From Spirochaetota bacterium (GTDB lineage: Bacteria > Spirochaetota > UBA4802 > UBA5550), in the NCBI GenBank assembly GCA_050298055.1, contig JBNKTL010000044.1, positions 1-44,162 on the forward strand: 44,162 bases of DNA, read 5' to 3'. Under the pieces are notes generated by a model. It saw only the letters and a list, made by a program, of their open reading frames with translations. It did not search any database and was not told the origin of the DNA. Shown piece after piece: positions 1 through 44,162 of the stretch. Position numbers and translations under genes: made by a program. Each line of letters opens with the position of its first letter. Within the stretch, counting starts at the first letter, position 1.

Positions 1-513
1 GTCCGTACCCTGAAGATTGATAGAGCCGGGCCCCGCGGAATCAAGGAACATCATAAACGCCCCCTTGTCGGAAGTCAGGGGACACTGAAGAAAGGCGTCT
101 CCCGCGAAGAGGATAAGACCTATCCTGTCACCTTTAAGAGATTCGGCGATCCACCTCACCGCGTCCCTGGCCCTCTCCAGCCTGCTCGGTTTGATGTCCC
201 TTGCAAGCATGCTGTTACTCACATCAAGGGCCACAAGGACATCGGACCCCTCCTTCCGGACCTCCCGTACCCTCTCACCCCACCGGGGCCCCAGGAGGAG
301 CAGCGTTGCAACGATGACCGAGAAAAACAGGAGGGAAGATTTTATCCGCGCTACACTCCGCGAGCCCTGAATCATCTCTCCCAGTCCGCTGCCCCGGGAG
401 AGAGCGTCAAGTATCTTCCTCTTTCTCCAGAGATAGACCCCATGGAGGCCAAGGACGATCAACGCGGCGCCCAGGATAAAGGGGGTATACTGATAATAAG
501 TAAAAGAGATCAT
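1..513 (-). CDS. batB: BatB-like VWA-domain membrane protein (5' part, runs off the window edge)
   Basis: Not in the ORF track; translated by hand. ATG at 513-511 overlaps the batA TGA. Reads MISFTYYQY...GPRWG...GSDVLVALDVSNSMLARDIKPSRLERAR...DRIGLILFAGDAFLQCPLT, containing a MIDAS DxSxS motif. Confidence 0.85.
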   Translation of the reverse strand, partial: MISFTYYQYTPFILGAALIVLGLHGVYLWRKRKILDALSRGSGLGEMIQGSRSVARIKSSLLFFSVIVATLLLLGPRWGERVREVRKEGSDVLVALDVSNSMLARDIKPSRLERARDAVRWIAESLKGDRIGLILFAGDAFLQCPLTSDKGAFMMFLDSAGPGSINLQGTD

Positions 514-1454
514 GGGACCTTCCTGTATACGGCGAAGCGGAGAATTATCTCAAGGAAAAAGAGCCCTACGGCGGCAATGATAAAGATATAATACTTCCCG
601 TAAAACTCGTGGTAGACCCTGAGGTCAACATTGCTCTTTTCAAGGCGGTCGATGTCCTTTATCTTCTCCCAGAAAACCCCCGAAGAGCGGGCCCGGTAAT
701 ACCTGCCCCCGGTTATCTTCGATGCATCCTGGAGTGTTTTTTCATCGATGGGTATCTGCCTTCCGCTTCCGATGCCCACACTGTATATTTTAATCCCCAG
801 TTCCGCCGCGCTCTTTGAAGCGGTCTCCGGATCGATGATCCCGATATTGCTTCTGCCGTCGGTAATGAGAAGGATAATCCGGCTGGGGGCCTTGCTCTCC
901 ATCATCCTCGACGTGGAAAGGGCTATTGCGTCGCCGATTGCCGTCCCCCTGACCTCCACGGTCCTGAAATCTATTTCGTCAATGATATCGTTAAGCATGT
1001 TATGCTCCAGGGTCAGGGGGCACTGCAGGTAGGCGTCCCCCGCGTAGACAACAAGTCCGATCCTGTCGCTTTTCCTGTTGGCGATAAAGTCCCTCAGCAC
1101 CTTCTTTGCCACAGCGAGACGGTTTGGCTGGAAGTCATGGGCGCTCATTGATCCCGAGACGTCCAGGGCGACCATGATGTCGATCCCCAGGCTCTTTACA
1201 CTGGAATAGCGGATCCCCCTTCCCGGCTTCGCCGCGGCAATGATCAGAAGAAGGATCGCCAGGAACCGGAAGATGTCCAGGTACCTGTAACTCCGGGCCC
1301 TGAAGGAGCTTCTCTTCTTTATAATACTCTCCGAGGACACGGCTATGGCAGCCCCCCTTCGAAAGATCCTCTTCCAGAGGAAGATCCCCGTCATAGCCGC
1401 ATAGGGGAGAAGGAGAAAGAGAAAGAGGGGACTGTTAAACTCAAAGCTATCCAT
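510..1454 (-). CDS. batA: BatA-like VWA-domain protein
   Basis: N-terminal TM segments, DIMVALDVSGSM MIDAS motif, DRIGLVVYAG, GTAIGDA, LITDG, C-terminal TM; moxR/DUF58 context. Confidence 0.9.
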   Translation of the reverse strand: MDSFEFNSPLFLFLLLPYAAMTGIFLWKRIFRRGAAIAVSSESIIKKRSSFRARSYRYLDIFRFLAILLLIIAAAKPGRGIRYSSVKSLGIDIMVALDVSGSMSAHDFQPNRLAVAKKVLRDFIANRKSDRIGLVVYAGDAYLQCPLTLEHNMLNDIIDEIDFRTVEVRGTAIGDAIALSTSRMMESKAPSRIILLITDGRSNIGIIDPETASKSAAELGIKIYSVGIGSGRQIPIDEKTLQDASKITGGRYYRARSSGVFWEKIKDIDRLEKSNVDLRVYHEFYGKYYIFIIAAVGLFFLEIILRFAVYRKVP

Positions 1455-2478
1455 TATTTTTCTCTCCCCAGAGTTCCTCCGCCAGTTTCCTGGTCATGCC
1501 GCAGTTTTCCAGCAGCAGGTCTCCCGACGGGGTAAACTCCGCGAACTTGGAGAGGTCCCACATGGTGAAGCAGCGGGAAAAAGAGTCCCGGTACTTTCCG
1601 GAAATGTGCCGCGGAAGGATTTTCCCCACCCGGCTGTTGATCTCGTCCGATGTCATCTCCATTGCGTCGAAATCCAGGAGGGATGAGATATACCTCCGGA
1701 ATATTCCGGATATCCCCAGTACATACTCCTCGATTTTTCCTTCGCCGATAAGTTTCTCCGGATCGAGCTTCCGGAGCTCCCGGTGAAATATTTCCAGGGG
1801 CGGGACAACAATAACTTCTTCTTCCTTTCTCTTCCTGCGTGCCTTAATAAACTTTATAAGAAATATCAGAAGCGCCGTTGCCGCTGCCGCCGCAATTACA
1901 AGGATGATGACCCGGGTGTAGTTGCCCCCAAGTTCCAGGGGAGGCTCGTTCTCCTCCAGCTTTGCCTCACTGTTGACCGGCTTGACTTTCACCTCCGGGA
2001 CTTTATAGCCGATCCGTATCTTATCGGCGCCGAAGATCCCCACCTCGGGGAGCGTGTAACTCCCCGGCCTGTAGTAGGAAAGGGATATTTTTAATGTGAT
2101 ATATGTTACATCCCCCTCCGAACTGTCCTCCCTGGCGGCGCTGTGAATAATGTATACGGGGACGGCCTCCGCGGCGGGGTCTTTTTCATCTTCATTTTTT
2201 TTCCCGGGCCCGGTCTCCTTTTCGGGAAAGAGGACCTCCTTCTCCGGCCTTTTGACCTCTATTCCCCGGAGGTTCTTCCCGGCAATACTCACACTGTATT
2301 CAATGACCTCACCCACGGTTGCCTCCCCGGGGGTTGCCGTTGCCTTGATCTCCGGTATCCCCTCACTGCCATACACAAGACAGGGGAAAAGGATAACGAC
2401 CCGGAGAAAAAATCCTGCCAGGGAAAACGCCTGTTTGCTGATATCTGCTGCGGGTTTATACATAAAGGACTCCGTCAA
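1447..2478 (-). CDS. Bat-locus membrane protein (BatD/DUF4381-like); start uncertain
   Basis: Signal-like N-terminus, beta-rich domain, one TM (VIILVIAAAAATALLIFLI), C-terminal AMEMTSDE...KFA motif as in genes lying between DUF58 and batA. Confidence 0.7.
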   Translation of the reverse strand: MTESFMYKPAADISKQAFSLAGFFLRVVILFPCLVYGSEGIPEIKATATPGEATVGEVIEYSVSIAGKNLRGIEVKRPEKEVLFPEKETGPGKKNEDEKDPAAEAVPVYIIHSAAREDSSEGDVTYITLKISLSYYRPGSYTLPEVGIFGADKIRIGYKVPEVKVKPVNSEAKLEENEPPLELGGNYTRVIILVIAAAAATALLIFLIKFIKARRKRKEEEVIVVPPLEIFHRELRKLDPEKLIGEGKIEEYVLGISGIFRRYISSLLDFDAMEMTSDEINSRVGKILPRHISGKYRDSFSRCFTMWDLSKFAEFTPSGDLLLENCGMTRKLAEELWGEKNNG

Positions 2479-2494
2479 AAGGCCTGGCCGCGGG

Positions 2495-3340
2495 CTATAC
2501 GGATCTCACAAGCCGGGTTCTGTTTCTCCTTTCAAAGAATTTCAGAATGGGAATCTCGATGGGCTCCGCCGTATCGAGATAGATCGTGTTAAACTCGGAC
2601 AGGAAGGGGAAGTCCCCCTTATTATCCGGCACCGAATCGGAAAGAAAGACCTTCCCGGTCTCAAGGTCCACAAATTCGGTGAGACCGAAAAACCTGGTCT
2701 CCTTCTCAAGGGGATCGGAAACCTGTACGGGGATAATATCATGCTTCCTGCCGAGGATCCGTGTCTTCAGAAGAAAATTCTCCTTTCTCTCCAGGAAATC
2801 CGATATCATAAAGATGACACTTCTCTTTTTAAGAACACGCCTCAGAAAATCAACGGCCTCCGCCGTATGGGTACCCCTCCCCTCCGGCCTGAACTTGACG
2901 ATCTCGTCCAGCACCTTCAGGATAAACTTGCGCCCCTTCCGGGGTGTAATAAACTTCTCCACCCGGTCGGAGTAGAGGAGGACGGATATCCTGTCGCCGT
3001 TCATCTGCGCCAGGTAGAGGAAGAGGGTCACAAGTTCCAGAACAACCTCCCCCTTGCTCCTGCCGCTTCCGAACTCCAGGGAACCCGAGACATCCACCAT
3101 AAGGACAACGTTGAGCTCACGCTCCTCGATAAATTCCTTTACAAAGAGGTGGTTCATCCGCGACGAGACGTTCCAGTCGATGTTCCGGATATCATCCCCG
3201 TACTGGTATTCACGGACGTTGTCAAACTCCAGGCCAAATCCCTTAAAAGCTGAATGGTATTCGCCCACGAACATGGTGTTGAGTTTCCGGCCCATTTTCA
3301 GCTTGATCTTCTTCAGAAGCGCAAGTTCAACCGACTCCAA
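2495..3340 (-). CDS. DUF58 domain protein (MoxR-associated)
   Basis: GEYHSAFKGFGLEFDNVREYQYGDDIRNIDWNVSSR, VKEFIEERE, DVSGS, ISDF motifs. Confidence 0.92.
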   Translation of the reverse strand: MESVELALLKKIKLKMGRKLNTMFVGEYHSAFKGFGLEFDNVREYQYGDDIRNIDWNVSSRMNHLFVKEFIEERELNVVLMVDVSGSLEFGSGRSKGEVVLELVTLFLYLAQMNGDRISVLLYSDRVEKFITPRKGRKFILKVLDEIVKFRPEGRGTHTAEAVDFLRRVLKKRSVIFMISDFLERKENFLLKTRILGRKHDIIPVQVSDPLEKETRFFGLTEFVDLETGKVFLSDSVPDNKGDFPFLSEFNTIYLDTAEPIEIPILKFFERRNRTRLVRSV

Positions 3341-4324
3341 TCAGGGGACCTCCACCGAATCAAAGAGTGACTTCACAATATCATCGGCGCTCTTCCCGTC
3401 CGCTTCCGCCTCGTAGGAGAGGATAAGCCTGTGCCTCAGAACATCGGCGCCGATCTCCTTGATGTCATCGGGGACGACAAATCCCCTGCCCCTGATAAAC
3501 GCCATACACCGGGACGCCTTCATGAGGGCAATGGACGCCCGGGGACTTGCCCCGAACTCGATATACTTTTTCAATTCCTTCCGGGACGGTTTCCTTGTCA
3601 TATCAACAATTGAGACGATATAGTCGATAAGCTTTTCATCCATGTAGACGGATTCCACGATCTCAGACTTTTTGATAAGGTCTTCGGCGCTGATCACCGG
3701 GTTCAGGTTCTCCACCCGGATATCGGTGAACCGTGTAAGGATCTCACGCTCTTCATGGACCTCGGGGTAATCCACCAGCACCTTCATGAAGAACCGGTCA
3801 AGCTGCGCCTCGGGAAGGGGATATGTTCCCTCCTGCTCGATGGGGTTCTCGGTGGCCAGGACCATAAAAGGAGTGTTAAGATGGTGGGTATCATCGCCGA
3901 TGGTCACCTGCTTCTCCTCCATTGCCTGGAGCAGCGCGGACTGGACCTTGGCCGGGGCCCTGTTTATTTCATCTGCAAGGAGGATATTGGTAAACAGGGG
4001 GCCCTTCTTGGTAAAGAAGTCAAGGTCTTTCGGATTGTAGATCCGCGTCCCGATAAGGTCGGCGGGAAGGAGATCGGGGGTAAACTGCACCCTGCTGAAC
4101 CCGGTACCCACTACCCGGGCAAAGGACCTCACGGCAAGGGTCTTGGCCAGCCCCGGAAGGCCTTCAAGAAGGATATGACCGCCGGATATAAAAGTCACGA
4201 TTATTCTGTCTATAAGGGTCTCCTGCCCGATGATGACTTTGGAGAGCTCGGTTTTCAGCTCTTCAATAAAACCGTTTTCTGACTTTACCTTCTCAGTCAG
4301 TTTTTCAATTTCAGCATAATCCAT
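3341..4324 (-). CDS. moxR: MoxR-family AAA+ ATPase
   Basis: Walker A GLPGLAKT, RVQFTPDLLPADLIG, Walker B LLADEINRA, ATENPIEQEGTYPLPEAQLDRF, GASPRA. Confidence 0.95.
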   Translation of the reverse strand: MDYAEIEKLTEKVKSENGFIEELKTELSKVIIGQETLIDRIIVTFISGGHILLEGLPGLAKTLAVRSFARVVGTGFSRVQFTPDLLPADLIGTRIYNPKDLDFFTKKGPLFTNILLADEINRAPAKVQSALLQAMEEKQVTIGDDTHHLNTPFMVLATENPIEQEGTYPLPEAQLDRFFMKVLVDYPEVHEEREILTRFTDIRVENLNPVISAEDLIKKSEIVESVYMDEKLIDYIVSIVDMTRKPSRKELKKYIEFGASPRASIALMKASRCMAFIRGRGFVVPDDIKEIGADVLRHRLILSYEAEADGKSADDIVKSLFDSVEVP

Positions 4325-4537
4325 TTACAGCTCCGCCTCTTTATAAAGATATGAAATCATGTTTTTGATATTCAAAAAAATAAAGAATACCCGTTTGTCT
4401 ACAAGAAAATGAACAGCATTTATTTCCTCTTAAAAATTTTGTAGAGGGAGGGAAAATTTTGTTACAGCGGGTACCGAAGAAAAATCATTTTTTTTCCGGA
4501 ATATCTTTCCCGAATACGAAAAGAAGCGGGGCGGATA

Positions 4538-4873
4538 TTAAAACATCACCTTGATCTTGTACTCGCTGATCTCATCGGATACATTTAATTTTACGTTGAG
4601 AAAGAGGGTCTGTTCCAGCTCAAACTCAAAGTTCGAGACCCATTTTTTAAACTCTTTTTCGCCCACACTGTTTTTATCAATGAGGACATCCAGTTCATGG
4701 CGAAAGAGAAGTATCCTGTAGGAGAAGCGGGAACCGTCCGACAGGGTCATGGTAATATCAAACTTATCGGTCTTGTCCCGCCTGTCATGTGCCGCCTTCA
4801 GATCAACCTCCTTGTTGGCGCCGAATGTCTTGGAGATAATATCAATGACCTTCATGTAATCGATGCTGCTCAT
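4538..4873 (-). CDS. hypothetical protein (111 aa)
   Basis: Clean ORF with GGAAGG upstream; no family recognised. Confidence 0.7.
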   Translation of the reverse strand: MSSIDYMKVIDIISKTFGANKEVDLKAAHDRRDKTDKFDITMTLSDGSRFSYRILLFRHELDVLIDKNSVGEKEFKKWVSNFEFELEQTLFLNVKLNVSDEISEYKIKVMF

Positions 4874-4950
4874 GGTACCTTCCTGGTGTTTTATAAAATT
4901 TCACTATTAATTCATCAATATATTTTATAATATAACTGTATCAGGATTTG

Positions 4951-5223
4951 CCACAGAGGCACTGATACACAGAGAAAAAATAAAGTATTTTGAACCGCTA
5001 AGACGCAAAGAGCGCAAAGTTTATTTATCTTCAGAAATAAAGTCTTGTTCTCTCCAAAAGGCACCGTTGAAAAGATGTGTAAAAAGGGGGATAAGGGGAT
5101 AAAGAGGGGATGGGGATTTGTAAATTGTTTAAACTTTTCTCTCATCCCCTTATCTCCTCTATCTCCATATCTCCTCTATCTCCATATCCCTTTTCTTACA
5201 CTCTTTGCGCCTTTGCGGTTCAA
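4951..5223. repeat. nested inverted repeats built from short-period tandem units
   Basis: 8-mer triplet ccacagag/gcactgat/acacagag at 4951-4974. Outer IR ttgaaccgctaagacgcaaagag (4990-5012) vs ctctttgcgcctttgcggttcaa (5201-5223), 21/23. Inner purine tract 5077-5116 vs pyrimidine tract 5140-5201, which includes (tatctcctctatctcca)x2. Confidence 0.8.
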
Positions 5224-5256
5224 GACTTTTCTTTCTGAATTCATAATTAATTGTCC

Positions 5257-5985
5257 TTAACCATCTAACAGGGACGCCGAGTCCCTGTCCAGTACAAATA
5301 TGACTTCCCCTTTACCCTCGACGATACGACGGGCAGGGACCTCCCTGTTATTCTCCCCCAGGGCTTCCTTTATGGGACCGGCTTTCTCCCCTCCCGGCGC
5401 GAGCATGACAACTCTTTTCGATCTGTTTATCAGGGGAAAGGTGAAGGTGATCCTTTTCTGCAGGGGGGCCCCCGGTTCCACCTCCCTCACAAGCTTCTTT
5501 TTCTCATTCAGAGCGTCCGATCCGGGAAAGAGTGATGCCGTGTGCCCGTCCCCGCCTATGCCGAGAAGTACAAGGTCAAAGCAGGCTTCTTCGGCCTCCC
5601 GGGACCGGAAAAACTCCTTAATGGTTTTTTCATACTTTCCCGCGGCGGCTTTCAGAGATCCCTTCACCGGTACCGGGTATATGTTCTCAGAAGGGATTTC
5701 AATCTTGCCCGTCAGTTCTCTCTCTATCAGGGCAAAATTGCTCTCTTCATGATCAGGAGGGACAAACCTTTCATCAACCTGGAAGATATGAGTGTTCTTC
5801 CAGATATCCTTCCCTGCTGTTTTGACGATTTCCCTGAAAAGATGGACAGGTGTCCTTCCCCCGGAGAGGGCCAGGGCAAACCAGCCCTTGCGGGACACAG
5901 AGTCCCTGCATGATTCCAGCCAGTACTCCGCGGTAAACCTCACGGCGTTAGCAGCATTATCAAATGTCTTTACGATGTGTGCCAT
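5257..5985 (-). CDS. pgl: 6-phosphogluconolactonase
   Basis: ALSGGRTP, FQVDERFVPPDHEESN, DLVLLGIGGDGHTASLFP, RITFT motifs. Confidence 0.95.
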   Translation of the reverse strand: MAHIVKTFDNAANAVRFTAEYWLESCRDSVSRKGWFALALSGGRTPVHLFREIVKTAGKDIWKNTHIFQVDERFVPPDHEESNFALIERELTGKIEIPSENIYPVPVKGSLKAAAGKYEKTIKEFFRSREAEEACFDLVLLGIGGDGHTASLFPGSDALNEKKKLVREVEPGAPLQKRITFTFPLINRSKRVVMLAPGGEKAGPIKEALGENNREVPARRIVEGKGEVIFVLDRDSASLLDG

Positions 5986-5994
5986 GAAAAACCA

Positions 5995-6103
5995 CCTGTT
6001 TGTTAAAATATCAACAAGATGTCCCCGCCGCCTTCGGCGGCGGGGACATCTCAGTTATCTTTTTTATGAATATGATTATTCATATATTAAGCTTGAGTAA
6101 TTA
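5995..6103 (-). repeat. copy A of the ~135-bp palindromic dispersed element (one end truncated)
   Basis: Perfect 16-bp-arm hairpin at 6017-6051; the reverse complement of the flanks aligns with 33685-33793. Confidence 0.85.
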
Positions 6104-6160
6104 CCGGAATTATTAATTTGACGGCCCTATTGCGCAATAAAAAAATTGAGAAAAGGGATA

Positions 6161-7399
6161 TCACCCGGTGCCCCGGCAGAGATCCAGGGCATCGGTGTAC
6201 ACCCCTTCAACTCGTTCAAAGACGCTCTCCCATCTATACCTCCGGACAATCCCGGAAAGACCGGACATATCCGGGTCCGGTCTTTTCTCCGCTTCTTTTA
6301 TCTGGACCCTGAGAGCGTTCTCTATCCCCGCGGTAAACATCTCTTCATCATCCTTCAGGGGAACATCTACCTGTTCAAGCCGGGGGAGGTCCACCAGGCT
6401 GATATATTCGGATTTAAAGCTTCCGATGAGTTCCCTGAAACCGGGAAGCTTTGTGGCCACCACCCTGCATCCGCAGGCAAGGGCCTCCAGGACCACAAGG
6501 GGCAGGCCTTCAAAAAGCGAGGGAAGAATAAAAATATGTGAATTCTTCATGAGATCGGCAAGTTCCCTCTGGGGGAGGAGCCCCCTGAACCGGGTCCTGG
6601 CCCCCAGGTCCTTTCCCATGGCGATGATTTTCTTCTTCTCATCCCCGCTGCCGCTGCCGATCATATCAAGCTCCCAGGGCATGTCCGGAAGGCGGGAAAG
6701 GGCCTTCATCATCCAGGGAAGTCCCTTGGCGTTACTCAGCTTTCCCGCGTAGACGATCTTTACGGGAGGAGTCCCCGGCTTCTCCCCGGGAGTGAAAAGA
6801 CTGCCGCTGTATCCGGCCCCTGTAACAACGATCTTTTCCCTGCTGATCCCGTAGAGTGAGGCGATCTCCTCCTTCTGCGCGCCGCTCAGTGCCATGACCC
6901 TGTGGAGTTTTCTGCACGGTTCCTCTACGTAACTTCGAAGATGACTGCAGTTCCTGAACTGGCGGATATCCGATCCGTGACTGGTGGAGACAAGCGGTAT
7001 ACGGGGGAACTCCCCGCGGACAAGGGAGGTCACCATCCAGAGGTGATGGCTGTGGATGACATCCGGCTGAAACTCTTCAACGCACTCCCTGATCTTCTCC
7101 CTGAAAACCTCCCCGTAGAGTTCACGTTCTTCCCCGGTAAGGTCATAAAACCTTTTGCTGGGATAGGGCATGATATCGCTCATACCCGGAATTCTGAAAG
7201 GGAGATCACCCCCTTCAAACCTGATAAACGAGTAACTCTCTGTTCCGAGAATTTCCGGGTCCGGTTCAAAGTCCCGGGGGACCCCGGCAATGAGGTAGTT
7301 CTCGTGGCCCCGGGCGGCGGCATTTTTTATCATTGCGGTGACATAGATCCCGCTCCCGGTGGCTTCCGGTTTCTGGCTCAGGATGTGGAGAATTTTCAT
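6161..7399 (-). CDS. glycosyltransferase family 4
   Basis: PDVIHSHHLW, HGSD, YAGKLSNAKG, PSLFEGLPLVVLEALACG (EX7E motif). Confidence 0.92.
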   Translation of the reverse strand: MKILHILSQKPEATGSGIYVTAMIKNAAARGHENYLIAGVPRDFEPDPEILGTESYSFIRFEGGDLPFRIPGMSDIMPYPSKRFYDLTGEERELYGEVFREKIRECVEEFQPDVIHSHHLWMVTSLVRGEFPRIPLVSTSHGSDIRQFRNCSHLRSYVEEPCRKLHRVMALSGAQKEEIASLYGISREKIVVTGAGYSGSLFTPGEKPGTPPVKIVYAGKLSNAKGLPWMMKALSRLPDMPWELDMIGSGSGDEKKKIIAMGKDLGARTRFRGLLPQRELADLMKNSHIFILPSLFEGLPLVVLEALACGCRVVATKLPGFRELIGSFKSEYISLVDLPRLEQVDVPLKDDEEMFTAGIENALRVQIKEAEKRPDPDMSGLSGIVRRYRWESVFERVEGVYTDALDLCRGTG

Positions 7400-7550
7400 A
7401 TGAATAAATATTTATTCTTATAAAAATCTGAATACAACTTTTTTTACGAATTTATATTATTATCCGGCTGCGAAGACACAATAATTTCCCGTTAACAGTC
7501 AATTCAATAAAAAAACCATATATAATATTCAGCAGGATCTGCAAGTATTG

Positions 7551-8549
7551 TTAAATTCTTCTCCGGTACCTGTTTTTCTCCCAGATCCTCATCCACTCAT
7601 CCATTGAGACCCGTTCCAGGTTTCGCTCTCTCTTCTTCCCCCAGTGAACACCTTCGTATATCGTTCCGCCATCATGAATTGTTGTTTCATCGGTATACCT
7701 GCTGTCAAAAAAAAAGACGCCATTGCCGGTCAGTGTAAAAGTGACTTTTACTTCCACCTTTAATGAAAAGGGACTTCCGGTAGCTGACATAAAACCGCTT
7801 TCAATTTTCATTGACTGCTGAGTGTTTAAAATATGAGACTCTATCAGATCTGTTCTCTGGGGAAAGTCAATTTCACATATTGAATAAAAAGACCTGCTGT
7901 TCCTCACAGAACCATCACCCATATAGAGAGTGCATCTGCCATCCAGACTTAGCCTTACTGTAGCATCAAAGCTGCCTAATAATATTCCACCATAAATAAG
8001 GGAGATGACCGGTTTAAAGCAGTAATATCCTTCTTCTGTAAACTCAAGGTTCTGAAACTCAATTGAGCTTTCATGAACACATTCCGTGACAGTTCCCAGG
8101 CCATTTCCTTCAACTGCTCCCCCTGCCAGAGCTTTGTTTTCTCCGGCAATACCGGTAGCACTTGGATTTTCAGGGGAAAGGTCTCCCAATAAATGAGAAG
8201 TGATATTGGAATAATTATTGTTATAATCCGTATAGCAGCACACATAACGGGGAGTATTTTCTTCAAGCCATTCCAGAGTGTCCCATATATCCTCGGGAAT
8301 CCTCATAAAGGAGGGATGATGCGGAACATCTCCATACCTGTTCATTTCAATCTGACGGTTGCGGATATTTAGAAATTCATCCTTATTGGGAACGATCTTT
8401 TCGGGAAGAAAGTCCCTGAGTTTTTTCCGGTATTCCTTTTCATACTCACGCAGTTTTTTTACATCGCAGCCTTTTGCTTCCAGAAGCTGATCACTGAATT
8501 TCAGGTTAAGCTCTTTGAGCCTGTTATTCTTCTCTTTTCCCTTGTCCAT
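7551..8549 (-). CDS. hypothetical protein (charged helical N-terminus, beta-rich C-terminal part)
   Basis: Long ORF; start at 8549 preferred because GGAGG lies just upstream; no signal peptide seen. Confidence 0.7.
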   Translation of the reverse strand: MDKGKEKNNRLKELNLKFSDQLLEAKGCDVKKLREYEKEYRKKLRDFLPEKIVPNKDEFLNIRNRQIEMNRYGDVPHHPSFMRIPEDIWDTLEWLEENTPRYVCCYTDYNNNYSNITSHLLGDLSPENPSATGIAGENKALAGGAVEGNGLGTVTECVHESSIEFQNLEFTEEGYYCFKPVISLIYGGILLGSFDATVRLSLDGRCTLYMGDGSVRNSRSFYSICEIDFPQRTDLIESHILNTQQSMKIESGFMSATGSPFSLKVEVKVTFTLTGNGVFFFDSRYTDETTIHDGGTIYEGVHWGKKRERNLERVSMDEWMRIWEKNRYRRRI

Positions 8550-8879
8550 AATTTCCTCCATTAATAACTCTCTCCGGTTTTTTACTCATAAAGAGAGACA
8601 CCTCACCCACCGGTCCCCTGGGAAATAAAAAAGTCTTATCTTGATGTTGGAAGTTTTTTCTGTCAGGAGAAAGCTCTCCGGGTGGTAAGATTTTCCCTCT
8701 TTCACTGTCATAGCTATTAATCCTGCCGGTTAAAACTATAACATCACATCACCCCATAACGCTAGTTTAGTCTGACAATAATGTCAAGTGAAAAGTTGAT
8801 TTATTTCACGGGAAATATATTTTTCCACGGATTCCAGGCTGTTTTCACCCGGTCCGGGAATCCCGGCTTTGAATATTTG

Positions 8880-10130
8880 TTATTCCAGGCAATCCATAAA
8901 TTTCATCGGGTTACAACCGAACAACCTTGCAAAAGAATAGAGTATGTTTTTGAAAATGACCCTGAAAAAATTTCTTCTTTGTACGGGTAACCCGGTATCG
9001 GGATCACCGAAATATCTGTAGATTCTGGGCATCTGGATCAAAAAACTCTCATTAATGATCCCGGTCCCGGTAAAATCATTATAAAGATCCATCATGGCAT
9101 TGTTTAATATAATCCCGGCCCTTCTGTCATATGAACAAAAGATCCTGTTAAGAATTCTCTGTGTTATTTTATCATTCCAGGCTGATTTTGTCGGCTCATC
9201 TGCGGCAAAAATTCCCACAGCCTTTAAGTCTCTCTGCCATTTTTCGGCAAAAGAAACAAAAGGGGTTATATCTCCTGTATTGCAGGCAGCTGATATGACA
9301 AAAGGGAGTTTTAGATTATTATTCAGATTTTCTATATCCGGTATATTAAATGACTCATTGACCGGCGGGTCAGCGGAGAGAGTATCTTTTTTACCTGCAT
9401 TTATCCAGGCATGATCAATCCCATGCCCCAGGTATCTTACAATAAACGCACCTTCGTCGATTGACCGGGACAGGTCCGCTTTATCTGTTCCCGCTACGCG
9501 CCAGATCTCTCTTCGATCATCTCCATCTCCCAGAACACCCCCTTCCTGTCCGATTATGTCCCTGTCATTCTCCAGGCGGAGAACAGCTTTATAATGACTT
9601 AAGTCAATCTCTTTAAGGCACTGCCAGCCGGCATCTTCCCAGTAATAACAGTCCGTGGCATCCAGACCTCTCGGAATAAACCCGGTCATAATAATTTTCT
9701 TCAGGCATTCGTCCATTTCCTGATGAGGATAATTCATGAGCATTTCACAGATATTCTCCACTTCATCAGCATCATTGGTGCTGATCCTGCCGGTTGCCAG
9801 GAGAGGGACAACCTGGCTGTCTTCAAATATTGAGTAGTAACTGTCCGATTCATAATGCAAATCCCCCCATGCTAACGGATAACCGGGGATGGAATCATAA
9901 TCTCCAACCAGCAAAAGAAAACCCGGCCCGGCGGCTCCCGATTTATCTATCTGCCGACGCAGGAACTGGCGGAGAGAATCAGAGAAAGTGTCCGTGCCGG
10001 GACCGGCAGCCCGGACCTGGTCACAGGTCAGTAACTGGACCGAATATCCCTTTGACCGTTTTGTTGCAGCAAATTCGGCCAGTGAATCTTTCAGCCTGTC
10101 TGTTGTTATGATAAAATAATTTTCTCCCAT
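8880..10130 (-). CDS. peptidase C25 (gingipain-like, clan CD) protease
   Basis: YFIITT...KRSKGY, FLLLVGD...IP, SDSYY, GRIS, catalytic-type YLGHG and SAACNTG, YFGDP; AGGAGG RBS. Confidence 0.85.
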   Translation of the reverse strand: MGENYFIITTDRLKDSLAEFAATKRSKGYSVQLLTCDQVRAAGPGTDTFSDSLRQFLRRQIDKSGAAGPGFLLLVGDYDSIPGYPLAWGDLHYESDSYYSIFEDSQVVPLLATGRISTNDADEVENICEMLMNYPHQEMDECLKKIIMTGFIPRGLDATDCYYWEDAGWQCLKEIDLSHYKAVLRLENDRDIIGQEGGVLGDGDDRREIWRVAGTDKADLSRSIDEGAFIVRYLGHGIDHAWINAGKKDTLSADPPVNESFNIPDIENLNNNLKLPFVISAACNTGDITPFVSFAEKWQRDLKAVGIFAADEPTKSAWNDKITQRILNRIFCSYDRRAGIILNNAMMDLYNDFTGTGIINESFLIQMPRIYRYFGDPDTGLPVQRRNFFRVIFKNILYSFARLFGCNPMKFMDCLE

Positions 10131-10425
10131 AACAAACCTCCTTTCTCATTTTTTACCATTTATCTTCACTCCGAATACATTTCGGGAAAGTTCCGGTTTT
10201 TCTTTTATTAATCTGAGAGAGGCCCCGCTTCCCGGGATTCCCGGTCCTGAACCGGTACGCGGAAAAATCCTTTTTCTGACGGACCTGTTCAGATAAGATT
10301 TTTTTTCACAAAAAGTCAAGATTTTTCAGGAAGGATGTGTTTTTGTGATTTTTTTTATTGCGTTTATATATTATATTTGGAATTTTTTTTTGATATAAAA
10401 GCTTTTATTGAGAAAGGAGGTCATT

Positions 10426-10479
10426 ATGAAAATAAATTTAATTTTAAAATTGTTACACCCCATTATAATTATCAGTTAA
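10426..10479 (+). CDS. putative 17-aa peptide / uORF MKINLILKLLHPIIIIS
   Basis: AAGGAGG 5 nt upstream of the ATG; stop lies 7 nt before the next ATG. Confidence 0.35.
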   Translation: MKINLILKLLHPIIIIS

Positions 10480-10486
10480 TCCGAAA

Positions 10487-11248
10487 ATGCTTAAAGAAAT
10501 AAAAGTCGCACAGAAAGAAGAGGGTGTTTTCAGAAGGTGGTTCGAAGACAAGTACTTTGAGCTCATTGCCTGGTATGACCGGGAAGGAGGAAAAATTACC
10601 GGGTTTCAACTCTGTTATGACAGGTATGGAGATGAACACTCCTTAACCTGGTTTAAAGATAATGGTTTCCAACATAACAGGATAGACAGTGACCGAAACC
10701 TGCACAAACATCCGTCAACTCCGATCCTTGTTGAAGACGGCATTTTTCCTGCTGAAAAGATATTAATAAAATTTCTCGATTCATGCCATACAATCGATTT
10801 GGATATCTCTTCGTTTGTAATCGGTAAACTGCTTGAAACCGTTGAAAAATCATCATCAAAAATAAAGTTGAGAGAACTGCTCTCAAATATTATTGCAAAG
10901 TTAATGACTGACATAAACAGGCTTACAACTGAAAGAGATGATATAAAAAAGCATCTTTTAAAACCAATTGAAGATGAAAGGTCATTTCCTCATCCAGAAA
11001 TTGACATAATTGATGATAAATCAAATAAAACAAATAAAGAGGATAAAGATCTAAAAAAAATTGACAGAAGGCCCTCACTGACAAATAAAATTAAATCATT
11101 TTTTAACAGGTTGCTCGACAAAGATGAACCGTATTACGGAATAAAAACAAAATCTGAAGATTCTCTCCTGAGAAAAGAAAAAATTGACGGCCTGATGAAA
11201 AATGCAGAATTACTCTCAAAAAAAATTAATCGCAAGAAATTAAAATAG
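10487..11248 (+). CDS. hypothetical protein
   Basis: Globular-looking N-terminus (RRWFED..GFQLCYD..EHSLTW) plus Lys/Asp-rich C-terminal extension. Confidence 0.75.
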   Translation: MLKEIKVAQKEEGVFRRWFEDKYFELIAWYDREGGKITGFQLCYDRYGDEHSLTWFKDNGFQHNRIDSDRNLHKHPSTPILVEDGIFPAEKILIKFLDSCHTIDLDISSFVIGKLLETVEKSSSKIKLRELLSNIIAKLMTDINRLTTERDDIKKHLLKPIEDERSFPHPEIDIIDDKSNKTNKEDKDLKKIDRRPSLTNKIKSFFNRLLDKDEPYYGIKTKSEDSLLRKEKIDGLMKNAELLSKKINRKKLK

Positions 11249-11268
11249 CAGGCAGGATTCTGAATGTT

Positions 11269-11826
11269 ATGATGGATAATGTAATTGAAGTTTATTGCAG
11301 TCAGTGTGGCAGGAAAAACTCTCTTCCGGTAATAAATTCCTTTCAAGACACAACAATTGTCTGCTCTGAATGCGGTACATCCATTTACTGGTTCTCCTGT
11401 CCGCAGTGTGAAACCGGTTATTACGATATAAAATCAGATGCTTCCTGTCCCGAATGTGCTCCGGAAGCCGGAGCCCCCATAAGCAGGCATTCTCAACAAG
11501 GTCGGAAAAATATAAACCCGTTAAGGATTTTTTCCCGGCCCTGTCCATGGTGTTCCCATGATATATATTTCTTTTTTCTTTCAAAAAACCTGGTAAAGTG
11601 CCCCAAGTGCAAAAGATACAGCGGAATGACCGGTCTTATAAGAGGGGTAAGTATCGCCATTGTTTCTGTCATCTTAACGGCCTCCCTGGTGGATATTTTT
11701 CAACTTCGCAATCTCGCGGCGCAGTATATGGGAAAAGGGCCCGGGAAATTGGTACTGGCGGTAGTGGTCATTTCAGGTTTTCTCATGATACTCAGCAAAA
11801 CTATAAAACTGGAAAAGTTGAAATAG
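11269..11826 (+). CDS. multi-Zn-ribbon membrane protein
   Basis: Six CxxC motifs followed by two predicted TM segments. Confidence 0.75.
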   Translation: MMDNVIEVYCSQCGRKNSLPVINSFQDTTIVCSECGTSIYWFSCPQCETGYYDIKSDASCPECAPEAGAPISRHSQQGRKNINPLRIFSRPCPWCSHDIYFFFLSKNLVKCPKCKRYSGMTGLIRGVSIAIVSVILTASLVDIFQLRNLAAQYMGKGPGKLVLAVVVISGFLMILSKTIKLEKLK

Positions 11827-11951
11827 AAAACAATCATTCCGAAAAAGACTTTAACCAATGAAAAGAGGCCTGAACTTTTTTCTCATACCGCTTGCATCTT
11901 TAATCAGAAAAACAGTATAATACTTTAAGCAAAAAGATATTAGGAGTTCTT

Positions 11952-13733
11952 ATGAAAAGATTGGCAGTTGCGTTTCTGATATTTTTCCTCCCGGTTCTTC
12001 TTAACGTATCCTGCGGCAGCGGTTCGGGCAACAAGGGCAGCGGACTCCCCTCTGTTTATATTGATCCCGGTGCCCCGTCCGGTGGTGACGGAAGTGAAGC
12101 AACCCCCTACAACTCATGGTCACAGGTAAGTTTCACCGCCGGTTATGCCTACCGTCAGAAGCGGGGAACAGTTGCCCGGGAGACCCTTACCCTGAACAAC
12201 ATCACTGCCACCGCTGAAAACCCGGTTGTTATAAGCAATTACGGCTCCGGTTCACTCCCCGTGGTCCAGGGCTCCGAGACGGAAACAGGCTGGTCCCCTG
12301 AAAGCGGCAGCATCTACTCCCTCACTCCATCGGGGAGTGTTGAGGGACTGGGGATGGTGGCGGAAGACGGCACCGTGCTCACATCTGTGGCTTGGGACAC
12401 CGATGAGGCCACCACTTTGGCAAGCCTATCCGCAGGCTCCTTCTCCTTTGACCGCACAACGGGAAAAATCTATGCCTGGTGCAGCACGGGAACACCGGCG
12501 GACCATGTCATGGAGGTGAGCAGAAGGCTCCACGGCATCCACGGCAATTCTTCATCGTACATTACCATTGAAAACATCCATGTGCGCTATGTGAGCCTCC
12601 ACGGGATAGAGTTTTCCGACAGCAGCAACATCTCGGTGAAGAGCTGTACCGTGGAGAAGCTGGGAGGAGCATTCATCTTTTCCGCTCCCCCGGACATTTT
12701 CGCGGGGAACGGCATCGAGTTCGGGAACTCATCGAGCAACTGCCTGGTTGAGGAGACCACGGTAAGGGACATATTCGATTCGGGAATATCCCCCCAGACA
12801 TATGAAAGCAACCAGTCCGCTTCAAACTTCACCTTCAGGAACAATACCATTTCCCGCTGCGGGTACGCAGGGATCGAGGTATCGGTACTCTACGTATCGG
12901 GGAATACCGACAGCAGCATCGACGGTGTAAGCATAAGCGGCACTGCTATCAGTGAATCGGGTAATGGGTGGAGCGGCATCCGCTACGGCAACAAGGGCGT
13001 GGGGATCATCATCGATGCCAACAGCTCATCCCTAGACGGGAACATGACCAGGACCATCAGCAATGTATCAATATCTGACACTACTGTCAACAGCGCGGAA
13101 GGGGAAGGGATCTACCTTACGGGAAATTCCGGCACTGTCACCATACGAAGAACTCTCGTCACCGGATGTGACAGACACGGGATCTATGCAGTTGATGCGG
13201 GAAACTCAGACCTGGTCCTTGACCTGGCTGTATCCATCATTAAAGAAAACGGAACGATTTCGGGGGGATACAGCGGCATTGCCTTCAACGCCCCCAATGC
13301 GGCTGGTTACACTATCGTACATAACACCATCTCGGGCAACAGCGACTACAACATGTATCTTACCGGGGCAACCGGTTCAACGGACCTCACCAACAATATA
13401 TTCAATTCGGTTGTGGCGGCACACCTGGTTGTTGCCGGCGCACTAACATCAGGATCATATATTTCGGGGAACTGTTTCCGGGAATACGGATTCGATACCC
13501 TGAACTACCTGGGAACACCCTACGGAACCGCGGCAGACATGGATACAGGTGTAACAGAATCCCAGTACAACACAGGTGATAGCGACCTCCTTCTCAATGC
13601 GGACCTGACACTCCAGGGAACAGGGTCCCCCTGCTACACCTCAGGTGTGACCGGTACCGGTATCACCACAGATTATACGGGGAGCAGCTACAGGACATCT
13701 CCCAGTTCCGGGGCGTATGAGTACTACCCGTGA
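11952..13733 (+). CDS. lipoprotein with right-handed parallel beta-helix repeats
   Basis: Signal peptide ending LNVSC; YIDP..GDGS..TPY start motif; recurring HGI/GIE/GIY beta-helix units; SSGAYEY tail. Confidence 0.8.
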   Translation: MKRLAVAFLIFFLPVLLNVSCGSGSGNKGSGLPSVYIDPGAPSGGDGSEATPYNSWSQVSFTAGYAYRQKRGTVARETLTLNNITATAENPVVISNYGSGSLPVVQGSETETGWSPESGSIYSLTPSGSVEGLGMVAEDGTVLTSVAWDTDEATTLASLSAGSFSFDRTTGKIYAWCSTGTPADHVMEVSRRLHGIHGNSSSYITIENIHVRYVSLHGIEFSDSSNISVKSCTVEKLGGAFIFSAPPDIFAGNGIEFGNSSSNCLVEETTVRDIFDSGISPQTYESNQSASNFTFRNNTISRCGYAGIEVSVLYVSGNTDSSIDGVSISGTAISESGNGWSGIRYGNKGVGIIIDANSSSLDGNMTRTISNVSISDTTVNSAEGEGIYLTGNSGTVTIRRTLVTGCDRHGIYAVDAGNSDLVLDLAVSIIKENGTISGGYSGIAFNAPNAAGYTIVHNTISGNSDYNMYLTGATGSTDLTNNIFNSVVAAHLVVAGALTSGSYISGNCFREYGFDTLNYLGTPYGTAADMDTGVTESQYNTGDSDLLLNADLTLQGTGSPCYTSGVTGTGITTDYTGSSYRTSPSSGAYEYYP

Positions 13734-13953
13734 TCTTCAGTATGGTCTTACGGCTATAAGGAAAAGAAGACATCTTTTTATAATAGGCACCCCTCCCATT
13801 AATTTCTCTGAGAACTAATCAGCTTTTGTTTTTGACATTTCTCAAAAAAAATTCTATACTCAGGGCATGATACACTGTTTCTCCCGGAGTATTTTCCTCC
13901 GGGGGGAACCGGTGAAATTCGTATTAAGAAAAATACTGAAAGGAGAAAAGACC

Positions 13954-14388
13954 ATGAAAAAATATTCTCTTCTTTTTTCTATTTTCCTTCTTCCCGTTAT
14001 TTTATCATTGAGCAGCTGCTTTAACGATAACAGTGATACAGGCCCTTCAGCGGGAACAGTCACCGTGACCTTAACAGGCGCATCTGCCCACAACGGCAAG
14101 ACCTTTTATTTTTCTCTCTTTTCACAATCAGACCTGTTTAATTCCCAGGGGTTCGGCTCATTTATTATAAATGCCAGCGGGGGCTCAGGTGTCATCCAGA
14201 GCGGAGGCTCCGATCTCTCTTTGTCCGGGGGGACCTACTACCTGACCTGTTTTATTGATGAAGACGGGAATGCAGATCCCGGTGATCCGGCTGTAGAGAC
14301 AGGTGATGATTATTATTTTAATTACGCAACCGTTAATGGCAATACAACCGTGGATTTAACGTATCCTGATGATTTTACAATAGAATAA
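13954..14388 (+). CDS. putative lipoprotein
   Basis: AGGAG RBS before the ATG at 13954; lipobox LSSC; DEDGN Ca-binding-like loop. Confidence 0.75.
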   Translation: MKKYSLLFSIFLLPVILSLSSCFNDNSDTGPSAGTVTVTLTGASAHNGKTFYFSLFSQSDLFNSQGFGSFIINASGGSGVIQSGGSDLSLSGGTYYLTCFIDEDGNADPGDPAVETGDDYYFNYATVNGNTTVDLTYPDDFTIE

Positions 14389-14651
14389 ATCAGATATACG
14401 ACTTCACTTAATTTTACATTCCGGGCGAGGTGCTTTACCCCGAAGGGAGATAAACGGGGACTGCATAGAGGGCCAATTTCAGATATTTTCTTGACATATA
14501 GAGCATGAATGTGAATCTGAAAATTCCATTTTCCATTTCGCCGGAGTACTATGACCTCGGTATTTCTACAGGAATGAACTCAAAAAAGCAGAGTGATAGT
14601 GAAATCCTGTTGAATTCATTAAAAGGAATAAATCGCAGGGTAAGAATTTTC

Positions 14652-16013
14652 ATGGTTGATATTCCCAGGTATTCGGAACTTTTTAAAGAAGAGATCGATA
14701 CGCTCGAGATTGAGAGCGCGGACAGGAAACACTTTTATGCAAGGCTGGAAAAAGAGATCCCCGGTCCGGTTGACATTATCAAACTGATCACCCGTTATAA
14801 TATCCCCGAGCTCCTCTATTTCAAGGACAAGAACAGCCTCTACCAGTTCGGGGGCCTGGGAAACACCCTGATCATCAAGGCTGACACCCCGGGCAATGCT
14901 TTTCCCCGGATCGAAGAGATACTCTCACTGAACAAAAACCTCCGGCTTTTCGGGGGCTTCGGCTTTTCCAACTACCCGGTCATCTCCGACGAATGGCAGG
15001 GATTCAACAACTGCAGGTTTACCCTCCCCCTGGTTGAGATCCACAAAAGAAAAGAAAAATACTTCGTCATCCTCAACTACTACTGCAATGAGGAGAAGAA
15101 GATATCCGATATCAGGAATGAACTCAGGGAAAAACTCGAAGCCATCGACAGCGGCATCACGGAGAGCGCCCCTGACCACTGCTATCAACCGGAAAGTGAG
15201 ATCTTTGTGCCGGATAAGGAGAAATGGGCGGTGATGATAAACAGCGCACTGGAGAAGATAAACGCAGGTGAGATCGAAAAGATCGTCCTCTCCCGGAAAA
15301 AAGTGGTAAGAAACAGGTGTTACTGGGACCTCTACGCCATACTCAACAAGCTGAACCGTCTCCACGAAGAGTCTTTTCTCTTCTTCTATAAAATCGATGA
15401 CAACCTCGCCTTTACCGGCAGGTCCCCGGAGCGTCTCTTCAAGCTGAAGAAAAACGAACTCACCGTGGAGTCCATCGCCGGCACCCGCCCCCGGGGAAAA
15501 ACAGAAGAGGAGGACAAAAAACGGGAGGAAGAACTCCTCAATTCACCCAAGGAACTGGAAGAGCACAGGATCGTCTCCCGGTTCATCAGGGAGAGGATGG
15601 ACAGGTTCTGCAAAAACGTCGAGGTCAGGGAAAACGAAGTTATCCTGAAACTCCAGAACCTTCAGCATATCATGACACTCTACGCGGGAGAGGCAGATGA
15701 GAATATAAACCTCCTGGACCTCATAAATTCATTCCACCCCACACCTGCCGTGGGCGGACACCCCAAGGAATCCGTACAGCGGCTCATCCCGCAGCTTGAG
15801 CCCTTCCAGAGGGGCTGGTACGCGGCGCCCATAGGCTGGGTGAGAAAGGGAGAGGGAAATTTCGCCGTGGGGATCAGGTCGGCGCTGATAACCGGGAAAG
15901 ACCTTCATATCTTTGCCGGGGCGGGGATCGTCAGGCAGTCACGCCCCGATGACGAGTGGAACGAAACAGACAATAAAATGGATAATTTCCTCAAAGGGAT
16001 CGGGGAACTCTAA
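14652..16013 (+). CDS. menF: isochorismate synthase
   Basis: KIVLSR, SPERL, SIAGT, KELEEH, QH, HPTPAVGG, RGWYA, IRSA, AGAGIV; stop overlaps the menD start. The start could be as far up as 14505. Confidence 0.9.
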   Translation: MVDIPRYSELFKEEIDTLEIESADRKHFYARLEKEIPGPVDIIKLITRYNIPELLYFKDKNSLYQFGGLGNTLIIKADTPGNAFPRIEEILSLNKNLRLFGGFGFSNYPVISDEWQGFNNCRFTLPLVEIHKRKEKYFVILNYYCNEEKKISDIRNELREKLEAIDSGITESAPDHCYQPESEIFVPDKEKWAVMINSALEKINAGEIEKIVLSRKKVVRNRCYWDLYAILNKLNRLHEESFLFFYKIDDNLAFTGRSPERLFKLKKNELTVESIAGTRPRGKTEEEDKKREEELLNSPKELEEHRIVSRFIRERMDRFCKNVEVRENEVILKLQNLQHIMTLYAGEADENINLLDLINSFHPTPAVGGHPKESVQRLIPQLEPFQRGWYAAPIGWVRKGEGNFAVGIRSALITGKDLHIFAGAGIVRQSRPDDEWNETDNKMDNFLKGIGEL

Positions 16014-17752
16014 TGGATGAAAATATTCTCCTCCAGAACATAAACGTCCTCTGGGCCTCTCTCATAACGGACCAGCTTGTACGCTGCGGGATCAGGAGGT
16101 TCTATCTCTCACCGGGGAACAGGAACGCCCCCTTCCTCAGCGCCCTGGCCAATAACAGCCATGCGGAAAAATATATCTGTATCGACGAGAGGGGGGCGGG
16201 ATACAGGGGACTCGGCCACGCAAAGGCTTCCGGGAAACCGGCGGTCCTGGTCTGCACCTCGGGGACAGCGCTCTCAAACTACTACCCGGCGGTGATCGAG
16301 GCATACAGGGACAATCTTCCCCTTATCGTGCTCAGCTCCGACAGGCCCCCGGAACTTACGGGGAGCGACGCCAACCAGACCATAGACCAGGAGAAGATAT
16401 TCGGAAGATACACCCGGTGGGACTTAAGCCTCCCTCCTCCCTCGGAGGAATACCCGGTTAAGTCCCTCCTTTCGGAGATAAGCAGGCTGGCAACATGCGG
16501 GAGGCCGGTCCATCTGAACTGTCGGTTCAGGGACCCCCTGGTCCCCCTTGAGAAGAGGGACTATTCGGACAACTATCTCCGGGAAATAAAAAAACTTCTC
16601 TTACGGGAGGGGGCCCATACCCGTTACCGGACCTTCCCGCCGGAACCGGATGAAAGCTCCCTTGATGAAATCCGGAGTATTATGGAAAAGACCGAAAGGG
16701 GCCTGCTGGTTTTCGGAAGGATGAAATATTCCGGTGAGAAAAACGCGTTTTCTGAATTCGCCGAAAAACTCAACTGGCCGGTCTTTGCGGATATCGGCTC
16801 ATCCCTCAAGACACTGCTTCCTCCGGATATCTCCCTCTATGACATGGACCATCCCGAGACCCTGAGACTTATCAATGAATACGGGCCCGATACCATCCTT
16901 CACCTGGGGCAGGGACTTGTCTCCAAACACTTTTATGAAAACATTCTCCTGAACAACGACTCGGTCTATGTCCAGGTGAACGGCAGCAGGGAGATGCAGG
17001 ACCCGGTCCACAGGGTAAATATAAAACTTGTGACCGATCCCGTAATCTTTGCCGAAAAGATCTGCATCACTAAGCTCCGGCGCGGGGAGGCGGCAAAAAA
17101 ACTTCTGGCGGACCTGCGGCGCCTGGACAGGGAACTGGAAGCCGTGGCGGAGAACGGGCCCCTCAACCACACGAAGATCGCCTCCCTGATCACCGAACAT
17201 TCACCGGAGGGATGGGGGATCTTTACGGGGAACTCACTCCCGGTGAGGAGCTTCGACAGGAATGTTTATAACGGGGAAAGGGACCTTACCTTTATCATGA
17301 ACCGGGGAGTCAGCGGCATTGAAGGAAATATGGCAACGGCCCTGGGGTTCTCAGAAACAGCGGGGACACCGGTCACTGCCGTCATAGGGGACATCTCCTT
17401 TCTCCACGACATGAACTCCCTCACCCAGCTCGCGGATACCGGCGGGAACCTTCTCCTTGTCGTCATCAACAACGGCGGGGGGCGGATATTCGAACGGCTC
17501 CCGGTGGTGAACTTTCCCGGGGTGATCTATCCCTACTCTGCCACTCCCCATGAGATGGATTTTTCGCAAATCGCCGGGCAGTTCGGCGTCCCCTACACCT
17601 CAGTCTCCACTGCGGAAGAACTTGAGAGGGCGTACAGAGCTGCTACGGAGGAAATTTCATCCAATAAAAAAAGGCACCACTTTATTGAGATAAGGCTCTC
17701 ACCGGAAGACGATCTTGAAGTACATACAAAGAGAAACGGGGTGAGGCTGTAA
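16013..17752 (+). CDS. menD: SEPHCHC synthase (ThDP-dependent)
   Basis: SPGNRNAP, DERGAG, CTSGTA..N, DRPPEL, NRGVSGIEG, GDISFLHD...NNGGG ThDP motif. Confidence 0.95.
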   Translation: MDENILLQNINVLWASLITDQLVRCGIRRFYLSPGNRNAPFLSALANNSHAEKYICIDERGAGYRGLGHAKASGKPAVLVCTSGTALSNYYPAVIEAYRDNLPLIVLSSDRPPELTGSDANQTIDQEKIFGRYTRWDLSLPPPSEEYPVKSLLSEISRLATCGRPVHLNCRFRDPLVPLEKRDYSDNYLREIKKLLLREGAHTRYRTFPPEPDESSLDEIRSIMEKTERGLLVFGRMKYSGEKNAFSEFAEKLNWPVFADIGSSLKTLLPPDISLYDMDHPETLRLINEYGPDTILHLGQGLVSKHFYENILLNNDSVYVQVNGSREMQDPVHRVNIKLVTDPVIFAEKICITKLRRGEAAKKLLADLRRLDRELEAVAENGPLNHTKIASLITEHSPEGWGIFTGNSLPVRSFDRNVYNGERDLTFIMNRGVSGIEGNMATALGFSETAGTPVTAVIGDISFLHDMNSLTQLADTGGNLLLVVINNGGGRIFERLPVVNFPGVIYPYSATPHEMDFSQIAGQFGVPYTSVSTAEELERAYRAATEEISSNKKRHHFIEIRLSPEDDLEVHTKRNGVRL

Positions 17753-17921
17753 AAAACCTTACTGTCTCGTTTTTAATCATGGAATAGCTTCAATGAAATT
17801 ATTCTATCTCATTAAATACCAGTGCTGAGCCCGCGTGATTTTGCACCAATAAGATTCTCTTAATAGTTGTACACCAGCAGTTAACCAACCATGATTAGTT
17901 AAAAATCGCGCAGTCGAAGTA

Positions 17922-18353
17922 TTAGATAGTCTCTGGAATTATAACAGGTATTATTTTTCTTTTATCTTTTCGATAAATTTTAAAATCACTGTCTAATGTA
18001 CAAATTGCACTATTTGCTATTTGCTCACTCATTCTCACCAGGCATGCATCAGCCAGAGACATGGGAATATTATTATATTTATTTATTAAGCGGGCAATAA
18101 TTGTTAATTCTGATACAAGCTTGAATTGTATTGCTATTAATTTTCTTTCAATGAGGCGAAAGATGTTTTGCGGGCCATTTTCCGTATTTCTTAAGAGAAA
18201 ACAGACTTCAGATATAACTGACTCACAGGTAAAGAATGGCGGATTGAGATGAGAAAATTGGGAAAGCGTCCATTTGTGATATTTATCTTTTTTGTTGAGA
18301 AATGCAACTAAAGGGCCGGTATCAATTATTATTTTTTTGTCTTTATTTACCAT
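17922..18353 (-). CDS. vapC: PIN-domain toxin (VapC family)
   Basis: IIDTGPLVA, VISEV, SLADA, TLDSDF acidic PIN motifs; AT-rich. Confidence 0.9.
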   Translation of the reverse strand: MVNKDKKIIIDTGPLVAFLNKKDKYHKWTLSQFSHLNPPFFTCESVISEVCFLLRNTENGPQNIFRLIERKLIAIQFKLVSELTIIARLINKYNNIPMSLADACLVRMSEQIANSAICTLDSDFKIYRKDKRKIIPVIIPETI

Positions 18354-18582
18354 ATTCTTTTAAGTATTTCTTATCTGTTGAAAGGCCTGATTTCTCATCA
18401 ACACTGCCGGCAAGGTCCATCGCTAAATCCATAAATGTACCTTTGTTTATAACATCATCCTTATCAAGATATTCGATCAGCGCGTTTCTCACAATTTCAG
18501 ATTTGCTCATGCCTTTTTTTTGAGAGAAATTTTTCAACTTTTTCCTGAGAACATCAGGAATTTTCAAAGTCATTGTATCCAC
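18343..18582 (-). CDS. ribbon-helix-helix (CopG-like) antitoxin
   Basis: TMTLKIP...SKSEIVRNAL RHH signature; overlaps the PIN toxin start. Confidence 0.85.
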   Translation of the reverse strand: MDTMTLKIPDVLRKKLKNFSQKKGMSKSEIVRNALIEYLDKDDVINKGTFMDLAMDLAGSVDEKSGLSTDKKYLKEYGK

Positions 18583-18593
18583 TCTTTCACCTC

Positions 18594-18640
18594 GTATTAC
18601 TTATCTGACATTAATGTAATACATACTATTGAAATGTCAA
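18594..18640 (-). promoter_or_regulatory. putative sigma70 promoter and autoregulatory operator of the vapBC module
   Basis: Minus strand TTGACA(18640-18635)-16nt-TACATT(18618-18613); inverted repeat GTATTAC (18594-18600) / GTAATAC (18616-18622) overlaps the -10. Confidence 0.55.
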
Positions 18641-18685
18641 TAATTTTTATTATGGTATAACAAATCTATTCCCAACAAATAATAT

Positions 18686-18710
18686 GGATTCCCGTTTTCA
18701 CGGGAATGAC
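18686..18710. repeat. REP-like hairpin GGATTCCCGTTTTCACGGGAATGAC
   Basis: Stem ATTCCCGT/ACGGGAAT with a 4-nt loop, ending in ATGAC; resembles the ATTCCC-N8-GGGAAT form of Neisseria dRS3. Confidence 0.65.
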
Positions 18711-18730
18711 AAATCACAATCTTTAAAACC

Positions 18731-18760
18731 ATCCGCGTAAATCTGCGTTCATCTGCGGCC
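18731..18760. repeat. 10-bp tandem repeat x3
   Basis: atccgcgtaa/atctgcgttc/atctgcggcc. Confidence 0.6.
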
Positions 18761-18824
18761 CCAGAACTCTTCCACTTTAAGTCGCAATAAATAACTCGAA
18801 ACTGCTTTCAACCCGGAACTTCTT

Positions 18825-19652
18825 CTAACATCCCCCGTTCCCCTCCGAATGTACACTCCGAAGATACCACTTTTCCCCGGTCTTTTTAAGCGTGAAAAAA
18901 TTGTCCGTCCAGCTTTCGCACCTCATGGGTGAACCGGGAGGGTCCTGCCGATAATTTGTGGTCACACTGGCGGAGAGAGAATCTCCATTTCCCTCTACAC
19001 CTCCGATACTGAGGGGACCGCCCTGGTACATCTCCCGTCTGATTTTGTTAAACTCATCCCGGGTAAAGGTTTCAAAGGTAAACTTCTTCTGCTGGATTTT
19101 AAGTCCCTCTCCTTTATGGATCAACGACCTGAAGAGCCGGTAGTCCCCCTTTTTCAGGGAGCTGTCCAGTTTAAGAAAGGTCTCGATACATTCTCTGCCC
19201 CCGTATTCCCTGAGGACCTTTTTATATCCCGGATGGTTCCTTATGGGTTTCAGGTCGCTGTCTGAAATCACTGACCTTAATGCCGAGACCGTATCCGACG
19301 CAAAGGAACGTTTGATAAACTTGATTGAAAGTTCCGGGTTGCCCATAAGGGAATGGGCACAGGCAATATTAAAAAAGGGCTTCCAGAAGGAGGGGTCCGC
19401 TTCGGCCGCCCTGCACCAGGTAGCTATTGCCCCGCAGTAGTCCTTCTTCCTGTGCTTTGCCAGACCCAGTTTATTCATGCGCAGACTCAGTTTCCTGTCA
19501 CCCTTCCATTTCCCTTTTATTCTGTTTTGCAGCTTTTCATAACCGCATCCGCAGTCTTTTTCGGCAGCCAGCGGCCGGTGTTCCCCCGTTGCCATGATAA
19601 TAAGCAGGGCAAGAACCGGGTAAACCGGGTGAAATCTTCTCTTTTGCTTCAT
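18825..19652 (-). CDS. exported TPR-containing hypothetical protein
   Basis: GGAGG RBS before the ATG at 19652; signal peptide; TPR-like FFNIACAHSLMG...DSDLKPIR segment. Confidence 0.75.
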   Translation of the reverse strand: MKQKRRFHPVYPVLALLIIMATGEHRPLAAEKDCGCGYEKLQNRIKGKWKGDRKLSLRMNKLGLAKHRKKDYCGAIATWCRAAEADPSFWKPFFNIACAHSLMGNPELSIKFIKRSFASDTVSALRSVISDSDLKPIRNHPGYKKVLREYGGRECIETFLKLDSSLKKGDYRLFRSLIHKGEGLKIQQKKFTFETFTRDEFNKIRREMYQGGPLSIGGVEGNGDSLSASVTTNYRQDPPGSPMRCESWTDNFFTLKKTGEKWYLRSVHSEGNGGC

Positions 19653-19864
19653 GGGACCTCCCTCTTTCATAAAGTCTCAGACAATACGTATTTTGAATGA
19701 AAATACAATAAGCGGTTTAAAAAATCAATATTTTTTATTTTTCCGCATGTTTACCGCATAATGACTCTTTAACTCCTTGACAAATTTTAAAGACTCAGGC
19801 CACTCTATACGAAAAAAGCAACGGCTCAGTTGTTCCCGAAAATTTTATTCAATTTGTACAGATA

Positions 19865-20980
19865 ATGAAGATAGTAAGCATATCAATATACAGATTCAGG
19901 CTCCCTTTAAAGAGGGCCGTACAGATCGCAGGGAAAAAGACCGATCATCGCGAAGGATACATAATTGTTATCAGGGATGAGAGCGGAAATATGGGATACG
20001 GGGAAGCCGCCCCTTTGCCCGGTCTCGATGTCACCACCGGTGAAACCTGCCTGAAAGAACTTAAAGAATTTGCCGCGAAAACAACGGGAAAAACCGTTTC
20101 TCTTATAAACTGGAACCCCAGGGCCCCCTTTATGGGACTTTTGGATACGAAGAACGGCTACTCGCCCCCTTCTCTTTTCAGTATTGAGTCTGCTCTTCTC
20201 TTCCTGCTCCTCAAACAGCCCGATTTTCCCGTAAAGAAGTATTTCGGTGACCTCTCCATGGGGATATCTCTGCCGGTTAACGGCCTCTTCTATCCCGATG
20301 AGGCCGAACAAAACATTGAGGAACAGTTCAATGCCCTAAAAGAGGGAGGTTATAAAACCGTCAAGGTCAAGGTGGGAAGGATATCAGAAGAAGCGGAGAT
20401 AAACCAGATCCGCCGCCTTGCTGAGAGAATGGAAGGAGAAATAATACTGAGGCTGGATGGCAACCGGTCCCTTGATCCGGAAGCTCTCGACAGGTACTGG
20501 GAATCTCTTCAGGGTCACGAGATTGAGTATTTTGAAGAGCCGGTAAAAAACAGCAGTCTCTACAGAAAAGTGAAATATAACATAGCCCTTGATGAATCGG
20601 TGGGTGATTATATCAGCGATGATGATATTGACAGGAAAAAGCTTCCGGGCAGCGTAAAGGCGCTGGTCCTCAAATCCTCATGGGTTAAGGGACTTCACGG
20701 GATATTCAGGTCAATAGATGCGGCAAACAGTTACGGCATTAAAACCGTTCTCAGTTCTCCCTTTAACACCGGCGCGGGAATATCCGCCCTCGCTCTTATA
20801 GGGACCCGGCCTGACACCGGGCTGGAAACATCACACGGCTTTGATACCTACAGGTACCTTGAATCAGATATCTTAAATGAAAAGATCTCTCTGCAAAACG
20901 GTTCCATAAACATACCCGGCCCGGTTTTCTTCTTTAACGATATCCTCTCTCTGAGCAAGCTTGAAGAGGTGACAGTTTGA
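19865..20980 (+). CDS. menC: o-succinylbenzoate synthase
   Basis: GEAAPLPG, KVKVG, RLDGN, EEP, ALDES enolase-superfamily motifs; men context. Confidence 0.9.
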   Translation: MKIVSISIYRFRLPLKRAVQIAGKKTDHREGYIIVIRDESGNMGYGEAAPLPGLDVTTGETCLKELKEFAAKTTGKTVSLINWNPRAPFMGLLDTKNGYSPPSLFSIESALLFLLLKQPDFPVKKYFGDLSMGISLPVNGLFYPDEAEQNIEEQFNALKEGGYKTVKVKVGRISEEAEINQIRRLAERMEGEIILRLDGNRSLDPEALDRYWESLQGHEIEYFEEPVKNSSLYRKVKYNIALDESVGDYISDDDIDRKKLPGSVKALVLKSSWVKGLHGIFRSIDAANSYGIKTVLSSPFNTGAGISALALIGTRPDTGLETSHGFDTYRYLESDILNEKISLQNGSINIPGPVFFFNDILSLSKLEEVTV

Positions 20981-22398
20981 TCGAGACTTTCATTGAGTCG
21001 GGAAAGTTCAACATTGATGAACTCTACCGGAGATACAGCCACAATATTGCTGTTGTTGAGGGAGAGACCTCTTACCTCTACCGGGACCTCAGGAAACTTC
21101 TGCAGTCGGCCCTTCTTGCACTGGATGAGAGCGGAATAAAAAGGGGAAGCAGGGTGGCCCTCTGCATGAACAACTCACTCTTTCATCTTATCCTTCTCCA
21201 GGCATCATGGGTCAGGGGATTCACCCTGGTACTCTACAATCCCCGGGCCCCCATCACCGGCCAGGTTGATATTGTAAAACCGGATCTCATCATAGCCCCT
21301 GAAGACCCCGGGGCGGAAAACATTAAATATATCCCCCCTTCCCTTTTGACCGGAAAAACCGGCGAAGCGGCAGAGAAGTTCCCGGCAGCGGAACTTGATT
21401 CGGAATCGGCCGTAATTTTTACATCGGGAAGTACCGGGAGGCCCAAGGGGGTGGTCCTGACCACGGGTAACTTTCTCTACAGCGCGGCTGGTACGGTGGA
21501 ACACCTGGAAATGACCGGGGAAGACAGCTGGCTCGCGGGCCTTCCCCTGTTCCATGTGGGCGGCCTTATCATACCGGTGAGGTGCCTCCTTGCCGGCGGA
21601 AAGACCATACTCACGGAAAATACAAGGAATCCCGGGAATGCAATTGTCAGCGCCTCCCCCTCTTTCCTCTCCCTGGTCCCCACGCAGCTTATCAGGTTGA
21701 TGGATAAAAGTGAAACAGTCAGGGCATTGAAAAAATGCAGGGGGATACTCCTCGGGGGCGCACCGTCACCCCGGTGGCTTATCCGGGAAGCACTTCAGCA
21801 GAAGATCCCCGTTATCCCCACATACGGCTCAACAGAATCATGCGCCCAGCTCACTGCCGTGAATCCCGGTTCCGGGGAGGATGAATACTTTACCTCCGGC
21901 AGGCCCCTCCGGTACCGCAGGGTCACCATAGACGAGGAGAACAGGGTCATCATAGGCGGGGAAGTCCTCTTTAAAAAATATATTCGGGGAGATGAGGAGA
22001 CCGATCCCCGTAAAGACGGAAATTTTCTCACCGGCGATACAGGTTACTTTGACCAAAAGGGCAACCTGGTCATAACCGGAAGGGCGGACCAGGTCTTTCT
22101 CTCGGGGGGGGAAAACATTAATCCCCATGAAATTGAGAAAGAGATCTTACGGCTGGAGGGGATCCATGAAGCATATGTGGTACCCGCACCCGACCGTGAA
22201 CTGGGGAACGTTCCCTGGGCATTTATTGAATCGGAAAACCGGGTTGAGAGCGCCCATATTACCGGGGAGCTTAAGGAGAGACTCCCTCAGTTTAAGATAC
22301 CCAGAAGATATATCTGGCTCAACAGTGATAACGGGAACATGAAAAAGAAACGGGAAGATCTTATTAAACTTGCGTCTGTTATGGCAATGAAGGTATAA
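20977..22398 (+). CDS. menE: o-succinylbenzoate-CoA ligase
   Basis: FTSGSTGRPKG, LPLFHVGG, SLVPTQL, YGSTE, TGD, GR.D, SGGENI. Confidence 0.92.
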   Translation: MIETFIESGKFNIDELYRRYSHNIAVVEGETSYLYRDLRKLLQSALLALDESGIKRGSRVALCMNNSLFHLILLQASWVRGFTLVLYNPRAPITGQVDIVKPDLIIAPEDPGAENIKYIPPSLLTGKTGEAAEKFPAAELDSESAVIFTSGSTGRPKGVVLTTGNFLYSAAGTVEHLEMTGEDSWLAGLPLFHVGGLIIPVRCLLAGGKTILTENTRNPGNAIVSASPSFLSLVPTQLIRLMDKSETVRALKKCRGILLGGAPSPRWLIREALQQKIPVIPTYGSTESCAQLTAVNPGSGEDEYFTSGRPLRYRRVTIDEENRVIIGGEVLFKKYIRGDEETDPRKDGNFLTGDTGYFDQKGNLVITGRADQVFLSGGENINPHEIEKEILRLEGIHEAYVVPAPDRELGNVPWAFIESENRVESAHITGELKERLPQFKIPRRYIWLNSDNGNMKKKREDLIKLASVMAMKV

Positions 22399-22401
22399 CC
22401 T

Positions 22402-23274
22402 TTGCTGAATATGGTTTTTAGAGGAGAAAAGAGGAGCAGAACGCTTGTTTTGCTACATGGATTCATGAGTTCATCCCATGATATGCTTGGGCTGGCGGAT
22501 CACCTCTCAGACAGGTTTCATTGCATTATCCCCGACCTTCCGGGGCATGGGGAATCACTTTTCAGTGTGAGTAGATTTCCCGAATTCAGGGATTTCATGT
22601 CTCTGCCCCAAATGATAAACCACCTGCTCCGCTTGCGGGGAGTGGAGAACTACAGCCTCTACGGGTATTCCATGGGGGGAAGGATCGCGGCGGGGATGGC
22701 CCTGCTCTCTCCTGAAAATATTGAACACCTGGTGCTGGAATCATCCTCCTTTGGCATCGAAGATGAACGGGAGAGAAAAGTGAGATATAAAAATGACCTT
22801 GCTCTCTTTGAGGGAATAACAAGCAGAAATGACTTCCTGGATTTTTTAAAGAAATGGTACAGCACTGACCTTTTCAAGACCCTTGAGGGCGACATGAAAA
22901 ATTCACTGATAATAAAAAGAAGCGGTAATGATATAAATGAGCTCAGGGAGGCCATGAAAATTATGAGTGCCGGGAACCAACTCTATCTCCTCCACGAGCT
23001 TGCGGAACGGGACCTGGATATCAGCTACATCCATGGAACTGAAGACGCGAAATATACAGCTGAAGCGGCAAGAGCCGGGGAGAAGATCCCCGGCATGAAG
23101 CTTTTCCCGGTAGAAGGAGCGTCCCACAACGTTCACCTGCAGTTCCCGGAAAAGGTTGCCGCTGTTATAGGGAATACACTGTCTGTTCATGAGAACACAA
23201 ATCAGAAAAAACCGCCGGGCTTAAGGGAAAGCCCGGCAGATGACAAAAGGATAAGTTTCAAAATCAGAGATTAA
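22402..23274 (+). CDS. menH: SHCHC synthase (alpha/beta hydrolase)
   Basis: LHGF, DLPGHG, GYSMGGR, D.KY, SHNVH motifs; follows menE. Confidence 0.88.
   Translation: MLNMVFRGEKRSRTLVLLHGFMSSSHDMLGLADHLSDRFHCIIPDLPGHGESLFSVSRFPEFRDFMSLPQMINHLLRLRGVENYSLYGYSMGGRIAAGMALLSPENIEHLVLESSSFGIEDERERKVRYKNDLALFEGITSRNDFLDFLKKWYSTDLFKTLEGDMKNSLIIKRSGNDINELREAMKIMSAGNQLYLLHELAERDLDISYIHGTEDAKYTAEAARAGEKIPGMKLFPVEGASHNVHLQFPEKVAAVIGNTLSVHENTNQKKPPGLRESPADDKRISFKIRD
23205..23237 (-). terminator. intrinsic terminator of the DUF2231-like gene, inside the menH 3' end
   Basis: Stem gccgggctt (23214-23222) / aagcccggc (23229-23237), followed on the minus strand by GGTTTTTT. Confidence 0.65.
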
Positions 23275-23876
23275 TCATCATCACGATCCTTATGGTCTCT
23301 TTCATGATCATCATCCTCCCGGTCACGACCTTTATAGTCTCTCCCCTGGTCATCATCATCCCGATCATGGTTGTATTTACCGGTTATATTTTTTGAAACC
23401 AGTGTTTTCTCCGCATTCCCCTGTTCCATCATCAGGGCTGAAGCGGCATTGTGTTTATAGACAAGCTCGCCGCCCAGACGCCCGGTCTGGGCCCCGGCAA
23501 CCGGGAGAAGAATGCTTAAAACCAGTAAACCGGTCCTCGCTATCTTCTTCAAAGGGTCCTTCACAAAGAAATGAATGACCGAAAGAAGCGTTATAACATA
23601 AATCAGGAACGCAAAAAGTTTTCCCCACCTTTCATGTTCCTCAATAATTGATCCGGCCACGACTTTTTCCACGATCTCCTCACCCATGTCTCCTGTGACA
23701 AGGGCCAGTGTTGCCGCAACAGCGGTCATAAGCATCAGACCACTTGCCATATACCATATCTGAGGGACGGGGTTCCCTTTTCTTTCCCTGTAAAAAGCAA
23801 ACAGGAGTAGTGCCGGAAGCAGTATGACGGCAGACATCGGTAAATGAACAAACATTGGATGTTGCAACGCGCTCAT
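23271..23876 (-). CDS. DUF2231-like membrane protein with Asp/His/Arg-rich tail
   Basis: HPMFVHLP, HERWG, GGELVY motifs; four TM segments. Confidence 0.8.
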   Translation of the reverse strand: MSALQHPMFVHLPMSAVILLPALLLFAFYRERKGNPVPQIWYMASGLMLMTAVAATLALVTGDMGEEIVEKVVAGSIIEEHERWGKLFAFLIYVITLLSVIHFFVKDPLKKIARTGLLVLSILLPVAGAQTGRLGGELVYKHNAASALMMEQGNAEKTLVSKNITGKYNHDRDDDDQGRDYKGRDREDDDHERDHKDRDDD

Positions 23877-23922
23877 TTTTTCCTCCTCGAAGTTACATCA
23901 ACTTCATTTAATAGATTTGTTG

Positions 23923-24058
23923 TTTTTCCTTAACTTATAGAGAAAATTAGTTATTTTAATGAAAAAAAGATAATTGGTTTGTCCCCGCCGCCGTAGGCGG
24001 CGGGGACAAACCAATATTTCATTGTTAACTCTGTTTTAACTATACAGCTAAGTATTGC
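23923..24058 (+). repeat. copy B of the ~135-bp palindromic element
   Basis: Perfect 20-bp-arm hairpin at 23973-24015 with loop GTA; shares aaaaaagataa upstream and an agctaagtatt end with copy C. Confidence 0.8.
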
Positions 24059-24062
24059 GCAC

Positions 24063-24108
24063 AATCTACAGGGAAAAAACTTATTCGTCAATGGGTCATA
24101 TGACCCAT
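24063..24108 (-). promoter_or_regulatory. sigma70 promoter with adjacent perfect 18-bp palindrome
   Basis: TTGACG(24091-24086)-17nt-TAGATT(24068-24063) on the minus strand; ATGGGTCATATGACCCAT at 24091-24108. Confidence 0.7.
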
Positions 24109-24152
24109 AGGCAGGATAAGGGGCGGAAACGGGTTACACAAGGAACAAAAGC

Positions 24153-24680
24153 TCAATCATAAAAACTCGGTTCCTCGTCGAGTTCAAAGAGAGACTCCAG
24201 AAAGAAGCCGACAAATGCCGCTCTCCCGGGAAACCCCGATTTTTCATAAATGGATCCGGCCTGTTTCCGGACAGTCCGTTCACTTTTATCAAGGAGGCCG
24301 GCAATCTGCTCAAAGCTGAAACCCCGCAGCGTCAAAAAAGCCACCTCCATCTCCGATTGGGACAATCCCCATCTGATAAATTGAGATTCAATGCTTTCCC
24401 TGATGGTATTTCTCAGAGACTCTGTCTCTTTTTTCCATTTCATCAGTGATTTATCAAGCTCCAAACCCTCTTTTTCAAGCTGTTTTATTACATCTTCCTG
24501 GTGCCGGTACTTACTCCAAACCCTGCGCATCAGTTCCACGCACGCGCCTACCAGGAGTATTTCAGACATAAGATGAGGAATATCCGAACCGTGAAGATAG
24601 TCATCGGCGATATCAAAGATCCCGAGACCAAGGATCAACAGGAGAAAAAGCAAGTAGAAGATTAAATAGGTTTTTTTCAT
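24153..24680 (-). CDS. membrane-anchored LuxR-family HTH regulator
   Basis: Two N-terminal TMs, coiled coil, WGLSQSEMEVA..GFSFEQIA..SERTVRKQ..IYEK LuxR HTH. Confidence 0.88.
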   Translation of the reverse strand: MKKTYLIFYLLFLLLILGLGIFDIADDYLHGSDIPHLMSEILLVGACVELMRRVWSKYRHQEDVIKQLEKEGLELDKSLMKWKKETESLRNTIRESIESQFIRWGLSQSEMEVAFLTLRGFSFEQIAGLLDKSERTVRKQAGSIYEKSGFPGRAAFVGFFLESLFELDEEPSFYD

Positions 24681-24747
24681 AGAGCAGAATAAGTTGTGTC
24701 CATCCCTGAATACTTATTTCTACGGAATACCCTGCTGCAACGCAGCC

Positions 24748-25065
24748 TTATGGCTTATGACTCTTGCCCCATAAGGGATCATGGCCAAACCGTTCATTCC
24801 ACCATTCGTCACCTTTTAAATATCTCATGATTTCATCATCTGAAAAAGAATAGTGGTATTGATCACAATATGCAATAATGATTTTATATGCGGCAATTAT
24901 TTTTCTTGTCATTTCATTGCACCTTTCATCATCCTCTTTGCATTTGTCCGGGTGCCACTTGCTGATGAGCTTTTTGTAACGGGATTTTATTTCTTCCATT
25001 GACGCCCGTTCGGAAAGATCCAGCAATTCTCTGGCTTCGATGATATCCTGATATTTAATGTTCAC
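24748..25065 (-). CDS. small DnaJ-domain protein
   Basis: ASMEEIKSRYKKLISKWHPD J-domain motif. Confidence 0.88.
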   Translation of the reverse strand: MNIKYQDIIEARELLDLSERASMEEIKSRYKKLISKWHPDKCKEDDERCNEMTRKIIAAYKIIIAYCDQYHYSFSDDEIMRYLKGDEWWNERFGHDPLWGKSHKP

Positions 25066-25177
25066 TTTCCCCCCGTTATTTCACTCCTTGATGACAACAA
25101 AAGCTCCTTCCCCTGAACCACTCATTATACTCATGGTCATATTTTTCAAACGCTTCTCTTCCGGGCAAAACAAACCC

Positions 25178-26335
25178 TCAGTTGTCCTGTACCGCCCGCA
25201 GTTTCAGCTGGCTGTCGATAAATTGAACAAAAAAGAGTGAAACAAGGCTGAGCACCGCGCCGCCAATAAAGGGTATCCTGTAATCAATCATCCAGAGCAG
25301 GCCGCCGATGGCGGGAAGAACAACGGCGGCAATATGGTTGATAGTAAACCCCACGGCCATACTGGGCGCGGTATCGGCAGGGTCACCTATCTTCTGGAAA
25401 AAAGTGTTTATGGCCAGCGCGAAATTAAAGAAGACATGGTCAAGAACATAGAGAACACCCACAAGAATTTTCGAATCAACAACCGCGTAGGCCAGAAAGA
25501 TAAAGACAAGGCTGCCGTATTCAAGTGACAGGACCTTTCTCTCTCCATATTTCACAACAAACCTTCCGATCAGGGGACTGAGAAAATAATTGATGACATT
25601 ATTGAGCACGAAAAGAAATGTCACATGCTGAACAGTGTAACCGAATTTCTTTACAAGGAGAAAAACCGCAAAGGCGATAAATATCTGCCGCCGGGCGCCT
25701 GCAAGAAGGGTCAGCGTATAAAAGAGCCAGTACTTTTTCCGGAAAACCATCTCCTTCTTCTGGGGTGTAATCTCCTTATCTGCGGGATTCTGCGTAAGAC
25801 TCCAGATCGCGGCAATGATAATGATGCCTCCCAGGACCATGAACATCTTCACCAGGCTGAGGACGAATGCCATGAGAAAAATGACAAGGCCCACCACGAT
25901 ATTTGTGGCAGAGGCATAACTTCTCAGCTTACCGAAAACCAGGGGTGCCGTCTCCTTATCAAAATACTGGAGAGTGAGAGACTTGTTGGTTGTTTCGTAG
26001 TAGTGGAAACCAAAGCTGAAAATCAGCGTAGTGAAAATAAGCCCGCCGAACGAAGGAAAGAGCCCGGTTACCGCCACACCGATCCCGAGAGTAAAGACGG
26101 AAACAGATGACAGCCTGTGCTCCCTGACAACCATCATGATATAGACCGCAAGAAGCGCAAGAAGTCCCGGGATCTCCCTTACCGACTGAAGAATGCCGAC
26201 ATGCGACCCTTCCAGTCCCACCGTATGGACCGCGAAGTTATCAAAAAGCGTTCTCCAGCCCTGAAGTCCCGCGGTGGAACATACTGTGAGAACCATCAGG
26301 TACCGGTACATGGGTAATGATTTATAATTTCGCAT
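25178..26335 (-). CDS. MFS transporter
   Basis: About 12 hydrophobic segments; SVREIPG, GARRQIF, FTINHIAAV. Confidence 0.88.
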   Translation of the reverse strand: MRNYKSLPMYRYLMVLTVCSTAGLQGWRTLFDNFAVHTVGLEGSHVGILQSVREIPGLLALLAVYIMMVVREHRLSSVSVFTLGIGVAVTGLFPSFGGLIFTTLIFSFGFHYYETTNKSLTLQYFDKETAPLVFGKLRSYASATNIVVGLVIFLMAFVLSLVKMFMVLGGIIIIAAIWSLTQNPADKEITPQKKEMVFRKKYWLFYTLTLLAGARRQIFIAFAVFLLVKKFGYTVQHVTFLFVLNNVINYFLSPLIGRFVVKYGERKVLSLEYGSLVFIFLAYAVVDSKILVGVLYVLDHVFFNFALAINTFFQKIGDPADTAPSMAVGFTINHIAAVVLPAIGGLLWMIDYRIPFIGGAVLSLVSLFFVQFIDSQLKLRAVQDN

Positions 26336-26369
26336 ATGTGGTTTCGTTTATGAAGTTGGTCTTTATTTT

Positions 26370-28190
26370 TTATCCTGTTAAATCACTGTTTATAAGAGGC
26401 TGTTCACCCTGTAAATCCATATCACTCTCAACCGGGAGTTCCTTAACAACAACTATCCTGCCATCAGGACCTGGTTTTTCCTCATGTTCTTCACTGGTTT
26501 TCTTGACTGTAAAAAGCTCAACACGCTCCCGAAGTTTTTCCGCCATACCGGCAGTTTCTTCGGTACTGGCAGTAATTTCCTCCGCGCCTAAAGCGTTAGC
26601 CTGTATCAACAGGTTGGTCCTTTCAATGTTCTTCATGATCTCTTCTACCGCGTTTGCCTGCTCCTTTATGGAGATATTTATGGATTCGGCGCTGTCTGAC
26701 ATGACCCGGGCATCTGAAAGGATGTTCTCCTTGACCTTGTTATCGGCAATCATGATATCGTTTACCTGGTTAACGATGTCTCCGAAAACCGTAATCTCGG
26801 AAATGATGCTTTTTATCCTGCTCACAATGGTCCTGATCTCAACTCCCGCTTTTCCGATGGAATCGGACGCGTTCTGGATCTTGTCTGTTATGTCCTTTAC
26901 ATTATTCTGTGTGGCCTCCGCAAGTTTGCCTATCTCGTCTGCAACAACGGCAAATCCCCTTCCCTGCTCTCCCGCACGGGCCGCCTCAATGGCGGCATTG
27001 AGCGACAGGAGGTTGACCTGTTCTGCTATCTCGGTTACAGACTGGATAATGGTCCTCGTATTATCGGCCACATCCTGGGCTTCGTTCATACTGGCCGTAA
27101 CCCTTGTCACAACCCCTTCAATGGACTGGAGGGAAGAATCCACTTTGTCCCGGGTGGTAAGGGCATCTGCCATTCGGCCAAGGGCCTCCTTGACCTTCTC
27201 CATTCCTGAATCGAGCCTTCCCACGATAAATTTCACAAGTTCATGGAGTAAAACGACACTTTCTTTAATATGGTTGTTTCCCGCGGAGATCTCTTCCATG
27301 GTCGCGGCAATTTCCTCCGAGCTTGCGGCCTGGGTCTGCGCATTGTTGGTAAAAGACTGTGTTGTTGATGACATCTCATCAGTGGAGGTTGACAGGGCGA
27401 TTCCTATATCCCTTATTTCAACAACCATGGTTCTCAGGGTATTGATAAAGTTATTAAAATGATTGGAGAGAACCGCGATCTCATCCTTCCCGGTCACATC
27501 CAGCTGGTATGTTAAATCCCCGGCTCCGCCGGAGAGGTCCTCCATTTTGTGAATGAGTCCCTTTAAACGTTCCCTGATTGAACCGATAAGAATAAATATC
27601 ATTGTGGTAAAACCGAGAAATATTACGATTGCCGCCACAATTGTCAAAAGGTTGTACCTGTTGATCCTTTTTTTCTCATTAACGAAAACAGTATTTCGCT
27701 TAAACTTCATATACGCGATCATGGCATTGAGAGGATCTTTGAGCTTCTTCTTCACAATAAACCAGCTTTTCTGTTGTTCTTTAATATAATTAAGGTTTCC
27801 TCCGGCATATGCGGCTGCCAGTTTTTTGTATTGGTTATTGAAGATCTTTAAGTATGTTTCAAAATCGGATTTTACGATATCCGACTCCGCCCTGACTTTC
27901 CCCGATATCTCTTTCCAGGTTTCGTTGATCTTTTTTTCCGATAATTTTAACATTCTACCGGCTTTTCCCGGGGAGAGGGAACCTGCCAGTACACCGAGCA
28001 TTCCCATTTCCACATCAGTGAACATCTGCCGCAACTCGATAAGTTTCTCTGTTGGGATACTGCTTTCTTCATGGAGATTTCCATACACACGGTTTAAGGT
28101 GGTCGTGGTGAAGATCATCCCTCCGGCAAGGGCAACCATCACAAGTATCGATATAAGATAGAGGAAAAATATCTTGGTGGTTATCTTCAT
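26370..28190 (-). CDS. methyl-accepting chemotaxis protein
   Basis: Two TMs flanking a helical periplasmic domain, HAMP (GDLT..DEI), [32 protein letters not shown] hairpin; alternative GTG start at 28202. Confidence 0.95.
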
Positions 28191-28305
28191 TTTATCACAC
28201 ACTCCATTTTTCTACTTTATTCTTTTTTATACTAACAAAAACAACAGTTTAAAATTCAGCAAAAATTGTCCAGAATTAATTCTTTTATCCTACTATTTCT
28301 GTATA

Positions 28306-31300
28306 TTAACTCTGATATTTTTTGACTAACATCAAGCTGTTATATTCACCGGTAAATCCTGATTCAGTAAAAAGATGTCCATAATCGCTTGTACGGGCGG
28401 GTTTTCCATTGATTTTATTCACATATATTGTATGCATCTTATTAAAATCCCTGGCAAGGAGGATTTTAAAAAATCGAAGATACCGCGGAATATCTCTATC
28501 ACCGGGACCTGTTAATATCTCAACCTCTTTGCAGTTTTTCATTATTTTCATGACCAGTTTCTCCCCATGAAAAACCGTGAATGTGGAGGGAAACCGGGCC
28601 GGAAGGTACGTCTTCAGTTCATCAACTTTTATACCGCAAAGTGAAGCAGGGTCCGCGGCATTGAGCCAGAATATCCTGCCGTCATCCCTGAAATCCCGGA
28701 GAAACCTGAACCCCTCGTGGGAGATAAACTGAAGACCGGCTATCCCCCTGAAGAAATGGCCCGAGATTATCTCCCCGGAAAGCTCCATAAGCCTTAATGT
28801 CCGGAAAAGCCTGCCCCACTTCAGGGCATCCTGTTCGTAAGCAAGAAGTTCCCTGAAGAGTATACCGTATCTCGCAAAGAGCTGCCGGGCCCTCTCCCTG
28901 TTCAACTCCTCTTCCTCAATGAGGTCCCTCTCCCCTGTTTCACCCCTGAGGCCGTGCCAGTACTGGCTGACCGGCCCCTTTGAGTTCCACCTGCCGGTCA
29001 TTGCCCTCACCACACCCTTGTCCAGGTCATGTGGATTGGGATTGAATTTATTGAGAATAGCTATTCTCACCGTCTCGAAGCTGTCGCTGCTTACCCGGGA
29101 TTTCCACACGGATTTCCAGAGAAGATCCCGTGCCTCAACATGTCCCAGGCCGGTTAATTTCATAATGTCCATAAGGGTATACCGTCCCGGGATTTCAGGA
29201 AGCAAAGAATGACTGTCTTCATCTTCATCAGGATTATTTTCCACGAAGAGGTCCAGGTCTTCCTGCAGGGAAAAACCCAGTTTTTTGTTGCCGCAGCCGA
29301 ACCATGTGAGACCGGAAGTCTGCATCAGGCTGTCCAGCCATGCGGTATAGTAGGGAGTTACCCGGGCGGGTATGATATATTCCTCCCAGGCGTTTGCAGG
29401 AGCGGGATATCCGAAAAGCTTCTCAAAGCCTGACTTCAGCCCCTCCATATACCGGTCTTCACCATGGGGAGTGCAGTCCCCGTCCCGGTCCAGGGGGACA
29501 ATTCCCTGGTACGCGGCCAGGAAGAGGGGAAGCGCCGTTATTTCCCGGGCTTCAAACCGGGGCTGTCTCTCTTTCCGGGAGATGCGAATAAGAATTTCAA
29601 GGTTGTCCCCGTGACAGATCTCAGTGGCTGATTTCCTGTCACTGATCTCCCCCTCCACAATGAGGTTCTCTTCAAGGAGGGAGTCCAAAAGAGCAAGGAG
29701 TCTCTCCCGGCTCAATCCGAATATTTCCCCGGGAAACTCCGCTTCAACGGGACCGTAGAAGGAAAGAAACTGGATAAGAATCCCTTCACCTGTTCTTTCA
29801 TTGTCCGCACTTTCATCTTTCTTATAGACTGAATAAGCTTTTTCGAGCAGGCCCTCATGTTCCTTCGGATCAAGACCCTCCTCCCCGCCTATCACCCGTA
29901 TAACCGGGTCCTCCCTTTTCAGTTCGAGCCCTTCCGTAAGAAAGGGAAGCATTTCAATCGCCGCCACGGAAAAGATATCCGAACCGGGAAGTTTGACCCT
30001 CACCAGCCTCCGGGGAATGAGCCCGGAGAGGAAGTCAGGTTTTTCCCCGTGATCTCTTTCCATGGCGTTTATGAGAAGTTCCCACTCATCGGGAGGTATA
30101 AGCAACCGTTCCTTCACATGCTCAATAAGTTCTTCGGGAGACGAGGGGGAGTAGTCTTCTTCGGTCCTTCTTACCTTTCCCTGAAAGAGGTCCGTAAGAG
30201 AAGAGGAGATCCGGGGTCTCAGTTCAGGGGAACCGATTATTTTCCGGATAAGCTCCCCTGAAAGACCGGAGGCTGTTTCCGAAAAGGGCGTATCATCCTG
30301 GTACATATACTTGTCCACCTGCCGCCAGATAAGCCCCCCGGCAAAGGGCGACGGGCTGCCGGTAACGGTCTCCGTTATCTTTACTCCCCCCTCCCGGACC
30401 TCGCCAAGGAGCAGGAGAAGGTTCTTAAGATCAAACTCGTCCCTGAGACAGCTCCTCCAGGTCTCAAGGAGAATGGGAAAGTCCCTGTACTTCTTCACCG
30501 CGTCCAGAAGCTTTTTTGACCGGAGCCTGTTGAGCCAGAGGGGAAGCCTTTTCCTGAACCCTCCCCGGGGAAGAAGGAGCGCGATACCGGCATTCATCCT
30601 GAACCGCGCGCCGAAGAACCCCGTACTCTCAAGCGTCTTCCTGAGCAGTGTTTCGAGGTTCTCTTCCGTAACCATGCCGAAGATATCCTCCGTCCTGAAG
30701 CTGTGGGGAAGCATGATTAGCAGGGCATGGTTGTCCGTGAAAATCTCCAGCCGGTAACCATACTTATCCTCCCATGCCGCCCCCAGGGCCTGGGCAAAGG
30801 GAGTGTTGACCCTGCCGCCCCAGTTTGTATGGACAATGACCTGTTTTAAGTCACTCCTGTTTCCCGGGTCATCAAAATGTTCAATAACAATGTGATGCCT
30901 GTGGGGAAGCCGGGTACCTGTTGACTCAACCTGCGCCCTGAGAAAGGCAATGGTCTCCTCCGCCGCTGTTTCCCGCATATGGTACCTGTTCATGAGCATC
31001 TCCCTGTACCCGGGGTCCCCGAGATATTCATCCGCCTCTTTCAGGAAAAGGCCCGCTTTTTCCGCGAAGTGAAAGTCCCTGTTGACACCGTCGGCCTTCC
31101 AGAAGGGTATTATCCCCTGGCTGCCGGCAAAGGGGACCACCTCTACGTCATTATGCGTAATATTTGTTATCTGCCAGGTCTGCACTCCCAGGGTAAACTT
31201 CTCACCGATGGACCTCTCCCAGGTAAACTCCTCGTCAAGCTCACCGATCCTGGCCCCGGAGTCCTTTACCCTGAGCTGGAAATATCCCCTGTCCGGGATG

Positions 31301-32826
31301 GTCCCCCCCGACATATAGAGGACCATGGCCGCTCCCTTCCCTGCACTGAAGCTCCCGCTTATCATGTCCAGGATAATTCTCGGTTCAAGCTCCCTGATCC
31401 GCGTATCAGCGTACCTCCCCGCAAGCATCTTTATGACCAGGTCAAAGTGCTGCCGGTCCAGGTTCCTGTAGGGATATGAGCTCTTTATAAGGTAATAGAC
31501 AGGGTCCAGTTCCCGCCCGCCGCCGAGGGACAGGGAAACAATAACCTGGGCAAGGACGTCAAGGGGAGACTCAACGGGCCGGACCTCTTCGATATCAGCC
31601 TCTAAAACCGCCCTGGCGATCACGGCGGAATCGATAAAGTCCCTTCCATGAGTGGGATAGATAGTCCCCCGGCTTTTTTCACCCACAGAGTGGCCTGACC
31701 TCCCCATCCTCTGAAGCGCCGAAGAAATGGAAAAGGGGGCCTGCACCAGCACCACCCTGTCAAGTCTGCCGATATCGATACCCAGTTCCAGGGAGCTGGT
31801 GGCGACGATCCCTTTCAGCTCCCCCTTTTTCAGCTTCTCCTCAACAAGGAGCCTTATCTCCTTTGAGAGTGATCCGTGGTGGGAGTAAACAAGCGGTTCG
31901 CCGGCATCTTCATTGATCAGCCGCGTAACCTTCTCCGCAAGCTTCCTGCTGTTTGTGAAGAGAAGGGTGGAAGAGCTTTCCCCTATGACGTTCCGGAACT
32001 CAGTGACCAGTGACGGCCACCAGGAGTTGTCCACCAGGTTCTCCCTGGCCCCCGGGGGGAAATCAATATCAACATCGATTTCCTTTTTCATATCCGAAAC
32101 GACAATCTCCACCTCCCTCTTTTTGTAGAGGGGTTCCTCCCCGGTACGGACCATTTCAAATCCCCCGATAAATTCCGCGGCTGTTTCCCGGGGAGTTATG
32201 GTGGCCGAGAGTGCGATCCGCTGGAACTCGCCGGTATATTCAACCAGCCGGTCAACGGCGGTTATCATGTGAGTGCCCCGTTTGGTTCCCAGAATTGAGT
32301 GGATCTCGTCCATGATGACGGCCCTGACACCTTTCAGCATGCGGATACTGTTGGAGGAGCTGAGGATGAGATTAAGACTTTCCGGGGTTGTGATAAGTAT
32401 TTCAGGGGGCGATTTGAGCATCCGCCTTCTGTCTGCTGCCGGTGTGTCGCCGCTCCGAGTAAGGATATTTATTTCGGGAAAGACCTCACCCGATTCCCGG
32501 AAAAGCCTGCTGATCTTCTCTACGGGTCCCAGGAGGTTTTTCCGGATATCGTTGTTCAGGGCCTTCAGGGGTGAGATGTAGAGCACACGGACGCTCCCGG
32601 TGTCCCACCGGGAAATGATCAGCTGGTTGAGGGCCCAGAGGAATGCCGCAAGTGTTTTGCCGCATCCTGTTGGCGCGGTGATCAGAAGGTGTTTCTCTTC
32701 CGCGGCGGCAGGCCAGGTTTTCAGCTGGATATCCGTGGGTTCACCCACCTCTTCCCGGAACCACCGGGCAATAAGGGGATGGAAGATGCCGGGGAGAGAT
32801 TTATTTTCACTGTTATTTATCATCAT
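28306..32826 (-). CDS. lhr: Lhr-family DEAD/DEAH helicase with long C-terminal region
   Basis: APTGCGKT, SPLKAL, TTPESL, DEIH, SAT, HHGSLS, SSLELGIDIG, QRMGRSGH, GGTIPD, RYG...E, AADPA. Confidence 0.93.
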   Translation of the reverse strand: MMINNSENKSLPGIFHPLIARWFREEVGEPTDIQLKTWPAAAEEKHLLITAPTGCGKTLAAFLWALNQLIISRWDTGSVRVLYISPLKALNNDIRKNLLGPVEKISRLFRESGEVFPEINILTRSGDTPAADRRRMLKSPPEILITTPESLNLILSSSNSIRMLKGVRAVIMDEIHSILGTKRGTHMITAVDRLVEYTGEFQRIALSATITPRETAAEFIGGFEMVRTGEEPLYKKREVEIVVSDMKKEIDVDIDFPPGARENLVDNSWWPSLVTEFRNVIGESSSTLLFTNSRKLAEKVTRLINEDAGEPLVYSHHGSLSKEIRLLVEEKLKKGELKGIVATSSLELGIDIGRLDRVVLVQAPFSISSALQRMGRSGHSVGEKSRGTIYPTHGRDFIDSAVIARAVLEADIEEVRPVESPLDVLAQVIVSLSLGGGRELDPVYYLIKSSYPYRNLDRQHFDLVIKMLAGRYADTRIRELEPRIILDMISGSFSAGKGAAMVLYMSGGTIPDRGYFQLRVKDSGARIGELDEEFTWERSIGEKFTLGVQTWQITNITHNDVEVVPFAGSQGIIPFWKADGVNRDFHFAEKAGLFLKEADEYLGDPGYREMLMNRYHMRETAAEETIAFLRAQVESTGTRLPHRHHIVIEHFDDPGNRSDLKQVIVHTNWGGRVNTPFAQALGAAWEDKYGYRLEIFTDNHALLIMLPHSFRTEDIFGMVTEENLETLLRKTLESTGFFGARFRMNAGIALLLPRGGFRKRLPLWLNRLRSKKLLDAVKKYRDFPILLETWRSCLRDEFDLKNLLLLLGEVREGGVKITETVTGSPSPFAGGLIWRQVDKYMYQDDTPFSETASGLSGELIRKIIGSPELRPRISSSLTDLFQGKVRRTEEDYSPSSPEELIEHVKERLLIPPDEWELLINAMERDHGEKPDFLSGLIPRRLVRVKLPGSDIFSVAAIEMLPFLTEGLELKREDPVIRVIGGEEGLDPKEHEGLLEKAYSVYKKDESADNERTGEGILIQFLSFYGPVEAEFPGEIFGLSRERLLALLDSLLEENLIVEGEISDRKSATEICHGDNLEILIRISRKERQPRFEAREITALPLFLAAYQGIVPLDRDGDCTPHGEDRYMEGLKSGFEKLFGYPAPANAWEEYIIPARVTPYYTAWLDSLMQTSGLTWFGCGNKKLGFSLQEDLDLFVENNPDEDEDSHSLLPEIPGRYTLMDIMKLTGLGHVEARDLLWKSVWKSRVSSDSFETVRIAILNKFNPNPHDLDKGVVRAMTGRWNSKGPVSQYWHGLRGETGERDLIEEEELNRERARQLFARYGILFRELLAYEQDALKWGRLFRTLRLMELSGEIISGHFFRGIAGLQFISHEGFRFLRDFRDDGRIFWLNAADPASLCGIKVDELKTYLPARFPSTFTVFHGEKLVMKIMKNCKEVEILTGPGDRDIPRYLRFFKILLARDFNKMHTIYVNKINGKPARTSDYGHLFTESGFTGEYNSLMLVKKYQS

Positions 32827-32880
32827 TCTCTATTAGCGGGAATATTTCTTGTTTTACAACAGTATATACAAAATGAAGTC

Positions 32881-33019
32881 TCTGTCATCATGAGGAACGA
32901 AGTGACGTAATGATCTGTTCTCTTGAAAATTCAGTTATCGAAATATAAATAACCAAGCCTTGCTTACAACATTAACAGCAATTCGATACAGATAGCCACG
33001 CTATGCTCGCTATGACAGA
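32881..33019. repeat. 139-bp REP/RPE-like inverted-repeat element (GTCAT...ATGAC ends)
   Basis: Perfect terminal IR tctgtcat/atgacaga; arms tctgtcatcatgaggaacgaagtgacgtaatgatctg and cagatagccacgctatgctcgctatgacaga around an AT-rich centre. Confidence 0.65.
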
Positions 33020-33136
33020 AATATAAACTTTTCCTCTCTAACGGGAAACTCAAAAACATTCAAAATTTAATGTCAAGTAAATATAAACGCGCGGGAAAAG
33101 GAGCTATCAGTAAAGTTTATTCGTTAATGCATATTT

Positions 33137-33343
33137 CTATATCTTTTTAAACTCATCCTCAGTTATTCCGGCCTGCTTTAAAATTTTCCTGAAAGTTCCA
33201 GTTGGGATATCACCGGGATGCATTGCAATATAAGTTTGTCGTCCATCGGGATGCCTGAGTATTTTATGGGACCCTGATTGTCTTTTTTCTCTAAAACCGA
33301 TCTTTTTCAATTTAGTGAATACTTCACGCGCTGAGTATGGCAT
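33137..33343 (-). CDS. hicA: HicA-family mRNA interferase toxin
   Basis: GF...RQSGSH...HP..IPTGT..ILKQAG signature. Confidence 0.92.
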
Positions 33344-33569
33344 CGTCTATTTCAACTTCGGAATAATAAACTTCGGTTTCTCGTTGGATATTCTCATTAT
33401 TCTCCTTTTTTTCTTCAATCCATAATTCTATGAGATCTTTTGCAGCCTTTTTAGCACCTTCAATCCCCAAACCATGAGTTGTAAGATCTAAAGCAGGTAC
33501 ATGCGCATAAAAATATTCATCCGGCAGGGAACCATCTGTTATTCTTTCAATAATAATAGAATATCTCAT
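33324..33569 (-). CDS. hicB: HicB-family antitoxin (short, no DNA-binding domain)
   Basis: YSIIIE..AHVPAL..THG..EGA..A..LI partial RNase H fold; overlaps hicA. Confidence 0.88.
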
Positions 33570-33684
33570 GGAAAATTACTTCTCCTTAAAATGAACTTAA
33601 CAAAGTCAATATATTAAATTTAAAACAATTATGCAAACTCTTTTTGTATTCTTATACACTGGTGAGGAGCAACAAAAATATTTT

Positions 33685-33822
33685 TTACTACTCAACTATG
33701 TATAAGAATAATCATATTTATTAAAAAAGATAACTGATATGTCCCCGCCGCCTGCGGCGGCGGGGACATATTGTTGATATTTTAGTAAACAGGCTGATTA
33801 TACTCATATAGCTGAGTAGTAA
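33685..33822 (+). mobile_element. copy C, apparently complete 138-bp MITE/REPIN-like element
   Basis: TIRs ttactactcaactat (33685-33699) / atagctgagtagtaa (33808-33822), 14/15; central perfect 16-bp-arm hairpin at 33737-33771. Mobility is inferred, not shown. Confidence 0.7.
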
Positions 33823-34023
33823 CAATTTTTTTTACAAAAATTAAAAAGAAATTGAAATAATTCTCATTAATTATAAAAAGAATAGAACAGGGTGAAGATA
33901 AACCGGCAATGAAGCAGTAAAGAGTCGTGAAATAGATTATCCGCTATTTCTCTTTAGACAATTCCTCGATTTTGTTTAAACTCTTAATATTAATCCCTTC
34001 AAAGGCCAGATGTAAAAAAGACT

Positions 34024-35004
34024 ATGACCGATAAAACACAAAAACCCATCGCAATGATCCTCGCAGGTTACAACAAGATCAGCAAGCGGGCGCGGAAAAA
34101 AATGCTCAGGGAGATCAAGGAAGAATATGACGGGGAAGAGATCTACATGGGAGAGAACAAATTCCTTTACAAGCTCGCAGGGAAACCGATAATTCAGTAT
34201 GTTCTGGATGCGGTATACAATGCAAAGAAAAACGGGAAGAAGCTCTATGACGAAATATATATCTATAATGATGTAAAAAGCTTTAAAGAACAGATCGATC
34301 TCTCAAGCTACCCCGGAGTCCATATCAAACAGATGAAGGATTCCATCGGGGGACACTGGAAGGACTTTTACTTCAATCACCTCGACTACGGACAGAGAGT
34401 AGATGTCTTCTTCGGGGACACACCGAGGATCCAGCCGGAAGATGTTGAATTTGTCCATAACGATTACGGAAAAGTCCTTATGACAACAGATCCATACCGA
34501 AACCTGCCTATTTATATCATCTTCGGCATTGTCGCCTTTGATGACATTAAGGACAACTGGCTCCCTCACAGGATTAAATACGTAAAGAGAGGGCCCAACA
34601 GGGGAAAACTGAAGAGCTTCGCGTGCTTTGAAGACTTCCAGGCCAGGGTGGGAAACAGCGGCACCATGATAAAACGGAAGGAAACAGACGAACTCATAGA
34701 CTCGGAAGCCTGCAATCTCTTCTATAACGTGAGAAAAATTCTCACGCCCACGTCATTCTCAAAGGTCATGTATTACCTCTGGAAAAATAAACATATGAAG
34801 GTCATTGGCCAGATAAAAAGAAGGTCCATAAAAATCCAGGACTACTATAACGCTCTTTTTGATGTTACTTCACGGCTTTTCAGGATTGACCTCTCCCGGA
34901 TGGGAGGGATTATGCATATCATCAAAAAAAACGCGGCACGGTGGGAAAACGATATTGACGGCCCCAGGGATTTTGAGCTCATCCAGAAGAAGTTTACAGG
35001 ATGA
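34024..35004 (+). CDS. NTP-transferase (MobA/GT-A-like) fold protein
   Basis: MILAG, NKFLYKLAGKPIIQYVLDA, FGDTP, NDIDGPRDF motifs. Confidence 0.7.
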   Translation: MTDKTQKPIAMILAGYNKISKRARKKMLREIKEEYDGEEIYMGENKFLYKLAGKPIIQYVLDAVYNAKKNGKKLYDEIYIYNDVKSFKEQIDLSSYPGVHIKQMKDSIGGHWKDFYFNHLDYGQRVDVFFGDTPRIQPEDVEFVHNDYGKVLMTTDPYRNLPIYIIFGIVAFDDIKDNWLPHRIKYVKRGPNRGKLKSFACFEDFQARVGNSGTMIKRKETDELIDSEACNLFYNVRKILTPTSFSKVMYYLWKNKHMKVIGQIKRRSIKIQDYYNALFDVTSRLFRIDLSRMGGIMHIIKKNAARWENDIDGPRDFELIQKKFTG

Positions 35005-35086
35005 AAACAAAAACAAAACAGAAAGAGATAACCGTTTCCTGAAAAGAAAAATAAAAATTCATCCCCAAATTTTACTTGAAAAAATA

Positions 35087-35186
35087 TTACTCCTCAGCTA
35101 TGTCAAAATAAACATGAATAAATAATCTGTTCTCCTCGACGGGGACAGATTGCTGGTATTTTATTAATATATTTTAGCCGTACAGC
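35087..35186 (+). repeat. copy D (degenerate) of the palindromic element
   Basis: TIR-like ttactcctcagctatg, shortened hairpin aatctgttctcctcgacggggacagatt (35124-35151), then ttgctggtattttattaa matching ttgttgatattttagtaa of copy C. Confidence 0.6.
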
Positions 35187-35241
35187 AAAATCTTTACGAA
35201 ATAATACATGTTCCGATATATAAAAAGCTGAAGGTGAATCC

Positions 35242-36312
35242 ATGAAATGCCCTGAGTGCGGAAATGCGTTAAAACGAGAAAACAGAGAGAGCATGAGATG
35301 TACATGCGGATACACCTTTATCATCGATCCAAAAACAAGCGGTTTCACCGATACATTATTGTACAAAGCAGTAAAGGTCGCGTCAAAAGATAACGAGTTT
35401 TTTGTCACGCCAAACCAGGTCTATTCCGCCTTTATACAAATATATCTCAGAATGAACCGCCGTCTCTACATCCGGAGCCTGATAATATACCTGGCGGTCA
35501 TTCTACTCATGTCTGCAGGATACTATGGCTTAAAGATAAGAGCAATGCCTGTCTATTTTTTTATTTTTTCTATTATTCTCATGCTCCGTCTCCTGATAAA
35601 GGTCCTCAAACAAAAACCGCCCCCATCAGAACAGAAAATGAATGAATGGGTAAAAGCTTTCGGAAGAAAGAAGCTTGGCAAGGCTCTTATCACCGTCCCG
35701 GTTCTGAAAAATCCGCCCCCCCAGTGGAAAGAACCTGACATCTATAACTACGGATTCGAGAAGATCCTTGTTGTCCGGAGGGACATCCTGGTTGACCTGT
35801 TTGTAAAAAACAATTTTCATGCCGATGAGCGAACGATTATTATCTCAGCGGGTGGATATCCCGGATACCTGAAAGCACATGTCTCAAAGATGCTCAATGA
35901 CAGCCCCCACATGCCGGTGTACTATCTCCATGATTCTTCAGATGATGAACGGGAGAACATAAAGAATATGCTGCTCACCCTGGGTATTACCGCTGAAAAC
36001 CGGCGGGTTATTGACCTGGGCCTCAGTAAAGAAATAGCAGGAAAATTAACATTCGCAAAAAAGGTCTATAAAGAAAACCAGGTAATTCCTGTTGACAGTT
36101 TTCCCTACTGGGTCCTTACGAAGATCATACTCCAGGCCTTCGGCCGCACAACAGAAGAACTTATCGAAAAGGCCCGGGGAAGGGACCGGGAACAGGGGGC
36201 CGATGCCCTGGCGGTTGCGGGTATCGGCTTTCTGTATATTGCTTCAAGCTACTGGAGTGACGGTTCATGGAGTTCTCATTCATTCGAGGACTCTGACCTC
36301 TCCTTCGGTTGA
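35242..36312 (+). CDS. hypothetical membrane protein: Zn ribbon + 2 TM + possible Toprim-like domain
   Basis: CPEC..CTC, two TMs, KILVV...GGYP...VYYLHD pattern; GAAGGTG RBS. Confidence 0.75.
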   Translation: MKCPECGNALKRENRESMRCTCGYTFIIDPKTSGFTDTLLYKAVKVASKDNEFFVTPNQVYSAFIQIYLRMNRRLYIRSLIIYLAVILLMSAGYYGLKIRAMPVYFFIFSIILMLRLLIKVLKQKPPPSEQKMNEWVKAFGRKKLGKALITVPVLKNPPPQWKEPDIYNYGFEKILVVRRDILVDLFVKNNFHADERTIIISAGGYPGYLKAHVSKMLNDSPHMPVYYLHDSSDDERENIKNMLLTLGITAENRRVIDLGLSKEIAGKLTFAKKVYKENQVIPVDSFPYWVLTKIILQAFGRTTEELIEKARGRDREQGADALAVAGIGFLYIASSYWSDGSWSSHSFEDSDLSFG

Positions 36313-36316
36313 TACC

Positions 36317-38056
36317 ATGACGGCACTTTTCGGTTTTACAGGCCCCCCGGACCAGGACCAGCTTGTCCGCATGAAAAATTCTCTCTATCACCGCGCAGGG
36401 AAAAATCCCCTGCTCTATTCAAACCACATGATATCAATCGGCTGTTCGGCCCCTATGCCTGCGAAAACAGGACATCTCTCCGGCACAGTAAAGGTCAAAG
36501 AGTCATTTCTCGCGCTGGCAGGATATATTACGGACCCCCGGGGGAAGATCACGACCCTGGAACAGCTGCTGTCACAGATCGAACAAAATGGATTTGAGAT
36601 TTTTTCCCGGCTTAACGGCAATTTCATCTGTGCCCTCCACGACGGTTCAACCTTAACCCTGGTGCGGGACATGCCGGGCATTCGCAGTATCTACTTCGGC
36701 ATGCACCGGGACCGGTTCATCTTTTCAGTGGAACCGAAGGGTATCTGCTCTTACGCAGGTTTTCCCAGACGGCTCCGGCCGGCATCTCTGGCCCAGTATC
36801 TCTCATTCAGTTTTGTGGCGGGAAGAGAAACCATGTTTCATGATATTGAGGCCGTGCCCCCCGGGCACATTCTGCGGTACAAAGACGGCTGCACCCCCGT
36901 GATAGAACCTTATTGCGATCTCTTCGCCCAGTCATTTGAAGAAGCCGATGACATGGATACCTGGAGCCGGAGATTTGTTACCGCGTTCCGCGAATCCATA
37001 CGGGAACGGCTCCCGGAATCCGGCCCGGTGGGGATCTTCCTCTCAGGAGGACTTGACTCCAGTATCGTCACTGCGGAGATCACCCGGATGTACAGGGGAC
37101 CGGTGAAGACCTGGTCAATACATTTCGGCAGGGAATACAATAATGAACTGGAGTTTGCATCAGCCGTTGCCGGGATGTGCGGGACCGATCACCGGGAAGT
37201 ATTGATAGACCCGAAACAGTTCCTTCCCCGGATCCGTGAAATGGTCTGGCATCTTGACGAGCCCATCGGCGACCCCATCACGACCCCGAACTTTGAACTG
37301 GCCCGCATTGTGTCCCGGGAAGTCGACTCCATTTTCAACGGTGAAGGGGGAGACCCCTGTTTCGGAGGGCCTAAAAACCTCTACATGCTCCTGAAACACT
37401 GGTATGGAGGAGTGGAGAACGGCCCCCGGTTCAGGGAACGCATTTACTGTTCATCTTTTAAAAGGGCCTATGAGGACATGGATGATATTCTCACACCGGA
37501 ATTCCGCCGGTCAATCTCCCTGGAGAGTGACCTCTATGATACGCTGACTCCCTTTTTCGACACACACCGGCCCGAAGGCTTTCTGGACAAGCTCATGGTC
37601 ATGAATATACGGCTGAAGGGGGCAAACCTTATACTGCCGAAAGTCGAACGGATGCTCAGCGCATGGGGAATAAATTCACTGTCACCTCTTTTCGACTGGC
37701 GAATTGTACAGCTCAGCCTGGCCATGCCGTCCCATTTTAAAGTCCACAGGGGAGAGGAGAAAGTCCTCTTTAAACATGCCTACAGGGACCTTCTGCCCCG
37801 GGAAGTCCTGGTGAGGCCTAAAAGCGGCATGCGGGTACCGGTACATTTCTGGTTCCAGGGCGACATGAAAAAATATGTTCGGAAGATTCTTAATAAAAAA
37901 GAATTGAAAAAAGCAGGCATCTTTAACTATGAATATATAAAACAGTTGATAGAGTACAGCACCGGCAACAGGTACAGCAGGTATGGGCTGAAGCTCTGGA
38001 TGCTCATCACCTTTGAAATATGGCGCCGGATTTTTATTGAAGGGGAACCGGTATAA
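36317..38056 (+). CDS. asparagine synthetase B-like amidoligase
   Basis: LNGNF, RD..G, LSGGLDSS PP-loop, DEPIGD, GEGGD, KVER, RPKSG. ATG at 36317 lies 4 nt after the upstream stop; the 36092 start in the ORF track overlaps the previous gene. Confidence 0.9.
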   Translation: MTALFGFTGPPDQDQLVRMKNSLYHRAGKNPLLYSNHMISIGCSAPMPAKTGHLSGTVKVKESFLALAGYITDPRGKITTLEQLLSQIEQNGFEIFSRLNGNFICALHDGSTLTLVRDMPGIRSIYFGMHRDRFIFSVEPKGICSYAGFPRRLRPASLAQYLSFSFVAGRETMFHDIEAVPPGHILRYKDGCTPVIEPYCDLFAQSFEEADDMDTWSRRFVTAFRESIRERLPESGPVGIFLSGGLDSSIVTAEITRMYRGPVKTWSIHFGREYNNELEFASAVAGMCGTDHREVLIDPKQFLPRIREMVWHLDEPIGDPITTPNFELARIVSREVDSIFNGEGGDPCFGGPKNLYMLLKHWYGGVENGPRFRERIYCSSFKRAYEDMDDILTPEFRRSISLESDLYDTLTPFFDTHRPEGFLDKLMVMNIRLKGANLILPKVERMLSAWGINSLSPLFDWRIVQLSLAMPSHFKVHRGEEKVLFKHAYRDLLPREVLVRPKSGMRVPVHFWFQGDMKKYVRKILNKKELKKAGIFNYEYIKQLIEYSTGNRYSRYGLKLWMLITFEIWRRIFIEGEPV

Positions 38057-38070
38057 CCAGGAGGATCTAT

Positions 38071-39480
38071 ATGAATGTTCTATCAAGTACTCAGGGTGTT
38101 CTCACCATTTCTTCATACACTGCTCTCATCTATATTATTACCTGGGGTTTTGCCAGGGGATACGGAAAGACCAAGCTCCAGTTCCTGCTGGCTGAACGAA
38201 AAGTGGGTGTGTGGGCGTCCGCCTTTTCAATTGCGGCCACGTGGGTCTGGGCACCGGCACTTTTTATCGCGTCCCAAAAAGCATACCTGCACGGCATTGC
38301 CGGGGTTTTCTGGTTTACCGTACCCAATGTTGCCTGCCTGGTCATCTTTGCCTATTTTGCGCAGCGCATCAGGAACATCATGCCCCATGGGTTTACCCTT
38401 TCAGGTTTTATCAGGACCCGCTACTCACGGCGCGTCCAGGTCATGTATCTCATTGAACTCCTGGGCCTGGCCACCTGTTCCTTTGCCGTGCAGCTTCTGG
38501 CCGGGGCAAAAATTCTGTCCTTGGTGACCGGTTTCTCTTTTTCCGGAATTACAATTCTCATGGCCGGTATTGCCGTTGTCTATTCCCTTATGTACGGCTT
38601 GAAGGCCTCAGTGGTGACGGATTATTTTCAGATGGTACTCATAATTCTCGTCGGAGGATTTCTCGTCATCTGGTCCGTGTCCCGGTCCGGAGGAGCAGAG
38701 TCCATAGCGGCCGGTCTTGGCGGTTTAAGCGGGAAATACGGCAGTCTCTTTTCAAAGGAGAGCCTGGATCTTGCCCTCACCTTCGGGGTCCCGGTAACCA
38801 TCGGCCTGCTGGCCGGTCCCTTCGGAGACCAGTCCTTCTGGCAGCGGGCCTTCGCCACGGAAAAAGATTCCGTGAAAAGCGCCTTTATCCGCGGCGCCTT
38901 TATCTTTGCCCTGGTTCCCGTTCTCCTGTCACTCCTGGGATTTATTGCCGCGGGGACCGGAATGGCAGTTAAAGACCCTGCACTGGTAAACCTCGAAGCG
39001 GTTATAAAATTTCTGCCCTCGTGGACCATTATTCCCTTTATCTTTGTACTCATGTCCGGCCTGATATCCACACTTGACTCAAACCTCTGCGCTATTTCAT
39101 CACTTGCGGGGCATGACATTTCAGATGAATCATCAGACAGTTCCGAATCACCCCCGATCTCACGGTGGAGCATGGTATCCGTTTCCGTTGTTGCGGTTCT
39201 CATCGCCAATATCCCCGACCTGAAAATCGTACATCTCTTTCTTTTTTACGGGACACTCCGCGCGTCAACACTTCTTCCCACAGTCATGACCATACTCGGC
39301 ATGGAACTGTCGGAAAAGGGGTTATTCTGGGGAATACTCATATCACTGGTCATAGGACTTCCCCTCTTTTCCTATGGGAAAATGACCAGTAATACGGCCC
39401 TCATAATAGCCGGGTCCCTCTTTACGGTGCTGGCATCGGGAATCACAGCGGTATTATGGAAAATGAAGAGTGAAAGTTGA
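38071..39480 (+). CDS. sodium:solute symporter family (DUR3/urea-amine-like)
   Basis: About 13 TMs; SIAATWVWAPAL, GLKASVVTDYFQ, DQSFWQR, STLDS motifs; AGGAGG RBS. Confidence 0.88.
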   Translation: MNVLSSTQGVLTISSYTALIYIITWGFARGYGKTKLQFLLAERKVGVWASAFSIAATWVWAPALFIASQKAYLHGIAGVFWFTVPNVACLVIFAYFAQRIRNIMPHGFTLSGFIRTRYSRRVQVMYLIELLGLATCSFAVQLLAGAKILSLVTGFSFSGITILMAGIAVVYSLMYGLKASVVTDYFQMVLIILVGGFLVIWSVSRSGGAESIAAGLGGLSGKYGSLFSKESLDLALTFGVPVTIGLLAGPFGDQSFWQRAFATEKDSVKSAFIRGAFIFALVPVLLSLLGFIAAGTGMAVKDPALVNLEAVIKFLPSWTIIPFIFVLMSGLISTLDSNLCAISSLAGHDISDESSDSSESPPISRWSMVSVSVVAVLIANIPDLKIVHLFLFYGTLRASTLLPTVMTILGMELSEKGLFWGILISLVIGLPLFSYGKMTSNTALIIAGSLFTVLASGITAVLWKMKSES

Positions 39481-39507
39481 TGTGAGGAACAGAAAGTTTC
39501 AACAGAG

Positions 39508-39544
39508 TAATTCTCCCGGTGATGCATTTCATTACCGGGGATTA
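39508..39544 (+). terminator. stem-loop after the SSS gene
   Basis: cccggtgatg / cattaccggg arms; no strong U tract. Confidence 0.4.
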
Positions 39545-39559
39545 TACATTGTTTGAGAG

Positions 39560-40342
39560 GTGACCATCGTGGCGCATAAAACTATTTCTTTAACCTGTCC
39601 CAATTGCGGAGCCGGATTCAACAATGCCGCGCCTGATAATCCCAATGACAGTTTTATTACCTGTCCCTACTGCAAAACAGCATTGCAATTTAAGCCCACA
39701 ACGACCTACACTCAGCAGGACAGCGATATGACTATCAAAATAGAGGATACAGACTGGATTGTTGTCCCCAGAGGAGTCTTGAGCAGCAAAGCGAAAAAAG
39801 TATCCGCCATATTACTGGTCTTTACAGCAGCCCTCATTTTTGTCCTGGTTGAAATAACCCGAGAGGGTTCAATTTATAATTCGGGGAAAACAGCGGAAAA
39901 AAAGAACGGGCTCTCTGTTACTTCAGAGAATTTTCCCCTTGTGTATTCCGGGGAAAAGAAATTCATCCTGAAAAATAAAAAGCTTGTCTCCAATCATAAA
40001 GCCATAGAAGTCAGGGACAGATGCACCCTTGAACTCTATAATGTCACCATCCATTCCAATAATCATATTGCCATCAGGACCCGCGGGAATGCCACGGTCA
40101 TCATTAAAAGCTCGAAAATCTCGGGAAAATACCGGGCAATGGTGTCAACAGGTTCCTCAAGGATTAAAATTGTCAATTCAACTTTCACCAGCCCCGATAC
40201 TGCCATTGTTGCCCGGGAACAGGCAGAGGTCAGTATTATGGGATCAACCATTGCAGGGAGACGTTTTTCATATATCACGAAAAACTCCGGGAAAGTCGAG
40301 GTGAAAAACTCAAATATCAAAGGGAGAATATTGAAGAAATGA
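39560..40342 (+). CDS. Zn-ribbon + TM + beta-helix-like hypothetical protein
   Basis: CPNC/CPYC, one TM, C-terminal repeats of the AI......I.I..S.I type. Confidence 0.75.
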   Translation: MTIVAHKTISLTCPNCGAGFNNAAPDNPNDSFITCPYCKTALQFKPTTTYTQQDSDMTIKIEDTDWIVVPRGVLSSKAKKVSAILLVFTAALIFVLVEITREGSIYNSGKTAEKKNGLSVTSENFPLVYSGEKKFILKNKKLVSNHKAIEVRDRCTLELYNVTIHSNNHIAIRTRGNATVIIKSSKISGKYRAMVSTGSSRIKIVNSTFTSPDTAIVAREQAEVSIMGSTIAGRRFSYITKNSGKVEVKNSNIKGRILKK

Positions 40343-40365
40343 CCTTCAAACTTCCCTGATACACC

Positions 40366-40435
40366 ATAACCCGCAACCCATATCTCACAACTCGCAACTT
40401 GTAACATGTAACACGTAACTTGCAACTTGTAACTT
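40366..40435. repeat. heptamer tandem array x10 (consensus RYAACYY)
   Basis: ataaccc gcaaccc atatctc acaactc gcaactt gtaacat gtaacac gtaactt gcaactt gtaactt. Confidence 0.85.
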
Positions 40436-40449
40436 TCTACCCTCCATTT

Positions 40450-40488
40450 GTTACATCTGTGTTACACACAAGTTACACATATGTTAAA
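40450..40488 (+). promoter_or_regulatory. four 11-bp-phased GTTACA direct repeats upstream of amtB
   Basis: GTTACA at 40450, 40461 and 40472; GTTAAA at 40483. Confidence 0.6.
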
Positions 40489-40602
40489 TTACAGGGGTTT
40501 TCACTGTTTGAGAACTTTAAAAATTGACGATTTTGTATTTTGATATTTTATTAAATGCATGATTCACATTATATTTTACATAACACTTGTTAGGAGGTAA
40601 AA

Positions 40603-41985
40603 ATGAACAGGATGCTTAAAGTTATATCAGCGGCAATTATACTCGTTTCCAGTCCAGTACTGTTATATGCTGAAGAAGCTGCTGAAGCTGTTACCTATAA
40701 GACCCCGGCGATAGATTTTCTCTGGATGTGTCTGGCAGCATTCCTCGTTTTCTTTATGCAGCCGGGATTTGCGCTTGTAGAAACCGGTTTCACACGGGCA
40801 AAGAATGCAGGTAACATTATCATGAAAAACCTTATGGACTTCTCTGTGGGGTCAATAGCGTTTTTTATCATAGGATACGGCCTCATGTATGGCGATTCAA
40901 TCGGAGCATTTATCGGAGGCTCAAACTTTTTTCTCAGTGACGCTACACCGGCACTTCCCAAGGCAGTCAAAGGTGTCGTTGATAACAGCGGCATGTTTGT
41001 TTACGCGCAGTGGATTTTCCAGGCGGTTTTCGCGGCAACAGCCGCCACAATCGTTTCGGGAGGCATGGCCGAAAGAACAAAGTTTACCTCATACCTGATC
41101 TTCAGCCTTATCATATCGGCTTTTATCTACCCGATATCAGGTCACTGGATCTGGCAGGGCAGCGGATGGCTTACCAAGCTCGGCTTTCAGGATTTCGCCG
41201 GTTCCACAGTTGTTCATTCCGTTGGAGGATGGGCGGCACTCATGGGCGCATGGTTTCTGGGACCGCGGATAGGCAAGTACAACGGTGACGGCAAACCAAA
41301 AGCCATACCGGGACACAATATACCGCTGGCCGCGCTGGGTGTTTTCATCCTCTGGTTCGGATGGTTCGGGTTTAACCCGGGAAGTACGCTGACTGCATCC
41401 GGACGGGACGGTTTCTCCATGGCATTCATCGCGGTCAATACATCCCTTGCAGCCGCAGCGGGAGCAGTAGCCGCAATGGTCACCATATGGATATCTTCCG
41501 GAAAACCTGACGTCAGTATGAGCCTCAACGGCGCCCTGGCCGGGCTTGTGGGAATAACAGCGGGCTGTGCTTTTGTTTCACCGTCCAGCGCTATCCTCAT
41601 CGGTCTTATTTCAGGAGTGATCGTTGTGTTTTCCGTTAAGTTTATTGACTTTGTCCTTAAGGTAGACGATCCCGTTGGTGCCGTTTCGGTTCACGGCGTT
41701 TGCGGTGCCGTGGGAACACTCCTTGTGGGAGTTTTCGCAGACACCAATTACGGCGGCGGAATGAACGGTCTTCTCAACGGCGGCGGTTTTAAACTGCTGG
41801 GCGTTCAGGCAATCGGTGTTTTTGCCGTACTGGGATGGACAGTTGTGACATCAGGGGTCCTCTTCTTTGTTCTCAAGAAGACCATCGGTCTCAGGGTAAG
41901 CAGAGAAGAAGAACTGAGAGGCCTGGATATCGAAGAGCATGGAATGGAGTCATATTCCGGGTTCCAGATCTTCAGGACACAGTAG
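40603..41985 (+). CDS. amtB: ammonium transporter
   Basis: [57 protein letters not shown]; signal peptide; AGGAGG RBS. Confidence 0.97.
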
Positions 41986-41995
41986 GGGGTATATG

Positions 41996-42337
41996 ATGAA
42001 ACTTATAATAGCATATATACAGCCTGAGAAACTGGAAGACGTAAAACAGGAGCTGCAGAAAAACAATGTGGCAAAACTCTCCGTCACAAACTCACTGGGA
42101 TGCGGCCAGCAGGGCGGCTACCATGAAGTCTACAGGGGGGTTGATATAGACGTTAATCTTCTTCAGAAGGTCAGGGTTGAGATCGCGGTCAACGAAGAAT
42201 TTGTTGATACGACAATTAAGGCCATTATTACCGGGGCAAAAACAGGAAATATCGGTGACGGCAAAATTTTTGTTGTAAATCTTGAAAAATGTATTAGAAT
42301 ACGGACCGAAGAAGAAGGAAAAGACGCAATTGGATAA
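41996..42337 (+). CDS. glnK: P-II nitrogen regulatory protein
   Basis: [14 protein letters not shown]-loop G.G.Q...[18 protein letters not shown]; adjacent to amtB. Confidence 0.93.
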
Positions 42338-42429
42338 AAAAACAGACCTGAGGGGAAAGCGGTTATTCGACCGGCTTTCCCCCCGGCCTGAATATAATAA
42401 TTAAATTATCAAAACAAATGGAGGACACA

Positions 42430-43221
42430 ATGAAACAAATTGCAAGAACTTTCCTGGCAATTGTATTTTTAACAGCAGCAGTAAATTCATACGCACAGGA
42501 AGCGGGAACCACTGAATCTAAAGCGGACCCCATGGGACTCTCCTTTGGAGTCGATTATATGAGCACCTACCTCTGGAGAGGCGGATACTGGTTTAATGGA
42601 GACGGGGCTTTCTTTCCTTCTGTCTCATTTGAGAAGGCCGGTTTTTCAATAGGCTACGCGGGAGAATACAGCGAAGACGCCTGGACAGGGAAAGACACAG
42701 ACGTGGTAAATCCCGGTATTGAAAAAAAACACGCGGCTGACTTCGGCATCGGTTATTCTTATTCAGTTGAAAAACTGGTAACAATCGGCGCAAGTGTCTG
42801 GTATTACTACTTCTATAATGAAGATGCCAATACATTCTATACAGGGACTGTATCATTAGCGCTGGACCTGCTGCCGCTCACACCAACAATTGCCTATAAC
42901 CACGACTACTATACCGATTCAAAGGAAAAGAAAGACTACTATATAACACTGGGATTAAGTAAAAGTATTGAAGCAAAGAGCGGGGAAATCAGCCTGGGAG
43001 TGACAGCCGGATATTACAACTGTGTTTCAGGTGATACGGAATTAAAAGGTATCAGCGATGTAACGGCATCCCTGGGAGCAAGCACAACCGTAGGCGCTGT
43101 GACCCTTTCCGGAAGCTTTAACTGGGTCTATGTTCCCAGCGAGGATTATTATGTACGCGAAGATGGTTCAGATGATAAGAACAGAACATACGCCACCTTC
43201 GGCGCTTCATATTCACTGTAA
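42430..43221 (+). CDS. TorF/Gcw_chp-like outer-membrane beta-barrel
   Basis: Signal peptide, STYLWRG motif, alternating beta strands, C-terminal GASYSL; this family is often found beside amtB-glnK. Confidence 0.75.
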   Translation: MKQIARTFLAIVFLTAAVNSYAQEAGTTESKADPMGLSFGVDYMSTYLWRGGYWFNGDGAFFPSVSFEKAGFSIGYAGEYSEDAWTGKDTDVVNPGIEKKHAADFGIGYSYSVEKLVTIGASVWYYYFYNEDANTFYTGTVSLALDLLPLTPTIAYNHDYYTDSKEKKDYYITLGLSKSIEAKSGEISLGVTAGYYNCVSGDTELKGISDVTASLGASTTVGAVTLSGSFNWVYVPSEDYYVREDGSDDKNRTYATFGASYSL

Positions 43222-43260
43222 TTGTATTGACTTAACTTCATACAATTTTCTCTTTAAATT

Positions 43261-43291
43261 AAAGGGGACTCATGCTGGTCCCCTTTTTTTT
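43261..43291 (+). terminator. intrinsic terminator of the amtB-glnK-porin operon
   Basis: aaaggggac-8nt-gtccccttt followed by a T run. Confidence 0.85.
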
Positions 43292-43292
43292 A

Positions 43293-43504
43293 AATGCTCT
43301 TAGCGTTCCGATGAAGAACTTCTCGTCATATCAAAATCACCAGGCAAGAAAAAATCAGAAAATGTCTCATACAAAATTTTAAAGAAAGTGAGGGTAATCG
43401 AGAAACTTCCGGTAAGGGACCAGAACGCAATATTCCATTTCATCAATGCTTTAGTGGAAAAGAATAAGGTAAGGGGAAAGAACAAACTGAAGCAGAAAAA
43501 GTAA
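43293..43504 (+). pseudogene. 5'-truncated, frameshifted XRE-family regulator remnant
   Basis: Hand translation NALSVP/(shift)DEELLVISKSPGKKKSENVSYKILKKVRVIEKLPVRDQNAIFHFINALVEK...; resembles the last HTH helix and C-tail of XRE repressors. Confidence 0.5.
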
Positions 43505-43509
43505 CCGGC

Positions 43510-44127
43510 TCATACAGCCCCAATTATTATTTCAAAATCTTTAGCTTGTTTAAGTAATATTTTTAATTCACCTTTATTTACCTTTAACCTGGTAAACATT
43601 GGTTTTAACCACTGTATCATTAAATTAACAGCTTCATTTATATATTTTGAAAATTGGTCTTTTTCGTCGTCAACCATACTTAAATTATCAGATATAATGC
43701 TATAAATTTCATTTATTCTTGTTTCACTTAAATATGCTGGATCTTTCTTGAACTGTACTAAATCTTGCAATGCAATTAATAACGTTACTCTACATTTTCT
43801 CAATGGTAAAATTATAGTATCATTCATATCAAATAATACTTTCCCTTTAATAAATGATTCTTCCAGTTTTCCGAAATTTGTTTCCAAAAATTTCCATCTT
43901 TCAGTATAACAATATTCCGTAGCAAGCGCTTCTTCCTCACGAGTTAATGTAAATTTATCGTGTAATTCTTTCGGTTTTTCATATTGTCGTATACCTGGAT
44001 TCCTCACATGCGCAAAAGCTTGTTTTACTTTATAGACATTTTCTAATATCTCTTGTGCCAGTTCAAATTTACTTGTTCCTTTTAACAGTTTCCTGAAAAA
44101 CTCATGAGTATCAAGAATTAATTGCAA
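43510..44127 (-). CDS. AT-rich hypothetical protein (start uncertain)
   Basis: 205-codon ORF from TTG, in-frame TGA shortly upstream; LKG...FELA...VYKV...VRNP segment. Confidence 0.65.
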   Translation of the reverse strand: MQLILDTHEFFRKLLKGTSKFELAQEILENVYKVKQAFAHVRNPGIRQYEKPKELHDKFTLTREEEALATEYCYTERWKFLETNFGKLEESFIKGKVLFDMNDTIILPLRKCRVTLLIALQDLVQFKKDPAYLSETRINEIYSIISDNLSMVDDEKDQFSKYINEAVNLMIQWLKPMFTRLKVNKGELKILLKQAKDFEIIIGAV

Positions 44128-44162
44128 TTTAAGGGTATATCACCAATAAAAGGAATATGAGA

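Follow-up and report, generated by a model that had tools for sequence, protein, structure and literature searches.

The window, a 44,162-nucleotide stretch of DNA from a Spirochaetota bacterium, contains four copies of a 140-bp repeat that is almost certainly an IS66-type MITE. We consider it probable that this IS66-ended element has been moved in trans, and that the pairing of the hairpin it carries as a passenger has been kept by template switching in replication.

The 140-bp repeat family and its copies in the window

A profile built from 72 exact-core copies detected 375 copies of the repeat at E ≤ 1e-3 in the 4.7-Mb genome (387 non-overlapping copies at E ≤ 0.01), and none in the locally shuffled genome. 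This whole-genome count bears out the dispersed element that had been proposed in a first-pass annotation of the window. The family occupies about 1% of the genome. Its units have a modal length of 139-142 bp, lack coding capacity and share one layout: a 16-bp terminal inverted repeat (TIR) starting GTAACTACTCAGC, an AT-rich arm of about 40 bp, a 35-bp hairpin, a second arm and the inverted end, with the whole 140-bp unit forming an imperfect palindrome. Both ends are present in 184 of the 375 copies.

Copy C is a full-length unit at 33684-33823 on the + strand (profile score 133.8 bits, E 1e-40), located between a divergent hicB-like gene and a 326-aa ORF and overlapped by no ORF of at least 35 aa. 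Its left TIR (33684-33699, +) differs from the IS end described below at 3 of 16 bases, and its right TIR (33808-33823, -) was likewise placed by sequence against the IS ends. The unit is framed by a decayed 8-bp target duplication, whose left (33676-33683, +) and right (33824-33831, +) halves are identical at 6/8 positions. The central hairpin (33737-33771) has a 16-bp stem, made up of a 10-bp GC core and a covarying AT-rich base, and a 3-nt loop that reads TGC on the + strand and GCA on the - strand. The earlier size of ~135 bp is corrected here to 140 bp; the 15-bp TIRs attributed to copy C are present in imperfect form, with 14/15 bases matching. Back to back with copy C lies a probable left-end remnant of a fifth copy (33647-33673, -), recognized by eye as an inverted repeat and given no score by the profile.

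The other three copies, placed by sequence and profile, are less complete. Copy B (about 23922-24058, +) has degenerate ends and a 20-bp perfect stem, and its right arm reads as a copy of its left arm. Copy A (5985-6104, -) has lost its right end and abuts, at 5985, the start codon of a 6-phosphogluconolactonase-family gene. Copy D (about 35086-35192, +) is degenerate with a partly deleted hairpin, and its profile match is limited to 35137-35192 (E 2e-6 within the window). Folding z-scores are -12 and -13 for the two strands of copy C and only -1.9 for copy D. All four copies were thus found in the sequence where the first-pass annotation had placed them, and copies A-C do share the core TGTCCCCGCCGCC-N3-GGCGGCGGGGACA with flanks that differ yet pair (agat/atct, atat/atat, attggttt/aaaccaat). 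Its statement that the window contains no transposase also holds for the 35 window ORFs scanned against Pfam, the partner lying elsewhere in the genome, and Rfam returned no match in the window at gathering score.

Several other features surround these copies. A HicA toxin gene (PF07927; 33137-33569, -) adjoins copy C, and the 81-aa ORF upstream of it resembles a HicB antitoxin, with no family match. An inverted pair of other hairpins (GTCAT...ATGAC type) is found at 32879-33017, upstream of an Lhr helicase gene, and has related copies elsewhere in the sequencing contigs. Short AAG-type repeats at 4990-5017 and 5196-5223 form a 28-bp inverted pair with a spacing of 178 bp and belong to a different repeat family.

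The IS66 partner and the traces of transposition

The MITE has the same 16-bp ends as a single-gene IS66 (ISBst12-type) element elsewhere in this genome. Of the genome's four IS66 transposase matches, one is a 3' portion located where contig C43 ends, and the MITE's end follows it directly. The partner lies at contig ends (C43, C73, C74, C75 and C91): Its left end occurs there in three identical copies and its right end in two, beginning with the 16 bases that also begin the MITE, and one pair of a left and a right end has a common flank, the 8-mer AAAAATTA. On C74 the partner ORF begins 79 bp in from the left end, and a 181-bp internal deletion derivative is present on C6. The middle of the element is unassembled in this genome and its transposase is seen as a fragment, which matches PF03050. 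A full-length relative, 76% identical over 160 aa, is a single ORF of 482 aa that passes the NF033517 IS66 cut-off (299 vs 180 bits). Relatives of the partner in other genomes are 1510-1545 bp long with one ORF, the same ends and no tnpA/tnpB accessory genes, and the flanks of four distinct full-length ones (L023, L024, L027 and L042) contain no matching 8-mer. Two complete three-gene IS66 elements (C87, C91) were ruled out as the partner: They have other ends. A left end of the single-gene element is 95 bp away from the three-gene IS66 at G000 C91:1-2591.

Target duplications were analyzed in 122 of the 216 near-full copies, those with both ends placed. A perfect 8-bp duplication frames 22 of them, against 0.24 expected by permutation, and 56 match at ≥7/8 positions; lengths of 2-14 bp other than 8 gave no peak in the same 122 copies. 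The duplicated targets are AT-rich. Elements of 32-42 bp that are hardly more than two IS66 ends also occur (G000 C13:68578-68609, C37:34102-34136 and C2:120789-120830), and a perfect 8-bp duplication flanks the smallest, of 32 bp. The copies are divergent, with a mean pairwise identity of 72% and a nearest-neighbor identity of 84% at the median and 96% at most. By crude gene calls, 366 of the 375 copies lie outside called ORFs and 9 inside. On the same calls, intergenic copies are enriched between divergent genes (43% vs 31% expected by length), depleted between convergent genes (3% vs 12%) and unbiased in orientation (82 vs 104). None of the 122 joined flanks matched an empty site within the genome, the genus having no second genome to compare, and three sequencing runs of a near-identical strain from one study, whose contigs break at the copies, gave no joint that skips a copy.

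The 375 copies, the 8-bp duplications and the ends identical to those of an IS66 element therefore describe an old MITE with an identified partner, in agreement with the MITE reading of the first-pass annotation. Judging by these shared ends, the single-gene IS66 (ISBst12-type) transposase likely moves the MITE in trans. It would bind the two 16-bp ends and insert the 140-bp unit into AT-rich intergenic DNA; the MITE would have spread long ago and its copies would have decayed since.

IS66-type MITEs are of an ordinary kind. As described in PMC12898284, ISDge4 is an active ISBst12-group element with one ORF and an 8-bp repeat, and its ends (GTGACTACTCAGCA/GTAACTGCTCAGCA) are near-identical to the MITE end. 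The MITE and its partner resemble this group further in the 8-bp target duplication and in the partner IS, which measures about 1.5 kb and has one ORF and GTAA(C) ends. Unlike it, the MITE has no gene, shares with the IS only ~16 bp per end and is filled by an unrelated imperfect palindrome. It is similar to ERIC, Correia/NEMIS, RUP and QMITE2, as portrayed in PMC10969869, PMC3184786 and PMC3733652, in being short, AT-rich, intergenic, TIR-bounded and present in high copy, with a long stem-loop and duplications that fade with age. It differs in having IS66-type ends and a central hairpin common to MITEs of two other transposase families, and the available text of these three accounts names no IS66 MITE. 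Likewise, the 140-bp family and the presence of one hairpin in several shells are undescribed in the literature searched, which spans few subscription journals; sequences of the family may be listed in the MITE census of PMC11602168.

Paired variation in the stem

The first-pass annotation had suggested that pairing in the hairpin is actively maintained. Across about 325 aligned copies per column, with no filter on the core, covariation is indeed beyond chance: At stem positions 9-16, counted from the loop, 173 double Watson-Crick changes occur where 35 are expected. The inner positions 2-8 have 14 double changes vs 7 expected together with 293 one-sided breaks, positions 17-20 show 4 vs 4, and the TIR pairs 47 vs 36. 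That part of the claim stands, while template switching, a mutational process, accounts for the pattern better than selection acting on an RNA.

Loops and stems were counted in the 202 of 375 copies whose core is near-intact. Relative to their asymmetric flanks, the loops occur in both orientations (TTC 64 and GAA 38, CAA 14 and TTG 6, GAC 11 and GTC 8). Perfect stems of at least 17 bp are found in 17 copies, compared with 2.6 after arm shuffling, and several, copy B among them, have one arm replaced over a long run of bases by the complement of the other, in a region where the consensus does not pair. Template switching is described as yielding homogenised arms and inverted spacers, and the mutagenesis of quasi-palindromes also resembles the present case in its multi-base conversions, stem extension and loop inversion (PMC5941160, PMC8794818, PMC8604942). 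It differs in that the changes here extend across hundreds of transposon copies, are limited to the stem base and are known from sequence. Part of the covariation is inherited within subfamilies: Stem position 14 clusters on a weak tree of 139 rows (19 steps vs 29 shuffled), and position 10 does likewise. Folding is slightly better on one strand in 82 of 122 copies, which are not independent, and strand polarity of the hairpin was rejected as a weak signal.

Conservation is 0.91/0.90 in the stem and 0.86/0.87 in the TIRs, and the value derived from the target duplications is about 0.89 (by arithmetic on 108 copies with at least 4/8 matches). The core is lost or damaged in 44 of the 122 both-end copies. 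As the stem decays at about the rate of the ends and duplications, host selection on inserted copies is not visible. At the replication fork, the 10-bp GC core would fold and the polymerase would then copy one arm from the other; such fold-back copying could rewrite the stem base, flip the loop and sometimes delete the hairpin.

One hairpin core in three MITE shells

Of 401 genomes sampled from the phylum, 19 contain the exact 23-bp core, and these 19 all belong to the window's order. In the present genome, all 166 cores (≤1 mismatch) lie inside a profile match to the IS66-type MITE. A sample of 106 distinct core sites from 21 relatives includes 56 with one or both ends of a second shell (CAGTAWTTATTCCT), 12 with IS66 ends, 11 with a third end (TAGACTTGTTG), one hybrid and 26 without a recognized end. 

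The second shell is an IS4-family MITE of about 121 bp with a 9-bp duplication, perfect in 50 of 107 distinct copies vs 0.5 expected, many of these copies coming from related metagenomes. Among the metagenome matches listed, 91 of 125 have the second shell and none has IS66 ends. Ends matching those of the second shell are found on a 1,232-bp element (L499, L464) that has a 9-bp duplication and an IS4-family transposase. This partner was found in an order-wide search and is absent from the DDE_Tnp_1 matches of five genomes, the ISNCY matches of 41, 20 regions and the small contigs of this genome. Among viral contigs, 100 matches to the IS4-type end included no IS, and the one core match had an unrelated context. 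In G011, other hairpin-bearing elements are nested in the IS4-type MITE at TA-rich sites (L242-L246).

The third shell is an IS5-like MITE of 97-101 bp, and a 3-bp AWT duplication was read in 5 of its 7 copies. The terminal sequences agree with those of a 960-bp element (L534) that has an HTH_Tnp_4 domain and no NCBIfam match, and that we take to be of the IS5/ISL2 type. Across genomes, the IS5-like shell carries several different hairpin cargos, including the CGTC type (L549, L550, L525 and L533). In three G094 loci (L484, L492 and L494), the left arm of this shell contains TAACTACTCA, a ten-base piece of the IS66 end, as a relic or by chance.

Two shells can occur in one genome: G012 has the IS66- and IS4-type shells, G094 the IS66-type and IS5-like shells and G095 the IS4-type and IS5-like shells. 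Homology between the arms of the IS66- and IS4-type shells was rejected (p 0.53-0.94). The bases next to the core differ among the three shells yet pair in each, and self-complementarity of the arms within shells has mean z values of 1.6, 1.6 and 2.9. All three shells also carry other hairpins or none, and the core is therefore not required by any of the three transposases. About 16 CGTC/SRM-type hairpin pairs occur in G000, 7 of them with both IS66 ends; IS66 ends surround such double hairpins, without the GC core, at C29:23416-23573, C58:26855-27047, C21:3486-3674 and C66:5034-5306. A second mobile family formed by CGTC-type hairpins between IS66 ends is not supported, as the flanks of the 7 both-end cases match at 1-5/8 positions, near chance.

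The hairpin probably passed between the IS66, IS4 and IS5-like shells by nested insertion and recombination, or by fold-back copying at the core. In two G012 loci (L247 and L259), the left half is IS4-type and the right half IS66-type, with the junction at the core. L247 has kept a 9-bp duplication around it, which points to nested insertion and recombination at the core; L259 has no duplication, and hybrids were rejected as mobile units on this comparison by eye. Three tandem runs of core-bearing units in G001 (L046, L047 and L049) have periods of 74, 96 and 115 bp.

Other explanations for the paired, widely shared hairpin are selection for the element, an independent mobile unit and a function for the host. 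Template switching alone leaves the identity of the 23-bp core across three families unexplained, which hints at selection on spreading lineages. The hairpin of the IS66 MITE might accordingly be selected at the level of the element, aiding the transposition or survival of any shell, as a GNA-looped fold that is stable in single-stranded DNA or as a protein-binding site; three shells would then have converged on carrying the hairpin. The identical core in one order, in shells without arm homology (IS66- vs IS4-type), would agree with this. So would the GNA loop found on one strand in 90 of 107 IS4-type copies, the unusual stability reported for d(GNA) loops in DNA (PMC3201870, PMC13037366), and five hairpin-less copies of 102-104 bp, by eye the products of separate microhomology deletions, that did not amplify. 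Against it, only 119 of 202 loops are GNA in this genome, loop positions 1 and 3 change more often than position 2, and the same shells carry other hairpins or none; we regard element-level selection as unlikely, but as the strongest of these competitors. 

We doubt still more that the hairpin is an independent REP-like unit which, with its own enzyme (RAYT/HUH or an Ssn-type nuclease), inserts into palindromic MITE centers. One core in three shells, the tandem runs in G001 and the 26 of 106 sites in relatives without a recognized shell leave room for such a unit, but every core of this genome is inside a MITE and no shell family was found that lacks exactly the core. REPs resemble the core as short GC-rich palindromes with hundreds of intergenic copies (PMC3733652, PMC11893778), and are described as regularly embedded in longer palindromes (PMC3733652). 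Unlike REP/REPINs, CGTC-type REPs and Ssn motifs as these sources present them, the core moves inside DDE-type shells with target duplications, and in the loci examined it has neither a GTAG or CGTC foot at the stem, where its flanks vary freely, nor an adjoining RAYT or Ssn gene. The REPIN reading of the first-pass annotation does not hold: The core is beside none of 37 Y1/RAYT-type loci, 7 in this genome and 30 in five relatives (of 35 matches there), and near one of 15 GIY-YIG loci, over 1 kb from the gene. REPINs are not known to be associated with DDE-type target duplications. Least probable of all, in our estimate, is that the hairpin is retained by the host because it functions as an RNA structure, for example as a transcription terminator acting both ways or an mRNA stabilizer. 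MITE stem-loops can alter mRNA stability (PMC10969869), the copies are overwhelmingly outside called ORFs, and in a loose scan copy C is terminator-like on both strands (3 sites vs 1.6 +/- 1.4 in shuffles). Against this stand the depletion between convergent genes, the enrichment between divergent ones and the lack of orientation bias, all on crude gene calls, as well as the one-sided breaks in the inner stem, the frequent loss of the core, the freely flipping loop and the absence of an Rfam match.

Together with template switching, we tentatively entertain, while rating it improbable, that the hairpin acts as a seed from which new MITE families arise. An IS end landing 25-60 bp from the hairpin would be duplicated on its other side by fold-back copying, which would yield a new palindromic MITE for that transposase. 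If true, this would explain why one core lies at the exact center of IS66, IS4 and IS5-like shells, why their arms are self-complementary yet unrelated between shells (IS66- and IS4-type compared), and the template-switch footprints. Enzyme-less REP-like palindromes could then spread by hitch-hiking across transposase families.

The strong "compensatory" covariation in this family is most likely a replication artefact, which calls for caution in calling structured RNAs from repeats. One hairpin rides the MITE shells of three transposase families, and the usual explanation of a MITE is an IS copy that has undergone internal deletion. How REPs that lack a dedicated transposase spread was left open by Di Nocera et al. 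(PMC3733652). The exchange of hairpin cargo between shells offers a testable answer both for the origin of MITEs and for the spread of transposase-less REPs.

Follow-up and report, generated by a model that had tools for sequence, protein, structure and literature searches.

What does an enzyme resembling asparagine synthetase B (AsnB) join to what, if it lacks the N-terminal Cys and is encoded between a putative membrane protein ending in Phe-Gly and a transporter? This question is raised by a locus in a Spirochaetota contig of 44,162 nucleotides, the whole of which we call the window. The ORF coordinates confirm the originally predicted arrangement of three co-oriented genes, all on the plus strand, with gaps of only 4 nt (gene 1/ligase) and 14 nt (ligase/transporter). 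One contig of a sequencing run that is possibly the window's own source covers it entirely with zero differences, and two further runs of that study yielded contig pieces that match parts of it, showing a few substitutions and no indel within the three genes. Since synteny of a possible fourth gene is limited to the closest cassette (L244), this gene is probably not a core member. An amtB gene lies ~1.1 kb downstream in the window. Rfam, searched for a riboswitch clue, gave no match in the window and seven loci, and promoter and terminator scans stayed near chance level. No profile of the 2023 PADLOC library matched gene 1, the ligase, the transporter, or two proteins introduced below, a cupin and a small FG protein. 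A literature search of main texts, covering few subscription journals, returned no description of the module or of the cupin/SSS swap reported below, and the accessible sections of PMC2922099 and PMC7824862 contain none.

Table 1. Features of the locus, numbered from the first nucleotide of the window
Feature	Position	Strand	Description or basis
Gene 1, 356 aa	35242..36312	+	Zn ribbon, two TM helices, Toprim-like domain, disordered Phe-Gly tail
CxxC...CxC Zn ribbon of gene 1, residues 1-22	35242..35307	+	Alignment
Two predicted TM helices of gene 1, residues ~74-115	35461..35586	+	Hydropathy
Conserved segment of gene 1, residues 154-173 (EPDIYxYG)	35701..35760	+	Predicted main ligase contact
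Terminal Phe355-Gly356 of gene 1, plus stop	36304..36312	+	Homologue termini
Ligase, Cys-less AsnB-fold ATP-pyrophosphatase, 579 aa	36317..38056	+	Degenerate glutaminase domain, synthetase nucleotide-binding motifs kept
PP-loop SGGLDSS, ligase residues 243-249	37043..37063	+	Motif and alignment
Ligase signature NGEGGDPxFGGPKN, residues 341-354	37337..37378	+	Glu343/Asp346 kept; Pro at AsnB Glu/Tyr dyad positions
Transporter, DUR3-related sodium:solute symporter (SSS) family protein, 469 aa	38071..39480	+	
Possible fourth gene	39560..40342	+	Zn ribbon, TM, beta-helix

We determined which half of the AsnB architecture the ligase has preserved. Glutamine-hydrolyzing AsnB needs Cys1 as its N-terminal nucleophile (PMC6748925, accessible sections). 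The ligase begins with MTALFG instead of MCG, as predicted, its family start aligns as M-x-A-[LI]-F-G, and an N-terminal Cys occurs in 0 of the 41 full-length sequences. A true start exposing a Cys, which would have spoken against the original prediction, appeared neither across these homologues nor in the longer in-frame ORF, which runs from TTG 36092 and overlaps gene 1 but offers no hidden Met-Cys start. The glutaminase motifs RLSI, NG/NGEI, and SDTE are likewise missing from the ligase while present in both AsnB paralogues of the same genome, and the AsnB glutamine-binding network (Arg-48, Asn-74, Gly-75, and Glu-76, plus Asp-96) is not matched, the Asn position being A, S, C, or V in the family. 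With Cys1 and the other glutaminase motifs absent across the family, the original proposal that the ligase is not a glutamine-dependent asparagine synthetase is supported. In contrast, the nucleotide-binding motifs of the synthetase site are kept. The ligase shares with AsnB (E. coli 1CT9 and human ASNS) the two-domain fold and the PP-loop, and the SGGLDSS and GEGGD motifs named in the original prediction are in place, the latter within NGEGGDP at residues 341-347. S243, G244, G245, and S248 are found in 40/40 family members and D247, E343, and D346 in 39/40; Glu343 and Asp346 correspond to human Glu-364 and Asp-367, and a retained RPK motif aligns with RQK of 1CT9. Where the ligase departs from AsnB, besides having a dedicated partner protein, is in the remainder of the synthetase pocket. 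ASNS Glu-368, Asp-400 (placed by ungapped offset from the aligned Arg-403), and Arg-403 are replaced by P347, I439, and K442, each in 40/40 members, and the Glu-Tyr dyad of AsnB (Tyr357 in E. coli) reads Pro347 (40/40) and Pro352 (39/40). Ligase orthologues were not found in 40 relatives, nor among the at most four candidates scored per genome in 300 genomes of the phylum.

The Zn ribbon of gene 1 is well conserved among homologues, with Cys20/Cys22 in 146 of 149 aligned rows and Cys3/Cys6 in 133, the remainder being gaps. Gene 1 falls below the cut-off of the Pfam TOP6A-Spo11 Toprim family (21.7 vs 24.1 bits), which its homologue L004 exceeds (32.1 bits), and fold searches placed Topo VI-A and a small Toprim protein on top but weakly (Foldseek E 0.03-0.07; Z 8.6, rmsd 4.6, and 143 aligned residues for Topo VI-A). 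The catalytic site of Topo VI-A/Spo11-type Toprim domains, a metal-binding Glu plus DxD, is not preserved: the Glu is Arg179 in gene 1 and is found in 73 of the 149 rows, and H230-D231-(A/S)-(T/S) replaces DxD in the alignment. The C terminus reads ...SFEDSDLSFG, and one check put forward originally was whether this acidic ...FG tail is conserved. This is so for the FG, since 137 of 150 representative homologues end in [FY]G (and two in GE), but not for the acidic, Ser-rich character, since Asp and Glu are both absent from the last six residues of 64 of 144 [FY]G tails. Judged from the alignment, the conserved tail element is the terminal [FY]G and not acidity, which favors the terminal Gly carboxylate over an Asp side chain as acceptor and disfavors the Asp and Ser side chains of the tail that had been considered.

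Comparison of gene neighborhoods showed that 46 of 59 loci have the ligase as the next gene downstream of gene 1, a linkage far beyond chance. Since the SSS transporter is present in just six of these loci and a bicupin takes its place in 37, we rejected a conserved trio: the predicted linkage is true of the gene 1-ligase pair, which is the conserved unit, and the transporter is a variable third member. The tail follows the ligase closely. In 48 of 54 ligase-anchored loci, the ORF just upstream of the ligase ends in [FYW]G (0.028 expected per window searched), as is the case for 34 of 40 clusters at 70% identity; exceptions include L031, L252, L281, L282, and L291. When an FG-tailed gene has no ligase next to it, an orthologue is encoded elsewhere in five of six tested genomes (E <= 1e-230), and no ligase orthologue was found for four related tail-less gene 1 homologues, whose genomes are incomplete. 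There is also a second architecture, where the Toprim-like homologues are tail-less and 12 of 14 loci encode an unrelated protein of ~170 aa with a terminal FG; as read from these sequences, one lineage moves the tail onto an unrelated protein. These findings support the expectation that the FG tail travels with the ligase. In addition, 20 of 59 loci have a TPR lipoprotein gene interposed between gene 1 and ligase, and two marine loci (L284 and L308) contain a second PP-loop enzyme.

Structural modeling of the ligase with its FG-tailed partner, a wider version of the check originally suggested for the tail peptide, predicted that the ligase docks on the gene 1 product. The model scored 0.88, compared to 0.00 for the best of three controls, with at least 67% of contacts in agreement between runs and a partner pLDDT of at least 66; the mark used is reached by 116/157 solved and 2/215 mismatched pairs, figures that apply only roughly to the alignments made for this analysis. 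In this model, residues 154-199 of gene 1 lie at the mouth of the synthetase site. The tail itself makes no confident contact and is not placed in the active site, so that binding is predicted, but not tail insertion.

The variable third position offers a clue to what is joined to the acceptor. Bicupin and SSS are never found together in the 59 loci, nor in an 80-locus set (25 vs 5), and neither is close by in many loci, among them most of those with the second architecture. The same alternation is seen in phages. IbrA/IbrB-like cassettes, which combine PAPS_reduct and DUF3440 with ParB_N, have in one slot beside a PP-loop enzyme either the same SSS subfamily (81 loci) or the same bicupin (80 loci), without overlap. 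They differ from the bacterial system in their PP-loop enzyme, ParB partners, and terminase context, and neither ligase nor gene 1 occurs in any of the 161 viral loci. Annotated phages and plasmids yielded one SSS record and otherwise distant matches only. On FastTree trees, the only ones built, the swap requires four changes for the ligase (two forced by starred branches) and three for the phage IbrA-like enzyme. Two genomes are counter-cases to exclusion, since in G060 an unlinked SSS orthologue occurs alongside a second, distant cupin subfamily (E 5e-16) and G062 lacks both. Because SSS and bicupin alternate in one slot, both, the latter a metalloenzyme, probably supply one and the same nucleophile, X, and the bacterial ligase system and the phage cassette likely share one substrate.

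Attempts to name the cupin reaction by PDB sequence, Atlas, and fold searches failed, returning generic bicupins with tied scores. Ureidoglycine aminohydrolase and YlbA were among the top folds (Z 17-18), the former also being the nearest named family in Atlas (0.87, no more than a lead), and the tied single-domain matches included the sulfonamide synthase SbzM (Z 12.1). In the bicupin, the site is rich in His, Arg takes the position usually occupied by Glu, and two Cys are invariant. A COX1-family protein is present in 31/31 cupin-bearing genomes tested (of 37 loci) versus 3/6 SSS-bearing ones, which, kin not being independent and the family including NO reductases, fits an O2-dependent cupin only weakly.

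The transporter belongs to PF00474 (SSF; E 9e-22, 77.9 bits against a gathering score of 22.8) although it is below the TIGR00813 cut-off. As anticipated, it is closest among solved structures to DUR3 (E 1e-30 to 5e-29), with choline-transporter-like proteins also near. DUR3 residues W93, W95, D312, and P342 have identical counterparts in W58, W60, D253, and P283, and the TM1 WxW and TM6 Asp (W58, W60, and D253) are found in 23/23 aligned rows. However, the resemblance does not extend to the urea ligands. All six polar urea ligands of DUR3 (T98, Y117, Q124, N305, Y315, and Y461) are apolar in the transporter (A63, F82, C89, L246, F256, and F390), with Ser at A63 in 3/23 rows and Thr at C89 in 1/23. 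Two further positions differ (W338 to F279 and E402 to N338), and an invariant R397 is added. Urea is therefore unlikely to be X, a candidate that this residue mapping disfavors; X may rather be a small molecule, amine or zwitterion, enclosed by an aromatic cage.

The reading that we favor, although it falls a little short of being probable, is that the ligase caps the terminal Gly of the gene 1 product with X in an ATP-dependent manner. The ligase, without a glutamine-splitting site but with its ATP-binding motifs, would dock on the cytoplasmic domain of membrane-anchored gene 1, adenylate the terminal Gly carboxylate, and join the acyl-adenylate to X, probably an amine, to give an amide. The transporter would import X, the bicupin would make what the SSS imports, and phage IbrA-like PP-loop enzymes would use the same X, probably on DNA. 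The original prediction that an imported amine or ammonia is attached to the tail or another acceptor is supported in part, in that asparagine synthesis is disfavored, the favored acceptor being now the Gly carboxylate and not an Asp side chain. There is precedent for such chemistry, since AsnB-fold enzymes modify peptide C termini via adenylation (PMC13060819, accessible sections). TsrC, ScdTA, and PesC, which are AS-like C-terminal amidases and a nitrile synthetase, act in this way on ribosomal C-terminal carboxylates (same sections), and the ligase, which too has a co-encoded ribosomal substrate candidate with a conserved C terminus, may do likewise. Their substrates are short precursor peptides, in contrast to the proposed 170-390 aa acceptor protein with a linked supply gene, and PesC uses glutamine or ammonia (PMC13060819), while the glutaminase site of the ligase is gone. 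A point against capping is that the Glu-Tyr dyad, a proposed activator of the substrate carboxylate conserved in AsnB, TsrC, ScdTA, AsnO, and PesC according to that source, is Pro-Pro in the ligase (mapped via E. coli AsnB, not PesC), and the pocket is remodeled. The unplaced tail, the ligase loci lacking an upstream [FYW]G-ending gene, and the many loci with neither cupin nor SSS also count against it. Nevertheless, CarA also lacks the Glu after its GxGxD motif, and the Pro-Pro dyad is therefore not fatal to this reading. CarA, beta-lactam synthetase, and lasso cyclases are AsnB-fold amide formers without glutaminase use that cyclize within one molecule. The ligase is far below the lasso/macrolactam cyclase cut-offs (NF033535, 112 vs 525; NF033561, 55 vs 300), and among ORFs of at least 90 aa the neighborhoods contain no conserved precursor peptide or leader peptidase.

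The altered dyad and the unplaced tail would also suit an FG tail that is a docking or activating peptide, the ligase joining X to some other carboxylate, on a small metabolite or on a cell-envelope or lipid precursor near the membrane. The interposed TPR lipoprotein hints at the envelope, and AsnB-like enzymes such as LtsA and B. subtilis AsnB reportedly amidate peptidoglycan precursors. We consider this fairly unlikely: residues 154-199 already explain docking, but the terminal Gly persists and has even shifted to another protein, and the neighborhoods show no conserved enzyme for an acceptor of the small-molecule or envelope kind.

Gene 1 might instead be a carrier onto which X is loaded transiently, then modified by other enzymes and released, as with the amino-group carrier LysW, whose Zn-binding Cys residues and short conserved C-terminal motif, to which a partner enzyme ligates an amine (PMC10433800, accessible sections), recall the Zn ribbon and terminus of gene 1. 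The second PP-loop enzyme of the marine loci would fit such a pathway. However, LysW ends in EDWGE and accepts on a Glu gamma-carboxyl, while gene 1 is membrane-anchored and ends in Gly. Its partner has the AsnB fold, while LysX is an ATP-grasp enzyme, and no modifying enzyme, release peptidase, or other downstream pathway enzyme is conserved in the 59 neighborhoods, which makes a carrier very unlikely.

There is similarly a slim chance that X is not an amine but sulfur-based; a thiol or sulfur compound would then turn the terminal Gly into a thioester or thiocarboxylate. Activation of a terminal Gly followed by sulfur transfer is the logic of ThiS/MoaD, the phage partner PP-loop enzyme weakly matches DndC, BrxP, and SspD profiles, and the cupin's His-rich site, its two invariant Cys, and its SbzM match point the same way. 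On the other hand, functionally characterized AsnB-fold enzymes work with nitrogen nucleophiles (PMC13060819, accessible sections), the SSS comes closest among solved transporters to DUR3 and choline-transporter-like proteins, and the neighborhoods lack a conserved cysteine desulfurase or rhodanese.

Free ammonia could serve to amidate or nitrilate the tail, with SSS or cupin supplying its precursor. AS-like enzymes take ammonia in place of glutamine (PMC13060819, accessible sections), the cupin's top folds include two enzymes named above, ureidoglycine aminohydrolase and YlbA, and amtB is close by in the window. We find this highly doubtful, since a precursor importer and a release enzyme would be expected together, yet they exclude each other, and no Amt cluster is among the conserved neighbors. 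Moreover, nine cupin-type phage loci encode the cupin together with a separate class II glutaminase that carries the Cys, and the cupin is therefore unlikely to be their ammonia source.

Finally, that the ligase is an ammonia-dependent asparagine synthetase beside unrelated genes is scarcely credible: despite a strong match to Pfam Asn_synthase (E 9e-69) and a genome in which AsnA was not found, it misses the TIGR01536 cut-off (213.3 vs 267.1 bits; 244.4 for homologue L004), its substrate-site residues are replaced as described, the genome already has two canonical MCG-type AsnB paralogues plus GatB, and it is strongly linked to the FG-tail protein.

Proteins with the GGDPxFGGPKN signature should thus not be annotated as asparagine synthetases. 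If C-terminal capping is correct, it would be a new protein modification by an AsnB-fold enzyme using an outside nucleophile instead of glutamine, and the ligase could serve as a short-tag C-terminal labeling tool. The full picture, which as a whole is rather less likely than not to be right, is of a widespread, undescribed system capping a membrane protein's C-terminal Gly with a metabolite that one dedicated bicupin makes or one dedicated transporter imports, while hundreds of phages modify DNA with the same metabolite via IbrA/IbrB-type enzymes. The bicupin offers one handle on two unexplained systems, as it is soluble and assayable in vitro, and the transporter, the ligase, and the phage IbrA-like PP-loop enzymes, which adjoin terminase genes, are all predicted to use what it makes as their substrate. 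If this is true, knowing the compound that the bicupin makes would explain both systems and would probably uncover a new DNA modification.

The three co-oriented genes of the original prediction, encoding a membrane Toprim-like protein (gene 1), an AsnB-fold ligase and a transporter (SSS), lie where it placed them, separated by 4 and 14 nt, and a Pfam profile search of the window proteins identified SSS as an SSF member. The three do not form a conserved trio. A scan with a gene 1 alignment, using one genome per species, yielded 59 loci, mostly from Planctomycetota, Myxococcota and Verrucomicrobiota, in which the ligase follows gene 1 in 46 whereas SSS is present in 6. Neighbour clustering revealed an upstream bicupin (cupin) in 37 of the 59; in 20, a TPR lipoprotein separates gene 1 from the ligase. 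Cupin and SSS share a locus in 0/59. At the genome level, in incomplete assemblies, we found no cupin in 5/5 SSS genomes or in the host genome (the positive control worked) and no SSS in 4/4 cupin genomes (positive control included). An independent ligase-anchored scan of 80 metagenome loci, several of which duplicate loci of the 59-locus set, gave cupin in 25, SSS in 5 and both in 0. The real conserved system is gene 1 plus the ligase, with a variable, putative supply gene.

At 4.7 Mb and 98% completeness, the host genome encodes two canonical MCG-type AsnB paralogues, plus GatB, and AsnA was not found when we searched it. The search for ligase orthologues came up empty in 40 relatives and in 300 genomes from the phylum, so the cassette has a patchy distribution and is probably mobile. 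The Zn-ribbon/TM/beta-helix gene may have travelled together with it. amtB and the genes listed with it make up an ordinary nitrogen-uptake cluster, which was not seen among the conserved neighbours of the gene 1–ligase system.

Features of the window and of selected homologous loci
Contig or locus	Coordinates	Strand	Feature	Remark
Window	28306-32826	-	Presumed Lhr-like helicase	1506 aa
Window	33324-33569	-	Presumed small HicB-like ORF	No match in Pfam or NCBIfam
Window	34024-35004	+	MobA/GlmU-like nucleotidyltransferase-fold protein	Far under all cut-offs; no homologue among loci searched
Window	35123-35152		12-pair hairpin
Window	35140-35175, 40394-40428		Short AT-rich stretches	Unrelated contigs of the sequencing runs match too
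Window	35242-36312	+	Gene 1
Window	36317-38056	+	Ligase (P0001)
Window	38071-39480	+	SSS (P0003)
Window	39560-40342	+	Zn-ribbon/TM/beta-helix gene	45% identical to same-position gene of L244; distant paralogue on contig C59
Window	40603-43221	+	amtB, P-II (glnK-like) gene, weak TorF-like outer-membrane protein
L243 (genome G060)	7732-9210		Unlinked SSS orthologue	Between chromate-transporter-like gene and response regulator; G060 has a gene 1–ligase pair without supply gene nearby
L281	5737-12955		Ligase-family gene convergent with dndC/dndD cluster	No FG-tailed gene in locus
L284, L308 (marine)	4778-5845, 4464-5531		356-aa synthetase-domain-only PP-loop protein	After ligase or cupin
L238, L239, L284	1489-2220, 1480-2367, 1107-2084		Second bicupin subfamily (YVNGCST...HHIH...HPMF)	In L284, divergent from gene 1 and ligase

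Gene 1, whose relatives form 1237 clusters at E <= 0.001, was noted in the original prediction for an acidic tail ending in Phe-Gly. The terminus is conserved, with [FY]G ending 137 of the best 150 representatives, but acidity is not, since 64 of 144 [FY]G tails lack both Asp and Glu among their final six residues (in an alignment that omits 13 of the 150 representatives and P0014); the residues preceding [FY]G are variable. Of the ligase-anchored loci, 54 extend 500 nt or more upstream, and in 48 of these an [FYW]G-ending ORF lies just upstream of the ligase, where 0.028 per window scanned would be expected. It is missing from L252, L262, L281, L282, L288 and L291, although in L288 a tailed gene is present downstream, on the opposite strand. 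Where tail-bearing loci have no adjoining ligase, one is encoded elsewhere in the genome in 5/6 tested. Four related Polyangiaceae homologues, counted as one event, have no tail, and a ligase orthologue was not found in their genomes; they are a separate use of the gene 1 fold. These four (L053, L056, L058 and L059) lie behind a flavin monooxygenase, beside chemotaxis-like genes. The strongest point of the tail evidence is a second architecture, in which Toprim-like homologues, often in two or three copies, end without a tail and the tail is carried instead by an unrelated protein of ~170 aa with no Pfam family. Among 14 such proteins, whose Atlas clusters are mostly from Actinomycetota, 12 keep an in-frame FG end, one has CFD instead and one is apparently frameshifted. 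In a paralogous cassette (L242), the gene 1 form ends GFG but seems to lack both Zn ribbon and TM region.

In the gene 1 model (mean pLDDT 84.6), residues 317-356 form a disordered tail. Only a weak sequence match to Topo VI-A/Spo11 Toprim was seen, fold ranking placed Topo VI-A and a small Toprim protein first, both weakly, and the catalytic Glu plus DxD pattern is not retained, so nuclease activity is unsupported. A predicted complex of the ligase with gene 1 residues 146-356 scored 0.88 against 0.00 for the best control, with contact agreement between runs of at least 67% and partner pLDDT of at least 66. The score mark was reached by 116/157 solved and 2/215 mismatched pairs, rates only roughly applicable here. 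Residues 154-173 of gene 1, the family's most conserved segment, and 188-199 would face ligase 352-366, 420-425, 472-480 and 501, adjoining the ligase's GGPKN and RPK motifs. Confident contacts of this complex do not include the tail. With a median of 42 residues left after Asp285, the last conserved one, the tail would be long enough to reach the ligase site.

The ligase is a known fold and chemistry in a new form. It matches Pfam Asn_synthase (E 9e-69) and falls under every NCBIfam cut-off, including TIGR01536 (213 vs 267 bits). The Cys-less N-terminus noted in the original prediction proved general, as 0/41 full-length members (P0001 and the 40 locus proteins no shorter than 540 aa) have a Cys start; they begin M-x-A-[LI]-F-G or similar. 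Compared with the two host AsnB paralogues, the ligase has lost the RLSI, NGEI and SDTE motifs, the counterparts of the glutamine-binding network described in PMC6748925. The synthetase half retains the PP-loop, RPK, Glu343 and Asp346; the last two equal human Glu-364 and Asp-367, necessary according to the mutants of the same paper. On the substrate side, Glu-368 is Pro347, E. coli Tyr357 is Pro352, Arg-403 is Lys442 and, mapped by ungapped offset, Asp-400 is Ile439. Because all these residues are replaced, asparagine synthesis is disfavoured, as the original prediction held.

The best mechanism we can offer, tentatively, is that the ligase would cap the tail with an outside nucleophile, X. 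A Glu-Tyr dyad found in all five enzymes compared in section 10 of PMC13060819, C-terminal amidases included, is Pro347/Pro352 here. This weakens the tail-capping reading. The dyad is not universal, since CarA, an AsnB-fold amide former with Leu at the Glu position, still adenylates a carboxylate.

The putative supply gene has a second life in phages, SSS of the window matching a phage family at E 5e-129. Among the best 80 of 106 viral SSS loci plus one phage record, and the best 80 of 143 cupin loci, a PAPS_reduct-type protein is encoded in 80/81 and 75/80 and ParB_N in 78/81 and 78/80, respectively; none has SSS and cupin together, and none the ligase or gene 1. The order, among loci listed, is typically ParB - [cupin or SSS] - PP-loop/DUF3440 - ParB - terminase. 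On a FastTree built from 51 dereplicated IbrA-like proteins, the SSS/cupin label changes three times, each change being forced by starred branches; the ligase tree has four changes, of which two are forced. Because replacement recurred beside two different adenylating enzymes, the best reading is that importer and enzyme would be alternative sources of the same small nucleophile. Nine cupin phage loci (L155, L163, L165, L181, L188, L190, L192, L198 and L207) encode a short PP-loop protein and, after it, a free-standing class II glutaminase of MCG type, the two together being a split amidotransferase; the short PP-loop protein occurs without this glutaminase in 58 SSS-type phage loci (same best 80 of 106 plus one record). 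Since these nine already have a Cys-bearing glutaminase, this argues against cupin as a mere ammonia source.

As for X, the predicted likeness of SSS to DUR3-type carriers stood in part: DUR3 and choline-transporter-like proteins are its nearest solved relatives, and the urea site is not retained. Mapped onto the urea site given in PMC11840088, SSS retains Asp312 as well as the aromatic framework, apolar residues stand in place of each of the six polar urea ligands, and N86, Q141, Y393 and R397 are invariant additions. This pattern suggests that X is an amine held in an aromatic cage and perhaps anionic at one end; our guess is a taurine-like or N-methylated amino compound. The cupin has invariant H134, H136, H174, H189, H201, R140, C104 and C119, and its fold matches are generic and tied. 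A COX1-family protein is encoded in 31/31 cupin genomes tested vs 3/6 SSS genomes, and none was found in the host genome; the former contrast hints that cupin might be O2-dependent.

The candidate system would work like AS-like C-terminal amidases and, going by the part of PMC10433800 consulted, resembles LysW/LysX in layout, but for each of AsnB, the TsrC/PesC type, lasso cyclases, LysW and DUR3 some defining feature was lacking. PADLOC profiles gave no match, and a literature search of main texts, covering few subscription journals, found no published account of the module. What we found to be new here is the SSS/cupin swap, which joins a bacterial operon and a phage cassette, and the relocation of the tail.
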